From an uncultured Planctomycetaceae bacterium (GTDB taxonomy: Bacteria > Planctomycetota > Planctomycetia > Planctomycetales > Planctomycetaceae), in contig CAWFAK010000007.1 of assembly GCA_963813715.1 (NCBI GenBank), positions 960,001-1,024,000 on the forward strand: a DNA stretch of 64,000 nucleotides, given 5' to 3'. The position numbers were made by a program, and so were the translations under genes. Positions within the stretch are counted from its first letter, which is position 1; the number at the start of each line of letters is the position of its first letter. A model generated the notes under the pieces. That model did not search any database, was not told the DNA's origin, and was given only the letters and a program-made list of their open reading frames with translations. Of this stretch, positions 1-64,000 are shown in pieces.

Positions 1-688
1 CACCGGGCGATTCCGAGGCGACATGCAGGAACGTCTTTGGCGTCGTGTTCAGAGCAATCGTGCGTAGATGCTCGCCGGCGATGAGCGGGCAGTCCACGAG
101 TTCCTCGAGACTGACAGGCTGAAAGGCGATGCCGTCATTCTTGACGGTGGACTTGAGGGCCGTCGCGAACTGCCAGCGTTCGGGCAGGCGGAGTCGCATC
201 TGGACGCGGGTTTCATGCGCGGTTGGACCTTCGGGATAAACCAAGCAGGTGTTCCAGTTGAGCACGCCGACCGAGGAGTTGCCGTAGCTCAGATGTCCGC
301 TAGCGAGGACGGCGGGCTCGTTGCAAATGTAATCGAGGTGCGCCCGTACCTCGCTCACGCCTGCAGGGACGTCGCAGTGGACGCAGAAAAGTTCGACCTC
401 GTCGCGTTTCCAGCGGATGGGCTTGCCGTCAGTGGTCTCGACGCGAAAGCCGCCGACGTTCTGCAGCGGGCCCTCCGCGGCGTGGCAGCCGGGGATCCAT
501 TTGGGATACCAGAGCCGCAGCGGTCCCGGGTGACAGGGAATGCGGATGTCGGCATGCACGAGCCGGCGCGCCAGTTCGCGGGCATCGACCTCGACCTGTA
601 ACGTCGGCCCCTCGGCCCGGAGGGTGACGGGCGCGGTTTCCAGGAATAGCGCGGTCAGCACGAGGGCCACGAACCAACGAATCGACAT
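1..688 (-). CDS. M61 family (glycyl aminopeptidase-like) peptidase, N-terminal part; runs off the window edge
   Basis: Manual minus-strand translation from ATG 688: signal-like MSIRWFVALVLTALFL, then EVDARELARRLVHADIRIP, LWYPKWIPG, LNWNTCLVYP, LPERWQFATAL and VSLEELVDCPLIAGEH, typical of the M61 N-domain. Absent from the ORF track because no stop falls in the window. Confidence 0.8.
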   Translation of the reverse strand, partial: MSIRWFVALVLTALFLETAPVTLRAEGPTLQVEVDARELARRLVHADIRIPCHPGPLRLWYPKWIPGCHAAEGPLQNVGGFRVETTDGKPIRWKRDEVELFCVHCDVPAGVSEVRAHLDYICNEPAVLASGHLSYGNSSVGVLNWNTCLVYPEGPTAHETRVQMRLRLPERWQFATALKSTVKNDGIAFQPVSLEELVDCPLIAGEHLRTIALNTTPKTFLHVASESPG

Positions 689-1083
689 GATGAGGATTCT
701 CTGTGGAGAGCGGTGGGTCCTGCCGATCAGTTCGCGGGAGCCACTCTCAAGCAAATGCTGGTGAGAGCTTGCGTTGCGGCTAGGATCATTCGAGAGTTGC
801 CGTAACTATTTATCGTATCGGCCAGGGCTACTTCCTGCACAGAATGGCCCCGGCTCACAGCTGCCAACGACGACGTGCTCAGATTGCCCCGACGGGCGTT
901 CCGCAAGGCGACTTCTCACAGGTCAATGACGACGCGGTCGATCTCGAGTCCCGAGTCCAATAGCCCACTTTGTTCGAGTTCTCCGACCTTCGGCCTGCAA
1001 AGGACCCTCTGGATCCGCAGTGCGGGGGCGGAACACTGATGCGGCGTAGCGCTGGGTTCACAAGTTTGTTAGGGGGGACGAGG

Positions 1084-1825
1084 ATGCGAATTCCGATGGA
1101 ACCTAAGGACGCTGAGTTTTGGGACGAGTGGTGGCGGGATCGCCTTTCCAAGGAGCAGGGTTCCTCCGCGTTTCCCTTCTTTGCGTCGCCCATTGGACGT
1201 GACCCGCGTAGTTTATTCCGTCTCTTGAACGGAGATGATTTGTTGGCAACGGTGATGTCCGGACACGGCTTACGAACCATCTTGTGTGCCGGGAACGGCG
1301 TTTCACAGGAGCCGTCGCGCATTGGCGGCGGCGGGGTTTGACGTGACCGCGCTGGACATTTCGCCTCTCGCAGTGTCCCACGCAGAAGCTTATGAGCCAG
1401 ATTTGGACAGTCTCGGTCAGTTTTGCAGCGAAGAGCGACATCGACCGGGAGGGCGAGTTGAATTCGTGGTCGGCAACCTGTTGGACCCTGCAGTGTGCCC
1501 CGGTCCGTTCGACGTTGTCATCGAGCGACGCGCCGTTCAGTGGTTTGCCGAACACGAGCGGTGCGCCGCCTTATCCGCCCTTGCGGGGAGGTTAAACGAA
1601 GTCGGGATCTTCGTGAGCCAATGTCTCGATGACGCCTTCCCTCCGGCCCTTGGATGGTCACAACATAGAAGCGGCTTCTTCCATGCCTCGGATTCCTGGT
1701 TTCGGGAGCACGGCTGGGTCACCTGTGACGAAGTTGCGAGCCCACCATTAACAGGACGTGTAGCTTGGTTGGTCCGAACCGGTTCGATGAAACCACCGCC
1801 CCAGCACATGGACGGACAAATCTGA
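1084..1825 (+). CDS. Class I SAM-dependent methyltransferase (frameshift ~1315)
   Basis: Joining ORF 970..1341 (ILCAGNGVSQEP) to 1286..1825 (RALAAAGFDVTALDISPLAV...FVVGNLLD...GPFDVVIE) restores the Rossmann methyltransferase motifs. Confidence 0.7.
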
Positions 1826-1856
1826 ATATGCCCTACATCACCCACAAGGAGACAAT

Positions 1857-2659
1857 GTGAGCCAAACGCCGTACCCCGACTCGGTACTCGGACAGTCTCA
1901 AGGGCAGCAGGCAACTTCGACGACTCAATGGGGCAAAACGCCGCCCGTTCCAGAAATCAGACAGTTCCTTCAGGGGCCGCAGAAACGCAGTTTCGAGCTG
2001 AGACAGGCCGTCCGCATTTTCCTCGAGATCATGCGTGGCTTCCGCAAGCTTCATTTCCTCGCCCCCTGTGTTACCGTGTTCGGCTCGGCGCGCTTTACAG
2101 ACGAGCATGCGTATTACGGCTTGGCCCGCGAGATCGGCGAGCGGTTGGCTCGCGCCGGCTTCACAGTGATGACTGGCGGCGGCCCCGGCATCATGGAAGC
2201 GGCAAACCGCGGCGCAAAGGCGCCGGTGGCTGCTCGGTCGGCTGCAACATCGAGTTGCCGGAGGAGCAGAAACCCAACGCCTACCTCGATCGTTGGGTAA
2301 CCTTTCGGTACTTCTTTGTGCGCAAGCTGATGCTCGAGAAATACTCCTACGCCTTCATCGCCTTGCCCGGCGGTTTCGGCACCTTGGACGAAATCTTCGA
2401 GACGGCAACTCTCATCCAAACTCACAAGATTAAGAACTTTCCGCTCGTGATCGTGGGCAAGGAATACTGGCAGCCACTGCTCGGTTTTCTGCGTGGCCGA
2501 CTCGTCGAGTCTAAGACCATCGACCCAATCGATGCCGAGCACATCTTGGTGACGGATTCGGCCGAGGAAGCGGTGCAGCTGGTTCGCGACGCGGTGCTGC
2601 GGCAGTTCGGGCTGACTTATGGCCCAAAGATTAAACGCCGCTGGTTCCTGGGGGAATAG
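1857..2659 (+). CDS. LOG family / TIGR00730 Rossmann-fold protein (frameshift ~2220)
   Basis: VTVFGSAR, TGGGPGIMEAANRGA, GCNIELPEEQKPN, YFFVRKLML and LPGGFGTLDE motifs split over two frames. Confidence 0.9.
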
Positions 2660-2774
2660 GATGGATCCTGGCTGCGGGGCCGCTTGTCCGGACTTCAAAG
2701 GGGCGCCGGCTCAAGGCCAGTGATGTTCGTTTCTCCGACCTAACCGCCATCTCTGTCCACAGGAGATTGACCGC

Positions 2775-4254
2775 ATGAACGAGCTGAACGGCACGACCAA
2801 TCTTCGTGCGATCGCCCACAAGGCAATGACCGATCGTGGGCTCGAGCCCGACTTTCCCCCCGACGCGATTCAGCAAGTGAATGGCATACCGGGTCCGGCA
2901 CGCGAAACCGATCACTCGATTCGCGACCTCCGCCATCTCCTCTGGTGTTCAATCGACAACGATTCGTCGAGGGATCTGGACCAGCTCACAGTCGCGGAGA
3001 GGCTTACGGCAGGCGGAGTCAAAGTTCTAGTCGCTATCGCGGACGTCGATGCGATCGTCAAACCCGTGTCGCCGATCGATCGACACGCCAGCACCAACAC
3101 AACCTCCGTCTACACGGCGGCTGAGATCTTCCCCATGCTACCCGAGAGACTTTCGACCGATCTGACCTCTCTGGGGGAGGGGGAAGACCGGCTGGCCCTC
3201 GTCATTGAGATGGAAGTCGCTGCCGACGGATCCATTCAGGAGTCCCAGGTGTACCGAGCCTTGGTCCAGAACCATGCCAAGCTCGCGTATCGCGGCGTCG
3301 CGGCGTGGTTGGACGGCAAGGACCAGATGCCCGAAAAGATCGCTAAGACCAAGGGCTTGGACGAGCAGCTGCGGATGCAGGATCAGATCGCCCAAGTCAT
3401 GAAATCGGTGCGCTACTTGCACGGCGCTGGACCTTGAGACTGACCTTGAGACCATCGAGCCAGACGCCGTGCTGCGGGACGGCCAGGTCATGGATCTGCG
3501 GCTGGAACGGAAGAACCGGGCGCAGGAGTTGATCGAAGACTTCATGATCGCGGCCAACGGAGTGTCCGCGCAGTTTCTTGAGAAGCATGGCGTCCCGGCT
3601 CTCCGGGGCGTCGTTCGCTCTCCGGAACGGTGGGATGCCATCCGTAAGGTCGCCGAGGGATTCTCTGGCGACCTCCCCGCGGAGTCCGATTCCAAGGCGC
3701 TATCGGCCCTTTAAGCACGGCGCCGCTTGGCGGACCCGCTGCGTTTCCCCGACCTGTCGCTGACAATCGTCAAGTTGCTGGGCCGTGGCGAATATGTCGT
3801 TCAGTTCCCGTGGCAACAGTCGCCGGGACACTTCGGGTTGGCCGTTCGGGAGTACAGCCATTCCTCCGCGCCCAACCGCCGATTTCCCGACCTGATTACC
3901 CAGAGGCTGCTGAAGGCCGTATTGATGGAAGACAAGTCACCCTACAGCGCTGCTGAGCTGACGTCGCTAGCGACGCATTGCACCGAGCAGGAAGACGCGG
4001 CCGCGAAGGTCGAGCGCCAAGTGCGGAAATCCGCTGCAGCGCAGTTCCTCTCCGGCCGGATTGGCGAGATCTTCGATGCCCTTGTCACGGGTGCCTCCGA
4101 AAAAGGAACCTGGGTTCGGCTGCTCAAGCCTCCCGCCGAGGGCAAGCTGGTGAGCGGGCAAAAGGGAGTCAAAGTTGGTGACCCGATCAAGGTCCGGCTC
4201 ACCAGCCTCAATATCGAGCGAGGGTTCATCGATTTCGTGCGCTCAGACAAATGA
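2775..4254 (+). CDS. RNB-domain ribonuclease (RNase II/R family), frameshifts ~3425 and ~3712
   Basis: SIDNDSSRDLDQ catalytic motif, AIADV, IEDFMIAAN, HFGLAVREYSHSSAPNRRFPDL and a C-terminal S1-like domain across three ORFs. Confidence 0.9.
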
Positions 4255-4395
4255 GACGGTGGCTCGCCTGGTCGTGGCCACTACTCGAAATCTCCCGCAG
4301 CGCATTGTGCTCGTAATCATTGATGCAGATGGCGCTTCCGCGGTACGCTTGCCGGGGTAATCTCCATCTCAAGCTACCACGAGGGACATGAGTGC

Positions 4396-4746
4396 ATGGC
4401 TAAGAAGAGCGAGGGCTTCAATCTGTCCGCGACGATTCGGGAATTCCGGAAGAGCCACAGAGGCCTCCCGGCGACAGCTGCCTTGGCAGCAGTTAAGAAG
4501 GCACACCCGAAACAGAAAATAAATGACGGCACGTTCAGGGCGACCTTCTACAAACTTGCCGGCGGCGGGAAGAAGAGGTCCGTCAGGAGACGCAAGCCCG
4601 GATCTATTGTTCCGGGCCACGGTAACGCCGACCACATCATGAAGGCTGGACTCAACTTCATCATGGCGGCGGGTGGCGTCGAGGCGGCCAGAGAAAGACT
4701 CGTTGGCTTAGAGCAGTTGATCGAGACGGCCAAAGAGGTCGACTAG
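4396..4746 (+). CDS. Small basic hypothetical protein, possibly DNA-binding
   Basis: 116-aa Lys/Arg-rich ORF; GAGG upstream; SATIRE...GGVEAARERL pattern. Confidence 0.6.
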   Translation: MAKKSEGFNLSATIREFRKSHRGLPATAALAAVKKAHPKQKINDGTFRATFYKLAGGGKKRSVRRRKPGSIVPGHGNADHIMKAGLNFIMAAGGVEAARERLVGLEQLIETAKEVD

Positions 4747-4848
4747 AAGTTGACTCGCCGTCGCGCTGGTTCGGCGACCGGTCCGCACAGGTTCAGCTGC
4801 CCGATCGATGATTCACCAAGCAAAACCGACAATCGGGAGCGACGATCA

Positions 4849-4872
4849 AGTGGCGGGAATCGAACCCGCGTT
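4849..4872 (-). other. Orphan tRNA/tmRNA T-arm and 3'-end fragment (att-like scar)
   Basis: Minus strand reads AACGCGGGTTCGATTCCCGCCACT: T-stem GCGGG/CCCGC with a TTCGATT loop. No D arm, anticodon arm or CCA. Confidence 0.6.
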
Positions 4873-5524
4873 CTAACTTAAGCGAAAGCGCCCGTTGCCT
4901 TTTGCGAAAAGTGCCAACTCCGCTGCGCTGCACGGGCGCTGCAAACGGGCGGTCCTAATTGTCATTTCCTGTCATCGATTGACCCTGATTTGTAACGCGT
5001 CATCGCGGCGTGGAGGGTTTGCCGGTTGCGATTCGGAAGGCAGCGATCGCGCTGATTGGGTCTCAGTGAGTGATTGGCTTCAGGGTGTACGGAGGGTGGT
5101 TTCCGGTTTCCTGGTAGCCTCCGTCTGCGATTTTGAGCTGGTTCTGATCCTTTGACTCGGACCCTTGTTCCTGAATGCCCTCTTCCTTCGGAAGAGTCAT
5201 CGTTCGAAATGTGCCCACCAGCCGTTGGACATCTTGTCCGCAATCCCGGCGACGCGGGAATTCTGTTCGACTTTACGCGACCCGTGTGTTTCCAAAGGCC
5301 AGTATGTGGCCATCGATGCGCCGATGCGCGGCGGAGCCGACGCCCGTGAGCAGCACCGCCCGCACAGCCTCCTCGCGACGAAGCGCGTCGCAGGCCAGAT
5401 GCTGTCGTCTCAACTTCATCTCGGCTTGGTTTGTCTCGCTCCGAGGATTCGCGTTGCGACGAGTCTCGATTTAAGATGAAACCTCTAGTTTCCATCCGGT
5501 CGCAACCGCAGCGTTTTGGACGTC

Positions 5525-6016
5525 ATGCAAACTGCCGTATTCCATATCGACATCGTCGCCGCAGTTTTGGCCGGCTATGCCGAACGACGCGTGTTCCATG
5601 GATTCAGTCGAGGTCCTATTTCGGGCGGAAAGGCGAGCTTCCAAATTGTCTGGCATCGTGGCCGGGTTTTCGAGCTTGCCTTCGACGCCCGTGCGGGCAC
5701 ACTGCGGGTGCTCAACCTGCTGACGGGCATTCCGGCAGAGTCGTCGATGCACGAGGACTTGAAAGCCTTTATCAGGTCACGGCAGTCCGACGCGTTGCCC
5801 GATCACCGTCGCCTTGACGCGCGAAAAACGCAAGTCCGCACCTACAATCGCAGCGGAAACATCTTGCTCGTGATCAAGGTTATGGACGGCGACAGTGAAT
5901 ACGCGGTCCGCAAGCTGGTGCACTTAATCAATGAGATTTATCTGACGTTTCTGGCGGACGGCAAATACTTCGACTATCTGGTTGATACTTTCAACCTCGA
6001 TCCCGATCGAATGTAG
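5525..6016 (+). CDS. Hypothetical protein, first gene of the cytochrome c / ThDP-enzyme cluster
   Basis: Protein-like ~163-aa ORF co-oriented with the next two genes. Confidence 0.65.
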   Translation: MQTAVFHIDIVAAVLAGYAERRVFHGFSRGPISGGKASFQIVWHRGRVFELAFDARAGTLRVLNLLTGIPAESSMHEDLKAFIRSRQSDALPDHRRLDARKTQVRTYNRSGNILLVIKVMDGDSEYAVRKLVHLINEIYLTFLADGKYFDYLVDTFNLDPDRM

Positions 6017-6082
6017 GTGAGGCGTCGGGGGCCCGCCCAACTCCGTGGACGTCGTTCGAGCGACCAGAGTGAGACCTGATCC

Positions 6083-6553
6083 ATGACCCGGCGACTCGGT
6101 GCAAAGGCTTTCTTGATCGCAACCTGTTTCGCAGCTGCGATCACGGCGACCTCCACGACGTGGTCCGGCGACGAACCGGCAAAAACCTCCGGCGCACTTC
6201 TGACGAGGGAAGAAGCGCGCAAGCTGAAGTCGCCCGTTCCGTTTAGCAAGGCGTCGATTGCACGCGGCAAAATCCTCTACACGCGCGCCTGCACCGAGTG
6301 TCACGGTGCCGACGGCAAATCGCTCGTCGACGTCATCGCAAACGCGACCGACCTCACCAACCCCAAGGCCTGGAAAAGCGGGACGTCCGAAGGAGAAATC
6401 TTCCGCAGCATCCGCGACGGCGCCGGCGAGGCGATGCCCCCGTTTGCCGACAAGGTGTCCAAGGACGAGGACCTCTGGAACCTGGTCAATTACCTGCGCA
6501 ATCTGTGGCCCGATTCGGCACGCCCCAAGTTAGAAAAAAAGACGACCCACTAA
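6083..6553 (+). CDS. Secreted monoheme c-type cytochrome
   Basis: Signal peptide, CTECH heme motif, distal Met in AMPPF. Confidence 0.9.
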   Translation: MTRRLGAKAFLIATCFAAAITATSTTWSGDEPAKTSGALLTREEARKLKSPVPFSKASIARGKILYTRACTECHGADGKSLVDVIANATDLTNPKAWKSGTSEGEIFRSIRDGAGEAMPPFADKVSKDEDLWNLVNYLRNLWPDSARPKLEKKTTH

Positions 6554-6586
6554 CCGCTTCACTCGCGCAAGAAAGGCGGAACCCCT

Positions 6587-8560
<1,974 letters not shown>

Positions 8561-8862
8561 CGGGCGGCGTCGTCGCGGATCAAGCGAGACGCTCCAGCAA
8601 GCCGGAGGAAACTAAGGCCGGCTGTCGCAAGCTGATTCGATTGCCGATCTCGAGATGATCCGTTCTGGCTTCCGTCTCCTCGAGGCGAAGGATTGGGCGT
8701 TCTTCGAGTTCCCCACGGTCGCCAGCCGTTGATGGTATTCGTCTTGGCCGCACTAGCGCCCCGCTGAGAGGCTCCTCACGCTACGAGGCACTTCCCGCCG
8801 GCTCAACAGCTCGGAGATCTACCCAGAGGCTCCGGGGATCTCCAGACTGTCTCATTCCGTCC

Positions 8863-9333
8863 TCAAGGCAACGTGAACTCGCCCCTGAAAATCGGCGGCA
8901 CGCACGGGAAAGCCTGATCGCCGGGTCCCGTCGCCGCGAGAAGGCGCCGACTAGCCGGTTGAACATCGTGTCCGCTAAATCGGCCGACGCGGCCATCCTG
9001 ACTGAGACCCTGCGCGACAGAGTTGTTCGCAATTGCGTGTTTGAAGCATTGATGCGCCGACGGGCGCTGCGCGTAACGCGCGTAACCCCCGACACAGATG
9101 CGCTCGCCGACTCGGGTCTGATCTCTGTTGACGAAGGTTCCGTTCTTGCTGGCCAGATCGCGGATTCTCAGCGTGTAGTCGTCCAACAACAGCACGCAAT
9201 GATGCCGGCTGACCGAGTTCGAGTCGAGCACCAGGTGACAGTCGGTTTCGCGGCCGAGAATGAACTTGCCACGCGGAACTTGAAACGTCTGTCCGCAAAA
9301 CGGGCCCGAAATGACGGTGAAGGAAGCTTGCAT
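8863..9333 (-). pseudogene. FHA-domain protein, apparently degenerate after the FHA core
   Basis: ILGRETDCHLVLDSNSVSRHHC...RDLASKNGTFVN FHA motifs; downstream sequence loses resemblance. Confidence 0.7.
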
Positions 9334-9630
9334 CTTGCAAACTCTGCGTGGCGAGCTGGCCGAGTTCGATGCCAGCCATACGCATCCCTCGACGCAAACA
9401 AATAAACTGCGGGCCTGCATCCAGCTTGGAATTCGGCGAGCCAACAAGATGGCCACTGGGCCGGCGATAGGTGGAGCACCCTTCCTACCGAGCCGCGGCA
9501 ATGAGTCGGACGGGCGGCATTCACTCCCGGAAATGGGTCGTTTTTCGCGGCGTACCCAGCAAACGGACGAGTTTCTGAAAGCCGTTCTCCATTTCCTTCC
9601 GAGCAGATGTCTCCTTGCGGTGCGACCGAG

Positions 9631-9941
9631 CTACAAACCCGCACTTTCCGGTTTGGAGAAGATCGGAGGGCGTGGGCGCAGCTCTTTCACCCATGCGAGG
9701 TCGCGGACCCTCAGGCGGGGCACAACGAGTCCTTCGCGCACGGTTGTTAGCCACCGTGACTTCTGCCGCCGCGCAATGCTATTGAGCCAAACCAGTGCGA
9801 AGACCGCGTAAGCAATCCACAAGCCATCGCCGAGCAGTTCGCTCGCCAGATCCGGTTCGCGAAATTCCAACTGTTGGAGCTTCGCCACCCATTGTGCTTG
9901 TTGCTCCGCGCTAAGTCGCGGGCTGTTGTTGAGCTTGGTCA
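9631..9941 (-). CDS. Hypothetical protein
   Basis: Protein-like segment with a hydrophobic stretch (LWIAYAVFALVWL); start uncertain. Confidence 0.35.
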
Positions 9942-10132
9942 CAGTATTGGCCCTCGGACGGTGAGATTCTGAAACGACGAGCTCCCGAAAATCCCGGGCG
10001 CTGAGCGAGTCACACGAACGATTCAGCTCATCCGTCGGGACATCCGGCGGCGCTCGGGTGCGAGGTGCGACAAGGAGGGCTCCAAGGCTTCCCTGGGACC
10101 TAATCCGCCGACCACACTGTGCCCGTGCTAGA

Positions 10133-10325
10133 CAAAGCGGAATCGGCGACGAAATCACCCCACAATTCGCAGCGATTCCCGCGAGAAGTCTCAGTCGGCT
10201 TGGGCGTTTCAGTCCGTCCCAGCTCGGTATAGAGCCACGCCGGAGCGTAAGCCCAATAGCAATCAGCCGTTGTCGAAGAGATGCCGAGTGCTTCGGAAGC
10301 TTGCGGTGTCGACCGACCCGCGAAA
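10133..10325. repeat. ~190-bp dispersed repeat, copy 1 (ECF 3' end plus downstream DNA)
   Basis: Aligns by eye to 19306..19501 with long identical blocks such as GCGGAATCGGCGACGAAATCACCCCACAATTCGC and GCTTGCGGTGTCGACCGACCCGCGAAA. Confidence 0.9.
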
Positions 10326-10460
10326 GAATTCGAGCGAGCGCTACTCAGCGACAACCTCGACGTTCTCCAGAGTTTGCCGACTCTGCGCATCGCCTCCACA
10401 TTGGCTTGCTTGCGACGCGCTTGGTCAATGAGGATCCGCCGGATAGCCTCGGCCGCCACC
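10205..10460 (-). pseudogene. Relic of a TIGR02999-type ECF sigma factor
   Basis: AAEAIRRILIDQARRK and FAGRSTPQASEALGISSTTADCYWAYAPAWL match the intact sigmas at 17884 and 32958; the N-terminus and the middle are missing. Confidence 0.75.
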
Positions 10461-10908
10461 GCTTCCGACAGGTCGAAGCCCGACAACACCTGTTGCAAGA
10501 AAGGTTCGAATTCTGCCGCGGATTTCAGGGCGATTTCTCCGCTACCCCGGCCCGAGGCCTTATTCCGCCAAAACGTATGGCAATCCGGTGCACGGAAGCG
10601 CGTGCTGAAATACGGATGAGTTTCTGCCTGTGACCGCGGCACTTATCGGTCCTTGGCGTGGCCGCGAGAAGGTATGAGATTACGGGAGAGTAGCCGGTGT
10701 GACGACCAAATACGCCTCATTTCGCCCGTGTTGATCCAATCGGCCGAGGGTCCGTGGAAATACGGATCCCGATTTTTGGCTTGTAACGCGCTTGCGACCA
10801 CGCTGCAGAAAGTCGGAAAGAAAGCCAACTGGGCTAGCAAAAAAAGATTCCAGGCTCGACTTCGCGGACTACGAGAAGGAAGAACCGTAGTCCCTGTGAG
10901 AAGCGGAA

Positions 10909-11886
10909 ATGGCGAGTCGCACTGTCGGCGAAAGTGTTATGGACTGGGCAGTCATTCGTGAGGAGGCGTTAGCTGGCCTCACGGTGTCAGTGATGCCGCC
11001 GAAGGTCCGGCTTCCCGCGTTACCGCACGCTGTCACGCTATTCGTGCAACGATCTCGAGATGAGACGGTCTTGTTGAAGGACCTGGCGAAGATTCTGGAG
11101 ACGGATGCCGGGTTGACGATCCAGCTGCTCAAGTACGTGAATTCCTCGTTCTTGGCAGTCCAAAAAAAGGTGGTTAGCGCATTTCAAGCTCTCTCGATAT
11201 TGGGATGCCAACACAGCCTCCGGTTCGTGATCGCGACCGGAATGGAGGCGGCAATCCGGGCTCACGACTCAAAGCTCATCAACCAAAACGCCTTCTGGAG
11301 CACGAACCTTCAAAAGGCGATCTTCTCGCGCGAGATCGCCTTGCTCCTGAAGACGGATCCCGAAGTCGCGTTCGTCGGTTCACTCCTGCAGGACTACGTG
11401 CTCCCGGTCCTGACGGACGACTTGTGCGATTACTATCGCCAGTTCGTGCAGGCCGAAGACACAAATGCACAAACCCTGAGTGAATTCGAGCGGGCCACTT
11501 TCGGGTGGGACCATGAATTGGTCGGCGCCTGCCTGGCGCATGCCTGGAACTTGCCGGACGAGCTTGTGTGCTGCATTCGTTATCATCACAGCGGATTGCA
11601 AATCTTGAGCGACCCGAGGCTGGGCCGATCGCCGGTCGCCGCGACCGCGCTGTCGGCTCTACTTCCCGACCGGTTCTGCGAGCACCATCACGGCTTAGAG
11701 CTCTTAATGCAACTGCAACGCACCTGGCCGGCCTTCTGTCTCCAACGGTTGGCCGAGTCGGTCGACCGACAGTACGTGCAGATGGGCCTGGGAATCCACA
11801 ATGATCCCCTCCTGCCACGTTGTAAGAGCTTGGCAAACGAACATTCCGCCTGTTCCGTTGGGACATTCGATGCGGCAGAAGGGTGA
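10909..11886 (+). CDS. HDOD domain protein
   Basis: LPALP, DAGLTIQLLKYVNSS, AFVGSLLQD, DHELVGACLAHAWNLP and IRYHH motifs. Confidence 0.88.
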   Translation: MASRTVGESVMDWAVIREEALAGLTVSVMPPKVRLPALPHAVTLFVQRSRDETVLLKDLAKILETDAGLTIQLLKYVNSSFLAVQKKVVSAFQALSILGCQHSLRFVIATGMEAAIRAHDSKLINQNAFWSTNLQKAIFSREIALLLKTDPEVAFVGSLLQDYVLPVLTDDLCDYYRQFVQAEDTNAQTLSEFERATFGWDHELVGACLAHAWNLPDELVCCIRYHHSGLQILSDPRLGRSPVAATALSALLPDRFCEHHHGLELLMQLQRTWPAFCLQRLAESVDRQYVQMGLGIHNDPLLPRCKSLANEHSACSVGTFDAAEG

Positions 11887-12066
11887 CACGCGCGCCAGCT
11901 CGTTCTGATGGCGACCAACGTGCGATCACGCCCTAAAACCGTGCCCACACCTGCCAGTACCGGGATTCTTCGCATTTCAAGAGTTACTGCTCAGACGGTC
12001 GGACCCGCCAACTGGTGGACTCGGCCAGCCGACATTGGTCTGGCGACTGAAATAGGAGGGCGGACC

Positions 12067-12726
12067 ATGAGTGGAATCCGGACGCACGAGATCGTCAATC
12101 TCATCAAGTCCTCCGATCACTGGGCGGAGATACTCAAGATCGCCAAAGATTTTCGCGGTCGATCGAATTCCGAGACGATGGCGTTGGCCAAACAAAAGGG
12201 GCTGTATCGGTCGAGAAGCGTGGATGCGCGAATCGTGTTGGAACCCTTGATCGTCCAGGACCCCAGCGGAGTCAGCGTGCTCGTGTCGTTTGAGGTCTGT
12301 CGTCAGCAGGTCAAAGCTTCCGTCGAGACGCCGAGAGGGAAGCTGGAAGAAGTCACGGCCGTGATCGGCGACGAGATCAAGGAGCACTTCGAAAGAGCCG
12401 AGGGAAGGCCGCAATTGTGCCCGTGGAGTCGCTCGGAATTGAGAGGCTTCGTGACGAAGATCCGACAACTCTATCGCGTCCGGGTTGTGGACGGACAGGA
12501 CCCGCGTGTAGAGAAAACCGAGAGGAAGGCCGGGCGAAGACTTTCGTTCGTCGTGCGCCGCTTCCGCCTTACGGGTCCAATGCAGCTCGTGTTGAGCGTT
12601 TACGCCTCGGACAGCGCTGTGCATGCGAAGCGAGTCTTTGACCCGAGCGTACCCGAAGTGCCGGACGGAGAAACTCTGCAAAGTTGGATCAACGCCTGGT
12701 TGGATCAGTCTGAGGGAAAATCGTGA
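12067..12726 (+). CDS. Hypothetical protein
   Basis: AGGAGG RBS upstream of ATG 12067; 219-aa protein-like ORF. Confidence 0.65.
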   Translation: MSGIRTHEIVNLIKSSDHWAEILKIAKDFRGRSNSETMALAKQKGLYRSRSVDARIVLEPLIVQDPSGVSVLVSFEVCRQQVKASVETPRGKLEEVTAVIGDEIKEHFERAEGRPQLCPWSRSELRGFVTKIRQLYRVRVVDGQDPRVEKTERKAGRRLSFVVRRFRLTGPMQLVLSVYASDSAVHAKRVFDPSVPEVPDGETLQSWINAWLDQSEGKS

Positions 12727-13124
12727 AACACGCTACCAGCGGATGCCTCGTGGTCTCAGCGGGGGTTTGTCGGCCCGGATGTAGCCGAGCACTCGCACGA
12801 TTTCTGGGATGGTCGCACGTCTCGTGCGTGTCGCCCGCCTGCGGCGGCTTTTAAGGGAATCGTTCGTCAGAGGGACCGCCCCGGGTTGGTGAATTCTTGG
12901 ACTGGAACGCTGCCCCCACGCTTGTCCGGAACGGACGAAGAGCGCGGCTACGATGCGCCGCGCGACCGCCGTCCAATCCCGTAATTGGGTCGTTTGATGC
13001 AACGTCCGAGAAACGGTTGAGATTATTGGACAACCGCGCGAGCGACCACAGAATTCTTCGGCAGCAATAGCTGAGAGCCCTGTCGATTCGGACACCGTGG
13101 CGCGATGTGCAATAGACAAATGTG

Positions 13125-13436
13125 CTAGTCGACGTGGACTGTCGTGGTTGACACGTTCGCGGACGGATCATTCGACACTTTCGCCGAGGACACTTGTGAA
13201 ACCGCAAAAAACCTCTCCAGCTCCGCTGTCAGCTCGGGATGTTGGCCGAACAATTCCTCTTTGCTTGGAACCTGGCGGTCAGCCGCTGCCTCCCAATAAC
13301 AGTTGAGGGCGTCGTCCACCGTCAGGCCGTCAATCCCGTGCCAGAAATTGGCCTTCGTCGACCGCAAGTGGTCAAGGAGGATTTCGCTCAGCGCCGGACT
13401 CCATATCATGGGGAACGGCTTGAGAGCGCCGCTCAT
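13125..13436 (-). CDS. Small hypothetical protein resembling the N-terminal helical segment of planctomycete Ser/Thr kinases
   Basis: AAGGAG RBS; VPSKEELFGQHPELTAELERFF motif. Confidence 0.55.
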   Translation of the reverse strand: MSGALKPFPMIWSPALSEILLDHLRSTKANFWHGIDGLTVDDALNCYWEAAADRQVPSKEELFGQHPELTAELERFFAVSQVSSAKVSNDPSANVSTTTVHVD

Positions 13437-13553
13437 GGTGCACTCCTTTGATCCATCGGCTCTGGTAGCTTGTTTAGAACGCGGCGCAAAAACTGCATCG
13501 GCGCTCCTGAACGCGTTCGCCGCCTGATGCAGTGCTGTTCTCGGACATACTTA

Positions 13554-14213
13554 CTAGAGGGCTGTCTTTGATTCTTTCTTCAGCTTCTCGATGAATCCCA
13601 AAACCTGCTTGCTGTCGTGCGCCGGCTGAACCTTCGTGTTCTTGTAGAGGATCTTCCCATCCTTGCCGATGATGAATGTCCAGCGAGCGAACGATGTCTT
13701 TCTCTCCAGCCGCAGCTGTTTGCCGTTCTCGTCCATCAGGATTTTCCGGTCCGGTCCGCGGGGAACGACCTTCCCTCCAGGTTGAGTTGGGACGCCGAAT
13801 TTAGCGGCGACTTGCCCGGCGTCGTCCGCGAGCAGTGTGTAGTTCAGTTTCCATGCCTTTTTGAACAACTGGTGATTCAGGACTGAGTCGCCGCTCACGC
13901 CAATCACGGCGACGTCTTGATCCGTCAGAGTGTTCATCGTGTCGCGGAAGCTCTCGGCTTGCTTTGTGCAGCCGGTCGTGAAATCGGCAGGGTAAAAGTA
14001 GATCACCATGTATTGCTTACCCACGTGGTCGCCAGACGCCCACGGTTTTCCCCGGTCATCGATGCTTTTGAAAATTGGAGCCGCAGCTCCAACCGACAGG
14101 TTGACTGGCGCACTCTTTGTATGAGCGTTTTCCTCGGCAGCTGAGAGCCCACAGGTTGTAAACCGAGCCAGGGCAAGCAGTGTCAGAACAGCAATCAGAT
14201 TCCGCATCGTCAT
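13554..14213 (-). CDS. Secreted peroxiredoxin (BCP/AhpC-TSA family)
   Basis: Signal peptide; YFYPADFTTGCTKQA, VIGVSGD, YTLLAD and RWTFIIGKDG motifs. Confidence 0.92.
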   Translation of the reverse strand: MTMRNLIAVLTLLALARFTTCGLSAAEENAHTKSAPVNLSVGAAAPIFKSIDDRGKPWASGDHVGKQYMVIYFYPADFTTGCTKQAESFRDTMNTLTDQDVAVIGVSGDSVLNHQLFKKAWKLNYTLLADDAGQVAAKFGVPTQPGGKVVPRGPDRKILMDENGKQLRLERKTSFARWTFIIGKDGKILYKNTKVQPAHDSKQVLGFIEKLKKESKTAL

Positions 14214-14259
14214 CCTCCCTCGACAACTCTAAAGTGCAAGTAAATCGATCGGCCGTTGC

Positions 14260-17200
14260 TTACTTCGCCCCTTTCGTAGGGAGTCTGGCGGACGCTGCTT
14301 TCTCGACCCGGGAAGCGGCCGCCTTTTCCTTGCCAAGGCGAATTTCCACTTTCACAGGCTCCACCACGAGTCGCGCGGCGGTCGCCGGCGGGAACTCAGG
14401 CCAGTCCCAATCCAGTCCCCGATCAATCAGCTGCCGGCGAATGAGACGCAAGTCCCAGACGTGGATCCCTTTCCACAGGCTCACCACAACCAGCTTCGTG
14501 CCGTCCGGCGAGAAAACGGCTTGATCGACGGGATCCCGGTTGGGGTCTTCTAACAGGGCGACCTCTCTGCCTGTGGCCGGATCGCTTAAGCGAACTCCGT
14601 TCGCAGTCGGAGCAGCCGTGAGCTTGCTATCTGGTGAAAACACGGCGCACTCGCCAACCTGTGGCCCCGGTGCCCAGGTTTCCACGGCAAAGAGGCGGCC
14701 GCCGTCCAGACTGGGGGCGAGCCAGCGGCCGTCTGGGCTGAAGCAAGGAGCTTTGACTCCCCAATTCGCCAACCGCTTGACCAACCGTCCATCACGAGCA
14801 TCCCAAATCTTGGCCAACCCGCCCTCAAAGGTGGCGGTGACGACCCAACGACCGTCGGGACTGACTGCAATGAACGCCATGTCGGCGCCGGCGTCGAGCC
14901 GGATCGGTTCCTTCGAGCTTTCGGGATGCAGAATCCAACCGCCCGCAAATGGCTGCTCAGTCGAAACGGCCCGATCACAAGCTGCGATGACGCGGCCGTC
15001 GCGGCTTTCGCTGAGGCTGGTCCCGACAGACAGTCGCAGAGGTTCGGGTGGCCCGATTGACAGCTCGCCCGTGCTCTCCAATCCTTTGCCGATGGGCCAG
15101 CGGGACAGACCCGTAAGAGAAAGCGTCAACAGCGCTCCCGACGGTTCAAACAGAACCGATTTGACGCGGTCCATCGGGATAAAGGCCAGCGCGCTGCCGG
15201 TGACCAGGTCCCAAAGCCCGACGCCGTCCGCCATCCCGCAGGCGAGTAATCGGCCGTCCGGATGAACCGCCGCGCACCAGAAGTCGATTTCCCGTCCGAA
15301 CATCGCCTTGCTGGAGACGAGCGTGCGCAACGCCTCGGCACCGGCGACCTGCCAGGTTCCGACCCTGCCGTTCTGGACCCCTCCAGCCAAGCGCTGTCCA
15401 TCCCGGCTGAAGCGGCACGTGGCGACGATCGGTGGCGGCTGCATCAGCAGTTCGCCCGTGCCGACATCGATTAAGGCGACGACGTTGCCCCAACCGTAAA
15501 CCGCCATCCGGTTACCCATCTGGTCAAAGTTGATGGAATTGGCCGTGCAAGGGATTTCGAGCGTTCGATACACTCGCCACGAATTCCGATCGACCAGGCG
15601 GATTTGATGATTCTCGTAGCTGACGGCCAAAGTCCGACCGTTCGGATGCCAGGCCGTTACCAGCGGCCGGACGGTTTGCGGCAAGGAAGCAAGGACTTTC
15701 CCGGTCCGCACGTCACGAACTTGCAACCCCGGTGCGAAGTAGGAGGAGACCGCCACCAGAGGTTCTGTGGGATGCAGGGCGATCGTTATTCCCTTCGTGA
15801 GCGTATCGGGCGCGAGGCGGCTCGTTTGCCTGGCGGTGGGCAGGTCGAAGAAGCGAATCGTGCCGTCGCTGTACGCCAGAGCCACCTCTTGCGAATCTCG
15901 AAAGGCGACACAGCAGGTTTTCGACTCGGACATGAGTTGGCGGGGCGCCGATCCGTCCAACTGCCACACATCGATTCCCAAAGTGACATCGCTGTCTGCA
16001 TCCACCCGGGTCAGGGCGATGAACTTGCCATCGCGGCTCAGCAAGGGAACGGCCGGCGACCCCGAGCCCGGCAAATGGTAGATCTCAGCGTCGTTCGACA
16101 TGCGCCGGATGCTGCAACTCCCCGCTCGATCGGTGCGGGCCAGGATCGAATGAGCTTCGTCGAAGTCGATCCGAATCGCATCGGCCGGCCAGCTATTCCA
16201 AGGCCCCGTCAGGTACAGATCCGGCACGGCCAGTGCGGCAATCACGGCGTTGCGCAGCTCGTGGAAGTTTGCGGCTGGCAGATTCAGAGTCCGGGCCAGT
16301 TGCGTAGCCTGTCCCAATGTTTCGAGGCTCTGGAAACGCTGGCCGGAACGATGACTCAAGCGCAGCTGCCCGAGCTTGAGCGACCAGCGACTGCCAGAGC
16401 TGTTCCGAACGTGTTCGTTCGCTGTTTTGGGCCGCAGCCAGTGCGGCAACCTTGTCTGAGAGTGCGATCTTCGTCTCTTTCGCGGCTTGAACGGCTTCGG
16501 CCTTTGCATCAGTCGCGGTGAGCATCCCCCAGGTCGTGCCGACGATGCCGGCAACCATGGCCAGCAGCACGGCTACCGACGCGAACACGGGCCCTCGATG
16601 TCGCCGCACAAATTTCCGCACGCGGTACGTGCGCGACGGCGGACAAGCCTCCACCGGCTCGTCGGCCAAATAGCGCTGGACATCCATTGCCAGGCCATTG
16701 GCCGTCTCGTAGCGCTGGGTTCGGTCTTTCTCGAGCGTCTTCATGACGATCCAGTCCAGCTCGCCGCGGATGAGCTGGCCGAGATGGTTTGGATCGACAA
16801 GTCGGTGAGCGGCCACGGCGCTGCACGTCGGACCGAGCGTACTGATGCGAGTGCTCGGCTTGGGAGGTTCCTCCTCCCGAATGATCCGGCGAATTTCGTC
16901 GAACGCCGCGAGCCGCAGACGCTCCTTGTCGAAGGGCGTGCTGCCGGTGAGCAGCTCATACAGCAGCACGCCCAGAGAATAGATGTCGGCCCGCGTGTCG
17001 ATATCCAGGCTGCTCATCTCCGCCTGTTCCGGACTCATGTAGAGCGGCGTGCCGATCATCTCGGCAAAGCGCGTGAAGAGCGTCTCCGGCGTGAGTTGCT
17101 GATCGATCGCCTTGGCCACGCCAAAGTCGATCACCTTCGGTACTGGCCGGCCGTCGCTCAGCGTGACGAGCACGTTCGAGGGCTTGATATCGCGGTGAAT

Positions 17201-17788
17201 GATCCCCTTCTGATGGGCGTGCTGCACCGCGTGGCAAACTAGCACGAACAAGTCCAAGCGCTTGCGCACGGCAAGGTTGTTACGATCGCAGTACTCGGTG
17301 ATCGGCACGCCGCGAACCAGCTCCATCACAAAGTAGGGCCGCCCGGAATCCGTGGCACCGGCGTCGAGTGCCCGAGCGATGTTCGGGTGGTCCATCAATG
17401 ACAGCGCCTGCAGCTCGGCTTTGAACCGCGCGAGTACCCGGCTCGTATCCATGCCCGGCTTGATGACTTTGAGCGCCACGCGCCGGCGGACCGGCGCCTG
17501 CTGGTCGGCCATATAGACGATGCCGAAGCCACCTTCGCCGATCTGCTCCAACAACTTGTACGGACCGATCACGGTGCCGGGCAGTGCGACGGCGACGGGA
17601 TCGGAAACCGTCGAGGCAAAACCGGGCGCCGGCCCGTCTAACAGACCGTCAGGGTTGTCGTGCGCCAGAAGAAGGGCGTCCAGATGTTGGCGAAGGACGG
17701 GGTCGCCAGCGCAGGCCCGCTCAAGAAAAGCGTCGCGCTCGCCCACCGGACGTTGCAACGCCTCGTGAAAGATCGTTTCCTCGCGCAT
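14260..17788 (-). CDS. Ser/Thr protein kinase with TM helix and WD40-repeat C-terminus (frameshift ~16365)
   Basis: [21 protein letters not shown] and [12 protein letters not shown] segment; WD40 repeats in ORF 14260..16554. Confidence 0.93.
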
Positions 17789-17883
17789 GGCCCCGTTCTG
17801 ACTGTTGGAAGCCTCTTTTTAAGACAAGCGACAAACAAGGCGCGCCGGCACCAGCCGTCCCGGAAAACAAATTCGACGCCGTG

Positions 17884-18444
17884 CTAACTGAGTTGGCCAC
17901 GGACCTCGGCCTGCAGCCAAGCCCGTGAATACGCCCAGTAGCGGTCAGCCGTGCTTTTGGAGAGGCCCAAGACCTCGGCCGCCTGATCTCCAGTAAGTCC
18001 AGCGAAATACCGCAGCTCGACCAGTTGGGCCTTGAGCGGATCCTGGGCGGCCAACTTCTGCATGGCCTCACTCAAAGCCAGAAGCACGTCGTCGTCCGTC
18101 TCCACGTCGGCAAGATCGCTCAAAGGTTCCCGCCGGAGTTGTCCGCCGCGCTTGTCCGCCTTCTTGTGGCGAGCGTAATCGATCAAAATGCGGCGCATCG
18201 CAGTGGCCGCAGCCGTAAAGAAGTGCGCGCGATCCCGGTAGAGCCGAGGCGTTTCGGTCCCGACCAGCCGGAGATAAGCCTCGTGGACGAGGGCCGTCGC
18301 TTGCAGCGTCTGGCCAGGATTCTCTTGGGCCAACTTGTGCCCAGCCAGTCGCCGCAGCTCTTCATAGACCAGCGGTAACAGCCGTTCGGCGGCTCGCGAA
18401 TCGCCTTGCTCGATTGCGAACAGAATTTGCGTCACATCGCTCAT
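17884..18444 (-). CDS. ECF sigma factor, TIGR02999/ECF43-like
   Basis: MSDVTQIL, LLPLVYEELRRLA, TLQATALVHEAYLRL, LRYFAGL and WAYSRAWL. Confidence 0.95.
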   Translation of the reverse strand: MSDVTQILFAIEQGDSRAAERLLPLVYEELRRLAGHKLAQENPGQTLQATALVHEAYLRLVGTETPRLYRDRAHFFTAAATAMRRILIDYARHKKADKRGGQLRREPLSDLADVETDDDVLLALSEAMQKLAAQDPLKAQLVELRYFAGLTGDQAAEVLGLSKSTADRYWAYSRAWLQAEVRGQLS

Positions 18445-18623
18445 ACGGGTTCCGGTGGAACCCCCAAAGGGATCCGTGAGCATAGCCGCATCCGACTTCC
18501 CGAATCCACTCCAACGCGGCCCGCGCCCGCGGAAGTCTGATGAGATCTGTCCCGGGAAAACGTTGGCTTTCTGCCGCCGATTGGCAGAATGACCATGTCT
18601 CGCGGTGCAGTCACGGAAGTCGG

Positions 18624-19139
18624 TTACTTAGTCGGCTCCAAAGAGCCGAAATTTAAGGGGAGCGTGTCGACATAGTTTAACCCCGCCCCGATTTCGATGT
18701 ACGACAGTAACTCATAGCCGGACGTCAGGATTGACGAGCCGTTGTATCCCACCAGAGACTTTCCAGGCACGGTGATGCCGAGAATTGGAACGATGGGCCC
18801 TTCGGTAATCCCGATCCCAATAACTGGCCCGCGATAAGAGTAGTCGACCACATGCGAGACTTTGTCAAAGACGAACTGCACGACGGAACCGTCGGTGACA
18901 CTCAAATCCGCGGAAAGCACCTTGCCCGTGGCAGTATCAATCGTGACGGTCCCGGACAACTCCCAACCATTCTCGAACTCCCCAGACGCCGTGAACACCA
19001 CGGGTGCCGCCGCCGCCTGACCGACCAGGGCAAGCTGGACTCCGACCAGGATCAATGCCCGCAAGGCCCACTTCGAGAGATGCCCCACAACTCGGGTTGG
19101 AAGTAGGGCGAGTGAAAGTTCAGGGGTTGCTTGTCGCAT
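18624..19139 (-). CDS. Secreted beta-rich protein, PEP-CTERM-type passenger without a sorting tail
   Basis: Signal-like N-terminus (AAAAP) and LSGTVTIDTATG motif; GGAAAGG upstream. Confidence 0.6.
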   Translation of the reverse strand: MRQATPELSLALLPTRVVGHLSKWALRALILVGVQLALVGQAAAAPVVFTASGEFENGWELSGTVTIDTATGKVLSADLSVTDGSVVQFVFDKVSHVVDYSYRGPVIGIGITEGPIVPILGITVPGKSLVGYNGSSILTSGYELLSYIEIGAGLNYVDTLPLNFGSLEPTK

Positions 19140-19305
19140 TAGCCTTTCCCCTTACAGGCTGGGAACGCAAGGTATCGCAAATTGACGCCGAACTCAGATC
19201 GAGACCGCAGGTCGCTTCGGGCGTCCGCCGTGTGTGAACGCCAAGAAGAATCGTTCGTTCGTTCCAGGGAACTTCGGCCTCGATAATTCCTGTGTCTCCA
19301 AAGAA

Positions 19306-19520
19306 CAGAGCGGAATCGGCGACGAAATCACCCCACAATTCGCGACAAATTCCCGCGAGAAATCTCCAGTCGGCCTGGGCGTTTTCAGTCCGTTCCAGCT
19401 CGGTGCAGAGCCACGCTGGAGCGTAAGCCCAATGGCGATCAGCCGTTATCGAAGAGATGACGAGTGCTTCGAAAGCTTGCGGTGTCGACCGACCCGCGAA
19501 ATAGCGAAGTTTGGCCAGAT
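19306..19520 (-). pseudogene. Second ECF sigma 3' relic; copy 2 of the ~190-bp repeat
   Basis: LAKLRYFAGRSTPQAFEALVISSITADRHWAYAPAWL, with DNA similarity to 10133..10325. Confidence 0.8.
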
Positions 19521-20038
19521 CGGGCCTTAACCTTGTCCTGCTTCTGACGATCAGCGTCTCGGATTCCACGAGTTTCTGGGACTCAAAGGGCGTGTCGCTG
19601 ACAGGATGGCTGTCCGAAGCCGGACAGGGCGCAACTAGATGATGCGCAATTCCCGCAATTGGGTCGATTTTCGGCGTTCGCAGAAAACGGTTGAGTTTCG
19701 CGGAACTGTGGGGGTCGGCGTGTGCGTCCGCAATCACCTCGGCTTGATCCGAGCCTTTGAAGCCTCTCCAACTAGAGCAAACGGATGACCTCGCCGATTT
19801 CTCTGGAGCGTCCGTCAAAGCCGACCGCTGACCCTTTGCGACTTCAATCTTCCTCGAGGGGATTGATCTCCGGAAGAACCATCACTTTAAACGCACGATC
19901 GGCCTCCTGGGAAACTTGATGCAAGCACTGGCGAATCTCGGTGATTCGTCGGATATATCGAGATGCCAGGCGCCGACCACCGACCACAAGTCGGTCCGGA
20001 GCAGCATCGACCCGGCGGATTCTCATTGTGGGGACGTT

Positions 20039-22195
20039 TCAAAGCCGGGCAAACAAAGCGCCGAGTGACTCTTCGTAATGCTTCCAGCGAGCGACCGACC
20101 GGCGATAAATCGGCTGGCGGACCTGCGCGACGCTCGCGGTACGGACCGGCCTCGTACCCGTATGGAACTGCAAGCAGGCCGGTTCCCACTCCAGGCCACA
20201 CCACTGCACCAGCCTGTGCGCGGTCCTTTCGACATCCGCAACGGTTTCCTCGTAATCCACGTCCAGCAGTTGGACCGGCAGCACTTCGCGCCAGTGCTGC
20301 ATGAGCCGCTGGTACTTTTGGAAGCGACTGACAATGTGCTCGGGATCATTGGCCCAGCGGATCGCGCGGAAGTTGGTCATCCAGCAGGAGACGGCATTGT
20401 CTCGCAGATCACGGCGGCAATGGATGAATTTCGCCCTCGGAAAGAGCACCGTCAGCAGACTCAGGTAGAGGTAGTTGTCAGGCATCTTGTCCACGACGCG
20501 CAGCCGATCGCCGTTCAGTTCCTGCAGCCGGCCCAGATGGCGTTCCCCGAGGCGGCGGGCCGTCGCCTGATCGAGGCCCGCCAGGGCGTCCACGGCGGGG
20601 TTGTCCCGGGAAGCCAGTCCCTCGAACTCGTCGCGTGCCAGGCGCAGCTCGCCGGCGCCGAAAATTTGCGAATGGCTCGCCAGGATTTGCTCAGTCAGCG
20701 TCGTACCGGAGCGCGGCAGCCCGATGATGAAGATGGGCCGTTCGCTGTCCAGCCCGAAGCCCCTCACACGCTCAAAGAAGGCGGACGTGCTGATCGCCAT
20801 TATACGGTCCACAAAGCGGGCGTGCGCGACGGCATCATAGTCCTGGCCGCGTTTCCGCGCCACGGCGCCCGCCAGGACGTTCGCTTGCTGCAACAGTTCG
20901 GCGGCCTCGGTGTAAGCCCCGCGGGCATCGTAGACCTGGGCAAGGCCGAACTGGAGAGCACTGCGCCGCGCGTCCGACAGGTCGGGGTCAGACCGCAGTT
21001 GGCACAGGGCTGCCAGGTCCTCGTCGGGGAGCGTCTGGCGTAGCATCGTTGCCAGTTGAGCATGGGCCGCGGTATGGCGCGGGTCGTGCCGCAAGGCCGT
21101 GCGCCAGCAGCTTTCCGCCGCCACCAGATCGCCAAGCTCCTCGCGCACCTGGCCGAGAGCGGCGTGGGCCGCCGGCAGGTCGGGGTTGCAGTGCAGGGCC
21201 TGACGATAGTGGTCCTGTGCCTGTTCGAGGTCACCCTGCTCGTGCCTCACGCCACCGAGGCCACAGTGGGCCTCCGCGCAGTCCGGATCGAGGCGCAGAG
21301 CCAGGCGATACTGGACAGTGGCCTCGTCGTACTTCTCTCCTTCGGCAAGCAGACTGGCGAGGTTGCAGCGGAAACGTGCCGAGTCGGGATCGATCTGGAT
21401 GGCCCGCTCATACCAGGTCAGAGCCTGGTCCAAAGCGTTCTCCTCGTGAAGTGCCTGACCGATGTTGTTGTAGGTCATGGCCAGGTCCGGGTTGAGCCGC
21501 AGTGCCTCGCCGTAGCATTGGCGCGCCTCGGCCAAACGCCCCGCTTCTCGCAGCGCGTTGCCGAGATTGTTGTGCGCTTCCGCCAACTCGGGGCGCAGGC
21601 GGACAGCGACGCGGAGGGATTCAAGGGACTCATGCGGCCGGTGCCGCTCCAGCAGCAGTTGCCCAAGATTACTGTGCGCCTCGGCCAGGCCAGGCTCCAT
21701 GGCCACGGCACTCCGGAAATGCGTTTCAGCTTCTTGCAAGTCGCCACGCTGGCGCAGGGCGTTGCCGAGGTTGTTGCAAGCCATGGCGAAATCCGGCTTG
21801 AATCGCAGCGCCTCGGCGAACCGGGCAATCGCCTCGTCGGTCTTGCCCTGACCGAGAAGGGCCAGTCCCAGATTATTGGCGACTTCGGGGTAGTGAGGCC
21901 GCAGTCCCAAAGCAACCTGGCAACTGGCGACCGCCCGGTCGAGCTGGCCCAGCAGGCGGTAGGCCTCGGCCAGGTTGGCATGATAGATCGCGTTCTTCGG
22001 GTCGCCGGCGACGGCGCGGCCGATCAACAGGACTGCGCGAGCGTGGTCGCCCTTTTGGTGGGCAACGACACCCAACAAGTGCAGTGCCTCCACGTGGCGC
22101 GGCTGATCCGCCAGGATCGCCTGGTAGAGTCGCGCCGCCTCTTCGAGGCGCCCGTGCTGATGATGTTGCAAGGCAATCTGGAGTGTATCTGCCAT
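20039..22195 (-). CDS. TPR-repeat sulfotransferase family protein
   Basis: Many TPRs followed by the PIFIIGLPRSGTTLTEQILASHS PAPS-binding loop, DKMPDN and RTASVAQVRQPIY. Confidence 0.93.
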   Translation of the reverse strand: MADTLQIALQHHQHGRLEEAARLYQAILADQPRHVEALHLLGVVAHQKGDHARAVLLIGRAVAGDPKNAIYHANLAEAYRLLGQLDRAVASCQVALGLRPHYPEVANNLGLALLGQGKTDEAIARFAEALRFKPDFAMACNNLGNALRQRGDLQEAETHFRSAVAMEPGLAEAHSNLGQLLLERHRPHESLESLRVAVRLRPELAEAHNNLGNALREAGRLAEARQCYGEALRLNPDLAMTYNNIGQALHEENALDQALTWYERAIQIDPDSARFRCNLASLLAEGEKYDEATVQYRLALRLDPDCAEAHCGLGGVRHEQGDLEQAQDHYRQALHCNPDLPAAHAALGQVREELGDLVAAESCWRTALRHDPRHTAAHAQLATMLRQTLPDEDLAALCQLRSDPDLSDARRSALQFGLAQVYDARGAYTEAAELLQQANVLAGAVARKRGQDYDAVAHARFVDRIMAISTSAFFERVRGFGLDSERPIFIIGLPRSGTTLTEQILASHSQIFGAGELRLARDEFEGLASRDNPAVDALAGLDQATARRLGERHLGRLQELNGDRLRVVDKMPDNYLYLSLLTVLFPRAKFIHCRRDLRDNAVSCWMTNFRAIRWANDPEHIVSRFQKYQRLMQHWREVLPVQLLDVDYEETVADVERTAHRLVQWCGLEWEPACLQFHTGTRPVRTASVAQVRQPIYRRSVARWKHYEESLGALFARL

Positions 22196-22268
22196 TGTGG
22201 TAACTGCGCATTGATTTGCTACTTGTCGTCAACAATGGCGATCGGAATCGTCGCCGGCGGCATGACGA

Positions 22269-25200
22269 TCACCCGTCGACGGTCAGACTGTAGGCTTGTC
22301 TGACGGTCGCCCCGGTGCCGTCGGTGACGACGATGGTGAATGTAAACTTGCCCGATCGAGTCGGCTTGCCGGTGATCACGCCGGAGCTGCTCAGCTTTAA
22401 GCCGCTCGGCAGGCTGCTGCCCGAAGCCAGGGCGAACGTGTAGTCGGCACCGGATCCTCCCTTGGCCGTGAGCTTGTCGTCGACCGCGTCACCGACAGTG
22501 GCGACCGGCAGCGTGGTGGGGCTCAGCGTGATGGCCGGGTCCACAGTCAGCGTGTACGCCCGGCTGCCGGTGGCGCCGATACTGTCGGTAGCAACGATGG
22601 TGAATGTGTCCTTGCCCGACTGAGCGGGCGTGCCGGTGATGACACCGGCCGTGCTGAGCGTCAAGCCGCTTGGCAGGCTGCTGCCCGAGGCCAGGGCGAA
22701 CGTGTAGTCGGCACCGGATCCTCCCTTGGCCGTGAGCTTGTCGTCGATGGCGTCACCGACAGTGGCGACCGGCAGGGTGGTGGGGCTCAGCGTGATGGCC
22801 GGGTCCACAGTCAGCGTGTAAGCCCGGCTGCCGGTGAGATGGGAATTCGATTTATCGGTAGCGACAATCGTGAAGCGGAACGGCGAACCGCTCGTCGTCG
22901 TCGGTGTGCCGCTTAGAACGCCGGCACTCGTCAGCTTCAGTCCTGCGGGCAATTTACCGCCAGTTGCCAACGCAAAGGTATAGCTGCCCGAGCCGCCGGA
23001 GGCCGTGATCGTCACCGGGCTATAGCTGTCGCCGACGGTGGCATTCGGAAGCGAGGCCGGAGTCAGCGTCAGGGTGCTGGCGGGATTGACCGTAAGGGTA
23101 TACTGCCGACTTCCGGTCTCACTCGCGTAGACGGTGTCGGATGCCACGATGGTGAAAGTGTATGAGCCCGCGGTGGAAGTGGTGCCGGAGACGGTTCCCG
23201 AATTGGACAGCGTCAGCCCCGCCGGTAGGCTGCTCCCCGGGGCCAGGGCAAAGGTATAGCTGCCCGAGCCGCCGGAGGCCGTGATCGTCACCGGGCTATA
23301 GCTGTCGCCGACGGTGGCATTCGGAAGCGAGGCCGGAGTCAGCGTCAGGGTGCTGGCGGGATTGACCGTAAGGGTATACTGCCGACTTCCGGTCTCACTC
23401 GCGTAGACGGTGTCGGATGCCACGATGGTGAAAGTGTATGAGCCCGCGGTGGAAGTGGTGCCGGAGACGGTTCCCGAATTGGACAGCGTCAGCCCCGCCG
23501 GTAGGCTGCTCCCCGGGGCCAGGGCAAAGGTATAGCTGCCCGAACCGCCGGAGGCGGTGATCGTCACCGCGCTATAGCTGTCGCCGACGGTGGCATTCGG
23601 AAGCGAGGTCGGAGTCAGCGTCAGGGTGCTGGCGGGATTGACCGTAAGGGTGTACTGCCGGCTTCCGGTCTCACCCGCGTAGACGGTGTCGGATGCCACG
23701 ATGGTGAAAGTGTACGAGCCCGCGGTGGAAGTGATGCCGGAGACGGTTCCCGAATTGGACAGCGTCAGCCCCGCCGGGAGGCTGCTCCCCGGGGCCAGGG
23801 CATAGGTATAAGAGCCCGAACCGCCGGAGGCGGTGATCGTCGCGCTGTACGACTGGTTGGCGGTGTCCGTGGCGAGTGATGTCGGAGATAAGGTGAGCGG
23901 AAGGTAGGTGAACTGATCGGGCGATGAGGTGGTTGAGGTGCCGCCCAACGTCGTCACTGTCACATTGACCGTGCCCGTTCCCGCCGGACTCGTGGCAACG
24001 ATCGTCGAGCCGCTGTCACTGACGATTGTCGCCGGATGGCCGGTGCCGAAATCGACCGTGGCCGTCGACGCCGTACCCAGGTTGCTGCCGGTAATGGTCA
24101 CCGACGTTCCCCCGGAAGCCGGCCCTTGAGTCGTGTTGATACTGCTGACGATCGGGGCGGCCACGTTGGTCGCCTGGACCTCGAAGGCGCCGATATCGAT
24201 CGATCCGTTCACGATGCGCGGGAAGCCTGGACCGCGCTGATCGTAGGCGGGGGCGTCGGCCGTGTCTCCGGAATTGATGGCGGGACTACCGGGCAAGAGG
24301 GCCATGGTCTGGGTCGGGCCGCCGTTATTCTGGAGCGGGCCAAGCTGCGGATTGACGTTGAGTAGATCGCTGGCCGCGAAGCCGCTGCCGCCGGTCGAAT
24401 TGCCGATCAGGTTGTTACCGAGCGAGGTGAGGCCGCCATCCAGATCGGGGCTCGCCGTAATGGCAGTATCGTTGGCGACGATGGTGTCGTAGATCTGCAA
24501 CGAGCTGGATCCGGCGGCGTTGTCGATGCCACCGCCGACGGCAGTTCCATTGCTGCCAATGGATCCCTTGTCGTCGGGGCCGCCGCCAGGCCCACCGTTG
24601 CCGACAGCGGCTTGATTGCCGCTGAGGGTATCGTTGCTCAGCGTGACCGTGCCTGCCGCCACGTACAAGCCGCCGCCCGAACCAACGCCACCGCTGCCGC
24701 CGTTGCCGCTGCCGTAACCGCCGGTGCCGCCGTTGCCGCCACCAGCTTGATTGTTGTCGAGGGTATCGTTGCTCAGCGTGACGCTGCCTCCCGCGACGTA
24801 CGAGCCGCCGCCCAAACCAGCGCCGCCGCTTCCGCCAGGACCGCCGCGACCGCCAGGGATGCCGCCGTAGCCGCTGGCGCCGCCGGCGGCGGCGGCACCT
24901 GCGCCACCGTTGCCGCCAGTGGCCTGATTACCGCTGAGGGTATCGCTGGTCAGCGTGACCGTGCCTGCCGCCACGTACAAACCACCGGCCGAGCCAGCGC
25001 CGCCGTTGCCGCCGGCCTGGACGTTCACTGCGCCATTACCGGGGTTGGATTGGATGCCGTTGGCACCGTCGCCGCCAGTGGCTTGATTACCACTGAGGGT
25101 ATCGTTGGTGAGCGTGACGCTGCCTCCTGCGACGTACAAGCCGCCGCCCGAACCGGCTCCGCCGCCGGCGGAGCCTGCCGACCCCCACTCGGTAGCAGTT

Positions 25201-26066
25201 CCCACGTAAACTTTGACGTAATCTCCGCCCGTGCCCCCGCGGCCGCCAACGGCATTATTGCCGCTCAGGGTATCGTCGGTGAGCGTGACCGTGCCTGCCG
25301 CCACGTACAAGCCGCCACCCGAGCCAGCGCCGCCACTGCCCCCAGCCCCACGCGATGGGCCGCCGCTGACATCGCTGTTGGCGGCGCCGTAACCGCCGTT
25401 GCCACCAACGGCTTTATTACCGCTGAAGGTATCGTTGGTGAGCGTGACGCTGCCTGCCGCGACGTAAATGCCGCCTCCGTAGGCGTTCGCGCCATTCCCG
25501 CCGGGGCCGCCGCTGCTGCCCACAGCTTCGTTGCTCTTCACCGCGTCACCGCTGAGTGCGAGCGTTCCCGAACTGTAGATGGCTCCGCCTTCCGCCGCCG
25601 CGCCTGTGCCCTGTGCGAGACCACCCGACAGGGTCACGTTCTCAAGGGTCAACGATCCGCCACTGTCCACGTCGAACAGGCGACTGGAGTTATTCCCGCT
25701 AATCGTCAGGCTGCTGGCGCCAGGCCCCGTGATCGTCATTGTGTCCGAGATGACCAACGGTCCGTGGGTGAGCGTGATGGTGCTGCCGGTGAGTGCGGTA
25801 TCGAAAGTGATCGTGCTGCCGGCGTTAGTCGGCTGGTCGGCCTGGGTGATGCAGTAGCGGATGTCGCCGGACAAGGCACTCCCGGTACCGGCGTCGCCGG
25901 AGCTGACCACTGTAAAGGCTGACAGCAGCGCGCGGTCTTCAAGAATTTCCAGATGCCGGACTTCCGCGGCAAAGTGCGATCGATTGCCCCCGCGACGTCT
26001 GGAGGAGCCGAGTTTCGGCTGGCGCAAACGATTCAGGATCGAACTCAGCCAGGATTCGAGAATCAT
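22269..26066 (-). CDS. Large secreted/surface protein: planctomycete leader, Gly-rich beta-helix-like repeats, choice-of-anchor-Q-like segment, IPT/TIG and putative Ig repeats
   Basis: LEILEDRALLS; repeated GGGLYVAAGTVTL; LGPLQNNGGPTQTMALLPGSPAI...DIGAFE; GPASGGTSVTITG; LPAGLTLS repeats. Confidence 0.9.
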   Translation of the reverse strand: MILESWLSSILNRLRQPKLGSSRRRGGNRSHFAAEVRHLEILEDRALLSAFTVVSSGDAGTGSALSGDIRYCITQADQPTNAGSTITFDTALTGSTITLTHGPLVISDTMTITGPGASSLTISGNNSSRLFDVDSGGSLTLENVTLSGGLAQGTGAAAEGGAIYSSGTLALSGDAVKSNEAVGSSGGPGGNGANAYGGGIYVAAGSVTLTNDTFSGNKAVGGNGGYGAANSDVSGGPSRGAGGSGGAGSGGGLYVAAGTVTLTDDTLSGNNAVGGRGGTGGDYVKVYVGTATEWGSAGSAGGGAGSGGGLYVAGGSVTLTNDTLSGNQATGGDGANGIQSNPGNGAVNVQAGGNGGAGSAGGLYVAAGTVTLTSDTLSGNQATGGNGGAGAAAAGGASGYGGIPGGRGGPGGSGGAGLGGGSYVAGGSVTLSNDTLDNNQAGGGNGGTGGYGSGNGGSGGVGSGGGLYVAAGTVTLSNDTLSGNQAAVGNGGPGGGPDDKGSIGSNGTAVGGGIDNAAGSSSLQIYDTIVANDTAITASPDLDGGLTSLGNNLIGNSTGGSGFAASDLLNVNPQLGPLQNNGGPTQTMALLPGSPAINSGDTADAPAYDQRGPGFPRIVNGSIDIGAFEVQATNVAAPIVSSINTTQGPASGGTSVTITGSNLGTASTATVDFGTGHPATIVSDSGSTIVATSPAGTGTVNVTVTTLGGTSTTSSPDQFTYLPLTLSPTSLATDTANQSYSATITASGGSGSYTYALAPGSSLPAGLTLSNSGTVSGITSTAGSYTFTIVASDTVYAGETGSRQYTLTVNPASTLTLTPTSLPNATVGDSYSAVTITASGGSGSYTFALAPGSSLPAGLTLSNSGTVSGTTSTAGSYTFTIVASDTVYASETGSRQYTLTVNPASTLTLTPASLPNATVGDSYSPVTITASGGSGSYTFALAPGSSLPAGLTLSNSGTVSGTTSTAGSYTFTIVASDTVYASETGSRQYTLTVNPASTLTLTPASLPNATVGDSYSPVTITASGGSGSYTFALATGGKLPAGLKLTSAGVLSGTPTTTSGSPFRFTIVATDKSNSHLTGSRAYTLTVDPAITLSPTTLPVATVGDAIDDKLTAKGGSGADYTFALASGSSLPSGLTLSTAGVITGTPAQSGKDTFTIVATDSIGATGSRAYTLTVDPAITLSPTTLPVATVGDAVDDKLTAKGGSGADYTFALASGSSLPSGLKLSSSGVITGKPTRSGKFTFTIVVTDGTGATVRQAYSLTVDG
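22408..22832. repeat. Two 264-bp-period repeats (88-aa Ig-like units)
   Basis: GGCAGGCTGCTGCCCGA...GTAGTCGGCACCGGATCCTCCCTTGGCC at 22408 and 22672. Confidence 0.85.
22973..23840. repeat. Three near-identical 276-bp tandem repeats plus a partial fourth (92-aa Ig-like units)
   Basis: CAAAGGTATAGCTGCCCGA recurs at 22973, 23249 and 23525, with a variant at ~23801. Confidence 0.9.
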
Positions 26067-26145
26067 CGATTGATCCTTGATCTCGCGTTGGGGGCGGCAG
26101 TCAAAGCGTCGTCATCTGCAACGTTCAGGCACCTTCTATCGGACC

Positions 26146-27560
26146 CTACGCGACGCCACGGTCCAGAATGCCGATCAAGGGGGAGCTATTCAGGTACACC
26201 GCGTCGAGGTTTTCGATGTCTTCGGCAACCGAGACGCCGGGTGCGGTGTTCCCGATGATGCTGCCGGAGTTTTCGAGTGTCGGTGTCTCGTCGCTCGAGA
26301 TTCCGCTCCACTCGCCGCCGGCTTGAGCGGTTGCGACGGTCGGCGTGCTGAGAACTGGTTGCCCAACTGACTGGGACGGGACCGCCGCCGCGAACACAGG
26401 ACCGCCGCCTTGGCGTCCGGCCGCCTGGATCACGCCAAACAGGCCGTTGATGGACACGCCCGGCGCGTTGGGACCCGCGTCGAAGAAGAGCTCGTTGGAC
26501 TTGCCGCCCCACGGCGTGCCGCTGCCGAATTGCAAGTCCCACAAGCCGGTGATGGCAATCGGGGCGCCGTCCGGCTGGTCGAGCTGTCCGAGATAGGCGC
26601 CCGTGTGCGGATTAAAAACGTTGATGTTGCCGGCCCCCGCCACGTTGCCGATCAAGAGGTCGCCGCTGTACTCGCCGAAGTTCGCCGGCGCCTGGGCGAC
26701 CCCCCACGGGTTCTCAAGCGGGCCCGCGTCGGGGCCGTTGGCGGCGAATTGACGCAACAGGTGGCTGTCGGTATCGAACACGTCCACCGCACCGGCATTG
26801 AAGGTGTGAAGATCGGCGAAGGTGACGTAGAGCTTGCCGCCCTCGGCTTGCACCGACCAAGCGCTCAGGTTGGGGTCGACGCTCGTCACGTTCGGATCGG
26901 TGAAGGAGCCGATGAGATTGAAGTGACTGTCGAACATGTCCACGCGGTTGTTGAGGTAGTCGGTCGCATAGAGGACAGTCTGCCCCCGGCTGTTCTGGGC
27001 CATTGCGAGGCCGGTGAAGACGGCGGGTGTGCCAGCGGCGAAGGTGTCCTTGATCAGGATCGCATGGTTTGGATCGACGGCCGGATTCCAGCCGCTGATC
27101 GTGCCATCGATGGAATCGAAGATCAGGAGGGCCGGCGCGGATTTGCCGTTCTCCGAGATCACAAAGTTCGAGGTCGGGTTGTAGACCACGCCGGTGGGAT
27201 GCCCGCCCGACCCGAGCCCCAGGGCCGCCGACCCCGTCGCCGAACCCGGCACGGTGATTGTCTGCGGCAGCACCTGGCCGGAGGCGTCATAGAACGTGGC
27301 CTTCCCGGTGGTGAACGCGTTGGCCACAACGAAAGTCCCGTTCGGCAGGGCGGCCATGCCCCAGCCGTTCAGGTTGGTGTCGGTGGCCTGCGCAATGCCT
27401 TGCTTGTAACCGACCAGGTTCGTCTGCAGGTAGGCGCTGGCGCTGAGCAGCAGGCGTTCTTCCAACGCTTCGGGCCGGGGGCGGAAGCCGGCCCGGTGAT
27501 TGCGACGGCGCGCCGCGGCGCAGAGTGGTTCGAGCGTCGCAGCCACGAAGAGACTGACAT
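26146..27560 (-). CDS. TIGR03118 family secreted protein with planctomycete leader (probable frameshift ~27515)
   Basis: EALEERLLLS, YLQTNLV, PTGVVYN, DGTISGWNP, LENPWGVAQAPANFG and GLWDLQFG; the MSVSSWLRR start lies in another frame. Confidence 0.85.
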
Positions 27561-27885
27561 GATGGTTCCCCTCTCGAGAGCTGGTCTGCGAGACAAGAAG
27601 CGCCAACGCCCCGCGCGCAGACCAAGCGCCGAGAGACGCCGGTCCGGTGCGCGTTTGCCTGGCGGCGGACACGCACCGGCCGATGATTTGAGAGCCGGTC
27701 TTCGGCAGACCGCTTCTACAGACCATGCGACTCCGGACGGGTTGAGCTGCCAAAGAAAAATGGAGAATCTTATAAATCCTCACCACACGGATGCGGCCGC
27801 GTTTGTCACGAGCCGTCGATGGCGCGTTGTTGCCACCCGCTCGAAACTCGGGAAATGCAAACGGCGTCGCCCGGATGGTCGCCGA

Positions 27886-30800
27886 TCAAGGCTTAACAGC
27901 CTTGGCGGCCGCATTCGTTGACGGCGGAGACGACGACGGCTTCTTGCCGAAGAGTGCCTCGGCCTCGCGGAGCAGGATCTGGCAGTGCAACCAATCCTGC
28001 CACATGCCCTCGAATGGCCGGCCGGCGGCCGGATCAGGCATCTTCTCGGCGACGATCACCTGCGCGGAATGAAGTGCTGCGCGGGCTTGCTCCTTCTGTC
28101 CCAGGCGGTGCTGCGCCATGGCCCGCACTGCGAATCCGCTTGCGTCGATGTGCGAGCCGTGGGCATCGGGGCCGAAGCGATCGACCCACTTCACGGCCTC
28201 CGCGTGCCGGCCGGCGCGATACTCGGCCAGCCCCTTGACGAACAGAAACCAGCGGTACTCGCTGTGCTTCTCGGTCCCTGTCACGACCCAGTCGGCGAGC
28301 TTCTGGACGCGATCGAGATCGGGCACCGCAGCGGGCGCGAGCAAGCAGGTCTTCGCGGTGCGGTCCGCGATCTCGAGTGCTTGGGTCCCGTGGAACCGCT
28401 CTAGCATCGCCCGGCAGACGCGGCAGTAGCCGGTAACGTCGCCGGCCCGGAGGTGCAGGGGCGCGGCCCGGAACGGGTACCAATGATTGGACGGATCCAG
28501 CTCCGCCGCTTTATCGATCGCCGCCAGCGCCTCGTCCCAGCACCCCACCCGAGCCAGAGCCTCGCCGAAACTGTTCTGCGCGTTGGCGCTCTTAGGGTTC
28601 TGTTCCAGCATCTTGGTGAAGGCTTTTCGGCGCAGGTCGACCCATTCGCCAAAGACGGCTTTCGCCTCCTGCGGTCGATTGCTGGTTTTGAGAAGACGAA
28701 TCAGGTTGCCGTAACACGCATCGGTCAGATCGCGGCGGTCATCCGCGACCAGCTCGCTCGCGGGAAGGCTCGCCAACAGGCCGACTACCTGGCGGTAATT
28801 CTCCTCGGCTTCACGTGCGCGGCCCTTTGCCGCAAGCAGCGGGCTGAGTTGGTTTGCGCAGATGCCAATCACACGAATGCGGTAAACGGGGTCCGTCGGG
28901 TTATCGGCGGCCAGCTTTCGCCACGCGGCCTCCGCCAAGCGGTAATGCTTCTCGACCTCGTCCAGCCGGTTTTCCCCTCGCAGCACTTCCGCCAGAGCGA
29001 AGTGGCTCTCTGCCAGTCGGACACGAAATCCTCCATCGTTCGGCGCTTCGGCGAGCACTTTTTCGCAGACGTCGATCGCGTCTCGATAGGGCTTTTCGGC
29101 ATCCTTCCCACGGCCGAGCAGTCGTAGCACCCAGGCAACGTTCCAGTTGCTGAAGCATTGTTCCCATCGGTAGTAGCGGTTTTGAGGAAAATCGACCGCG
29201 AGCTTTTCAAACACGGCCAAAGCCTGGCGAACCGGCTTTTCGGCCTCTTTCGGCCGCCCGCTGTCCAAGGCCGCGCCGGCCACCTGCCACAGCGTATGAC
29301 CAACCTCCATGCGGTAGTTGTCACGGGACGGGAACTCGCCGGCCAGCTTTTCAAAGAGGGCGAGGGCCTGACGGTAGAAGTCTTCTGCCTCCCTCGGCCG
29401 TTTGTTGCCCTTCAGTAAATCGGCCAATCCAAAACATGAGTAGGCCAGATCCAAGCGATAATCGGGATTCGCCGGCGCCTCGGCCACCAACTTTTCCTTC
29501 AGCGTGATCGCCTGACGGTACTCCCGTTCGGCGTCTGCGGGCCGCCCGGCCGAGGTCAGCATCAAGGCGAAATCCCTCTGACACTGGGCCCGCTTGAGCT
29601 GGTATTCGGGCTTCGTCCCAGAGGCGGCGACCAGCGCGTCGTAGGCGACAAGGGCCTGACGGTAATGCGCTTCCGCGTCGGACATTCGCTTGACGTCGCG
29701 AAGGGAGTTTGCCACCTCGTGGTGCACGCGCCAGCCGCTCGCGATGGGCCGCGTTCTTGGGAAACGCACTCCGGAGCGCCTCGATCCGCGAAGTGAAACG
29801 GCGAACGACCTCCTCTGCCGCCTGTGCCCTCCCTTTCGATTCCAAGAAACGAACAAGATCGAGATAGCTCAAAGCCCATCCTTCGTCAAAGGGCGCAACA
29901 TGCAACTTTTCGAGGGCCGCTTCATGGATCTCGATGGCGCGACGGAACTCTTGCTCGGCATCATCCGGACGCCTGGCATCAACGAAGACCTGGGCCAGCA
30001 GGCGATGCGTGTCTGCCAGGAAATGCCAATAAATGAGCTTCTTGGCGCACGAACCGTGAGCCCTTGAAAGGCGTCGATCGCCTCACGGAACGCTCGCTCG
30101 ACGTCCCCGCGATGCTCGGGGGCTGGCCCCCAGTCGAATGCCAGGTAGCGGAGAGTATGCCCGAGGGCCTCGCGGGACTGGAGATCATTGGGAAGCTCCT
30201 GAACCACTCGACGATAGAGCAAAATCGACTCTTGGAACGCCGACGCTGCGGCTGCCGCTTCCCCAACATCGTTGAGTCCATTTCCCAGTTTCCTGAGGGC
30301 CTGGGCAAGATCCCGGCGAAAGACAGAATCCTCAGGAGGATTCGCAGCCACCTCTTTCAAGTTCGTGAGAACGGAGGCAAGTTGCTGGCGTGACCACTTC
30401 GCGGCGCCGATACCGCTTTCATTTGGGCAGCGGAGGAAATCCTTTGCCGCAGTCGCAACGAGGACGTAATTGCTAACCGTTGGATACCTCGTGGCAAGCG
30501 CCTGAGCCAGGTCGAACTCCCGACGATAGGCATCTCCGGCCTCGCGCCTCTTTCCGGCGGCTTCCAGAAGAAGGCCTCGATGGTGCAAGCCGCCCGCGAG
30601 ACGAAGCCGGTATTGGGGCACGTTCGGATATTGGGCGGCCAATTGCTGGCAGAGCGCCAGATCCCGATCGGCGAGCACCGCGCCTCCGCGTGGCGACCGG
30701 TCGCGTCCATCCAGTAGGCCAATTCACCAAGCACCATGGCCAGGCTTTCCCGGTACTCGGGCACTTCCGGATGAGACTGGCTGAGTCGATCCCAAATCTC

Positions 30801-32800
30801 GATCGCCTTCTGGGACGAGTCGAGTCCCGCCTTGGCCAGGTCGCTGGAACCGTAGGCGAGTCCCGCGGCACTTTGCCAGGTCGCCAGGCTGGCGTGCGCG
30901 GCCGCCAGGTCGTTTTGAAACGCGACCACCGCAGGATGCTCGCGGGCGAGGGTCTCCCACAGGCTCACAAACTTCAGGAGCGTCCGTTTGGCCTTTGCCG
31001 GGTCGTTCGGCATCGCGGTGACCTGCTTCGGGTCTCGATTTGCCTTCCAAAATCCGGCGACTCGGCGCTGTTCCTCTTTGGCGTCCGGAAATTTGCTGTG
31101 CAACCGCTCAACCAGTTCCAGGCCGGACGCCATGGCGTCGATGGCGTCGTCGTTCCGGTCGACTTCGTGATCGATTTCGGCCAATCGGAGATCGGCCACC
31201 GCCAAATCAGCCAGCAGCGCGGGACTATCGCCGCGCTCGCTCAGAAGTGTCTGGTAATAACGGGCCGCATCCTCGAGCAGTTCCTTGCGAAGCGGCAGTA
31301 AAGTTGGCAGGTCTAACAGCTTGCTTTGGCTGACGCGCGTGAAGTACTGGTCGACCGCCTGACGGGCGCGCTTCAAATTCTCTTCCGCCTGCTGCCGCTC
31401 ATGCTCGGCGATTTGCCGTTGGGCCGCTTCGGCCTTGCTCGCCCGTTCCGCATCGGCGCGGGCGGCGGCTTCAGCCTGCAAGCGAGATTCGGCGAGGTGC
31501 TCAGCACTGGTCGCGCGAATCGCTTGCGTGACGCTGACCACTGTTCCCACGAGGATCGCCGACAGCACCACGATCGACGTCGTGAACGCCACGCGGTTGC
31601 GGCGGGCAAACTTCGCAAGCCGATACGTGACCGAAGGGGGACAGGCGAGAACCGGCTCGTCGGCCAGATGCCGTTCGACGTCCATCGCGAGGCCAATCGC
31701 TGTTTCGTAGCGCCGCGTACGATCCTTCTCCAGCGCCTTCATCACGATCCAGTCCAGGTCACCCCGCAAAAGCTGACTCAAGCGGTTGGGATCGGCGTGC
31801 CGATGAGCGGCCACCACGGTCCGACTGTCCCCCAGAGTGCTGATCCGCGTGCTCGGCTTGGCCGGCTCTTCCTCGCGGATGATGCGGCGGATTTCGTCGT
31901 AGGCCGCCTTTTTCAGCCGGTTCTTGTCAAATGGCGTGGTGCCCGTCAAAAGCTCATACAACAACACGCCGAGCGAATAGATGTCGCTCCGCGTATCGAT
32001 GTCCAGGCTGCTCATCTCCGCCTGTTCGGGGCTCATGTAGAGCGGCGTGCCGATCATCTCGGCGAAGCGCGTGAACAGCGTCTCTTCCGTGAGCTGCTGG
32101 TTGATCGCCTTGGCGACGCCGAAGTCGATGACCTTGGGGACCGGGCGGCCGTCGAGCAGCGTGATCAGGATGTTCGACGGCTTGATGTCGCGGTGGATGA
32201 CCCCCTTCTGGTGCGCGTGCTGCACGGCGCGGCAGACGTCCACAAACAGCGCAAGCCGCTCGTGGACGGCCAGATTGTTCTTGTCGCAGTAGTCGGTGAT
32301 CGGCACGCCGCGGACCAGTTCCATCACGAAATAGGGGCGGCCGGAATCGGTAACCCCGGCGTCGAGCGCCCGGGCGATGTTGGGATGGTCCATGAGGGCC
32401 AGCGCCTGCCGCTCGACTTCGAACCGGGCCAGCACCGTCCGGCTGTCCATGCCCGGCTTGATGATCTTGAGCGCCACGCGGCGGCGGACCGGAGCGTGCT
32501 GGTCGGCCATGAAGACGACGCCCATTCCCCCCTCGCCGATTCTTTCCAGCAACTTGTAGGGGCCGATCACCATCCCTTCTTCGCCGGCATCGGCTTCATG
32601 GAGACAGGTCGCCGCATCGCGGGCTGGTCCGTTCAAGAAGTCGCCGACTTTGAAGTGGGCGTGAACCAAGCTGTCAATTTCCGGCGCAGTTGATCGTTCG
32701 GGCCGCAGGCCTGGTCCAGGTAGGCCTCCCGGGCGGCGGCATCTTCGATATCGATCGCCCGTCCGAAGATGGTCTTGGCGTCGCTGCTCGGGGCGTTCAA
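27886..32800 (-). CDS. Ser/Thr protein kinase with long TPR C-terminus (frameshifts ~32685, ~30680, ~30040, ~29735)
   Basis: TTG start giving [32 protein letters not shown]; full kinase motifs; TM; TPR helices in the downstream ORFs. Confidence 0.88.
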
Positions 32801-32921
32801 GTCGGCATCTCCGAGAGTTCTCTTGGACCGTCCCAGCTGAATTGACGGGTGCGAAGTGGGATTTCGCCCTCAAACAAGGCGAAACGAGCATCGCGTTCCA
32901 GGTGGTCCTACCACTGCTCTT

Positions 32922-32951
32922 CAATGCGACAAACAAGGTCCAAGGCTGACA
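32922..32951 (-). promoter_or_regulatory. Conserved bipartite motif TGTCAG-N13-TTGTCGCATTG upstream of a kinase gene
   Basis: Same boxes and spacing at 37699..37728; the CCTTGTTTGTCGC half recurs at 17828..17840. Confidence 0.5.
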
Positions 32952-32957
32952 CGAAAT

Positions 32958-33530
32958 CTACGGAGTTTCCTTCTCCGGGCCGTCGAGACGTTTTGCCAGC
33001 CAGGCTCGAGCGAAAGCCCAGTCGCGATAAGCAGTTCGGGCAGAGATTTCCAGTACGCTGGCGACCTCTTCGAGCGTCAGACCTGCGAAAAAATGCAGCT
33101 TCACCACCTGTGCCGCCTGGGCATCGACGGTTGCCAGACCGTCGAGCGCTTCATGCACCGACAGCACCTCGTCCTCAGGCGCAGCGGCAACCAGATTCAA
33201 TTCGCCGGCGTCGGCACGCTGCCGTTCGCCGCCGTGCTTGAGTCGCTTTTTACGCCGCGCTTGCTCGACCAGAATCCGCCTCATCGCCTCGGCAGCCGCC
33301 GCGAAAAAATGCCCGCGCCCATCCCACTTTTGCGGCGATTCGACGCCCACGAGTCGCAACCAGGCCTCGTGGACCAACGCCGTCGCCTGCAAAGTCTGCC
33401 CAGGCTTCTCTTGGCCCAGCCGGATGGCCGCAAGTTTCCGCAGCTCGTCATATACGAGCGGCAGCAGCTTCTCGGCCGCGGCCGGATCGCCCTTGTCGAT
33501 TGCGGAAAGGATTCGCGTAACGTCGCTCAT
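32958..33530 (-). CDS. ECF sigma factor, TIGR02999/ECF43-like
   Basis: MSDVTRIL, TLQATALVHEAWLRL, HFFAAAAEAMRRIL and DWAFARAWL. Confidence 0.95.
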   Translation of the reverse strand: MSDVTRILSAIDKGDPAAAEKLLPLVYDELRKLAAIRLGQEKPGQTLQATALVHEAWLRLVGVESPQKWDGRGHFFAAAAEAMRRILVEQARRKKRLKHGGERQRADAGELNLVAAAPEDEVLSVHEALDGLATVDAQAAQVVKLHFFAGLTLEEVASVLEISARTAYRDWAFARAWLAKRLDGPEKETP

Positions 33531-34112
33531 ACTGGCTCCAGGGAACGTCGAAGACGATCCCTGAGAATAGAGGCATGCCAGTTGCCGAATCCACCGAATT
33601 CGTCTCGCGCTGCCGCTTACCACCAGTCGAAGTCTGACGAACCCTCATCTAAAAAAGATCCAATAAAGGTTCCTCAGATTGAACGCCCCGGAAACCACGA
33701 GTTTCTGAAACTCGGTCGCCACACGTCCGAATTCGCATCTGTCCGGAACCGGACAAAGTGCGCGACGGAGAGCGCCGTGCCCGCAATTAGGTCGTATTTC
33801 GGGTGCTTCGGGAAAACGTATGAGTTGATGACAATAACGGACCTCGCATCCAATACACCTTCCCTGCGATTGGTTCGCCCAGCAGGTTCTCGAGACGGGC
33901 GAGATGCCGATCCATCGCCGCCAAGTCCTCCTCAAACCGCCTGAGCGATTACAGCGATTGAGCCTTGCGGGAATCACATTAAATGACAAGTCGATCGCTC
34001 TCCAATCGGTGGCGGTAGGCGAGATCCGCGTCCAGACGTTGTAAGGCCCGCTGGAGCCGATATGTGCCCGAGACATCGTATTGGACAAAGCCGCGCCGAA
34101 AAGTTCCCACGC

Positions 34113-37100
34113 TTAGTTTGTGTCATCGACTCGCCATAGGCGGATCTGATTCATGCCGTCGGCGGTGACCAGGCTGCCGTCCGCTCCGAAGGCCGCGCGC
34201 CAGATGGTCTCCGGCAAGATAAACCTCGTCAGTTCCTCACGCGTGGCGACGTTCCAAAGGGTGAGCGTGGGCCCGGCGATCGTGACGAGCGTTCTGCCGT
34301 CCGGCGACCAGGCAAAATGGCCGACGTCGCCGACTAGCCCGTTCGGCTCCCAAATCGGTTGGCCGGTCAGCGCATCCCAAATCCGCAGCTGCAACCGATC
34401 CCGCCCGGCGTACAACGTCCCATCCGGCGAAAGGCTGCCGCTCGAGAGGACCCGGGCATCGTTTGCAAACGGCTGTGCGAGCCTGAGCCGGGCTTGCTCG
34501 CGCCGCGTGTCGACGTTCCAAAGCGTGATTGCACTGCCGGCGATCGTTGCTAAGGTTCGACTGTCTGCTGCGAACTTGAGCTGGAGCGCTTCACCGGGGA
34601 GCCTGCCAAGTTCGGCCAGCGTGGACGGGTTGCGGAGCACGACGGCCTGCTCGTTTTTCGAACCGGTCGCCGTTGCGAGAATCCGACCGTCCGGTGAGAA
34701 ATCAATCGCTCCGCCATCAGATGCGTGGACCCGGGATTGCCACTGCGCAGCTCTGATGTTCCACAGCGAAAGCCGCTGAGAACCAGCCAGGGCGAGCATG
34801 CGGCTGTCTCGAGAGAAACACACCTGTCCGATCGGCCCGTCGTCGATTTCGAGCTTGCCGGCTTCCCGATTTTTGATGACGTCCCAGAGCGCGGCCATGT
34901 GATCTCCAGGCTTCGCGAAGAAGACGAAGTTCCCGTCAGGAGAGGTTGTCGTCGTCGTGTCTCCGGGGGAACTCGTCACCTGAAATTGCGCGAGTTCGCG
35001 GCGGCTGGCCAGGTCCCAATGCCTCACATCCCTGCGCGGAGGCATCCCCGTCTTCAGTCGCGATTCGAGAAACACGCTCTTGCCGTCGGCAGCAAGACCG
35101 ACCTTGACCGGATAAAAGGCCACGTCCCCCTCAATCGTATCCGGATCGGGTTCGGGCACGATCTTCCAGCGCCTCACGATTCCGTCCGCGGCTCCCGAAT
35201 AGAGCCACTGGCTGTCGGGCGAAAAAATGAGCGCACTAATCCCGCTGGCGTGGCCCTTGAAGATTGCCGTTTCCTTGAAGGTCACCGGATCCCACACGCG
35301 GATGGTCCCGAATTTGTCCCCGGTTGCCAGCAGTTTTCCGTCGGGCGAGAATGTCAGGGCGTTGACCTGACTGGGGAATCCGTCCAGCTCGGTCAGCTTC
35401 TTGCCGGCCTTCCAGTCCCACAATTCCACAACATGCGGCTCCGACCCACGATGGCAAGCCAGGAGCGTCCCATTGGGTGACAACGCCAGGGCAAAGCTCC
35501 ACCGCTTCGGATCAACGTGCTTGAACTTCATGGACCCGGTCGTGAGATCCCAGACCATCGTCGTTGGGCCAACCTGCCAGGCGACTGCCTTTCCCTCCGG
35601 GCCGAGTCGCGCCATTTGAAACGCCGCGCGAGTCATGTGCGGATCGCTGGCGTATGGGTCCAGCGTCCTCTGCTCGCGCCCGTCGGCCGTGTTCCAGAAG
35701 GCTAGTCTGCCGTCCACGGTCGCGGCCGCCAGCGTCGAACCGTCCTCCGAGAATGCGGTCGACCCAAACTCGTAGACCGTTTGGTTGAAGCGGCCTGCCG
35801 GCCGTTCGTTTCCCGTCGCAACATCCCAGAACCGGAGGCTGAGGGTCGCGGATCGAGGCGTTATTTGCCCCTGTGTCGACCTGCTCGCGGTGACGACGGT
35901 TGACCCATCGGCGGAAAATGCCAGGCCGCCGGCCGAAACCTGAGGAATGCTCAGCCGCAGCACGCCGGTCGACGCGTCCCAAAGTCCCAAGGTGCCTTCA
36001 TCACTGGCCGTCGCCAGCGACTTGCCGTCCGGCGAGAGCCGCAAAGCGAGAACGTCGGATTTCGTGTCGAACAAGCGTCCTTTTTGAAAACGGTCGCAGA
36101 GATGCTGGAGGTAATGCCACTCGAAGCCGCGGATTTCCTCCTGGCCCGGTCGCGGTCGATGGCGATCGAGGACCTGTTGAACACGCTCGACGTTTCCGTC
36201 CCGAAAAAAGATGAACGCGCGGTTCATGTCCGAAACGTACAGCGTGTGCCGCAAGTCTCCGAGTGTTTTTTGGAGCTTTTGATTCGCGTCGGCGACATGG
36301 TCGCGCTCCCTGCGGGTTTCCTCCCGCGCCTGCGAAGCCTCCAGCTCGTTATTCTGCGCGATGTGCTCGGCAACGGTCGCGCGAAACGCCTGCCAGGTGC
36401 TGGCGACGGAGCCCAAGACCAGCAACACCAGAAAGGCGCAGCCGATTCGCAGCGCCGTCCGATTCTTATGGGCCAATTTCCGGAGTCGATAGCCCGCGCC
36501 GGGGGGACCGGCCTCAACGGGCTCGTCATTGAGATAGCGCTCGATGTCGCGGGCCAGGCCGTTGGCCGTCTCGTACCGCCGCGTGCGGTCCTTTTCGAGG
36601 GACTTCATCGTGATCCAGTCGAGATCCCCGCGAAACATCCGCGAGAGCCGTGCCGGTTCGGTCCTGCGCAAGGCAGCGATCGCCGGCAGCGTATCGGTGG
36701 AGCGGGAGAGCCGCGTGCTGGGCCGCGGCGGTTCTTCCTCCCGAATGATGCGGATCAATTCCCCGTAGGCCGCCTGCGACAGGCGCTTGCGGTCGAACGG
36801 CGTGCTCCCCGTCAACAGCTCGTACAAGAGCACGCCCAGCGAGTAGATGTCGCTCCGCGTGTCCACGTCGAGGCCCGACATTTCGGCCTGCTCCGGGCTC
36901 ATGTACAACGGCGTCCCGACCATTTGCGCGAAATTTGTGAACAGCGTCTTCTCGGTAAGTTGCTGCGTCGTGGCCTTCGCCACGCCAAAGTCGATGATTT
37001 TGGGCACCGGACGGCCGTCGTGCAGGGTCACGAGCACATTCGTGGGCTTGATGTCGCGGTGAATGATCCCTTTCTGATGGGCGTGCTGGACCGCCTGGCA

Positions 37101-37670
37101 GACCGGGACGAACAACTGCAATCGCTCTCGCACGGACAGGTTGTTTTGGTCGCAGTATTCTGTGATCGGAATCCCGCGGACCAACTCCATCACGAAGTAC
37201 GGATGGCCGGCCGAGGTGGCCCCCGCGTCGAGCACTTTGGCAATATGGGGATGATCCATCAGCGCGAGCGCCTGCCGCTCGGCTTCGAAACGGGCAATCA
37301 CCTGCCGCGAATCCATGCCCGGCTTGATGATCTTGAGCGCGACGCGGCGGCGGACCGGCTCCTGCTGGTCGGCCATGTAGACGACGCCCATGCCGCCTTC
37401 GCCGATCTTCTCCAGCAGCTTGTAGTGGCCGATGAGCGTCCCCGCGCGGCCCAAGTTAGATTGGTCGAGCAAGGTCGCCACTTGTTGAGCGGCGGGCTTC
37501 TTCAAGAATCCTTCGGCTAATTGATGGGCTCGGAGGAGCGTGTCGACCTGGGCACGAAATTGCGGATCGGTGCCGCAGGCCCGATCGAGGTACGCGCCGC
37601 GCGCGGCCGCGTCTTCAATCTCGATCGCGTGTCCGAAGACAGTCTTGATCTCGTTTTCAGGCGGATTCAT
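34113..37670 (-). CDS. Ser/Thr protein kinase with TM and WD40 repeats (intact, 1185 aa)
   Basis: Kinase motifs, RGFEWHYL linker and WD40 repeats. Confidence 0.95.
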   Translation of the reverse strand: MNPPENEIKTVFGHAIEIEDAAARGAYLDRACGTDPQFRAQVDTLLRAHQLAEGFLKKPAAQQVATLLDQSNLGRAGTLIGHYKLLEKIGEGGMGVVYMADQQEPVRRRVALKIIKPGMDSRQVIARFEAERQALALMDHPHIAKVLDAGATSAGHPYFVMELVRGIPITEYCDQNNLSVRERLQLFVPVCQAVQHAHQKGIIHRDIKPTNVLVTLHDGRPVPKIIDFGVAKATTQQLTEKTLFTNFAQMVGTPLYMSPEQAEMSGLDVDTRSDIYSLGVLLYELLTGSTPFDRKRLSQAAYGELIRIIREEEPPRPSTRLSRSTDTLPAIAALRRTEPARLSRMFRGDLDWITMKSLEKDRTRRYETANGLARDIERYLNDEPVEAGPPGAGYRLRKLAHKNRTALRIGCAFLVLLVLGSVASTWQAFRATVAEHIAQNNELEASQAREETRRERDHVADANQKLQKTLGDLRHTLYVSDMNRAFIFFRDGNVERVQQVLDRHRPRPGQEEIRGFEWHYLQHLCDRFQKGRLFDTKSDVLALRLSPDGKSLATASDEGTLGLWDASTGVLRLSIPQVSAGGLAFSADGSTVVTASRSTQGQITPRSATLSLRFWDVATGNERPAGRFNQTVYEFGSTAFSEDGSTLAAATVDGRLAFWNTADGREQRTLDPYASDPHMTRAAFQMARLGPEGKAVAWQVGPTTMVWDLTTGSMKFKHVDPKRWSFALALSPNGTLLACHRGSEPHVVELWDWKAGKKLTELDGFPSQVNALTFSPDGKLLATGDKFGTIRVWDPVTFKETAIFKGHASGISALIFSPDSQWLYSGAADGIVRRWKIVPEPDPDTIEGDVAFYPVKVGLAADGKSVFLESRLKTGMPPRRDVRHWDLASRRELAQFQVTSSPGDTTTTTSPDGNFVFFAKPGDHMAALWDVIKNREAGKLEIDDGPIGQVCFSRDSRMLALAGSQRLSLWNIRAAQWQSRVHASDGGAIDFSPDGRILATATGSKNEQAVVLRNPSTLAELGRLPGEALQLKFAADSRTLATIAGSAITLWNVDTRREQARLRLAQPFANDARVLSSGSLSPDGTLYAGRDRLQLRIWDALTGQPIWEPNGLVGDVGHFAWSPDGRTLVTIAGPTLTLWNVATREELTRFILPETIWRAAFGADGSLVTADGMNQIRLWRVDDTN

Positions 37671-37698
37671 GCCGGCATCTTAGAGTGGATCTTCCCTG

Positions 37699-37728
37699 CA
37701 ATGCGACAAGTGAGGGGCGGGCCTGACA
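37699..37728 (-). promoter_or_regulatory. Second copy of TGTCAG-N13-TTGTCGCATTG
   Basis: Direct match of both boxes to 32922..32951. Confidence 0.5.
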
Positions 37729-37949
37729 GGAATTCTACGAGGTTGTCTGCCCCGGGCCATCGAGCTGCCTCGTCGGCAACTCGTATAACAGCCTGAAATG
37801 ACCAGGCTCTCGCGTAAGCCGGAGCCGCTACGTACTCCGCAACGACAGGCCGAGCGAATCGGCCGAAGCGCTCATGGCCTGGCCGGCGAAGTCGCGGAAC
37901 TGCACCGGGGAAGCCAGCCTTGTCACACGCTAACACGGCCGAGTTCGCG

Positions 37950-38647
37950 CTCTGTCGTTTGAACGTCGTGCGGCTCCGCCAGCCGCGAACGGCGCCGACG
38001 GCCAGAAAGCCCGTGCCCAGCAGGCAAAGGCTCGCGGGTTCGGGAGTCGACTTCGGGACGTCGATCGGTCCCGAGAGCGCGTACAAGGATTGGGGATTGG
38101 TGTCTATGAATTCGCCAGCAACCAACCAGCCGTCGGTCGTGTAGGGCTCGCCGTATTGCGCAATGGGGTCCGTAGGGCTCAACCCTCCTAGATAACCGGT
38201 CCAGACGAGTGTAAAGCCTTCCGTGCCGTTCTGAGTGATATTGGGCGTCGTATCGAGAGTAGTCCCAAAAGTACTTGAGTAAAGTCCTGCATCTGTCAGC
38301 AACTGCCCGGTCACAGTTTAGACGGGAATGCCGGGAACCGAGCGCGCGTTCGTGGCGGGGCTATTAAACCCGGTCGAGGCGAGGGCATGCCAGTCGGCTG
38401 CCGGATCGAGGGCCGCGAGTGCCGGAGTGGCTTGCGATTGCACAAAACTGTTGTACGTGCTGATATCGGGAGCTCTGCGCCTGGATAGCAACTGCCGTCT
38501 CGAAGAGGATCTCATACTGCATGGTGCCCGCTGAAAACTCGTCGGCGGCAAAGGATCTGCCACGAGTCGACCGGCCGACAGTGCGACTGCCGCTGCCGAG
38601 AGCAGGCTCAAGGAGACGATTCGTGCTTCGAACTGTGGGTCGCGCAT
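37950..38647 (-). pseudogene. PEP-CTERM sorting-domain protein, disrupted by indels and an in-frame TAA at 38318
   Basis: Signal peptide; DISTYNSFV and VWTG motifs; C-terminal TPEPASLCLLGTGFLAVGAVRGWRSR. Confidence 0.75.
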
Positions 38648-38837
38648 CGCCTCGATTGGGCCGGTGAACTTCTTGGGCAATTGCTCTTCGTTTCGTTGCC
38701 CTCTTTAGCGACGGCCGGAAAATGGGCCGCGTAGCTAGACTTGGGTGGGCCGTCGAGCCGAAAATAGTGCCCCTTGGTCGGAAGGATTCGCAAGTCCCAG
38801 ACGGATTCACGAATCGCAGAGACGAAGAGGACGATTC

Positions 38838-40853
38838 ATGAGCAAAGTGATGCACGAAATGCCCGCTCGCGGCCTGGCTCTCTTGGCAGCCGCGGCCGGG
38901 TTCTTTTTGGCGGATGTTCAGGCGATTGCCGCTGAGGTCGCGGGCAACGTCCAGATCGCCCGCAGACCGGTCGCCGGCTCGACGGTGACTCTCTACGTGG
39001 CCGGTGACGGTGCTCCCACGAAGTTGGCCCAGGGTGAGACCGACGAGAACGGCGCATTCACACTTCACGCTGGACGAACCTCGGGAGACGCCGTGCTTTA
39101 CCTGGTGGCCAAAGGCGGCACGCCCACGGCCGGCGGGGCAAAGGCGGCCAACGATGCCCTCGTGTTGATGTCGCTTCTGGGAACCTCGTTGCCGAAGTCG
39201 GTCACGGTGAACGAACTCACCACCGTCGCCTCGGCATTCACCGCCGCCCGCTTCATCGACGGGGAAGCCATCTCCGGCAAGCCGCTGGGATTGAAGATCG
39301 CCGCCGGGAACACGCCAAACCTGGTGGATCCTGCAACGGGCGGCTGGGGCAACGTGTTGCTGGATCCACTCAACAGCACACAGACGACGGCCCTCGCGAA
39401 CCTGAACACGCTCGGCTCGCTCGTGACGGCTTCCCTCACCGTGGCGGACGGCGAGTGGCGTGCCCGCCTCTTCAAAGCCGCAACGCCGATCGGCGGCGCG
39501 ACACCCAAGAACACGCTCGAAGCAATGGCTGGCATCGCTCGCACGCCATGGGCCAACACGAAGGAACTCTATGCGTTGTTCAACGAAGCCTACCCGGAAC
39601 TCAAGGACGGCGAGCGGCGTGCCGCGCCGTTCGTGCCGTATCTCGTGTGGACCCCGCCCGACTTCGCGCTCAGTCTCTGTTTCGCGGGCGGCGGAGTCTA
39701 TTCCCCCGGTCGGCTCATGTTCGATGCAGAAGGCAATCTTTGGAGCGGCCAGAACTGGATGGCCGGCTCGCAGTCCGGCGTCATCAAGAGCATTGGCGGC
39801 GGCGTCGCCAAGTTAAGTCCCAACGGCAAGGCGCTCTCGCCGCCAATCACTGGCTTCACCGGCATGGGCATCGACGGTGTCGGCTGGGGCACAGCGGTCA
39901 CGCGCGAGCATGTCTGGGCGTCCAGCTTCAATGGCAAGTTCCTCGTGATGGATTTCGAGGGTCGTCCCGTCGCCGGCGAGAGCGACCTCCCCTTCAAAGA
40001 GAAACTCCTCGGACTGATGGGCATCGGTGTCGCCGCGAACGGTGACGTCTGGATCGCCGACGGCGCCGGTAATCAGTTGCTCCATTTTCCCGGTGGAAAC
40101 GTGAAGGCGGGGCGGATCGTCAAGGTCGCGGGGTTGCGGTCCCCCTTTGACATTGTCATCGACCCGCAGAATCGCGCTTGGGTCAGCAACTCCCAATCCG
40201 ACACGGTCGTCCGCTTCCCGATTGACGATCCTTCCAAGACAGAGACTTTCCGCTGCGGGATCAGCGTCCGCGCCCTTGCGTTGGACTCGAAGGCCAATGT
40301 CTGGGTTGCGAGCAACACATCCCTGGATTTCCCGATGCCGAAAATCCCCGACGGCGCGTCCATCATGAAGCAGTTTGAAATGATGGGGGCAGCCATGCTG
40401 AGATACCCGAAATCCACCGGTGTGATCCACATGATCCGCCCTGATGGCACCCAGCTTGCGCCGCAGGGTTTGACCGGCCACGGCGCCATCGACATTCCGT
40501 GGGGGTTGAACATCGATGGCAACGACGATGTGTGGATCGGCAACTTTTCGCCTCGCAACCGCAGCGTCGCGCTGATGGCCGGTATCGACACGAAGGGCCA
40601 TCCGCCGGGCACGAAGCCAGGCGACGTGATCCACCTGTTCAAGAGCGGTTCCATCCAGTCGCTCACCGACGTGTCCATCGACCCGGCCGGCAACGTCTGG
40701 GCGGCGAACAACTGGAATGATCCAAGAGCAGCGGTCGAGCCGAACCCGGCCAGCGCCACCTCAACCTGGGGCGGAGGGTCGGGCATCACGGTCATCTATG
40801 GCGTCGCGGCTCCGGTCCAGCCGCCGCGCATGGGCAAGGTGCGCCAGCCGTAA
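38838..40853 (+). CDS. Secreted NHL/Vgb-like beta-propeller protein
   Basis: Signal peptide; VTVNELTTVA; repeated IDxxGNVWxxN blades. Confidence 0.8.
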   Translation: MSKVMHEMPARGLALLAAAAGFFLADVQAIAAEVAGNVQIARRPVAGSTVTLYVAGDGAPTKLAQGETDENGAFTLHAGRTSGDAVLYLVAKGGTPTAGGAKAANDALVLMSLLGTSLPKSVTVNELTTVASAFTAARFIDGEAISGKPLGLKIAAGNTPNLVDPATGGWGNVLLDPLNSTQTTALANLNTLGSLVTASLTVADGEWRARLFKAATPIGGATPKNTLEAMAGIARTPWANTKELYALFNEAYPELKDGERRAAPFVPYLVWTPPDFALSLCFAGGGVYSPGRLMFDAEGNLWSGQNWMAGSQSGVIKSIGGGVAKLSPNGKALSPPITGFTGMGIDGVGWGTAVTREHVWASSFNGKFLVMDFEGRPVAGESDLPFKEKLLGLMGIGVAANGDVWIADGAGNQLLHFPGGNVKAGRIVKVAGLRSPFDIVIDPQNRAWVSNSQSDTVVRFPIDDPSKTETFRCGISVRALALDSKANVWVASNTSLDFPMPKIPDGASIMKQFEMMGAAMLRYPKSTGVIHMIRPDGTQLAPQGLTGHGAIDIPWGLNIDGNDDVWIGNFSPRNRSVALMAGIDTKGHPPGTKPGDVIHLFKSGSIQSLTDVSIDPAGNVWAANNWNDPRAAVEPNPASATSTWGGGSGITVIYGVAAPVQPPRMGKVRQP

Positions 40854-40986
40854 AATCCCAATGGTTTTAGCGGCCGGCCCGAAACCCGCCGATCGCGGAG
40901 CACTCGTAAACGTTCGATTTACGCCGTACCCCGACGAGACTTTTCTCGGTCGTCGCGCCGAGCGCGACTCCGCGATCATGTCTGAG

Positions 40987-41015
40987 TTTTCGGCACGCGG
41001 AGCGTGTGCCGAAAA
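40987..41015. terminator. Hairpin between convergent genes (possible terminator or REP-like palindrome)
   Basis: TTTTCGGCAC-GCGGAGCGT-GTGCCGAAAA: perfect 10-bp inverted repeat. Confidence 0.45.
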
Positions 41016-41318
41016 ACGTCTGAGTTTCCGGGGCTTGCTGAAGCGTCACTTATCGGTCGGGCCTGTTGAAAAAAGGATGGGAGTCGTGGGGGCCCAGATA
41101 CGATTGGTTTTGAGCTGCTAACAGCGGTGTCCCGTCCTCAAGAAAGGGCGACTCATCCTCTGCCCAGAATCGCTCGAGCACCGTTAATCGGCCAGAGTCC
41201 CGTGCGACCAAGCTGTTTGGATCATCGATCGCACGCTCGATCTCGCGGACGACTCATCGGGTGCGGCGCGGCCCAGTATGAAATTCCGGATTTGGTCGCA
41301 GTTGAGTTGCACGTCCGG

Positions 41319-42470
41319 TTAAGCGCCCGCCCGTCCTGATTGCGCTGCGATTATTTTTGCCTTGGTGGGCAGCGAAAATCGGAAGGTTGATCCGATCCCC
41401 TCCTTGCTGTCGACGGTCACCTTTCCACCATCGGCCTCGGTAAACGTCTTCACGATAGCGAGGCCCAATCCCATTCCACTTTCGTTTTCTGGATCGGTTT
41501 CTCCCTTGTCGAAGATGTTTGCGAGAAGCTCTTCGGGGATGCCCGCACCATTGTCGCTGACCCAGCACTCAACGGCACCTTCCGTATCCAGTTCACGGGC
41601 TCCAATGATCACCTCTCCGCGTGGCGTGTACTTGATGGCGTTGGCAATCAAGTTTTGAAAGACACGCCTCAATAATCCGGCGTCTGCATAGATCATCAAG
41701 TCGTCGGGCACCTTGTTGATCAGCCGAGTGCTGGCGGTGCCTGCCACCGGATGGAGATCGTGAATGAGGCCCTCGACGAGCGGCCACAAATCAAACTCCC
41801 GCCGCTCTACTTTGATCCCGACTTCAGTCTGGAGGTTCGTGTTTTCCTCGAGCACCTTGTCGACCAGCTCTTCGAGATGCCGCACATTGCGACGCAAGGC
41901 TTTCAACATCTGGGCCGTTTCGGCATCGCTGGTGCCTCGTTCGGCGAGCGTCAGCTCCAGGACCCTCCCCGCGAGTGAGATGGCGTTCAGCGGAGTTCGG
42001 AGATCATGTGCCACAAAGGCGAGATACTCTTCCCGGCGCCGCTGCACCTCCAGCGCACGCTGAGTGGCGTAGGCCTGCAATGCCAGGCCGATCGCATGGT
42101 CGAAGACCCGGTTGAGAATGTGGAAAGGCTTCCCTTGCAGTTTCAAGCCGTTTTCGTCGGCAAGGTCGTGGATGCAGCCTCGCAGGATGTTGTACTCCGC
42201 AACGACCTCTTCAATATCAAATGCGTCTTAGACGCGTTGCAGGCCATGAGCCGGAGGACCGCTGTCACTAAGCGCTTCCGGAATCGTCTGGTCAGAATGC
42301 GATTCGAGGGCCCGAGCTAATTCGCCAAGCACTCCAGGCATGTGATCGTTGAGCGTCGGGATGTCCAGGTGCCGCGCTGAAGGGAGTTCCCGCACTTGTT
42401 GACGCCATCGCGAGAGTAACGCTAGGCCTTCCTGCTTGATGAGCGCGGCCAGTTTGTCCAGATCCTTCAT
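41319..42470 (-). pseudogene. Sensor histidine kinase with RsbRD_N-like N-domain; in-frame TAA at 42228-42230
   Basis: HGLQRV*DAFDIEEVVAEYNILR continues in frame to AHDLRTPL, NLIANAIKYT, DNGAG and GMGLGL. Confidence 0.85.
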
Positions 42471-42899
42471 GGTACTTAAACCTCAGGCTGATTCCGTCCA
42501 GCGACCTATTGCGCCCTATTCTCCGACATCGGACGATCTAATGAGAGGGATCGGGAGAACTTCGGGCTCTCCCGCCCTCCCAACTCAGGATGTCCTTGTA
42601 AGCCATTACCAGATGAACCGAATCGCAAACGCGGCAGGTGGTCAGACGAAGATTGTGGCCAGTTCGACCGAGCCCAATCGACTCATCCCAGGCGCTCGGT
42701 CGGCGCCCGCATGCTCGAGCGCCGGTATTTTTTCTTCTGACGGGGGGACGACGTCTCGGACCGGATTGAGGAAGCGGCGAACTGCCGATTTGGCAGATCA
42801 ACCCTGAATTCAGACTTCTGCCAGGGCCGCAGGGAATGAGCAGCAAGAGTCAACGTATCCGTTCTAAGTTTCAGTGTCTCTGGAACTTCCTCTCAGCCG

Positions 42900-42962
42900 G
42901 ATCAGAGCGGCGACAAAGCTGGGTTTGACAGTTTACGATTCGGCATGCTGGTTGCTTGTTTC
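42900..42962 (+). pseudogene. Possible PIN/VapC toxin fragment
   Basis: ATKLGLTVYDSACWLL resembles the PIN 'gLtxYDA' motif; no other PIN segments are visible. Confidence 0.3.
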
Positions 42963-43090
42963 TGGCGCGTCGCCGCCAGGCAATCTGCATCCGAGCCTCG
43001 GCGATAGTGGGCATACCTACAACCGCCCATTCACGACGTTGAAAATCGGCTGCATTCTTGGTTGAACGTTGCAAGGAAAGGAGAAGCACA

Positions 43091-43552
43091 ATGCTGTCCA
43101 CTCTGGCTCATCGTTTGGAAACGCAGTTTGCCAACCCGTTCGCAACACTCTACCGGGAAATGGCAAGCCAGGATTTCAGCGACGGACAGACCGCGCCTTT
43201 GCGGTCGGGATTCGGATGTCTCTCTTTGTGGGAAGATGGGGACCACGTCTACCTCGATGTGGACGTCCCGGGATTGACGATCGAAGAGATCGAGCTCGTC
43301 ATCGAAGACGGCAAGCTTTGGATCCGCGGTGCGCGCCGTCCGACGCCGCGCGGACAGAAGTGTTGGCGTGACGAGCGATTCTACGGAAATCTCGAGCGCG
43401 CCGTCGTTCTTGGGGACTCCGTCGATACGGACAAAATCGAGGCCGCGCTGGCGAACGGGATCCTGTCCATCACGGTTCCCAAGAAATCGGGAGCGAAAGC
43501 GCATCGCATTCCGATTCAGAGCAACTCGATGCGGATTTCGCATACGAGCTGA
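43091..43552 (+). CDS. Hsp20/alpha-crystallin small heat-shock protein
   Basis: DVPGL, ERFYGNLER and IEAALANGILSITVPK; AAGGAG RBS. Confidence 0.92.
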   Translation: MLSTLAHRLETQFANPFATLYREMASQDFSDGQTAPLRSGFGCLSLWEDGDHVYLDVDVPGLTIEEIELVIEDGKLWIRGARRPTPRGQKCWRDERFYGNLERAVVLGDSVDTDKIEAALANGILSITVPKKSGAKAHRIPIQSNSMRISHTS

Positions 43553-43722
43553 GCGCGAATTCTAAATGACGTGGCGGCGGACCCGGCTGAGCGAATCCTC
43601 GTCGGTGTCTACCCGGCGGCGCTTCAGCCGGTTCGCTCCGCTGCCGCAACCTGATGCTGCATGGGTAGAACCGCTGCGCTTACGCGCGTTCACGACTGTC
43701 GCCAAAGAGGAGAACGAGGCCA

Positions 43723-44037
43723 ATGATTGCCGTGCTTGAATGTGGGACGGACCGTAGCGCGCACGAGCCTGCTCGCACGGTCCGGGTTCGATTGGGATCC
43801 GGTTCGAGCAAAATTTGCGCGAGCTGTTGGGAACAAGCAACGCGTTTGCGACGGCAGCTACACCGGCAGGGCTGGATCTGCACGTCACCTTCTCCGAACG
43901 TTGACCAAAACGAATTCACGTTTTTTGTGGCCAAGGGTCCAGCGGCCGTCCGACGCGACCTGCGCAGCGACTTGGAGTCGCTTTCGGAAATCGACTTTAT
44001 GTTCGAGGAAACTTTATCGAGTTTTGCCAGTCGATGA
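43723..44037 (+). CDS. Hypothetical protein
   Basis: ATG preceded by GAGGAG/GAGG; 104 aa. Confidence 0.5.
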   Translation: MIAVLECGTDRSAHEPARTVRVRLGSGSSKICASCWEQATRLRRQLHRQGWICTSPSPNVDQNEFTFFVAKGPAAVRRDLRSDLESLSEIDFMFEETLSSFASR

Positions 44038-44300
44038 CATGCGCTGCTCGCAATGATCGATTGCGGCTGGCCGACGACGGCGATCTGACTTTTCCCGCTT
44101 GGGGATCAGAGCAAGCCACTAACGACTGACGCAGCTTCAGGGACGCGTTGCCAAAAATCAACGTCGAGACTGGACCAACTAGTGCTCTCAATTGCTTGGC
44201 GCGCCTCTAGCTCGAGATACCGTTGGAATGCGTAGCCGATTGGCCGAGGTGACGCTCTCGCTCTTGTTGTCTGACCAAAGCCCTCTTCGGGGAGCCTCTC

Positions 44301-44567
44301 ATGAATCCGTCTGAGAAGTCGATGGCAACTCTGCGTCGCGAAGCAGCCGTAGTGGGTTTCTGCGCACCTGTCTGTTTTTTGGCCGGCACGGCGGTCGGTC
44401 TGGCCGCACAACTGAAACTCATGCATGCGAACCTGAGCAACGCTCTGTTCCAGACGTTCTTGGTTTGCGGGCTAATCGCGCTCGGCCACAGCCAGCTCGC
44501 GAGTCGCGTCTGGGCCATCGCCCACACTTTGTCGGCCGCGGCTGTCGACGCGAAGGTGTCCGAATGA
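44301..44567 (+). CDS. Small hypothetical membrane protein
   Basis: GGGGAG RBS; two hydrophobic helices. Confidence 0.45.
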   Translation: MNPSEKSMATLRREAAVVGFCAPVCFLAGTAVGLAAQLKLMHANLSNALFQTFLVCGLIALGHSQLASRVWAIAHTLSAAAVDAKVSE

Positions 44568-45065
44568 ATGACCGCCCCGTCGCCTGAGCGAACGTTGGCT
44601 GACCCTGTCCTGCCAAGGCAAGCTGCTTGGGCCCCCCGTACTGTCAGTTTGCGGCGAAACGAGTCAAAACTCCTATCTGGAGATCCCCACAACCCCTTGG
44701 CGAATCTCAGAACCGCTCACCCGAAGGGAACTGCCGGCTCGCGCGACGAGCCTCGTAGCGGGGCGCTGAATGCGGCCAAGACGAGCACCGTCAAGGGCTG
44801 GCAACAAACCCGGACCTCGATAACAGTCCATCGCCTCAGGCAAAAGCAGTTCCCGGCGTTGTCAGCCTTTGCCACCCACGGCTGTAAGAGCCTGTCGGAC
44901 GTGTTCCTCCGAAGCGAATTGCGCCGAGAAGATGTGTTGGATGGCCGATCCAGTTCGTGCCGCTGGTCTGGCGCTCGCTAGAAAGAAGGTATGAGCGTCG
45001 TAGGCGATTTCACGTAGGGAAGCTTGCGCTTGCCTGTTCGGCGCTGCCCGATCACCATTTCGGGC

Positions 45066-45296
45066 ATGCCATTCATCGTCAAAGCAACCGGACGCGCAGG
45101 GTTCGTCTGTTGGCTGGGCGCCGCAGATGAGGCCGGTTTTCGTCCGCTTGCACCTCGCAAGATGGCAGACTTTTTCCTGACAGTCCAGGGTGCGCACGAC
45201 GCGATTGCCCTCCTGCCGCGGACATTCGAACACGTGGGGTGGGCCTTCTCCGTCGAATCGGCCGACCAATTGAGCCGTCCGACGGTGAGAATGTAG
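45066..45296 (+). CDS. Hypothetical protein
   Basis: Protein-like ORF MPFIVKATGRAGFVCWL... Confidence 0.4.
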   Translation: MPFIVKATGRAGFVCWLGAADEAGFRPLAPRKMADFFLTVQGAHDAIALLPRTFEHVGWAFSVESADQLSRPTVRM

Positions 45297-45336
45297 CTGA
45301 AAGACACCGATCCTGTGCCCCGGCAAGCCGGCGCAG

Positions 45337-45705
45337 TTACTGCCGTGCTTCGAGCTGAAGACCTCCCCACCGGCGCACATTCGCCGCGGCGACTCTTACA
45401 AGACGCGCCAACAGTGGGATTTCTTCCAAGAGATGCTGCCTACGCCGGCAAGCCTTCAAGAGCTCTTCTGCGCGATGAACCAGCACTGGATCACGCCCGA
45501 TTCGGATCGTCCGCTGGACCAGGCAACCGTCCTCAAGTCGTTCGTAGTACCGCAGCCGCCAGACGTAGCCGCCCCGATCCCATTTGCGGCAGATGTTTCC
45601 TTGCGTCCAGAGATGCGGCGAGGCTGCCAAAATCCGCCGTTTGATGTCACTCCAGCGGATTTTGAGTTCGGCCGAGGGCGCTGCGGAGGCCGTAGTGGAT
45701 TTCAC
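45337..45705 (-). CDS. Hypothetical protein
   Basis: Start overlaps the upstream stop by 4 nt; GGAGG RBS. Confidence 0.55.
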   Translation of the reverse strand: MKSTTASAAPSAELKIRWSDIKRRILAASPHLWTQGNICRKWDRGGYVWRLRYYERLEDGCLVQRTIRIGRDPVLVHRAEELLKACRRRQHLLEEIPLLARLVRVAAANVRRWGGLQLEARQ

Positions 45706-46232
45706 GACTCGCTCGCCTCCTTGCGGTGCTCCCGTTTGCCCGAGTTGGCTGATACCTGAATTGAAGTTTCATCGTCTGACGCCGGGGCGGCAGTGCATCC
45801 ATTCAACCTGTGAGACTGGGCTCTCTTACGCTCGCTTTTGGAGCGCCTCGTCTCTCCGCCGTTACACCGACATCTCTCGTTTTTGAGCTCCTTTTCGCGA
45901 GCCAGCTGCCAGAGCCGAGCACTGGCGGCCTGCGACTGGCACAATTCGGCCAGATGGCTCTGCATGGACATGAGCGGTCCCAGGACCGAATCGAGGACAT
46001 TCGACTCAATTTCCGACGGACCGCGGTGATTATGCGCGTCCGTGCTCTGGACCCGTTGCAGCAACGTGTATTGAACGCGCAGGGTCAGATACCCGGCCAC
46101 ATTCAGCATCATCCGAAAGAACTCGGCAGACAACTTGGCCGAATCCTTTCGGGACGCGACGTCGATGGCCCGGAACAGCTGCGAGAAAGCATCGGCGTGT
46201 TTTGTCTCATGCCAGGGCGTCTCGAGGATCAA
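45702..46232 (-). CDS. Hypothetical helical protein, probably 5'-truncated
   Basis: Protein-like ORF abutting the divergent WD40/FGE gene with no promoter space. Confidence 0.5.
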   Translation of the reverse strand: MILETPWHETKHADAFSQLFRAIDVASRKDSAKLSAEFFRMMLNVAGYLTLRVQYTLLQRVQSTDAHNHRGPSEIESNVLDSVLGPLMSMQSHLAELCQSQAASARLWQLAREKELKNERCRCNGGETRRSKSERKRAQSHRLNGCTAAPASDDETSIQVSANSGKREHRKEASES

Positions 46233-48543
46233 TCAGTTGCCGGCCTCTCCAAACCGCCTTCGGAACAGGCTTCCGCAGTTTGCGATGTCGAGATCAACCC
46301 TCCCGACGCGCAGCTCTCGGTCGATCCCTCCTTGGCGTCCATTTCCGGAGTTGGATCCCGGCGTCGCGTCGTGGTGCCTCATCCGACGCTCAATACGTCA
46401 ATTACGCTCGTCGCTACTGCCGAGGGCTTTCAGGAACTGCGTCGAGAGGTCAATTTGCGGCCCGGCGGCGCGGAGTCGATCGCGTTGAAACTCGAGTCGA
46501 TTCCCGGATGGTCGAAATCTGTGCTCGATACTGGCAAGCCGCTGCCCGGGAGTGGCACAACGACCCCGCCTGACAGCACCGACAGAACGCAGGCTCAGGG
46601 CGCCATCGAATGGAAACTAGTTTCGACGATTGGGAACAGCGGGTCGGATATCTACGGCCTCGCACTGAATCATGACGGCTCTCGCGTGGCGGCGGGCGGG
46701 GCGGACCGCACGCTGCAAGTTTGGGACGCGCGAACCGGCGCTCTCAAAGCACGAGTCGAGCGACCGAGCGAAGTCGGCAGCGTTGCTTACTTCAAAGACA
46801 GCAAGAGATTGATGTGTAGCGTCGGCCGCGAACGAAGAGTCGAGGTTTGGAAGGAAAGTGCTCTCAGCCTCCAACACCGATCGGTGGCCGCAGGTCGTAG
46901 AGGGTCAAATCGCAATTCATCAACGTCATCGCAGCCATGGATCCAGTTCACAAATGATCCGAATCAAGAATTGTGGCGAGCAGTCTTGAGCCCGGACGAA
47001 AGACTCGTGGCCACTGGTGGAAACTCAGGAATTGTCACGATCTGGGAGGTCGCTACTGCCAAACCTCTTCGCCAGGTTCTGCAAGGTCTCGGCGAGAATG
47101 CGAGTCGCGAGCAGCCGGCGCCTCGGCCGACTGCCGGTAGTCGGTTCAGACGTCGCCCATCAGGTCGGTCGTCCCGACCACAGCCCCTTAGTTCGGCTAA
47201 ACCAGGTGCAGCCATTCTCAGCCTAGCATTCAGCCCTGATGGGAAGCAGCTGGCCTGCGGCGGTGAGTCCGGGGTGATTACTCTGTGTAACGTCGTCACC
47301 GGCGAAGCGCAAGCGAAGCTGGAGGGCCACTCTTCATCGATCTTACAGTTGGCTTACAGCCGCGATGGGCAGCATCTGGCCTCTTTAGGCAGTGATCGGA
47401 CCTTACGCCTTTGGGACACTAAGCAACAAAAGGAATCGCAAACCTTCGACACAGGGGTGGGTGAGGCGATGGCCGTCAGTCCTGCCGGTAGGTGGATCGC
47501 AGTAGCCGGAGACGACAATTCGGTTCGCATTTGGGACATCGAGAACCCAAAGGACTTTTCAGTGTTGGGGCACGGCGTGAATGTCACTCACCTCGTCTTC
47601 AGCGCCCAGGGTACGCGGATCGCAACTGCGGACCGCGATCGAACAATCAGGGTTTGGGACCTCCACTTCGCAAAGCCGCCCCAGCCCGACTCAACTTCAG
47701 GGACACTGGCGGCGACTACGGCCATCCCAACGCCCAAACAATCTGTCGGTGCTGTCGACAGTGGCGGGCCTTTCGCAGGCAAGCAAGCCGGCCAGCGTCT
47801 CGATAACGGGTTAGGCATGGGTTTCGTGTGGATCCCGCCTGGCGAATTCAAAATGGGAAGCGCAATTGGCCCCGATCACCAGAAAAACGAGCCCCAGGTC
47901 AATGTCAAACTGTCCGGCGGGTTTTGGCTGGGAAAATGCGAGTTAACACGAGCCCAATGGCAGCTGGTGATGAAGACGACTCCGTGGAAAGAATTGACGG
48001 ACGATCTCAATCCAGTCAGCGGCGACAACTATCCCGTGACGCATGTTACTTGGCAAAACGCGATCGATTTCTGTAGGAAATTGACAGAGGACGAGCATAG
48101 AGCTGGACGGCTCCCGCCTGGTTGGGAATTTGACCTTCCGACGGAAGCTCAATGGGAGTATGCGTGCCGGGCCGGAACGACGACGCCCTACTATTGCGGT
48201 AATACGTTTGACAAGCTGAAGGATTCGGCTTGGTTCAAGGGAAACATCCAAAACGAGTTTGATCGCCACGCTCAGCTGGTAGGGTCGAGGGAACCCAATC
48301 AGTGGGGCCTCTACGACATGCACGGAAATGTCTCCGAATGGTGCCGTGACTGGTATGCGCCAGATCCTGCGCGGTGGTTTAGATCCCGAGGTGTCGTCTG
48401 GAAGCGGTCGAAGGGTCATACGCGGCGGCAATTGGCGGTCCACTGCCGAGAATGTTAGATCGGCCTATCGGATTGGTGCCAATCTCGAGACGCGGAACTC
48501 CGCTGTAGGCTTCCGCGTGGCCGCAGTCCCCGTACGCAAGTAG
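46230..48543 (+). pseudogene. WD40 + FGE-sulfatase (SUMF1-like) domain protein, 5'-truncated, frameshift ~48365
   Basis: WD40 repeats; FVWIPPGEFKMGS, LPTEAQWEYACRAG and NQWGLYDMHGNVSEWC; RVIRGG...GFRVA in a second frame. Confidence 0.8.
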
Positions 48544-48580
48544 TCGTTCTCTCCGACCCATAATTGAGGGCCTTGGCCCC

Positions 48581-49210
48581 TTGAGCGATCTTTGGATCGG
48601 GCTATCGATCGGTAACGGCCGTTACAGGGTCGCCTCGAAGCTGGGCGAAGGTGGCATGGGCAGCGTCTATCGCGCCTGGGATGCCAATCTCCAGACCGAC
48701 GTCGTGGTCAAAATGCCACACGCTAATGCCCAAGATCCGGAACCGACCGCACGTTTCGCGAGAAGCCAGTTCGCTCGTAAAGTTGAGCCACCCCCACATC
48801 GTCAAGATCGTCGATTTCGCCGAACAAGCTGGGCAGCCGTTCGCGGTGATGCAGTTTCTGTCGGGTGGTAGTCTGGCTACGCGACGGGAGACTTCGAGTG
48901 CCGGCCTCCGCTACCAATCGCCCGACTCGCTGAAGGATTGGCTGCCGGACATGGCCAAGGCGTTTGACTTTGTGCACGCCCGGGGCTTTCTGCACCGCGA
49001 CGTTAAGCCGGCGAACATCCTCTTCGATGAATATGGCAATGCGTTTTTGAGCGACTTTGGGATCACCAAATTTGCAGTCGCCCGCAGGCCGCGAACTCCG
49101 GAAAGAGTTTGACGGGCGCAGGGATGGTCCTCGGAACTCCGGAATACATGGCGCCCGAGGTGATCCTGGGGCAGTCCGCCGACGGCCGTCTTGATCAGTA
49201 CGGCCTCGAT
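48581..49210 (+). pseudogene. Truncated Ser/Thr kinase
   Basis: LGEGGMG, HRDVKPAN, SDFG, GTPEYMAPE and DQY over three frames; ends abruptly. Confidence 0.8.
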
Positions 49211-49463
49211 CGCCAAATCGAATCGTCTGCAGCACGTCGCGCTCGAAGATTCGTCGAGGAAAACAATGCCCAAAGAGAGTATTGGGCGGATGACCTGATC
49301 GAACCGCATCTCGGCGCTCCCCGCACGTAACCCGGCCCGATGCTCTCGCGGAACGGGGGTCCATCAGGAAAAGGCTGAATGTGAAGGGGCACCCAGCAAC
49401 CGATTGAATGTTGTCCGCGCGCAAGTACAATGGCGTGCGCTGGATTCTCGGCAGCCGGGCCCC

Positions 49464-50821
49464 ATGACGAGTCGACCGGTCATCTTCATCTCCGCAACGA
49501 GCGATATCCGCTCGGCCCGCGATTTGGTGGGCAAAGTCCTTTACTCGATGGGCTACGAACCGGTCTGGCAGGACATCGAACCGACCGACGGCGGCGAGTT
49601 GCTCGAAGTCCTCCGCCGGCGGATTGCGCCCTGTGCGATGATGGTGCAACTGGTCGGACAGCGTTACGGCGCCGAGCCACCGCAACCGACCGCCGAGTTC
49701 GGCCGGGTCTCGTACACGCAGTTCGAAGCGCTCGAGGCGGAACGGGCTGGCAAGAAGGTGATCTATCACTTCCTCGACGAAACTTTTCCGACCGACCCGG
49801 CCGCATCGGAGCCGCCCGAGCTGACTTCTCTGCAGACGGCCTACCGCCAGCGACTGAAAGACGCCAACCGGTTGCGACACGGCGGGATCGCCAGTCCCAC
49901 CGACCTCGAGCTGTCGATCCGGCGCCTTTCCGACGACCTGGCAGCGCTGCATCGTGAGGTGACGAAGCCGCCGGCAATTCTGTCCCGCGTCGAAGCACCG
50001 CGAATTCAAGTCACTTACGAGACGCAGCACCCGTTGAGCGCGGAAATTGACAACCCACCGTCCCCCGTCGATGAGAACGTGCAGTTCACAGTGTACCGGC
50101 CTCACGCGATCAAGCCTGGTCGGTGGGAGACCCTGTTGGCCTTCGCGCATCTTTCGGATGCCGCCCCGGCGACGAGGACCAGCCGCACCCCCTGGACGAA
50201 TTGGAGCGACAGGCCCGGGTCGCATTGGGAGATAAGCGAGATTCTTACGACGCGCGCACCCAGGACAGCTCCGCTGGTATTCCCCGCGGCGGCCTGATCA
50301 CCTTTGTTCCTGATGTTGCCGGCGTGGAGTTCAACCCGGCTTGCTGCGCCTTCAAGTGGCTTGAAAGCGTCCACCGCGAGGAGTTCCGTCTCAGGGCAGC
50401 TGAACCGGCAGACCGGCAGATGCTCCGGGGGAAAATGAGCGTATTCCTTGGCGCATTGCTCGTGGCCGACATCACCCTCATGTTACGCGTGGACTCGGGC
50501 GCACCAGCGTCCGCGCCGAATGCTGCTTCCGCCTCAGAGGAGACCGTTGAGATCAAAGACCTCAAGCATGGCGTATTGACGTACGCTCTACTGGCTGGCC
50601 TCAAGGCGGTCGACGAAGGGCCTCTCACCGAGAAGTCCGTCCAACCCAACAATCCCGAGCGCGTCGTGGGCGTGCTCGATTGGTTTAGCTTCGCCAGCGG
50701 TGAAGTGCCGCGGCTGACAAAACGATTCACAGGTCAGGAGCAGGAAGTGCAGATGCGCAGCGAAGGGACGAGTTTTCCCGTTCTGCCGCTTGAGGGCAAT
50801 TACGCTGCACCTTTGCGCTGA
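49464..50821 (+). pseudogene. Chimeric ORF(s): DUF4062-like domain, unknown domain and caspase-like C-terminal fragment
   Basis: IFISATSD...VGQRYG...SYTQFE (DUF4062-like); DENVQFTVYRP...; EIKDLKHGVLTYALLAGL...QEVQ (caspase p10-like); frameshift ~50180. Confidence 0.6.
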
Positions 50822-51220
50822 GGCGTCGCGCCGGGTCCCTCGAAAGGACTGGGGCGGTGGTTAGTCCGCTCCCCGGCGTCCGAACGATTTCCTCGCGAAG
50901 ACCCGTCCCTGCCAGTCTTCGCGTGATGAGTCGCTGATACTCGAGTGCTCGCAGAAGACCTGAGCTGCCTCCTCCAACCTACCGCTTCCCACGAAAAAGC
51001 CCGCGGCGGACCCACGCGGATTCGGGGCATGTTGCTAGGGATATGGCAAAGGCGCTCCGCGACGTTGACGACTTGTCGCCCCGGCAAACGCCCGGTACGG
51101 CCGAACGGTCCTCTGCAGAGGCGCCGCGGCCGTACCGGGTGTTTGCGTCTCGCCAGGTCGCCCTGGCGCATTGGGGAGCTTGCGAGCTTTCTTCCGATTC
51201 CACGCTCGGGCGGCCCGACA

Positions 51221-51865
51221 TCAAGCCGTCGCCATTGATGTCAGAGCTCCATCGGCCAGCTCGCCTACGAACCGGTGCCAGTTCGCACAAAGCTCCCCGC
51301 GCAGCTGGCTGATCCGCGCTGCGGAAACCCGGAACATTTGGGCCACGCTGCTGGTCGTCTCACCAAGAGCCAATTTCTCGGCGAGCTGCCGATCCCGCGT
51401 AGGTAACGTCTTAAGCCAATCGGCAAAATCGACCCGTGTTTCCGCGATTTGAGCCGGTCCTGCCGTCCGGTCCTCAACCAGAGCCTCGCGCCAGTCCCCG
51501 ATCCGCTGATTAAATCCGTCGAGGCGCTCAATCCTGAGACCATTCGCCAAAACGGCAGACCCCGACATGATATCCCGACGATTGCTCCGCGAGCCGAGTC
51601 GCCGGCCAGCGCGGACCTTCCGGATCGCAAATTGTGCGAGCGGCGTGGCATAGACGAGAGCCGACTTGCGCCTCTGGCATAGCCGCACGAACAGGTTGTA
51701 GGCCTGCGCGATGACCTCTTGGATCAGCTCGTCACGGGCTTCGACTCGAATTCGCCGAAACGCAAAATTGGCCTGTTTGCGGATCTCCGGCAGCATGCTG
51801 AGGAACTTGTCGTTCCGACGGCGTGACGCAGGCTTTCGTTTCGGGTTCGTTGCGATTGCGATCAT
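51221..51865 (-). CDS. Sigma-region-4-like HTH protein of the kind found on mobile elements
   Basis: FLSMLPEI...DFADWLKTLPTRDRQLAEKLALGETTSSVAQMFRVSAARISQLR. Confidence 0.7.
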   Translation of the reverse strand: MIAIATNPKRKPASRRRNDKFLSMLPEIRKQANFAFRRIRVEARDELIQEVIAQAYNLFVRLCQRRKSALVYATPLAQFAIRKVRAGRRLGSRSNRRDIMSGSAVLANGLRIERLDGFNQRIGDWREALVEDRTAGPAQIAETRVDFADWLKTLPTRDRQLAEKLALGETTSSVAQMFRVSAARISQLRGELCANWHRFVGELADGALTSMATA

Positions 51866-52760
51866 TGGGCTACCCTTCAAAAAAAGGGACCGCCCATGTC
51901 CGGGGCGGTCCTGTTCCAAAGAACAAAACCGCCCCGGCGACACACCAGGGCTTCAGATCGAGAACACGGTCAGGTCAATCAGAAACGCTGACCGAGCCGG
52001 GCAAAACGAAACGACCCGCTGCCTGGCTGGGATGGCCGATCAGCGGGCCGAAAACTACGTCCACGAGGGGGCTGTCAGAGCTACGATGGCCCTCACCTCA
52101 CTTTAACACGCAGGATCGCTGAATTTAGGAGCGCGGAAGTACCCGGGCCGATGTGACTCGATAGATTGTTCAAATCCGTGTGGGCTCAATCGCCTGACGC
52201 GAACGCTCGGACAGAATGAGCAAGGCTGGGACCGCGGCGGAAGACAACGCTTGCAAGCAATCACGCGCGGGACGCCGCTCGATCGAGGGGCCTACGACAA
52301 CGGTGCGCCCAATCGCGTGAATGGAGTCACGCGCACCGGCTGCAGTTGTCCGCGATCAGCCGGCAGATCGGTTGCCTTGCTGGACACGATGTCCGCCAAC
52401 ACTAATTCCTGGGCTGCTGCAATCGCGCGATCGCGATGGAGGTTGTTGAGCGGGCCGACTGATCGACCAGGCCAAGTCCAGCCGATCCGTTCGCACGCTC
52501 CTGAGGCTCTGGCGGGGTCTGGGACGTGAGCTCTTAGATCAGGGCGATCGAAGGGACGTCGGGAAAGCGGCGCACGATTCACAGTTGATCTGGCAAAAAA
52601 GTGCGTCCGATAGCCACTACCATTTTTACCACTTAGCTCCTCGAATACCACGATTTCTTGCGAGATAATCGCGACGTTTGCAACGGTATGCAATGAGCGA
52701 TACCATGCTCGAAATCTATTTGCCCTCCAGGGTTTTGTGGCTTTTCGGCGGGACTCTCAG

Positions 52761-52808
52761 ATCGGTCTTCGGAACCGAGGGTTGGGGGTTCGAATCCCTC
52801 CGAGTGCA
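52761..52808 (+). pseudogene. 3' half of tRNA-Arg(UCG), att-like duplication
   Basis: Anticodon arm TCGGT-CTTCGGA-ACCGA, T arm GGGGG-TTCGAAT-CCCTC and 3' acceptor strand CGAGTGCA; no D arm or 5' acceptor strand upstream. Confidence 0.85.
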
Positions 52809-52980
52809 CTTGTTTTACCGCTCCAAACGCGGCGTAACTGTAGTTCCGCGAGGTCCTGGACAACCGGTGGTGTTGCCCGTATTGCGAAGGCGAGCGAGAG
52901 CTCTTTCGACTCAGCAGCACGTGCATTGGCACTTCGCGAGTCGCGGTTAGCATTCTCTGGAAAGCGGCGGACAACTCGTT

Positions 52981-55900
52981 TTATCGAGATCCGCCGCGCC
53001 TTTCGCCTGCGGCGGCGTTCCACTCGGCTTCGATTTCGTCCGGCTTGAGGGTCACGACGACGCCGCTCTCATCAATGCGTTGACCGCTCGTGGCCTTTGC
53101 GAGATGGATCAGTCGCTCACTCGGCGTGCCGTCGTCGAGCGTCCACAAACGAATCACGGCATCTGCGCTGACGGTGACAAGCTGATTTCCCTCGTCGCAG
53201 AAGCCCACAAAGATCACGCGATCGGTATGCTCAAGCAGCGGCGACACTGGCTCACCGGTCGTTGCATCCCACACACGGGCCGTCGTGTCGTTGCTTCCTG
53301 TCGCGAACAAGCTGCCGTCCCCCCGGATGGTGCAACACGTCGCGTCGGCTCGTTGCAGTGGCAGCGTCGCCAGCGGCTCCCCTGTCGGAATGTCCCAGGT
53401 GCCCGCTACGCCGCCTGCCGCGATCGCCGCAAGACGTGTTCCGTCGGCGCTGAATGCAACGCTCGAAGGATTGTTAAGGTTGGCTTGCGCGATGAACTTA
53501 CCGGTGGCCGCGTCGCAGACGATGGCTTGGGTTGACGGCCGAATCGCGAGTAGAAACCGACCATCAGGCGTCAGCCGACAATCGTTGAACTCGCCTTCGG
53601 TGTCGGTGGCGTGAAATTCCGAGAGCAGGTGGCCGGAAACTGCATCCCACAGACAGATTCGAAGACCGCCAGCCGTGTAGATTTTTTGGCCATCGGTGCT
53701 GAACATCGCTCGCTTCAGGCCCTCTCCGTGCCGCAACAGCAAGCGGCCCCGGCCGCCTTGAATCGAAACGACTTGCGCCGTGCCGTCGGAGTTCGCCGCG
53801 ACGAGCGTTGTTTCATCTGGAGAAAGGCTGACGTCGTTCGGCCGCCCGGTTCCGCATTTCACTTCCATTCGTCTGGGTTGCTTCGAGATGTCCCATACGT
53901 CCAGATTGGCATTGTCTCCCGCCAACACCAACGTCATGCCGTCGCGCGCGAATTTCGCGTGACGCGTGCCGGATGAGCCGGTCAGAGCGACCGAACTCAA
54001 ATTCGGCGCATTGAGGTCGCAAAGCTGCGCCGTTCCCTGAGCGCCCGCGAGCAAGAGCCAATGTCCATTTGGGCTGAGTTGCACAATCGATAAAGCGCCC
54101 AGGTCCGCGCAGCGATGCTCGACCTTGGAGGATCCGCCCAGGTTCCACTGGCGGAGAAAGCCGTCGAACCCGGCGGTCAAGACATGGTGCTCGTCATCGG
54201 TCAGCTCCGCCCAGGTGATTCCGTTGGCACAGTCAAACGGCGCTGCAAGCAAAGTCCCGGTCGTCAGATTCCAGACGCGCACGGTCTTGTCGAGGCTCCC
54301 GGTCACAAGCGTCTTCCCGTCTTTCGAGAACGACAGCGTCGAAACGCGTTGCTCATGATGGAGGTCACCCGGCAGGGCGCGCTGGGTTTGCAGATTCCAA
54401 ACGTGCACGCCGCCATCTCGGCAGCCAGCGGCTAACCGTGTGCCGTCACGACTGAATGCGATATGGAGGACGGAGCTGCTAGTGCGGAACTCGAATTTCT
54501 GGGCGCCGGACTTTACGTCCCACGCTCGGACAGCGCCGTCATTGCCGGCCGAATAAAGCAAGTCGCTCTTCGGCGCGAATCCGACACAATTGACCGGTTT
54601 TCCACTTTCGTGCTTTAGTGCCGCGACCTCGGTCGCGGTGACGACCGCCCAGACGTGTGTCGCGCCGTCGTGACAAGCAGTCGCAAGAAGCGAACCATCT
54701 GCGCTGAACGCCAGGTTCTGGACGTCGGATGAATGAGGAAGGATTGGCCCGCGCGGTCTTCCCGTGGAGACGTCCCAGAGCCGTACAGCGCCACCGTGCG
54801 TTGCCGATGCGAGGAGCCGGCTCGTCGGATCGAAGCACATCGCCAGAGGCGCCTTGTTGCTGTCAAGGATGAGCGGATTGCTCGCGAGCGAGGACGTCGG
54901 CCATACGCGGATGACCGCATCATTGCAGAACGTCGCAAGCAGATTTCCGTCGGGGCTGAATGCGCATTGCCAGAGGCCATCGGGATGTTGTAGGACGACT
55001 GGGGAACCAGCAGGGCTGGCGAAATCAAGCACCGTCGCCGCCTTGGAGGCAGTCGTGATCGCGAGCAGAGATCGGTTTGGACAACGCGCAACGGAATTAA
55101 TAGCTCTGCCCAGGAACCAAGTATGGGCCAGGCGCGATGTGTCCATCGCTGTGATCAATCGAACACGGTGGACGGACCTGGAACGCTCACTGGCCGGAAC
55201 TTGATTCAGTGCCGCAGCAAACCAGGGAAGCGCGTGCCTCGGATCGCCCCCTTCCAGGGAAGTGATTCCCTTTGAGACAAAAAGTCTTTCCCGGCTCTCG
55301 CGGTCAGCCTCTTCTGCTCGCCGCGCAGTTTCTGCTTGCTCGGCAAGCCGCTGGTTGGCATTTTCGACTCGACTCGTATAGACGGCGTGCGCAACCGGGA
55401 AGCTGAGCCCCAACGCCACGGCGACGGCAACCAAAATGGCTGTCTTTGGACGTCGTCGGGCCCAGCGACATCCTCGTGCAACCAGTGAGATCGGTCGTGC
55501 TTGGACTGGTAGTCCTTCCAGGAATCGCGTCAGGTCTTCCTCGAGCTCGCGCCGACGCGTAGCGGTCCCGAGGCAGCTTATGCATGCACATAAGGCAGAT
55601 TCTTGCCAGGTCCATCGGCACAACGCGATTCTCCACGCTTGGCGAACGTGGTTCTGCATGGATCACCTGATGCAGGACGCTTTGCACGTTGCCCCGAAAT
55701 GGTCGCTCACCTGTCAACAGCTCGTAGAGGACTACTCCCAGGCTGTAAACGTCGCTCCGCGCATCGACGCTTTTGCCCTCCGCTTGTTCGGGGCTCATGT
55801 AGGCCGGGGTCCCCAGAATCGTCCCGGCGACGGTGATCAACGCCTCCCCCTCGCGCCGGGCCAGGCCGAAATCCATCAAAAACGGCTCGCCGCGTTCGTC

Positions 55901-56820
55901 GAGCATAATGTTCGCCGGCTTGACGTCACGGTGAATCACACCGCGCTCATGCGCGTATTGCAGAGCATCGGCCAGGATACGCACAATTCTTGCAGCCTCC
56001 CGCGGCTCGAATTGGCGGGCAGCCAGGGTCTTGCTCAGCGTCTGACCGCGAACAAATTCCGACACGATGAAGGGCTGCTCGCGCGTCCCTCCGACTTCGT
56101 ACACCGAGACGATGTGCCCATGATGCAAGGCCGCCGCGCTTTGCGCCTCGCGAATGAATCGCTCCTGCTCCCTCTCGGATCCGAGGACGCCTTCTCGGGG
56201 CACTTTGATCGCGACGACTCGCCCAAGACCGGTGTCAATCGCGCGAAAAACAGTGCCGAAGCCCCCCTGCCCGACGGCATCGACCAATCGGAAGCGGCCC
56301 AACGTGCCGGCCGGGATGCGAGCCTCGCTCGGTGCGTCGCGACCGGAGACGGTCGCACCGGAAAAGCCCTTATCCGAAACGCCCGGCGCTGTCGAACGCG
56401 TGGCGCCGATGACAGACAAATCGGCGCCACTGGCGGCTGTTTCCAGCGCTGCCCTGCTCGAGCGCTCGCCCACGTCGCGAGGTTCAGAACCGCTCACCAA
56501 CTCAGCCGCGGCGTTGCTTACCGCCGACATGGGGCCGACCCGCCAGGCGCCTCGATGCGCAACAGCTGGAGGATGACCTGCTCGAATACTTGGAGCTCGG
56601 GAAAGTCGCGCAGGTAATCTTCAGTGCGCTGGGGATGACCGTCTCTCAGGCGGAAATCAAGGTCGATGACGACAAGCGCCTGTAACAAAGCACTGCGCCG
56701 ATGACCCGCTTGCTCGCAATAGTCGTCGATAGCCGGACACTCGCCGCGCCGCCAAGCGTCTTCGAATCGCTTGACAGCCTGGTCGATGTCAACCGCGGAG
56801 ATGGGTGCTTCGGATGACAT
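52981..56820 (-). CDS. Ser/Thr protein kinase with WD40 repeats (frameshifts ~56545, ~55550)
   Basis: RFEDAWRRG N-terminus; GQGGFG, HRDVKPAN, DFG and [14 protein letters not shown]40 array. Confidence 0.9.
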
Positions 56821-57200
56821 GCACAGTCTTCGCAAACGACGATTCGGATCAAAGGACGCGCCTCGGAGCCCGCTGCGCCTTCCGTTCACTCCAACCGTCG
56901 GAATGTCCGTCGGCTCAATAATACCGAGGCGGCTCTTGATCCTGTTCTGAATCTGGGAAAGCGGGACGGCAATCAAAGCATAAACAAATACCCATTTATG
57001 CCAAATTGGGCAGTTTCCCTGGTTGTTTTAGCTGCCTGCCTCCTTGTACACTATCGGAAACCCAAGAGCCGTTCTCGAATCCGTGTGGTATCGCACGTGC
57101 AAAGATAGGGAGCCCGGTGCTCAAAAACCGGAACCCAGCGCCTACGCTGAGCTTGATTTCCAGACTTGTGTTCCCTTCCGCCATCTGTGAGGCTCCAGCC

Positions 57201-57410
57201 ATGCACCTTCCGCTGCAAATGACGGCCGTCCCAAGAAGCCGGAGGGCCCTCTCTGTGCCTCGAACCGCGCAATCGTTGAACCACGTGCGTCCCAACGCCC
57301 TTCAACAGTGTCTCAACCATTTGACATGTTGTACCTGCTCAGGGAGCGATCAGTACGCGTGTTGCTCGACGGCATGCACGTGCAACAACGGCGTACCGGG
57401 GTGTGCTTAA
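57201..57410 (+). CDS. Cys-rich RiPP precursor candidate with cyanobactin (PatE)-like leader, 69 aa
   Basis: GAGG RBS; MHLPLQMTAVPR resembles PatE LPQQGQPVIR; HVRPN resembles the GVEPS/GLEAS site; 37-aa tail with 9 Cys; directly upstream of the PatA-type protease. Confidence 0.7.
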   Translation: MHLPLQMTAVPRSRRALSVPRTAQSLNHVRPNALQQCLNHLTCCTCSGSDQYACCSTACTCNNGVPGCA

Positions 57411-57573
57411 CAGGGGAAGCCCATCCGCGCGTCGTGCGCCGTACAGTCGCGGGGCTGTTAACAAGGAATCAGCAGCAACGGTTGATCAAGCGGTTTTCGC
57501 CGCATAGCGCGCTTCGCCCGGGACGGCAGCGCAAACCTCGCATGGCTGCCCTAGGCTCCTGGCGTGTCGAATC

Positions 57574-59645
57574 GTGGCCTTTCTGGTTTCTCAAAAACGC
57601 GGCGATCGCCTCGGGACGTCCCAAACCGGGCAACTGGCCGTCGAGCACATTCCTGGATTAACGAAGCTGTGGGCCGCGACCAGCGGCGCCCCCGAAATTC
57701 ATGTCGCGATCTTGGATGCGCCGGTCGATCGGGCCAATCCCTGCCTGGCAGCCGCGAGGATCGATCAAGCCTGGTTGGGAGAGCAGACGCACTGCTCTTC
57801 GCACGGAACCGAAGTCGCCAGCGTGATCTTCGGGCAGCACGACTCGGCCGTGCGGGGAATCGCGCCGGGCTGTCGCGGAATCAGCATTCCCATTTACAAG
57901 TGCGATCCCGTTCGCTCTCCCGCGACGAATCAAGTGCAACTGGCTCGCGCGATTCATGAAGCCCTGGCGGCCGGCGGCGCACGTCATCAACGTGAGCGCC
58001 GGACAGTTGGTTCCCTCTGGCATCGCGGAGCCCGAGTTAGCGGCAGCCGTCCGCGCCTGTGCTTCGGCCGGAGTTCTGATCATCGCCGCCGTCGGAAACG
58101 ACGGTTGCGACTGCCTGCATGTGCCGGCCGCACTCCCCTGTGTTCTGGCCGTCGGCGCCATGCGATGGGACGGCAGCCCGGTGCCGGGCAGCAACTGGGG
58201 ATCCATTTACCAAACGCAGGGAATTTTGGCCCCAGGTGAGAACATCGACGTCTGCGGTGCGAACGGACAGCCGATGTCGCGGACGGGATCGAGCTACGCG
58301 ACGGCCATCGTCGCCGGCGTGGCGGCCTTGCTGCTCAGCCGAGAACTCAAACTGGGGCGTTCTCTCCGACCACTTCTTGTTCGCAAGGCCCTGCTAAGCG
58401 CAGCCGACCGATTGGCTCGTGCATCCGCCGACGAAAGGCACCGTTTTCTCGCTGGTCGTTTAGATATTACGGCAACAACGATCTTCCTCGACACCTGGAG
58501 CAACACCATGTCCGATAGCATGAATCTCGACCTGCCCGGTGAAGGCATCTCCGACGGAGGCGCCCCGTGCGACGCCGTGCCCGTCAGTATCCAGCCCTCC
58601 GCCGAGCGAAACGTCGATCCTCCGCGGCTGACGCAGCCTGGCATCTTGCCGACGCAACCGGAACGCCAGGAACGACGCACGAACGCCGTCGAGCCCTCGG
58701 CATGCTCCAGCTGCCGCGGCGAACGTCAGTTGGTCTATGCCCTGGGACGATTGAACTACGACTTCGGCAGCGAGGCCGGCTTGGACGCATTTAAGCAGCG
58801 GATGCGCCATCTGCGACTTCCCGGATGCGATGATCCCAAAATCTTCTGGGAAAATGCGAACCCACTCGATGAACGGCAGTTGAAGATTTTCCTCGGCGCC
58901 ATTCCCGAACAGGAAGCAGATGCGTGGATCTCGGCCCTGCTTTGGACCTTGGAGGTCGGCGGATTGCCGCTCTACGTCATTCGGCCGGAAGGCCCACAAG
59001 CGTCGGTGGCCTACAGGAGCCTCAAGGATTATTACTTTGAGCAATTCCCAACGCACACGAAGCACGAAGAGGCGGAAAACAAGGGGGAACACCAGCACCA
59101 TCAGCAGGACCAACACCAGCAGCAAGCCCCACAAGAGTGCGCAATCGCCGAACAAGTTGGCGTTCCAGGTATCATCGCGGGCCAAGCAACGCTGCATAAC
59201 GGTCTGCGCGTGCCGGCGATCAACCCAGACCTACGGGCCCTCTGCAATTGGAATCGGCATTGTTTGGTCACACAAGTTTTGGGGGACGCACCGGATGCCG
59301 CGCTCAAAGAGTCGCTGGAGGAGTTCCTGGACCACCTCTACTTCGAGTTGCAGAATGCCGGCCTCACCTCGCGAGACCGATCCCTGAATTACGCGGCGAC
59401 CAACCTCGCCGAACCCAAGAAGATTTTCGTCAAAGAGCTCAAGAACAAACACTCACTGGATTCGATCGGCGCCGAGCGCAGCAAACTCTGTCGTCCCGGC
59501 TCCGATTGTTGGGACGTCACGCTGTCGTTCTTCGACCCGAAGAATCCGCTGCACACCGTGCGACTCGGTGCACCGTTACACCATCGATGTCAGCGAGGTG
59601 CTTCCCGTCACAGTCGGCGAGATCCGTTCCTGGAAGACTCGGTAA
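57574..59645 (+). CDS. PatA/PatG family cyanobactin-type S8 protease (PatA-type) with C-terminal PatG-domain; frameshifts ~57975 and ~59567
   Basis: ILDAPVD (Asp), SHGTEVASVIFGQHDS (His), AAVGNDGCDCLHVPAALP, SNWG...QGILAPG and TGSSYAT (Ser); QLVYALGRLNYDFGSEA, SLNYAATN, CRPGSDCWDVTLSFFDP and YTIDVSEVLPVTVGEIRSW. Start is approximate. Confidence 0.92.
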
Positions 59646-59726
59646 CGAAACTTGCAAACTGACGGCTGAGGTTGGGGCGTAGGCGACGCCCCATTGGCCG
59701 GTTTGGTCAGCGCGGCCGGCAACGGC

Positions 59727-61178
59727 CTACGGGAAGAGCTGCGCATACCGCTCGAGGCGATCCGAGCTCGCCAGGCGGCGGAAGATTTCGGGGAAAAGTG
59801 CCAGAGAAATCTGGCACTCCACCTCATCAATTCGCTCTAAGCCCGATCGGGCGAGACACGTGCCTCCGCAGAAGCTGCGCCAATCGCAGTTCTGGCAGGG
59901 ACTGAGACTGGCCGTCGAGCGGCCGCGGATCGTGTCGGCGATCGGGCTGTCGAGGGCGGCCGCGATTCCGTCGCGCTCCATGTGGCCCAACGAGAGGGTG
60001 CGGTCGCCGATGCAGTCGCACGACTCGATCGTCCCGTCGACGCTGATCGAAACGAGGTCCCGGGCCGCGCCGCAGCCATCGCGCAGACACATGCTCCGCC
60101 GATCGCCCGAGAGGACGTTGCGCAGATAGCGCAAAACCGGCGCGACGGTCATCTGGTCGAACTCGCCGGCCTCCACCGCGTCGAAGAGCTCGAAATACGA
60201 TTGGATGACGACGTCGGTGTCGGGAGCAAAATGGGGCATCTGTGTCGCGCGGCCGAGCGGCTGGAAGAGCGTTGCGTCCCAGTGCTTGATGCCGAGGTCG
60301 CGCATGTAGCGGGCCGTCTCGAGCAGTCGGGCGGCGTTCGTGGACGTGACCGTCGTCAGCACGGCGACTTTGGCCAACAGGCGAGGGTTCGAGCGCAGAG
60401 CTTTTTCGATCTCGTCGAACCGTCCCCGTCCCGAGTGATCGACGCGGTGCCGATCGTTGAGGGCGGCCGGTCCGTCGAGGGAAACGCCGATCGAGACCCG
60501 GTTCTCGAGCAGGAAGTCGACGGTTGCCGGCGAGAAATGGCGGCCGTTGGTCTGCACCGAGAAGCGGACCTCGCGTTCTGCCGCGCGGGCGGCTTCGCAC
60601 GCGAAGGGAACGAGCGCGCGGATCTGATCGATGGCCAGAAGCGGTTCGCCGCCATGAAACAAGATTTTGAGGACGGGGCCGGAGCGGGCCAGCGAATCGA
60701 CGATCGCCTTTCGGGCGACCTCGTCCGACAGGCGACGTGAATAGTTCTCGGCCCGAAAGTCGTAGCAATAGTCGCAGGCCAGATCGCAGAAACCGACGAG
60801 CTTGAGGATCAGCGTGTTGAGCGAGCCCGATCCCGCGTTCAATGAACCCGGACGCACACCTCCCTGGCAGCCGGCTCCCTATTGGTCCCGAATCAATCCC
60901 GAGTTTCGCAGGGGATCGAAGAGCGGCGATCGCTCGAGCGCAGGGTCCTCGAAGCCGCTCGACTCGCAGGCGTCGAGAAATTCTTGGACCGCGCCCACTG
61001 ACTGGACCCTGACCATCACCCAGCTGCCGCTGGGCGGGTGGAGCAAGAGGGCAAGCTCGTCGCTCAGGCGGCGCTCGCGAATCGGGCGCAGAACGCGATA
61101 TCGCGGCGGGGCACCCAGCACGGGAAGCGGCGACAACGAGGGCATCGCAATCGTCCCCAGTCCTGACTCAGTGCTCAT
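59727..61178 (-). CDS. Radical SAM/SPASM peptide maturase with N-terminal RRE/PqqD-like domain; in-frame TAG at 60879-60881
   Basis: CDLACDYC, FHGGEPLL, QTNG and GVSLDGP; SPASM Cys pattern MCLRDGCG...SCDC...CQNCDWRSFCGGTC...C. The upstream 99-aa segment (LLLHPPSGSWVMV...LRNSGLI) is in the same frame. Confidence 0.88.
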
Positions 61179-61450
61179 TCCTGGTCGACGTTCTTCATCC
61201 AAATCGACATGAAAGAGAGCCCTTGCGGAACCGCGCTGGCTTTCACAATGGCGATTTCCTTGACGTCAAACTTAGACGTCGCGGCAGAAGTTAACCGGCC
61301 GATTCCGTGGAGCACATCGCGACTCACATCGTCGGCGATCGCGTCCGGGACGATGATCGTGACATTGTCGTCTGTGCTCGGACTCACGGTGTCGAGCGAT
61401 GTCTTCTTGTCTTTTTTCCCCTTTTTGCCCTTCTTTTTCTTTTTCGACAT
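61175..61450 (-). CDS. 91-aa peptide, candidate radical SAM substrate
   Basis: Lys-rich N-terminus; C-terminal GLSFMSIWMKNVDQE; the stop overlaps the maturase ATG (ATGA). Confidence 0.7.
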   Translation of the reverse strand: MSKKKKKGKKGKKDKKTSLDTVSPSTDDNVTIIVPDAIADDVSRDVLHGIGRLTSAATSKFDVKEIAIVKASAVPQGLSFMSIWMKNVDQE

Positions 61451-61563
61451 GCGAGGCCCTTTCCCGGTTGTGGAGCCTGGTCGTTGAACCTGGTTGCGGA
61501 CTCTGGTTGTCGGACCTCCGTTGTCGTGTTCTCTCCATTAAACGCGAGTTGCCTGCCCCGATG

Positions 61564-63865
61564 CTAAGGGGATTTTGCGGCGGATGCCAGCATTGTTTTG
61601 GCCTCATTGTCGAGGCCGGTCAGCTGGCCCGGGGTGAGATGCTCCTTTTGTTTCCAGGCTTCGGCCTTCCGATAGAACTCTTCGGCCCGCGGTTTGTCGC
61701 CGAGCTTCCACCAGGCCATGGCCGCGTAGTACCAATCGAAGCCGTCGCCGCCATCCCGCAGGATCATCGACTCGTCGAGCGAAGCGACGGCCGACCGAAA
61801 ATCGCCCGCCCGGTATTGGGCGACACCCAACGTGTTCCAGTAATTGGCATTTCGCGGCGACATGTCGACCGCCTTGTGCGCGAGGGCGATCGCTTTTTCC
61901 GGATTCCGGATCTTCGGATCGCGATTGTTCGCGAAGACCCAGGCCATCCAGGCGTGCGGATCGGGGTTGGTCGGATCGACCTCGGCGGCGCGCTGGAGCC
62001 ATTCCAGCTCGTGTGGAACGTCGGACCTGAGTTCGTACTTCGTGCCGCACTCGGTGCAATAAAGCGAGAGTTCGCGCTTGTATTGAGAGTTTTCGGGATG
62101 CCGCTCGACGAGGCGTTTGCTGATTTCGATCGACTTGCCGATCGAGCGGAGCGAGGCTTCGATGTCGCTGAGGCGCGGACTCGGCGCCGGACACGTAGTA
62201 GTGAAGGCCGGCAAGATCGTGCGAAAAACCGGCGACGTCGGGATATTGGTCAGCCAAATCCTGCCAGACGTCGCGACTACGCTGCAGAAGCTCCACTCCG
62301 TCGCTGCGGATTCGACGGGCCGCTCGATTTGCGGTTCACATAGTGCGGAAAGCGAAACAGCCCTCCCCTCAGAGGTTCGAGGTCCGCCAGGCCGGCCCCT
62401 TGTTGCCGCAATTTCTCCAGACCGGCGAGGCCCTGTTCCATCTCGGTCTGGGCCTCGTCGGGCTCGCCGTTGACGAGATGTAACTGCCAAAGACGAAAGT
62501 GCGTGGCCGCGACCTCGGCCGCCAGAGCCGGACTCTCGGCGTTTTGAGCGAGAAACTTCTGATAATAGTCCATCGCCGTCGAGACCAGCTCGCGGCGTAG
62601 CGGCTGCACTCCCGGCTCGTCGAGCAAGGGATTGTCGCTGATCGCGGCGAAGTCATCGACCGCGTGTCGGGCCGCCTGCAGGTTAGTCTCGGCATCGACG
62701 CGAGCGTCGCGCTCGCGATCGCGGGCAGCGGCGATCGTCAACGCATCGTACGTCATCACAATGGCAAGCGAGATCGGAACGAACAGAGCCAGGCCGATCG
62801 CCGCAGCCTGCCATGGCTTCCGCTGACACCAGCGCCAAATCCGCTTGGGCCGGCTGGTCCTGCGAGCATAGATCGGTTCCAACCGCAGCCAGCGGTGCAA
62901 ATCATCGGCGAATTCCTGCGCCGTCTGGTAACGGCGAGAGCGTCCTTGTCGATCGCCTTGAGGCAGATCGTCTCCAGGTCGGCCGGGATATAGTTGTTGA
63001 AACTGCGGGGGTTGCGGGGCTCTTCGTTCATCACCCGCTGGATCAGCATCTGGATGTTGCCCCCGAACGGCCGCTCCCCCGTCAACAGCTCAAAGAGCAC
63101 GATGCCCAAGCTGTAGATGTCGCTGCGGCGATCGAGTTCGTGCGAGTTGCCGGCCGCCTGCTCGGGGCTCATGTAGGCCGGCGTTCCGAGAATCTGCCCC
63201 TCCATCGTCAGCGTGACATCGCACTCGGGCCGCAGCGCCAGTCCAAAATCCAGAATTCGCGGCCGGGCGTTCTGGTCAATGATGATGTTCGACGGCTTGA
63301 TGTCGCGATGGACGACGTTGCGCTGGTGGGCGTACTCGAGTCCCTCGGCAACCGCCGCCACAAGCAGCGCCGACTCGCGAAGGGCAAAACGCCGCTGGTT
63401 CATCAGCTTGTCGAGCGATGACCCCAGGACCAGTTCGCTCACAATGCAGGTGCGACCGTCGACCTTGCAAAGATCGAAGATCGGCACGATGGCCGGATGG
63501 TGCAGCTGGGAGGCGCTGCGTGCTTCGCGGGTGAATCGTTGGAATTCGGTCGCGGTCTCCGGGAGCTCTCGTCGCGGCACTTTGAGGGCCACCATCCGGT
63601 CGAGATCCGGGTCGTAGGCCGCGAATACGGTGCCGAAGCCGCCTCGCCCGATCCGATTGATAACCCGAAATCGCCCGACGTTTTTCAGCTCGTCACCAGG
63701 CGACGCGGGCCCTGCGAACTCGGCTGGAACCGGGCCGGTTGGGGCGGTCACATCCTGCTGGAATGCGATGGTCAGGTCGCACTTGGGACAGCGGCTGACC
63801 TGGCCGAATCCCTCCGACGGGATCTCCAGGGGGCTCAAGCACCTGGGGCAGAGCGCTTGCATCAA
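61564..63865 (-). CDS. Ser/Thr protein kinase with N-terminal Zn-ribbon and C-terminal TPRs (several frameshifts at 62.2-62.95 kb)
   Basis: CPRC...[21 protein letters not shown] and [28 protein letters not shown] tail. Confidence 0.88.
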
Positions 63866-64000
63866 TCTCTCCAGCGGTGAATGGTCGCGCCGACCAAAAG
63901 GCGACGTTCACAATCAGGAGCGAGCGAGATGGTTTTTGCTGCCAGCGGAATGCGTTCGCGTGGCCGTCGAATGCCGCTCTGAGGATTGACGTGCCGGGAG

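Follow-up and report, generated by a model that had tools for sequence, protein, structure and literature searches.

Two separate peptide-maturation modules, one with a PatA-type protease and one with a radical SAM/SPASM enzyme, lie tail to tail in a planctomycete genome

Two small-peptide genes, each followed by a candidate maturation enzyme, point at each other in a 64,000-nucleotide stretch of an uncultured Planctomycetaceae genome (the window), which raises the question of whether they form one pathway or two. On the forward strand, a gene for a 69-aa Cys-rich precursor peptide (ATG 57201 to stop 57410), with 9 Cys in its final 33 residues, is followed by a PatA-type S8 protease with PatG_D and PatG_C domains (57574-59645), which occupies three frames in the window. 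On the reverse strand, a 91-aa precursor peptide (61450-61175) with the core SIWMKNVDQE is followed by a radical SAM (rSAM)/SPASM enzyme with an N-domain (61202-59727), interrupted in the window by an in-frame TAG at 60881-60879. The two enzyme genes converge: the protease has its stop at 59645, the rSAM gene has its stop at 59727, and 81 nt separate them. Ser/Thr kinase genes lie on either side of both pairs: one with Pkinase and WD40 Pfam matches (56976-52981, reverse strand), divergent from the Cys-peptide gene, and one with Pkinase and TPR matches (63865-61564, reverse strand), which opens the rSAM cassette. Every element of this layout was found where the original prediction had placed it. 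The convergent adjacency is also seen outside this assembly, on one short-read contig of run X1 that covers 57000-60297, and on a 31.8-kb JGI metagenome contig (L167), where the entire layout is present, 98.3% identical in DNA, and all genes are intact.

We read the locus as two separate, intact peptide-maturation modules that lie tail to tail, with PatA-type cleavage proposed for the first and a Trp-Lys crosslink for the second, and we give this reading a probability of roughly 0.65. Both modules are undescribed, and both are akin to known types of peptide processing. The data show that the genes are intact, that the modules are independent, that each peptide pairs with its enzyme and that kinases accompany them, while the cleavage site and the chemistry of the crosslink are inferred.

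The rSAM precursor peptide of module 2 has a Lys-rich N-terminus followed by VTIIVPD, HGIGRL, IAIVKAS and the C-terminal core, and contains no Cys. In an alignment of these peptides (A5), M1, K5, W84, and K86 are invariant, while the residue after the Trp varies (WMK, WQK, WHK, WPK) and Asp at that position is not conserved. Orthologous loci with the gene order kinase-TPR, peptide, rSAM with RRE-like N-domain number 9 across 8 genomes, G009 having two paralogous copies. The W-x-K peptide gene is directly upstream of the rSAM gene in all nine, and the TPR kinase gene is 5' of both in eight, the ninth contig ending inside the TPR. Among 32 database relatives fetched from 1.84 billion representatives, 23 have W-x-K and 9 do not. 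In other phyla, namely in Streptacidiphilus and in a Thiodiazotropha MAG, rSAMs of 38% identity also have a W-x-K peptide gene 5' of them, and these ORFs end in WTKATCC and WSKATCEWSKATC.

The rSAM enzyme, whose likely start is the ATG at 61178, has Radical_SAM and SPASM Pfam matches. Its CxxxCxxC and SPASM cysteines are invariant in alignment A2, and across 20 family members C128, C132, C135, and nine further Cys are invariant. In the AF2 model (pLDDT 87), residues 27-100 form 4 strands and 3 helices; no PqqD Pfam match to this N-domain was found at E up to 0.1. The nearest fold in Foldseek is CteB, which matches over the full length including the N-domain (~463-479 columns), and ChlB and SuiB also match. 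The best NCBIfam match is PapB (NF047865), at 152-154 bits against a cut-off of 340, and the cyclophane-synthase models gave 62-120 bits against cut-offs of 310-650, none of which was reached; for XyeB, YhhB, FxsB, GrrM/OscB, and AmcB the figures are 62-108 bits against 310-450. Because all of these scores are far below the family cut-offs, similarity assigns no chemistry to the enzyme.

According to PMC11499958, triceptides are defined by an Omega1-X2-X3 motif, and W84-x-K86 satisfies it with an aromatic residue at position 1. rSAM/SPASM enzymes are described as making Trp-Lys and His-Lys links (PMC9055067; PMC11499958), and in the same sources the HTK and W-S-K motifs of triceptides and darobactin (DarE) give precedents for Lys at position 3. 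By analogy with these systems, the module 2 enzyme probably makes a Trp-Lys three-residue cyclophane. The putative RRE would bind the long Lys-rich leader of the 75-105-aa peptide, the enzyme would then join the Trp to the Lys two residues on by a carbon-carbon bond, and the resulting three-residue cyclophane would resemble those of triceptides or the W-S-K of darobactin. As in the triceptide systems (XyeB, YhhB, HtkB, ChlB), whose rSAMs link an aromatic carbon to a C-beta, a rSAM/SPASM enzyme adjoins a precursor with an aromatic-X-X motif, and ChlB is among the nearest folds. Unlike in those systems, the motif is single and placed at the very C-terminus of a long, Lys-rich precursor, the enzyme has a putative N-terminal RRE, and the cassette opens with a kinase-TM-TPR gene in this genus.

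It is possible, if rather on the unlikely side, that the enzyme does something else: it may form a Cys thioether as in ranthipeptides or with QhpD, form an ether, epimerise a residue, or link Trp or Lys to a different partner residue. NCBIfam similarity is best to PapB, QhpD, and anSME and not to the cyclophane synthases, and the nearest solved fold belongs to a thioether synthase. With its putative RRE, the enzyme would have the three-domain RRE-rSAM-SPASM architecture of the CteB/PapB sacti- and ranthipeptide synthases. Cys is the last residue of many family members, as in WDKLC and WSKATC, and these relatives may therefore carry a thioether or a second modification. The 9 relatives that lack W-x-K speak against the Trp-Lys link. 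However, the score is under half the PapB cut-off, W and K are invariant in A5 where the Asp is not, and several relatives are, like the peptide of the window, entirely free of Cys. The absence of Cys from the window's own substrate peptide means that thioether formation cannot be the reaction common to this family.

Turning to module 1, the intact protease (L167:6374-8440) scores 516.8 bits against the TIGR03895 cut-off of 421.05 and the orthologue in G003 scores 526.6 bits, while the pieces in the window give 401.1, 48.7, and 28.9 bits in three frames. By the curated cut-off the protease is thus a member of the PatA/PatG family of cyanobactin maturation proteases. It has the Peptidase_S8, PatG_D, and PatG_C domains and a catalytic triad of D49, H78, and S241 (G003 numbering), and its C-terminus matches the PatG DUF structure 4uvq at 159 bits. 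The best solved match of the G003 orthologue is PatA (4h6w, 262 bits) and not the PatG macrocyclase (4aks, 134 bits), so the label of PatA-type given to this gene earlier was correct.

Upstream of the protease, the 69-aa peptide gene has a GAGG 9-12 nt 5' of its ATG; the leader is MHLPLQMTAVPR, the core ends in CTCNNGVPGCA, and the peptide is identical in L167 and L168. It belongs to a tiny family with no Pfam or NCBIfam matches, whose paralogues vary at third codon positions. Its members open with 12 conserved residues (M-N/H/K-LPLQM-x-AV-x-R), have a G-x-V-x-P-(S/A/N) site at roughly residue 30, and continue into a hypervariable Cys-rich core, which is 37-90 residues long and has 8-12 Cys. 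In 23/23 database members, and in every copy from the loci we fetched, there is a [VLI]-x-P-[SAG]. In the window's own peptide the predicted protease site is HVRPN-A (residues 28-33, cut before the final A), with Asn at P1, unlike in most copies. The peptide gene is 5' of the protease gene in G000 (the genome of the window), in G002 (its closest relative), in G003, and in a metagenome locus from another species (L173).

A predicted complex that pairs residues 1-330 of the G003 protease with the cognate precursor scored 0.77 (runs 0.77, 0.77, and 0.69), while the best of 3 controls scored 0.00. This mark is reached by 116/157 solved complexes and 2/215 mismatched pairs, counts that apply here only roughly because our own alignments were used for the prediction. 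At least 80% of contacts agree between runs and the partner pLDDT is at least 61. The lowest-error contacts are between precursor residues 28-32 (H-V-I-P-A) and protease residues 142-145, with P31 on the catalytic His78 and A32 on the catalytic Ser241 and the oxyanion residue Asn176. Complexes of S8 proteases with peptides have already been solved, so the predictor may be reproducing a binding mode that it has learned, and the segment that it picked may have been favored by conserved columns in the alignment. PatA itself, in the words of PMC4282754, "cleaves after the GLEAS motif". Judging from the conserved site and the modelled complex, the Cys-rich peptide is probably cut by the PatA-type protease, and the leader would be removed by a cytoplasmic PatA-type subtilisin with cyanobactin DUF domains that cuts after P-(S/A/N). 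The same protease probably also serves the further peptide copies elsewhere in the genome.

An alternative that we regard as unlikely is that the Cys-rich peptides are not substrates but partners, ligands, or regulators of the kinases, with a protease that is adjacent by chance and has some other substrate; the peptides may then be metallothionein-like or disulfide-rich, and processed otherwise or not at all. A kinase gene is beside, or within 1.4 kb of, all 10 of the Cys-peptide loci with usable flanks, while the protease is adjacent in only 3 of these loci. Outside the genus, PatA/PatG-type proteases are very common (>1750 database proteins), and in G027 the protease is in another context, adjoining VWA proteins. 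The substrate reading is further weakened by G004 and G005, in which the protease and the Cys-peptides are unlinked, and by G001 and G011, which have the protease but in which no Cys-peptide was detected (these genomes are only 65% and 67% complete). However, the peptide-then-protease order holds in three species of the genus and one further species from a metagenome, and the peptide family is found only in protease-bearing genomes of the genus (5/7 against 0/5 protease-free ones). In addition, the invariant V-x-P-S/A resembles the PatA site and sits at the catalytic triad in the predicted complex, where the pair is well separated from its controls.

Module 1 resembles the cyanobactin PatA/PagA and PatE systems in several ways. 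It shares the S8, PatG_D, and PatG_C domains and an intact copy above the TIGR03895 cut-off, and its best solved matches are PatA (4h6w) and PagA (3zxx). Candidate precursor genes lie just 5', sometimes in tandem, and have a conserved leader and a hypervariable core, and the V-x-P-S/A site, with small residues at its end, is comparable to the GLEAS of PatE. In contrast to cyanobactins, the precursors have no C-terminal recognition sequence, though the conserved V-x-P-S/A lies N-terminal of the core, and the cores are 37-90 residues with 8-12 Cys instead of 6-11-residue cassettes. The hosts belong to a planctomycete genus from soil, and the peptide genes are tied to Ser/Thr kinases. PMC4663559 states that active cyanobactin clusters always encode both A and G proteases; the YcaO heterocyclase is found in azoline-containing cyanobactins and not in all. 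The original prediction had noted no YcaO, PatG-type macrocyclase, or PatF at the locus. In the genome, which is 82.6% complete, YcaO (PF02624) has 0 matches and there is only one TIGR03895 locus, hence no second G-type protease with a macrocyclase insert; PatF and the oxidase were not found there either. Within module 1 we saw no exporter, disulfide, or other tailoring gene. Because neither a heterocyclase nor a macrocyclase was found, the product would be a linear Cys-rich peptide of 37-90 residues, probably held by disulfides or metal.

Paralogous receptor kinases adjoin both peptide families. The WD40 kinase has an N-terminal region, a kinase domain, one hydrophobic segment, and a WD40 propeller, and the TPR kinase combines a kinase domain with one hydrophobic segment and ends in a TPR domain; their transmembrane topology is deduced solely from these hydrophobic segments in the sequence. 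In kinase-domain trees, one well-supported set (SH-aLRT 97) has 19 rows, of which 16 are kinases that adjoin a peptide gene, from both modules. It is conceivable, though doubtful, that both modules are peptide-ligand/receptor-kinase signalling pairs, in which the peptide would be matured, by a PatA-type cut in module 1 and an rSAM crosslink in module 2, and exported, and the adjacent single-pass Ser/Thr kinase would then sense it through an extracytoplasmic WD40, TPR, or FGE-type domain. We raise this because a kinase is beside 10/10 Cys-peptide loci with usable flanks and 8/9 W-x-K cassettes, yet there are only ~70 kinase genes in the 7.5-Mb genome, and because the tree set consists mostly of peptide-adjacent kinases from both modules. 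If true, it would be a bacterial counterpart of the eukaryotic signalling by Cys-rich peptides and receptor-like kinases, diversified by co-duplication of peptide and kinase.

The original prediction offered two alternatives, a hybrid RiPP pathway in which the rSAM crosslinks the 9-Cys peptide before the PatA-type protease frees the product, and two independent systems that happen to be co-located. It had proposed to count how often homologues of the two enzymes are neighbours. Across 12 genomes of the genus they occur independently: both are present in 4, only the protease in 3, only the rSAM in 4, and neither in 1, and they are adjacent only in G000 and G002. In G003 they are 3.8 Mb apart, and in G001 they are on separate contigs with partner-free flanks. 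The rSAM is invariably paired with a W-x-K peptide of its own, 5' of it and accompanied by the kinase-TPR gene. The independent systems are thus what the distribution favors, and the hybrid pathway is very improbable, despite the close convergence of the stops here, in G002, and on independent contigs. Since the genes converge, the two enzymes are not co-transcribed. Their placement would come from a lineage-specific rearrangement. In the maturation of quinohemoprotein amine dehydrogenase, the rSAM/SPASM enzyme QhpD and the subtilisin-like QhpE act on one peptide, and the combination here is similar, with weak NCBIfam matches to both models. Unlike in that system, the scores are 124.6 bits against 453 (QhpD) and 23.5 against 165 (QhpE), there is no QhpA, QhpB, or QhpC context, and the two enzymes are not co-inherited. 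Pairs of an rSAM and a serine protease do exist elsewhere, for example WprB2/WprP2 (PMC12957482). Since both peptides are conserved, each module on its own can still be read as a RiPP system.

The assembly is noisy throughout, and the gene breaks in the window are errors or variants private to it. Each broken ORF matches an indel relative to independent short-read contigs from 4 studies and relative to L167. Extra bases at 57976 and 59563 put the protease of the window into three frames; they are absent in all 3 runs whose contigs span these sites. At the TAG site of the rSAM, 4/4 short-read runs have 3 more bases than the window, and the window lacks 3 further bases at 60857-58. Single ORFs encode the protease (689 aa) and the rSAM (493 aa) in L167, and in all relatives as well the rSAM is a single frame of 474-493 aa, so the enzyme does not need the repair that was once thought necessary. 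Both kinases appear in the window as three overlapping ORFs. The pieces of the WD40 kinase share one frame in L167 (window-specific indels at 55547, 56546, and 56871-75), and the TPR kinase is one 756-aa ORF in G009 and one ORF in L167 (indels at 62175, 62294, and 62942). That the locus is decaying, with the protease, rSAM, and kinases as pseudogenes, as the two frameshifts, the in-frame stop, and the split kinases might imply, is extremely improbable, since all indels are missing from the short-read contigs and L167, orthologues are intact in high-quality genomes, and the essential rpoB and rpoC are split likewise. In this assembly rpoB is spread over 4 frames and rpoC over at least 3. The gene for the 91-aa peptide has zero indels relative to the short-read contigs.

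The window holds two pairs of a small peptide gene and an enzyme gene that converge, with the enzyme gene ends 81 nt apart. On the forward strand, a 69-aa peptide gene (ATG at 57201, end at 57410) with 9 Cys within its last 33 residues precedes a subtilisin-type protease gene that starts at 57574 and has matches to Peptidase_S8, PatG_D, PatG_C and TIGR03895, in pieces spread over three frames. On the reverse strand, a 91-aa ORF (61450-61175) is followed by a 107-aa ORF, an in-frame TAG at 60881-60879, and then a radical SAM (rSAM)/SPASM ORF that ends at 59727. The flanking genes are a kinase-WD40 gene on the left (56976-52981) and a kinase-TPR gene on the right (63865-61564), each seen as overlapping ORFs. 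The original prediction of convergent peptide/enzyme pairs with a gap of about 80 bp and kinases on both flanks was therefore correct in every particular. A promoter and terminator scan found one promoter-like and three terminator-like sites, not above shuffled sequences, and Rfam gave 0 matches across the whole window.

The gene breaks in the window are not biology; the apparent damage is an assembly artefact. The genome of the window (G000; 7.49 Mb in 18 contigs, 82.6% complete) has roughly one indel per kb over the whole assembly, so any frameshift or stop in it needs checking against other data. Outside the window, at G000:C9:452772-460787, the pieces of rpoB occupy four frames and those of rpoC at least three. 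We compared the window with contigs of four soil-metagenome runs, one each from four studies. Bases 57976 and 59563 are absent from the contigs of all three runs that cover them, three extra bases are present at 60879-60881 in 4/4 runs relative to the window, and the run contigs add three further bases at 60852-60858. L167, a 31.8-kb JGI metagenome contig with the whole arrangement, is 98.3% identical to the window over 10.5 kb with 19 gap openings, and in it the protease is a single 689-aa ORF (L167:6374-8443; 516.8 bits to TIGR03895, cut-off 421), the N-domain and rSAM are a single 493-aa ORF without a stop (L167:10006-8525), and both kinases are each in one frame. Every broken ORF in the window coincides with an indel relative to the run contigs or L167. 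Three other readings were considered, namely pseudogene decay, a TAG read through as selenocysteine or pyrrolysine, and separate RRE and rSAM genes, and all were dropped because no other copy has the TAG. A short way before the precursor gene, differences at 57090 (1 nt) and 57146-57158 (8 nt) are seen against two of the short-read runs (X1 and X3) and L167 and not against another run (X4); either the non-coding leader region varies within the population or these may be additional assembly errors.

In nature the locus is real and intact, and its two modules are independent. One is a case of leader-protease processing and the other of rSAM/SPASM maturation; both kinds are known, and each occurs here as an undescribed variant that has a peptide family to itself. 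The original prediction had allowed for one hybrid pathway, in which the rSAM crosslinks the 9-Cys core and the protease releases it, or for two independent peptide systems that are co-located. The PatA-type protease is found in 7 of the 12 genomes of the genus (G000-G005 and G011) and an rSAM orthologue (61-90% identity) in 8 (G000-G003, G006, G007, G009 and G010); four genomes have both, three the protease only, four the rSAM only and one neither, counts that are only descriptive because the genomes are kin and several are incomplete. Among these 12 genomes the two enzyme genes adjoin only in G000 and in its closest relative, G002 (87-98% amino-acid identity). They are 3.8 Mb apart on the same contig in G003, and in G001 they are on two short contigs, with the partner missing from the flanks of each. 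With adjacency restricted to G000 and G002 and independent occurrence in the genus, the neighbour test of homologues that the original prediction itself had set for rejecting the hybrid pathway goes against that pathway, which is not supported. The separate distribution of the enzymes in the 12 genomes supports two independent, co-located systems, and the supposed hybrid pathway is resolved into two clean, testable units. Beyond general mining papers, we found nothing in the literature on PatA or cyanobactin in Planctomycetes or on Planctomycetota RiPP radical SAM precursor systems. The rSAM family may already be present, unnamed, in the networks of the large rSAM and triceptide surveys (PMC10288494, PMC11499958).

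Against solved chains, the protease orthologue of G003 scores 262 bits with PatA (4h6w), 233 bits with PagA (3zxx) and 134 bits with the PatG macrocyclase (4aks), and its C-terminal half scores 159 bits with the PatG DUF (4uvq). The expectation of no YcaO and no PatG-type macrocyclase held up, as neither a YcaO gene nor a second PatA/PatG gene was found in G000 at 82.6% completeness. In contrast to this single PatA/PatG-type gene, a review (PMC4663559) states that an active cyanobactin cluster invariably encodes an A as well as a G protease. Given this rule, and with no YcaO or second protease gene found in G000, the protease is a PatA-family enzyme employed in something other than a cyanobactin pathway. 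In module 1, the cyanobactin leader protease would work on long Cys-rich peptides with neither a heterocyclase nor a macrocyclase. The protease architecture is common and is automatically annotated in many non-cyanobacterial MAGs, with more than 1750 matching proteins, and the names among them include Planctomycetia, Pirellulales, Terriglobia and Thermoproteota. In G027, a genome that belongs to a different family within the class, locus L027 (4523-15003) has two genes for VWA-domain proteins followed by an intact gene for a PatA-type protease of 694 aa, which is convergent with a kinase-WD40 gene of 1258 aa; the 1.5 kb upstream of this protease showed no ORF for a Cys-rich peptide.

Upstream of the protease there are three tandem peptide ORFs in G003 and four, frame-damaged, in G002, and these share the N-terminus of the window peptide, M-(N/H/K)-LPLQM-x-AV-x-R, as well as its Cys framework. 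More copies are found away from the protease in G000 (three copies on contig C6), G002, G003, G004 and G005, and additional copies are on nine metagenome loci. Of the 7 genus genomes with the protease, 5 yielded the peptide family, as against none of the 5 that lack the protease. Across 201 genomes of the taxonomic family, the only full-length matches are in this genus; matches outside it were weak (E of at least 7.7e-5), mostly within frames of 358-609 aa, and we took them as unrelated. There are only 23 family matches among 5.8 billion proteins; each is annotated as 'hypothetical' and lacks any Pfam domain. GAGG is located 9-12 nt before the peptide ATG, leader codons vary at third positions, and the genes look translated and selected as protein. 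The three copies on contig C6 (L028, 8978-10453, reverse strand) are in tandem, about 110 aa long and frame-damaged, downstream of pieces of a kinase, an nSTAND1 NTPase and an FGE-sulfatase and upstream of a DUF1559/N-methyl protein.

About 30 residues into the Cys-rich peptides, the motif [VLI]-x-P-[SAG] is present in 23/23 database members and in every copy from the fetched loci. The site in the tru pathway is GVEPS. PatA is described as cutting after a GLEAS motif (PMC4282754). The AF2 model of the Cys-rich precursor has a pLDDT of 65, too low for a fold search. A predicted complex between the protease domain of G003 and its own 75-aa precursor, computed from our own alignments, scored 0.77 (0.77, 0.77 and 0.69 in three runs), with the best of three controls at 0.00. 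Of 157 solved complexes, 116 reach a score of 0.77, as do 2 of 215 mismatched pairs; these counts hold only roughly here because our own alignments were used. At least 80% of the contacts agree between runs, and the partner pLDDT is at least 61. The predicted contacts with the lowest error place precursor residues 28-32 (H-V-I-P-A) on protease residues 142-145, with Pro31 on His78 and Ala32 on Ser241 and Asn176, the catalytic residues. This model supports binding of the precursor by the G003 protease, in a mode that may be carried over from known structures, because protease-peptide complexes of that fold have already been solved.

All nine orthologous rSAM loci, from eight genomes, have a kinase, TPR, a small ORF and an N-domain-rSAM fusion in this order on one strand, with one contig ending inside the TPR. 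G009, which is 98% complete, has two paralogous cassette copies; its cassette consists of a 756-aa kinase-TM-TPR ORF, an 85-aa peptide and a 481-aa enzyme, with housekeeping genes on either side. The peptides have in common a Lys-rich start, a (T)ITI(I)VP strand, a hydrophobic VAIV-AS stretch and a W-x-K a few residues before the end, and only M1, K5, W84 and K86 are invariant in the precursor alignment. A peptide profile search of 1.84 billion representatives gave 38 matches, and we examined 32, leaving out a 51-aa fragment (P0142) and five long proteins of 314-2131 aa (P0125, P0139, P0145, P0149 and P0150). W-x-K is present in 23 of the 32 and W-x-other in 3, and in 6 the motif is absent or the sequence is cut. 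The enzymes form about 80 clusters of roughly 470 aa and 33-94% identity, all unnamed, with the CxxxCxxC and SPASM cysteines invariant. No orthologue was found at E <= 1e-50 in 400 other Planctomycetota genomes, a sample without further genomes of this genus. Module 2 is a precursor/enzyme family unnamed in Pfam and NCBIfam, with a C-terminal W-x-K core, in at least three phyla. On a 12-kb contig of G010 (L043; 7609-7809, forward, and 4760-5002, reverse) there are two kinase-TPR-peptide sets, only one of them with an rSAM, and a third Lys-rich peptide without W-x-K, ending YVYPISQLPK, converges on the rSAM.

Two rSAMs with 38% identity, one in Streptacidiphilus anmyonensis and the other in a Thiodiazotropha MAG, follow ORFs that end in WTKATCC and WSKATCEWSKATC. 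The contig scan with the rSAM alignment used generic rSAM motifs and was informative only for L085, from the actinobacterium S. anmyonensis, and L086, from a gammaproteobacterial MAG; the other matches were mostly unrelated SPASM enzymes at 23-39% identity. In L085 (3250-7171) and L086 (4250-7110), the related rSAM is accompanied by W-[ST]-K-A-T-C peptides and by an acyltransferase that resembles LpxL, assigned in L085 by sequence likeness only, and no kinase is in either locus. A CoaC/HFCD-like flavoprotein, which weakly matches CypD, is encoded in L085 as well. The acyltransferase and flavoprotein suggest a lipidated and/or C-terminally decarboxylated product in these lineages.

The rSAM reaches no NCBIfam cut-off, the best being PapB at 152-154 bits versus a cut-off of 340. 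Its AF2 model (pLDDT 87.4) has an N-domain of four strands and three helices, and its closest fold matches are CteB, which aligns over the full length, anSME, ChlB, TigE and SuiB. Because the window peptide has no Cys, a thioether cannot be the common reaction of the family. DarE is reported to form a Trp-Lys carbon-carbon link in darobactin (PMC9055067) and HtkB to join His to the Lys C-beta on an HTK motif (PMC11499958), and W-x-K agrees with the Omega1-X2-X3 definition of triceptides in the latter paper. The best inference for the product is a Trp-Lys three-residue cyclophane, and the family predicts a specific crosslink.

There are about 80 Pkinase matches in G000, in roughly 70 genes. A kinase gene is beside the Cys-peptide in all 10 loci with usable flanks, which by orthology amount to about seven independent arrangements: a divergent kinase-WD40 gene (the window, L018, L019, L084 and L082), the peptide just upstream of kinase-WD40 (L079 and L080), peptides downstream of a kinase-nSTAND-FGE gene (L028, and L081 by its like layout, with no family scan on L081), and a convergent kinase-WD40 gene 1.4 kb away (L172). 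We built trees of 79-80 kinase domains (56 from G000) with FastTree and quick IQ-TREE, with SH-type supports only and one damaged row omitted from the second. All nine kinases of the W-x-K cassettes group in a single clade (support 99-100), and a set of 19 rows (support 96-97) joins them with seven Cys-peptide kinases and three others, near which no small peptide gene of either family was found; two G005 kinases fall outside this set. On the basis of this grouping, the two flanking kinases are paralogues within one peptide-linked subfamily. A bolder reading built on this is that both modules may serve peptide-ligand/receptor-kinase signalling. That both peptide families are regularly paired with one receptor Ser/Thr kinase subfamily gives a concrete handle on what is sensed by the very numerous eukaryote-like kinases of planctomycetes.

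The stretch 57000-61600 is present in 20 soil-metagenome runs from 17 studies, and the source organism is common in soil. The window is also a kinase-rich island, with six protein-kinase domain matches in 64 kb (16697-17560, 31788-32558, 36744-37424, 48747-49085, 55553-56287 and 63038-63667) versus about 80 in the 7.49-Mb genome.

Follow-up and report, generated by a model that had tools for sequence, protein, structure and literature searches.

We propose that a 91-residue reading frame in the 64,000-nucleotide stretch of DNA analysed here (the window), from an uncultured Planctomycetaceae bacterium, encodes a precursor of the RiPP type whose C-terminal W-x-K motif is probably cross-linked, Trp to Lys, by the radical SAM/SPASM enzyme with an RRE-like domain that is encoded next to it. 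The best reading of the sequences is that peptide and enzyme would constitute a new family within the known radical-SAM cross-linked peptides. The proposal builds on the order and translational coupling of the genes, the domains of the enzyme, the conservation of the motif and the co-occurrence of motif and enzyme.

What is encoded at the locus? Between positions 59727 and 63865 the minus strand carries, in this order, the gene of a TPR kinase, the 91-aa ORF, a 99-aa ORF and a 376-aa radical SAM/SPASM ORF (Table 1). The 91-aa ORF is confirmed as real: it is more than a chance reading frame, since its homologues, at 23-99% identity, retain both the frame and the motif. Its product has a Lys-rich head, contains no Cys and holds its single Trp, W84, in the tail SFMSIWMKNVDQE, just as the initial annotation had described the translation. 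The layout from head to tail is a Lys-rich head, a strand-helix-helix-strand element, a variable linker, W-M-K and then five residues. The middle of the peptide, earlier called folded-looking, is indeed predicted to fold: the AF2 model, calculated from a 50-sequence alignment, places the strand-helix-helix-strand element at residues 29-70 with pLDDT 86-89, and scores are low in the head and at the end of the tail. A promoter and terminator scan of 59500-61800 returned none on the minus strand. Separately, we note that contigs from two RNA-library runs cover the peptide and enzyme genes, which is no proof of transcription.

Table 1. Features of the peptide-enzyme locus and its neighbours, in window positions.
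Feature	Positions	Strand	Basis
Divergent subtilisin-like protease, putatively of the PatA/PatG family, PatG_D and PatG_C, in two frames	57574..59662	+	Pfam, TIGR03895
Radical SAM/SPASM catalytic core, 376 aa	59727..60857	-	CDLACDYC, C-terminal CX2CX5CX3C, Pfam
Maturase N-terminal domain, predicted RRE-like, 99 aa	60879..61178	-	ATGA start; fused to core in relatives
Precursor-like small protein, 91 aa	61175..61450	-	ORF call, homologues, AF2
W84-M85-K86 codons, conserved W-x-K, proposed cross-link site	61193..61201	-	Sequence and conservation
Ser/Thr kinase with zinc-ribbon-like N-terminus and C-terminal TPR repeats, in three frames	61564..63865	-	Pfam, synteny

At E<=1e-3, a search with the window peptide (P0002) recovered relatives from four of the 11 remaining genomes of the genus and from none of the 49 searched beyond it; a profile of the peptide had no match in another 400 genomes of the phylum. 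Against a collection of 5.8 billion proteins the profile retrieved 49 proteins, all of them unnamed or annotated as 'hypothetical', the named ones coming from Planctomycetaceae MAGs. A search without a word index gave 46 matches, of which five long multi-domain proteins were left out, 13 were already known and 28 were new members. The family totals 85 distinct sequences, drawn from the genus genomes and from soil metagenomes. Pfam returned nothing beyond noise in 50 family members, NCBIfam no family for the five family peptides scanned, and the ESM Atlas no usable match; the Pfam and NCBIfam results uphold the initial annotation in assigning the peptide to no known precursor family.

The tail motif proves to be a property of the family. 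Of 50 family sequences, 41 carry W-x-K no more than 25 residues from the C-terminus, and a longer protein has it at -37. In a 42-sequence alignment, from which two near-duplicates of P0002, four c-type sequences (defined below), the long P0024 and the distant P0052 were left out, only the Pro of the leader VPD and the tail Trp are invariant; the Lys is at least 90% conserved, and the linker between the fold and W-x-K varies in both length and sequence. The W-x-K site that had been singled out in the window peptide is thereby borne out. The middle residue of the motif is Q, D, H, M, P, A, E, N or Y, and never Gly, in the 50 sequences. Among all 85 sequences, 57 tails carry W-x-K, two carry W-x-R and four have Trp with some other residue at +2 (Thr, Asn or Val in three, W-R-A in one); a further nine are c-type (no tail Trp), 11 are e-type (no Trp, and Cys in the last four residues) and two are fragments. 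For this tally, c-type sequences with an internal W-A-x were moved out of the raw script classes. Most family tails have a single Trp.

The same annotation had allowed for a second ring at an F-x-S site, and this part of the proposal falls. F-M-S occurs in three of 50 sequences, that of the window and the two most similar to it. The relatives next in line read F-P-A at that place, and two FKS matches lie outside the tail site. We therefore rejected F-x-S as a second ring.

Does the motif follow the enzyme? The enzyme is present in eight of the 12 genomes of the genus, at nine loci that fall into two clades about 59% identical; at E<=1e-40 it has no match among 400 genomes from elsewhere in the phylum. 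Immediately upstream of the enzyme, each of the nine loci has a small ORF ending in W-x-K plus one to six residues. The motif is WMK in the window genome (G000) and in G002, WPK in G010, WDK in G001 and WQK in G009; the 59% clade contributes four diverged d-type peptides that end in W-D-K-x-C and were missed by the search with P0002. A tenth locus, from a metagenome (L016), has two tandem family peptides, both with WHK, before the enzyme. Conservation of the motif upstream of the closest radical SAM homologues, to which the initial annotation had pointed as the deciding comparison, is accordingly seen at 10 of 10 loci, and the aromatic-X-X motif beside a radical SAM enzyme by which triceptides are recognised is present, as W-x-K, in the same 10 directly upstream peptides.

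Conversely, all five paralogues of known context that lie outside the enzyme cluster are without a tail W-x-K. They are c-type in G000, G002 and G010 and e-type in G004 and G005, the latter two being genomes in which no enzyme was found at E<=1e-30. The c-type genes are transcribed divergently from the kinase gene, and the copy of the window genome lies just past the window end. A second W-H-K peptide of G010 belongs to the same cluster, 2.9 kb from the enzyme. Seven further metagenome peptide/enzyme pairs appear to share a contig, as judged from longest contigs of equal size. A metagenome scan with the enzyme alignment, which used generic cluster-motif patterns, kept 80 loci; the close relatives among them are L015, L016 and L050, with the upstream region present only in L016, and the remaining 77 (25-37% identity) were left out. 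Enzymes 38-51% identical include proteins of Sphingomonas and Streptomyces. In a FastTree of 70 enzymes, whose branching order was read as an illustration, the a/b-type and d-type enzymes form sister clades. The division of motif and enzyme is perfect, yet it is suggestive and does not amount to a statistical test, because the loci are kin: all of the context but that of L016 derives from one genus.

The enzyme is of the radical SAM/SPASM peptide maturase type, as had been annotated, and on this the Pfam, NCBIfam, profile and Foldseek matches agree. Its core carries the motif CDLACDYC and matches PF04055 (E 1.4e-14, 55.1 bits against a cut-off of 29.5), and its SPASM segment, CQNCDWRSFCGGTC, matches PF13186 (24.4 bits against a cut-off of 21.5), with Cys columns that are invariant across 36 homologues. 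A profile of these 36 sequences matches CteB (E 3.5e-41), the triceptide synthase ChlB (3.3e-35) and anSME (4k37, 5.4e-34). Profile positions 34-276 align to CteB 17-271 and so include the N-terminal part of CteB, which we take to be its peptide-binding RRE; the anSME alignment begins only at profile position 115, so that the N-terminal RRE-like domain is left uncovered. In the AF2 model of the enzyme (overall pLDDT 85.9), four short strands at 20-50 and helices at 51-86 (pLDDT 85-94) are followed by a disordered linker at 94-106 and then by the barrel, and Foldseek ranks CteB first (473 columns), followed by anSME, ChlB, TigE, SkfB, SuiB and PqqE. The 99-aa ORF alone has no Pfam or NCBIfam match at E<=0.1; its domain is predicted to be RRE-like from the alignment and the model.

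The bond that the enzyme makes is not specified by similarity, as far as sequence comparison goes. Scans against NCBIfam gave matches to 78 families for the window core and to 62 and 63 for two full-length orthologues, all of them below the family cut-off. The best scores were those of PapB (149-152 of 340) and anSME (117.9-139 of 349.45, TIGR03942), followed by DynA (119.5-129.3 of 450) and QhpD (115-125 of 453). The cyclophane-synthase models all stayed below their cut-offs: FxsB gave 104.8-108 of 370, YhhB 99.8-106 of 445 and AmcB 90-95 of 425; lower still were GrrM (61-71 of 310) and XyeB (60-62 of 450), and DarE, with a cut-off of 650, entered the top 25 for the 59%-clade enzyme alone, at 70.3. 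The SCIFF model gave 97.6-100.6 of 425. By these scores the enzyme lies outside the curated cyclophane synthase families (XyeB, FxsB, GrrM/OscB, YhhB, AmcB, DarE and DynA), with DynA the best of them, and outside the anaerobic sulfatase maturases, for which TIGR03942 gave 123.7, 139 and 117.9 bits. Since the best scores belong to PapB, a thioether enzyme, and to anSME, DynA and QhpD, with none at its cut-off, cyclophane formation is not picked out by similarity, and a thioether is excluded here only because the window peptide is without Cys. DarE is itself most like anSME by full-length similarity, according to excerpts of PMC10288494, and anSME-like scores are therefore not evidence against cyclophane formation. 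We regard the enzyme as a putative new clade of peptide-modifying radical SAM/SPASM proteins, which could already be a node in published survey networks.

How are the two genes coupled? The peptide stop codon TGA (61175-61177) overlaps an ATG (61176-61178) as ATGA. The initial annotation had read this overlap as coupling to the maturase. The overlap itself stands; the ATG, however, opens the 99-aa ORF and not the CX3CX2C core, so that translation would enter the N-terminal domain, with the radical SAM core lying beyond an in-frame TAG. This TAG, at 60879-60881, is the stop of the 99-aa ORF and is in frame with the radical SAM/SPASM ORF, and in a search of the genus genomes the 99-aa and 376-aa ORFs read as one match containing one TAG. 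The G009 counterpart is a single 473-aa ORF, likewise ATGA-overlapped; the maturase of G010 and of G001 is one open frame, and G002 reads through at the TAG site. Because the same protein is one frame in G009, G010 and G001, we identify the 99-aa ORF as the N-terminal domain of the maturase. Peptide and enzyme genes overlap as ATGA in G000, G002 and G009; they are 6 nt apart at those three loci of the 59% clade where the enzyme start is clear, and 18 nt apart in L016.

The in-frame TAG is probably an assembly error. Logan contigs (Illumina, from near-identical strains in two soil DNA and two RNA-library runs) were aligned to 57500-63900. The X1 contig, of 1252 bases, differs from the window by nine other letters and six gaps, and both X1 and X2 carry three added bases, one following each of the positions 60879, 60880 and 60881, so that, judging from the table of differences, two sense codons stand in place of TAG. 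The contigs also have small insertions at 60856-60858. One base is missing from the contigs at 57976, where the protease changes frame (in the covering contigs, from three of the four runs), and another at 59563. Similarly, the frame changes of the kinase match contig differences, with one base fewer at 62169/62175 and at 62294 and one more at 62942. The window genome is 82.6% complete in 18 contigs, which fits indel errors. Because contigs of near-identical strains are without the TAG and the frameshifts of the window, we read the enzyme, protease and kinase genes as probably intact in nature. If the TAG is real, then the enzyme is split in this genome.

On the other side of the enzyme lies a candidate leader protease, putatively of the PatA/PatG family. 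The gene is split by a frameshift in the window and encodes all three Pfam domains (S8, PatG_D and PatG_C); TIGR03895 gives 401.1 bits on its 568-aa piece and 48.7 on the other, against a cut-off of 421.05. A protease matching TIGR03895 is present in three of the five peptide-bearing genomes (G000, G001 and G002) and adjoins the enzyme in G000 and G002. None was found in G009 (98% complete) or G010 (96% complete), and this absence rules out the protease as an obligate part of the system. No transporter was seen in the cluster.

We propose the following sequence of events, modelled on known systems as regards the binding and removal of the leader, export and the atoms that are joined. The precursor would have a short core at its C-terminus, preceded by a long leader made up of the Lys-rich head and the small fold that is predicted. 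Through its RRE-like N-terminal domain the enzyme would bind the conserved leader, and in the radical SAM core a 5'-deoxyadenosyl radical would abstract a hydrogen from the Lys side chain, presumably at the beta carbon, by analogy with triceptides and darobactin. The Lys radical would then add to the indole of the Trp two residues upstream, and the SPASM clusters would accept an electron, yielding a three-residue Trp-x-Lys cyclophane with a mass loss of 2 Da. Finally, the divergent PatA/PatG-like protease of this genome may cut off the leader. It counts against the precursor reading that the 'leader' is predicted to fold, that the protease was not found in G009 and G010, and that no transporter was seen in the cluster.

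The constancy of the kinase neighbour was unexpected. A TPR Ser/Thr kinase, with one hydrophobic and likely membrane-spanning segment between the kinase domain and the TPR repeats, is encoded directly upstream of the peptide at every locus examined. Seen from the kinase, a family member lies directly downstream at 11 of the 12 strong kinase loci in the genus, and the same arrangement occurs at a weaker, frameshifted locus in G005. The kinase C-terminal domain is single-copy in G000, and G010 has two kinase-peptide pairs and one enzyme. Since members without the Trp and without the enzyme still adjoin the kinase, the small protein would seem to have a role independent of the cross-link. An LpxL-like acyltransferase (PF03279, E 3.4e-9) is a second recurrent neighbour: it is encoded downstream of the enzyme in the four d-type loci and directly follows the peptide in two e-type loci, and it was not found in G000, G002, G001 or G010.

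These associations lend themselves to another explanation, in which the product is a folded small protein that partners the kinase as substrate, adaptor or ligand, and the radical SAM enzyme decorates its tail as a protein modification, the leader staying in place and no free peptide being released. The kinase synteny, the single-copy kinase domain, the second pair in G010, the enzyme-less family members, the predicted fold of residues 29-70, the inconstant protease and the lack of a visible transporter all favour this explanation. We nevertheless consider it unlikely, because the synteny is confined to one genus and may simply be inherited, RRE-bearing radical SAM/SPASM enzymes of such a fold (CteB, SuiB and TigE) act on peptide precursors, the region between fold and W-x-K varies as freely as RiPP cores and linkers do, and a PatA/PatG-like protease stands beside the enzyme in G000 and G002. 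A broader version, which we offer as a doubtful speculation, takes the conserved unit to be a membrane Ser/Thr kinase, its TPR domain lying past the one hydrophobic segment, together with a small Lys-rich protein whose tail has been diversified by add-on enzymes. The tail variants might then be W-x-K with the radical SAM enzyme, as in the window; W-D-K-x-Cys with the radical SAM enzyme and the LpxL-like acyltransferase; a Trp-less, Cys-ending tail with the acyltransferase alone; and a tail-less paralogue divergent from the kinase. On that speculation this could be a planctomycete system of peptide signals or kinase partners, with the cyclophane as one tag among several alternatives that the cognate kinase reads or is controlled by.

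Other alternatives concern the chemistry and the identity of the enzyme. The same pair might carry out some reaction at W-x-K other than a simple Trp-to-Lys-C-beta ring, such as a tryglysin-type double Trp-Lys link, a bond to a different Lys carbon, an ether bridge, hydroxylation (DarE-like) or epimerisation. Reported W-x-K/R enzymes do join different atoms, DarE also makes ether links (excerpts of PMC9055067), the present enzyme falls in no curated family, and the Trp is followed at +2 by Thr, Asn or Val in three peptides and forms W-R-A in a fourth. We judge such chemistry quite improbable all the same: the strongly conserved Lys at +2, with Arg in two sequences, suggests that a long aliphatic side chain matters there, and a Trp-Trp ether is impossible in the majority of members, which have a single tail Trp. 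It is very improbable indeed that we are dealing with an anaerobic sulfatase maturase, or with some other radical SAM/SPASM protein of housekeeping function, beside an unrelated small ORF. anSME is among the best matches (4k37 in the profile search; TIGR03942 at 123.7-139 bits), but that score is far under the cut-off of 349, on which ground we rejected the identity of sulfatase maturase; moreover, the N-terminal RRE-like domain lies outside the anSME alignments, the enzyme co-occurs with a W-x-K peptide at 10 of 10 loci, and enzyme and peptide are both confined, among the genomes searched, to the same genus, each with no match in 400 other genomes of the phylum. A Trp-to-Lys cross-link installed by the adjoining enzyme is the reading that we prefer.

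If the cross-link is confirmed, the radical-SAM cyclophane peptides would gain a further precursor family and enzyme clade, both new and both from uncultured soil Planctomycetaceae; our literature search found no radical-SAM-modified peptide described from Planctomycetota. The family also offers a natural specificity series, with nine or more different residues found at the middle of W-x-K and Arg able to stand in for Lys. The constant kinase pairing, and the existence of paralogues that have neither Trp nor enzyme, hint at signalling or regulation, and not antibiotic activity, as the function of the modified tail, and such a role would be unusual for radical-SAM cyclophane peptides.

How does the system compare with those already known? 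Triceptides are defined by an aromatic-to-C-beta link on aromatic-X-X motifs, and HtkB links His to the Lys C-beta on H-T-K (both from excerpts of PMC11499958). The present system resembles those of XyeB, YhhB, HtkB and ChlB in its aromatic-X-X precursor motif, here W-x-K, and in its radical SAM/SPASM enzyme, to which ChlB is one of the closest matches in both sequence and fold. It differs in having one motif per precursor, whereas repeats are common in the triceptide class, in its long, Lys-rich and predicted folded leader, in the kinase gene that is always adjacent, and in that the synthase models FxsB, YhhB, AmcB, GrrM and XyeB all score under their cut-offs. Darobactin and the other daropeptides offer a second parallel: DarE, likewise a radical SAM/SPASM enzyme, makes a Trp-Lys C-C bond near the precursor C-terminus, as far as excerpts of PMC9055067 and PMC10288494 describe it. 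In contrast to darobactin, there is no second Trp here for an ether bridge, and no DarBCD-type transporter was seen in the cluster. For dynobactin, DynA is among the four best NCBIfam matches of the window enzyme, but its score is far under 450.

A further likeness is to WgkB and WprB, radical SAM enzymes that are reported to cross-link Trp to Lys or Arg in W-x-K/R; excerpts of PMC11851443 describe WprB with a 'single WxR/K motif' precursor family. The tryglysin (WGK, WgkB) and WprB (WPR) systems have in common with ours the W-x-K/R motif, and they need an RRE, to which the predicted RRE-like domain of the window enzyme may correspond. The present family, too, has two W-x-R members. The differences, taken from the published descriptions, are that their hosts are streptococci, enterobacteria, firmicutes and archaea, that the RRE is a separate protein, WprC, and that WprB is without the Aux I cysteines (again in excerpts of PMC11851443), whereas the window enzyme has a full SPASM motif; in addition, the Gly of the tryglysin WGK is never the middle residue in 50 sequences of our family. 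Finally, the SCIFF thioether maturase CteB is the best match in both sequence and fold; its N-terminal RRE, radical SAM barrel and SPASM domain parallel the predicted RRE-like domain, barrel and SPASM domain of the window enzyme. CteB forms thioethers to Cys, unlike any product possible on the Cys-free window peptide, the two enzymes are 19% identical in the fold alignment, and the SCIFF model scores under its cut-off. The same architecture recurs in SuiB, which makes the Lys-Trp link of streptide and appears in the Foldseek list of the window enzyme.

When the window was compared with Illumina-derived contigs of near-identical strains, small indels were found at 57976, 59563, 60856-60881, 61556, 62169-62294, and 62942, and wherever the protease, kinase, or enzyme gene changes frame, it does so at one of these indels. 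The window probably derives from an error-prone long-read assembly, and its other split genes should therefore be treated with caution. The second Ser/Thr kinase ORF and the WD40-repeat ORF that it overlaps are probably a single kinase-WD40 gene (52981..56530, minus strand) split by a frameshift. Separately, in the region encoding the catalytic domain of the first kinase (63064..63491), contig depth rises by as much as 30-fold or more, and there are numerous loose ends and short joints. Conserved kinase motifs that draw in contigs from other organisms likely account for this rise.

In G001 and G010, two genomes of the same genus, there is no ATG, GTG, or TTG codon ahead of the first ~25 conserved residues of the enzyme, and in G001 the peptide frame runs on into the enzyme frame past a single TAA. 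The missing start codon could be explained by initiation at a non-canonical codon, by read-through, or by an error in the assembly.

Features of the window, of its flank, and of loci from related genomes
Feature	Position	Strand	Remark
e-type peptide (no Trp)	L113 3659..3898; L115 2945..3190	-; +	G004 and G005
d-type loci	L107, L108, L109, L111		W-D-K-x-Cys peptides with rSAM and acyltransferase
c-type paralogue	L002 1501..1725 (G000:C7:1024314-1024529)	+	314 bases past window end
Enzyme start region	L012 2450..2540 (G001); L010 9225..9310 (G010)	-	
Second Ser/Thr kinase ORF	window 55304..56530	-	overlaps WD40-repeat ORF 52981..55659
Two large GTPase-like genes	L010 490..4323 (G010)	-	MMR_HSR1 / dynamin-N matches

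The c-type paralogue of the peptide beside the kinase gene is transcribed divergently from that gene, an arrangement also found in G010 (L010 7609..7812) and G002. In the genome of the window, this paralogue contains the Lys-rich head, the VPD strand, and an internal W-A-K-S-F-G-V, and it lacks the W-x-K tail. The two GTPase-like genes of G010 lie downstream of that genome's second kinase-peptide pair.

The family also includes peptides that end in Cys. At the e-type loci of G004 and G005, the kinase gene is followed by a Trp-less family peptide with a Cys end and then by an LpxL-like acyltransferase, and rSAM is absent from these loci; at the d-type loci, a small membrane protein follows the rSAM and the acyltransferase. 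Cys occurs within the last four residues of 34 of the 85 family members. This Cys may be a second modification site.
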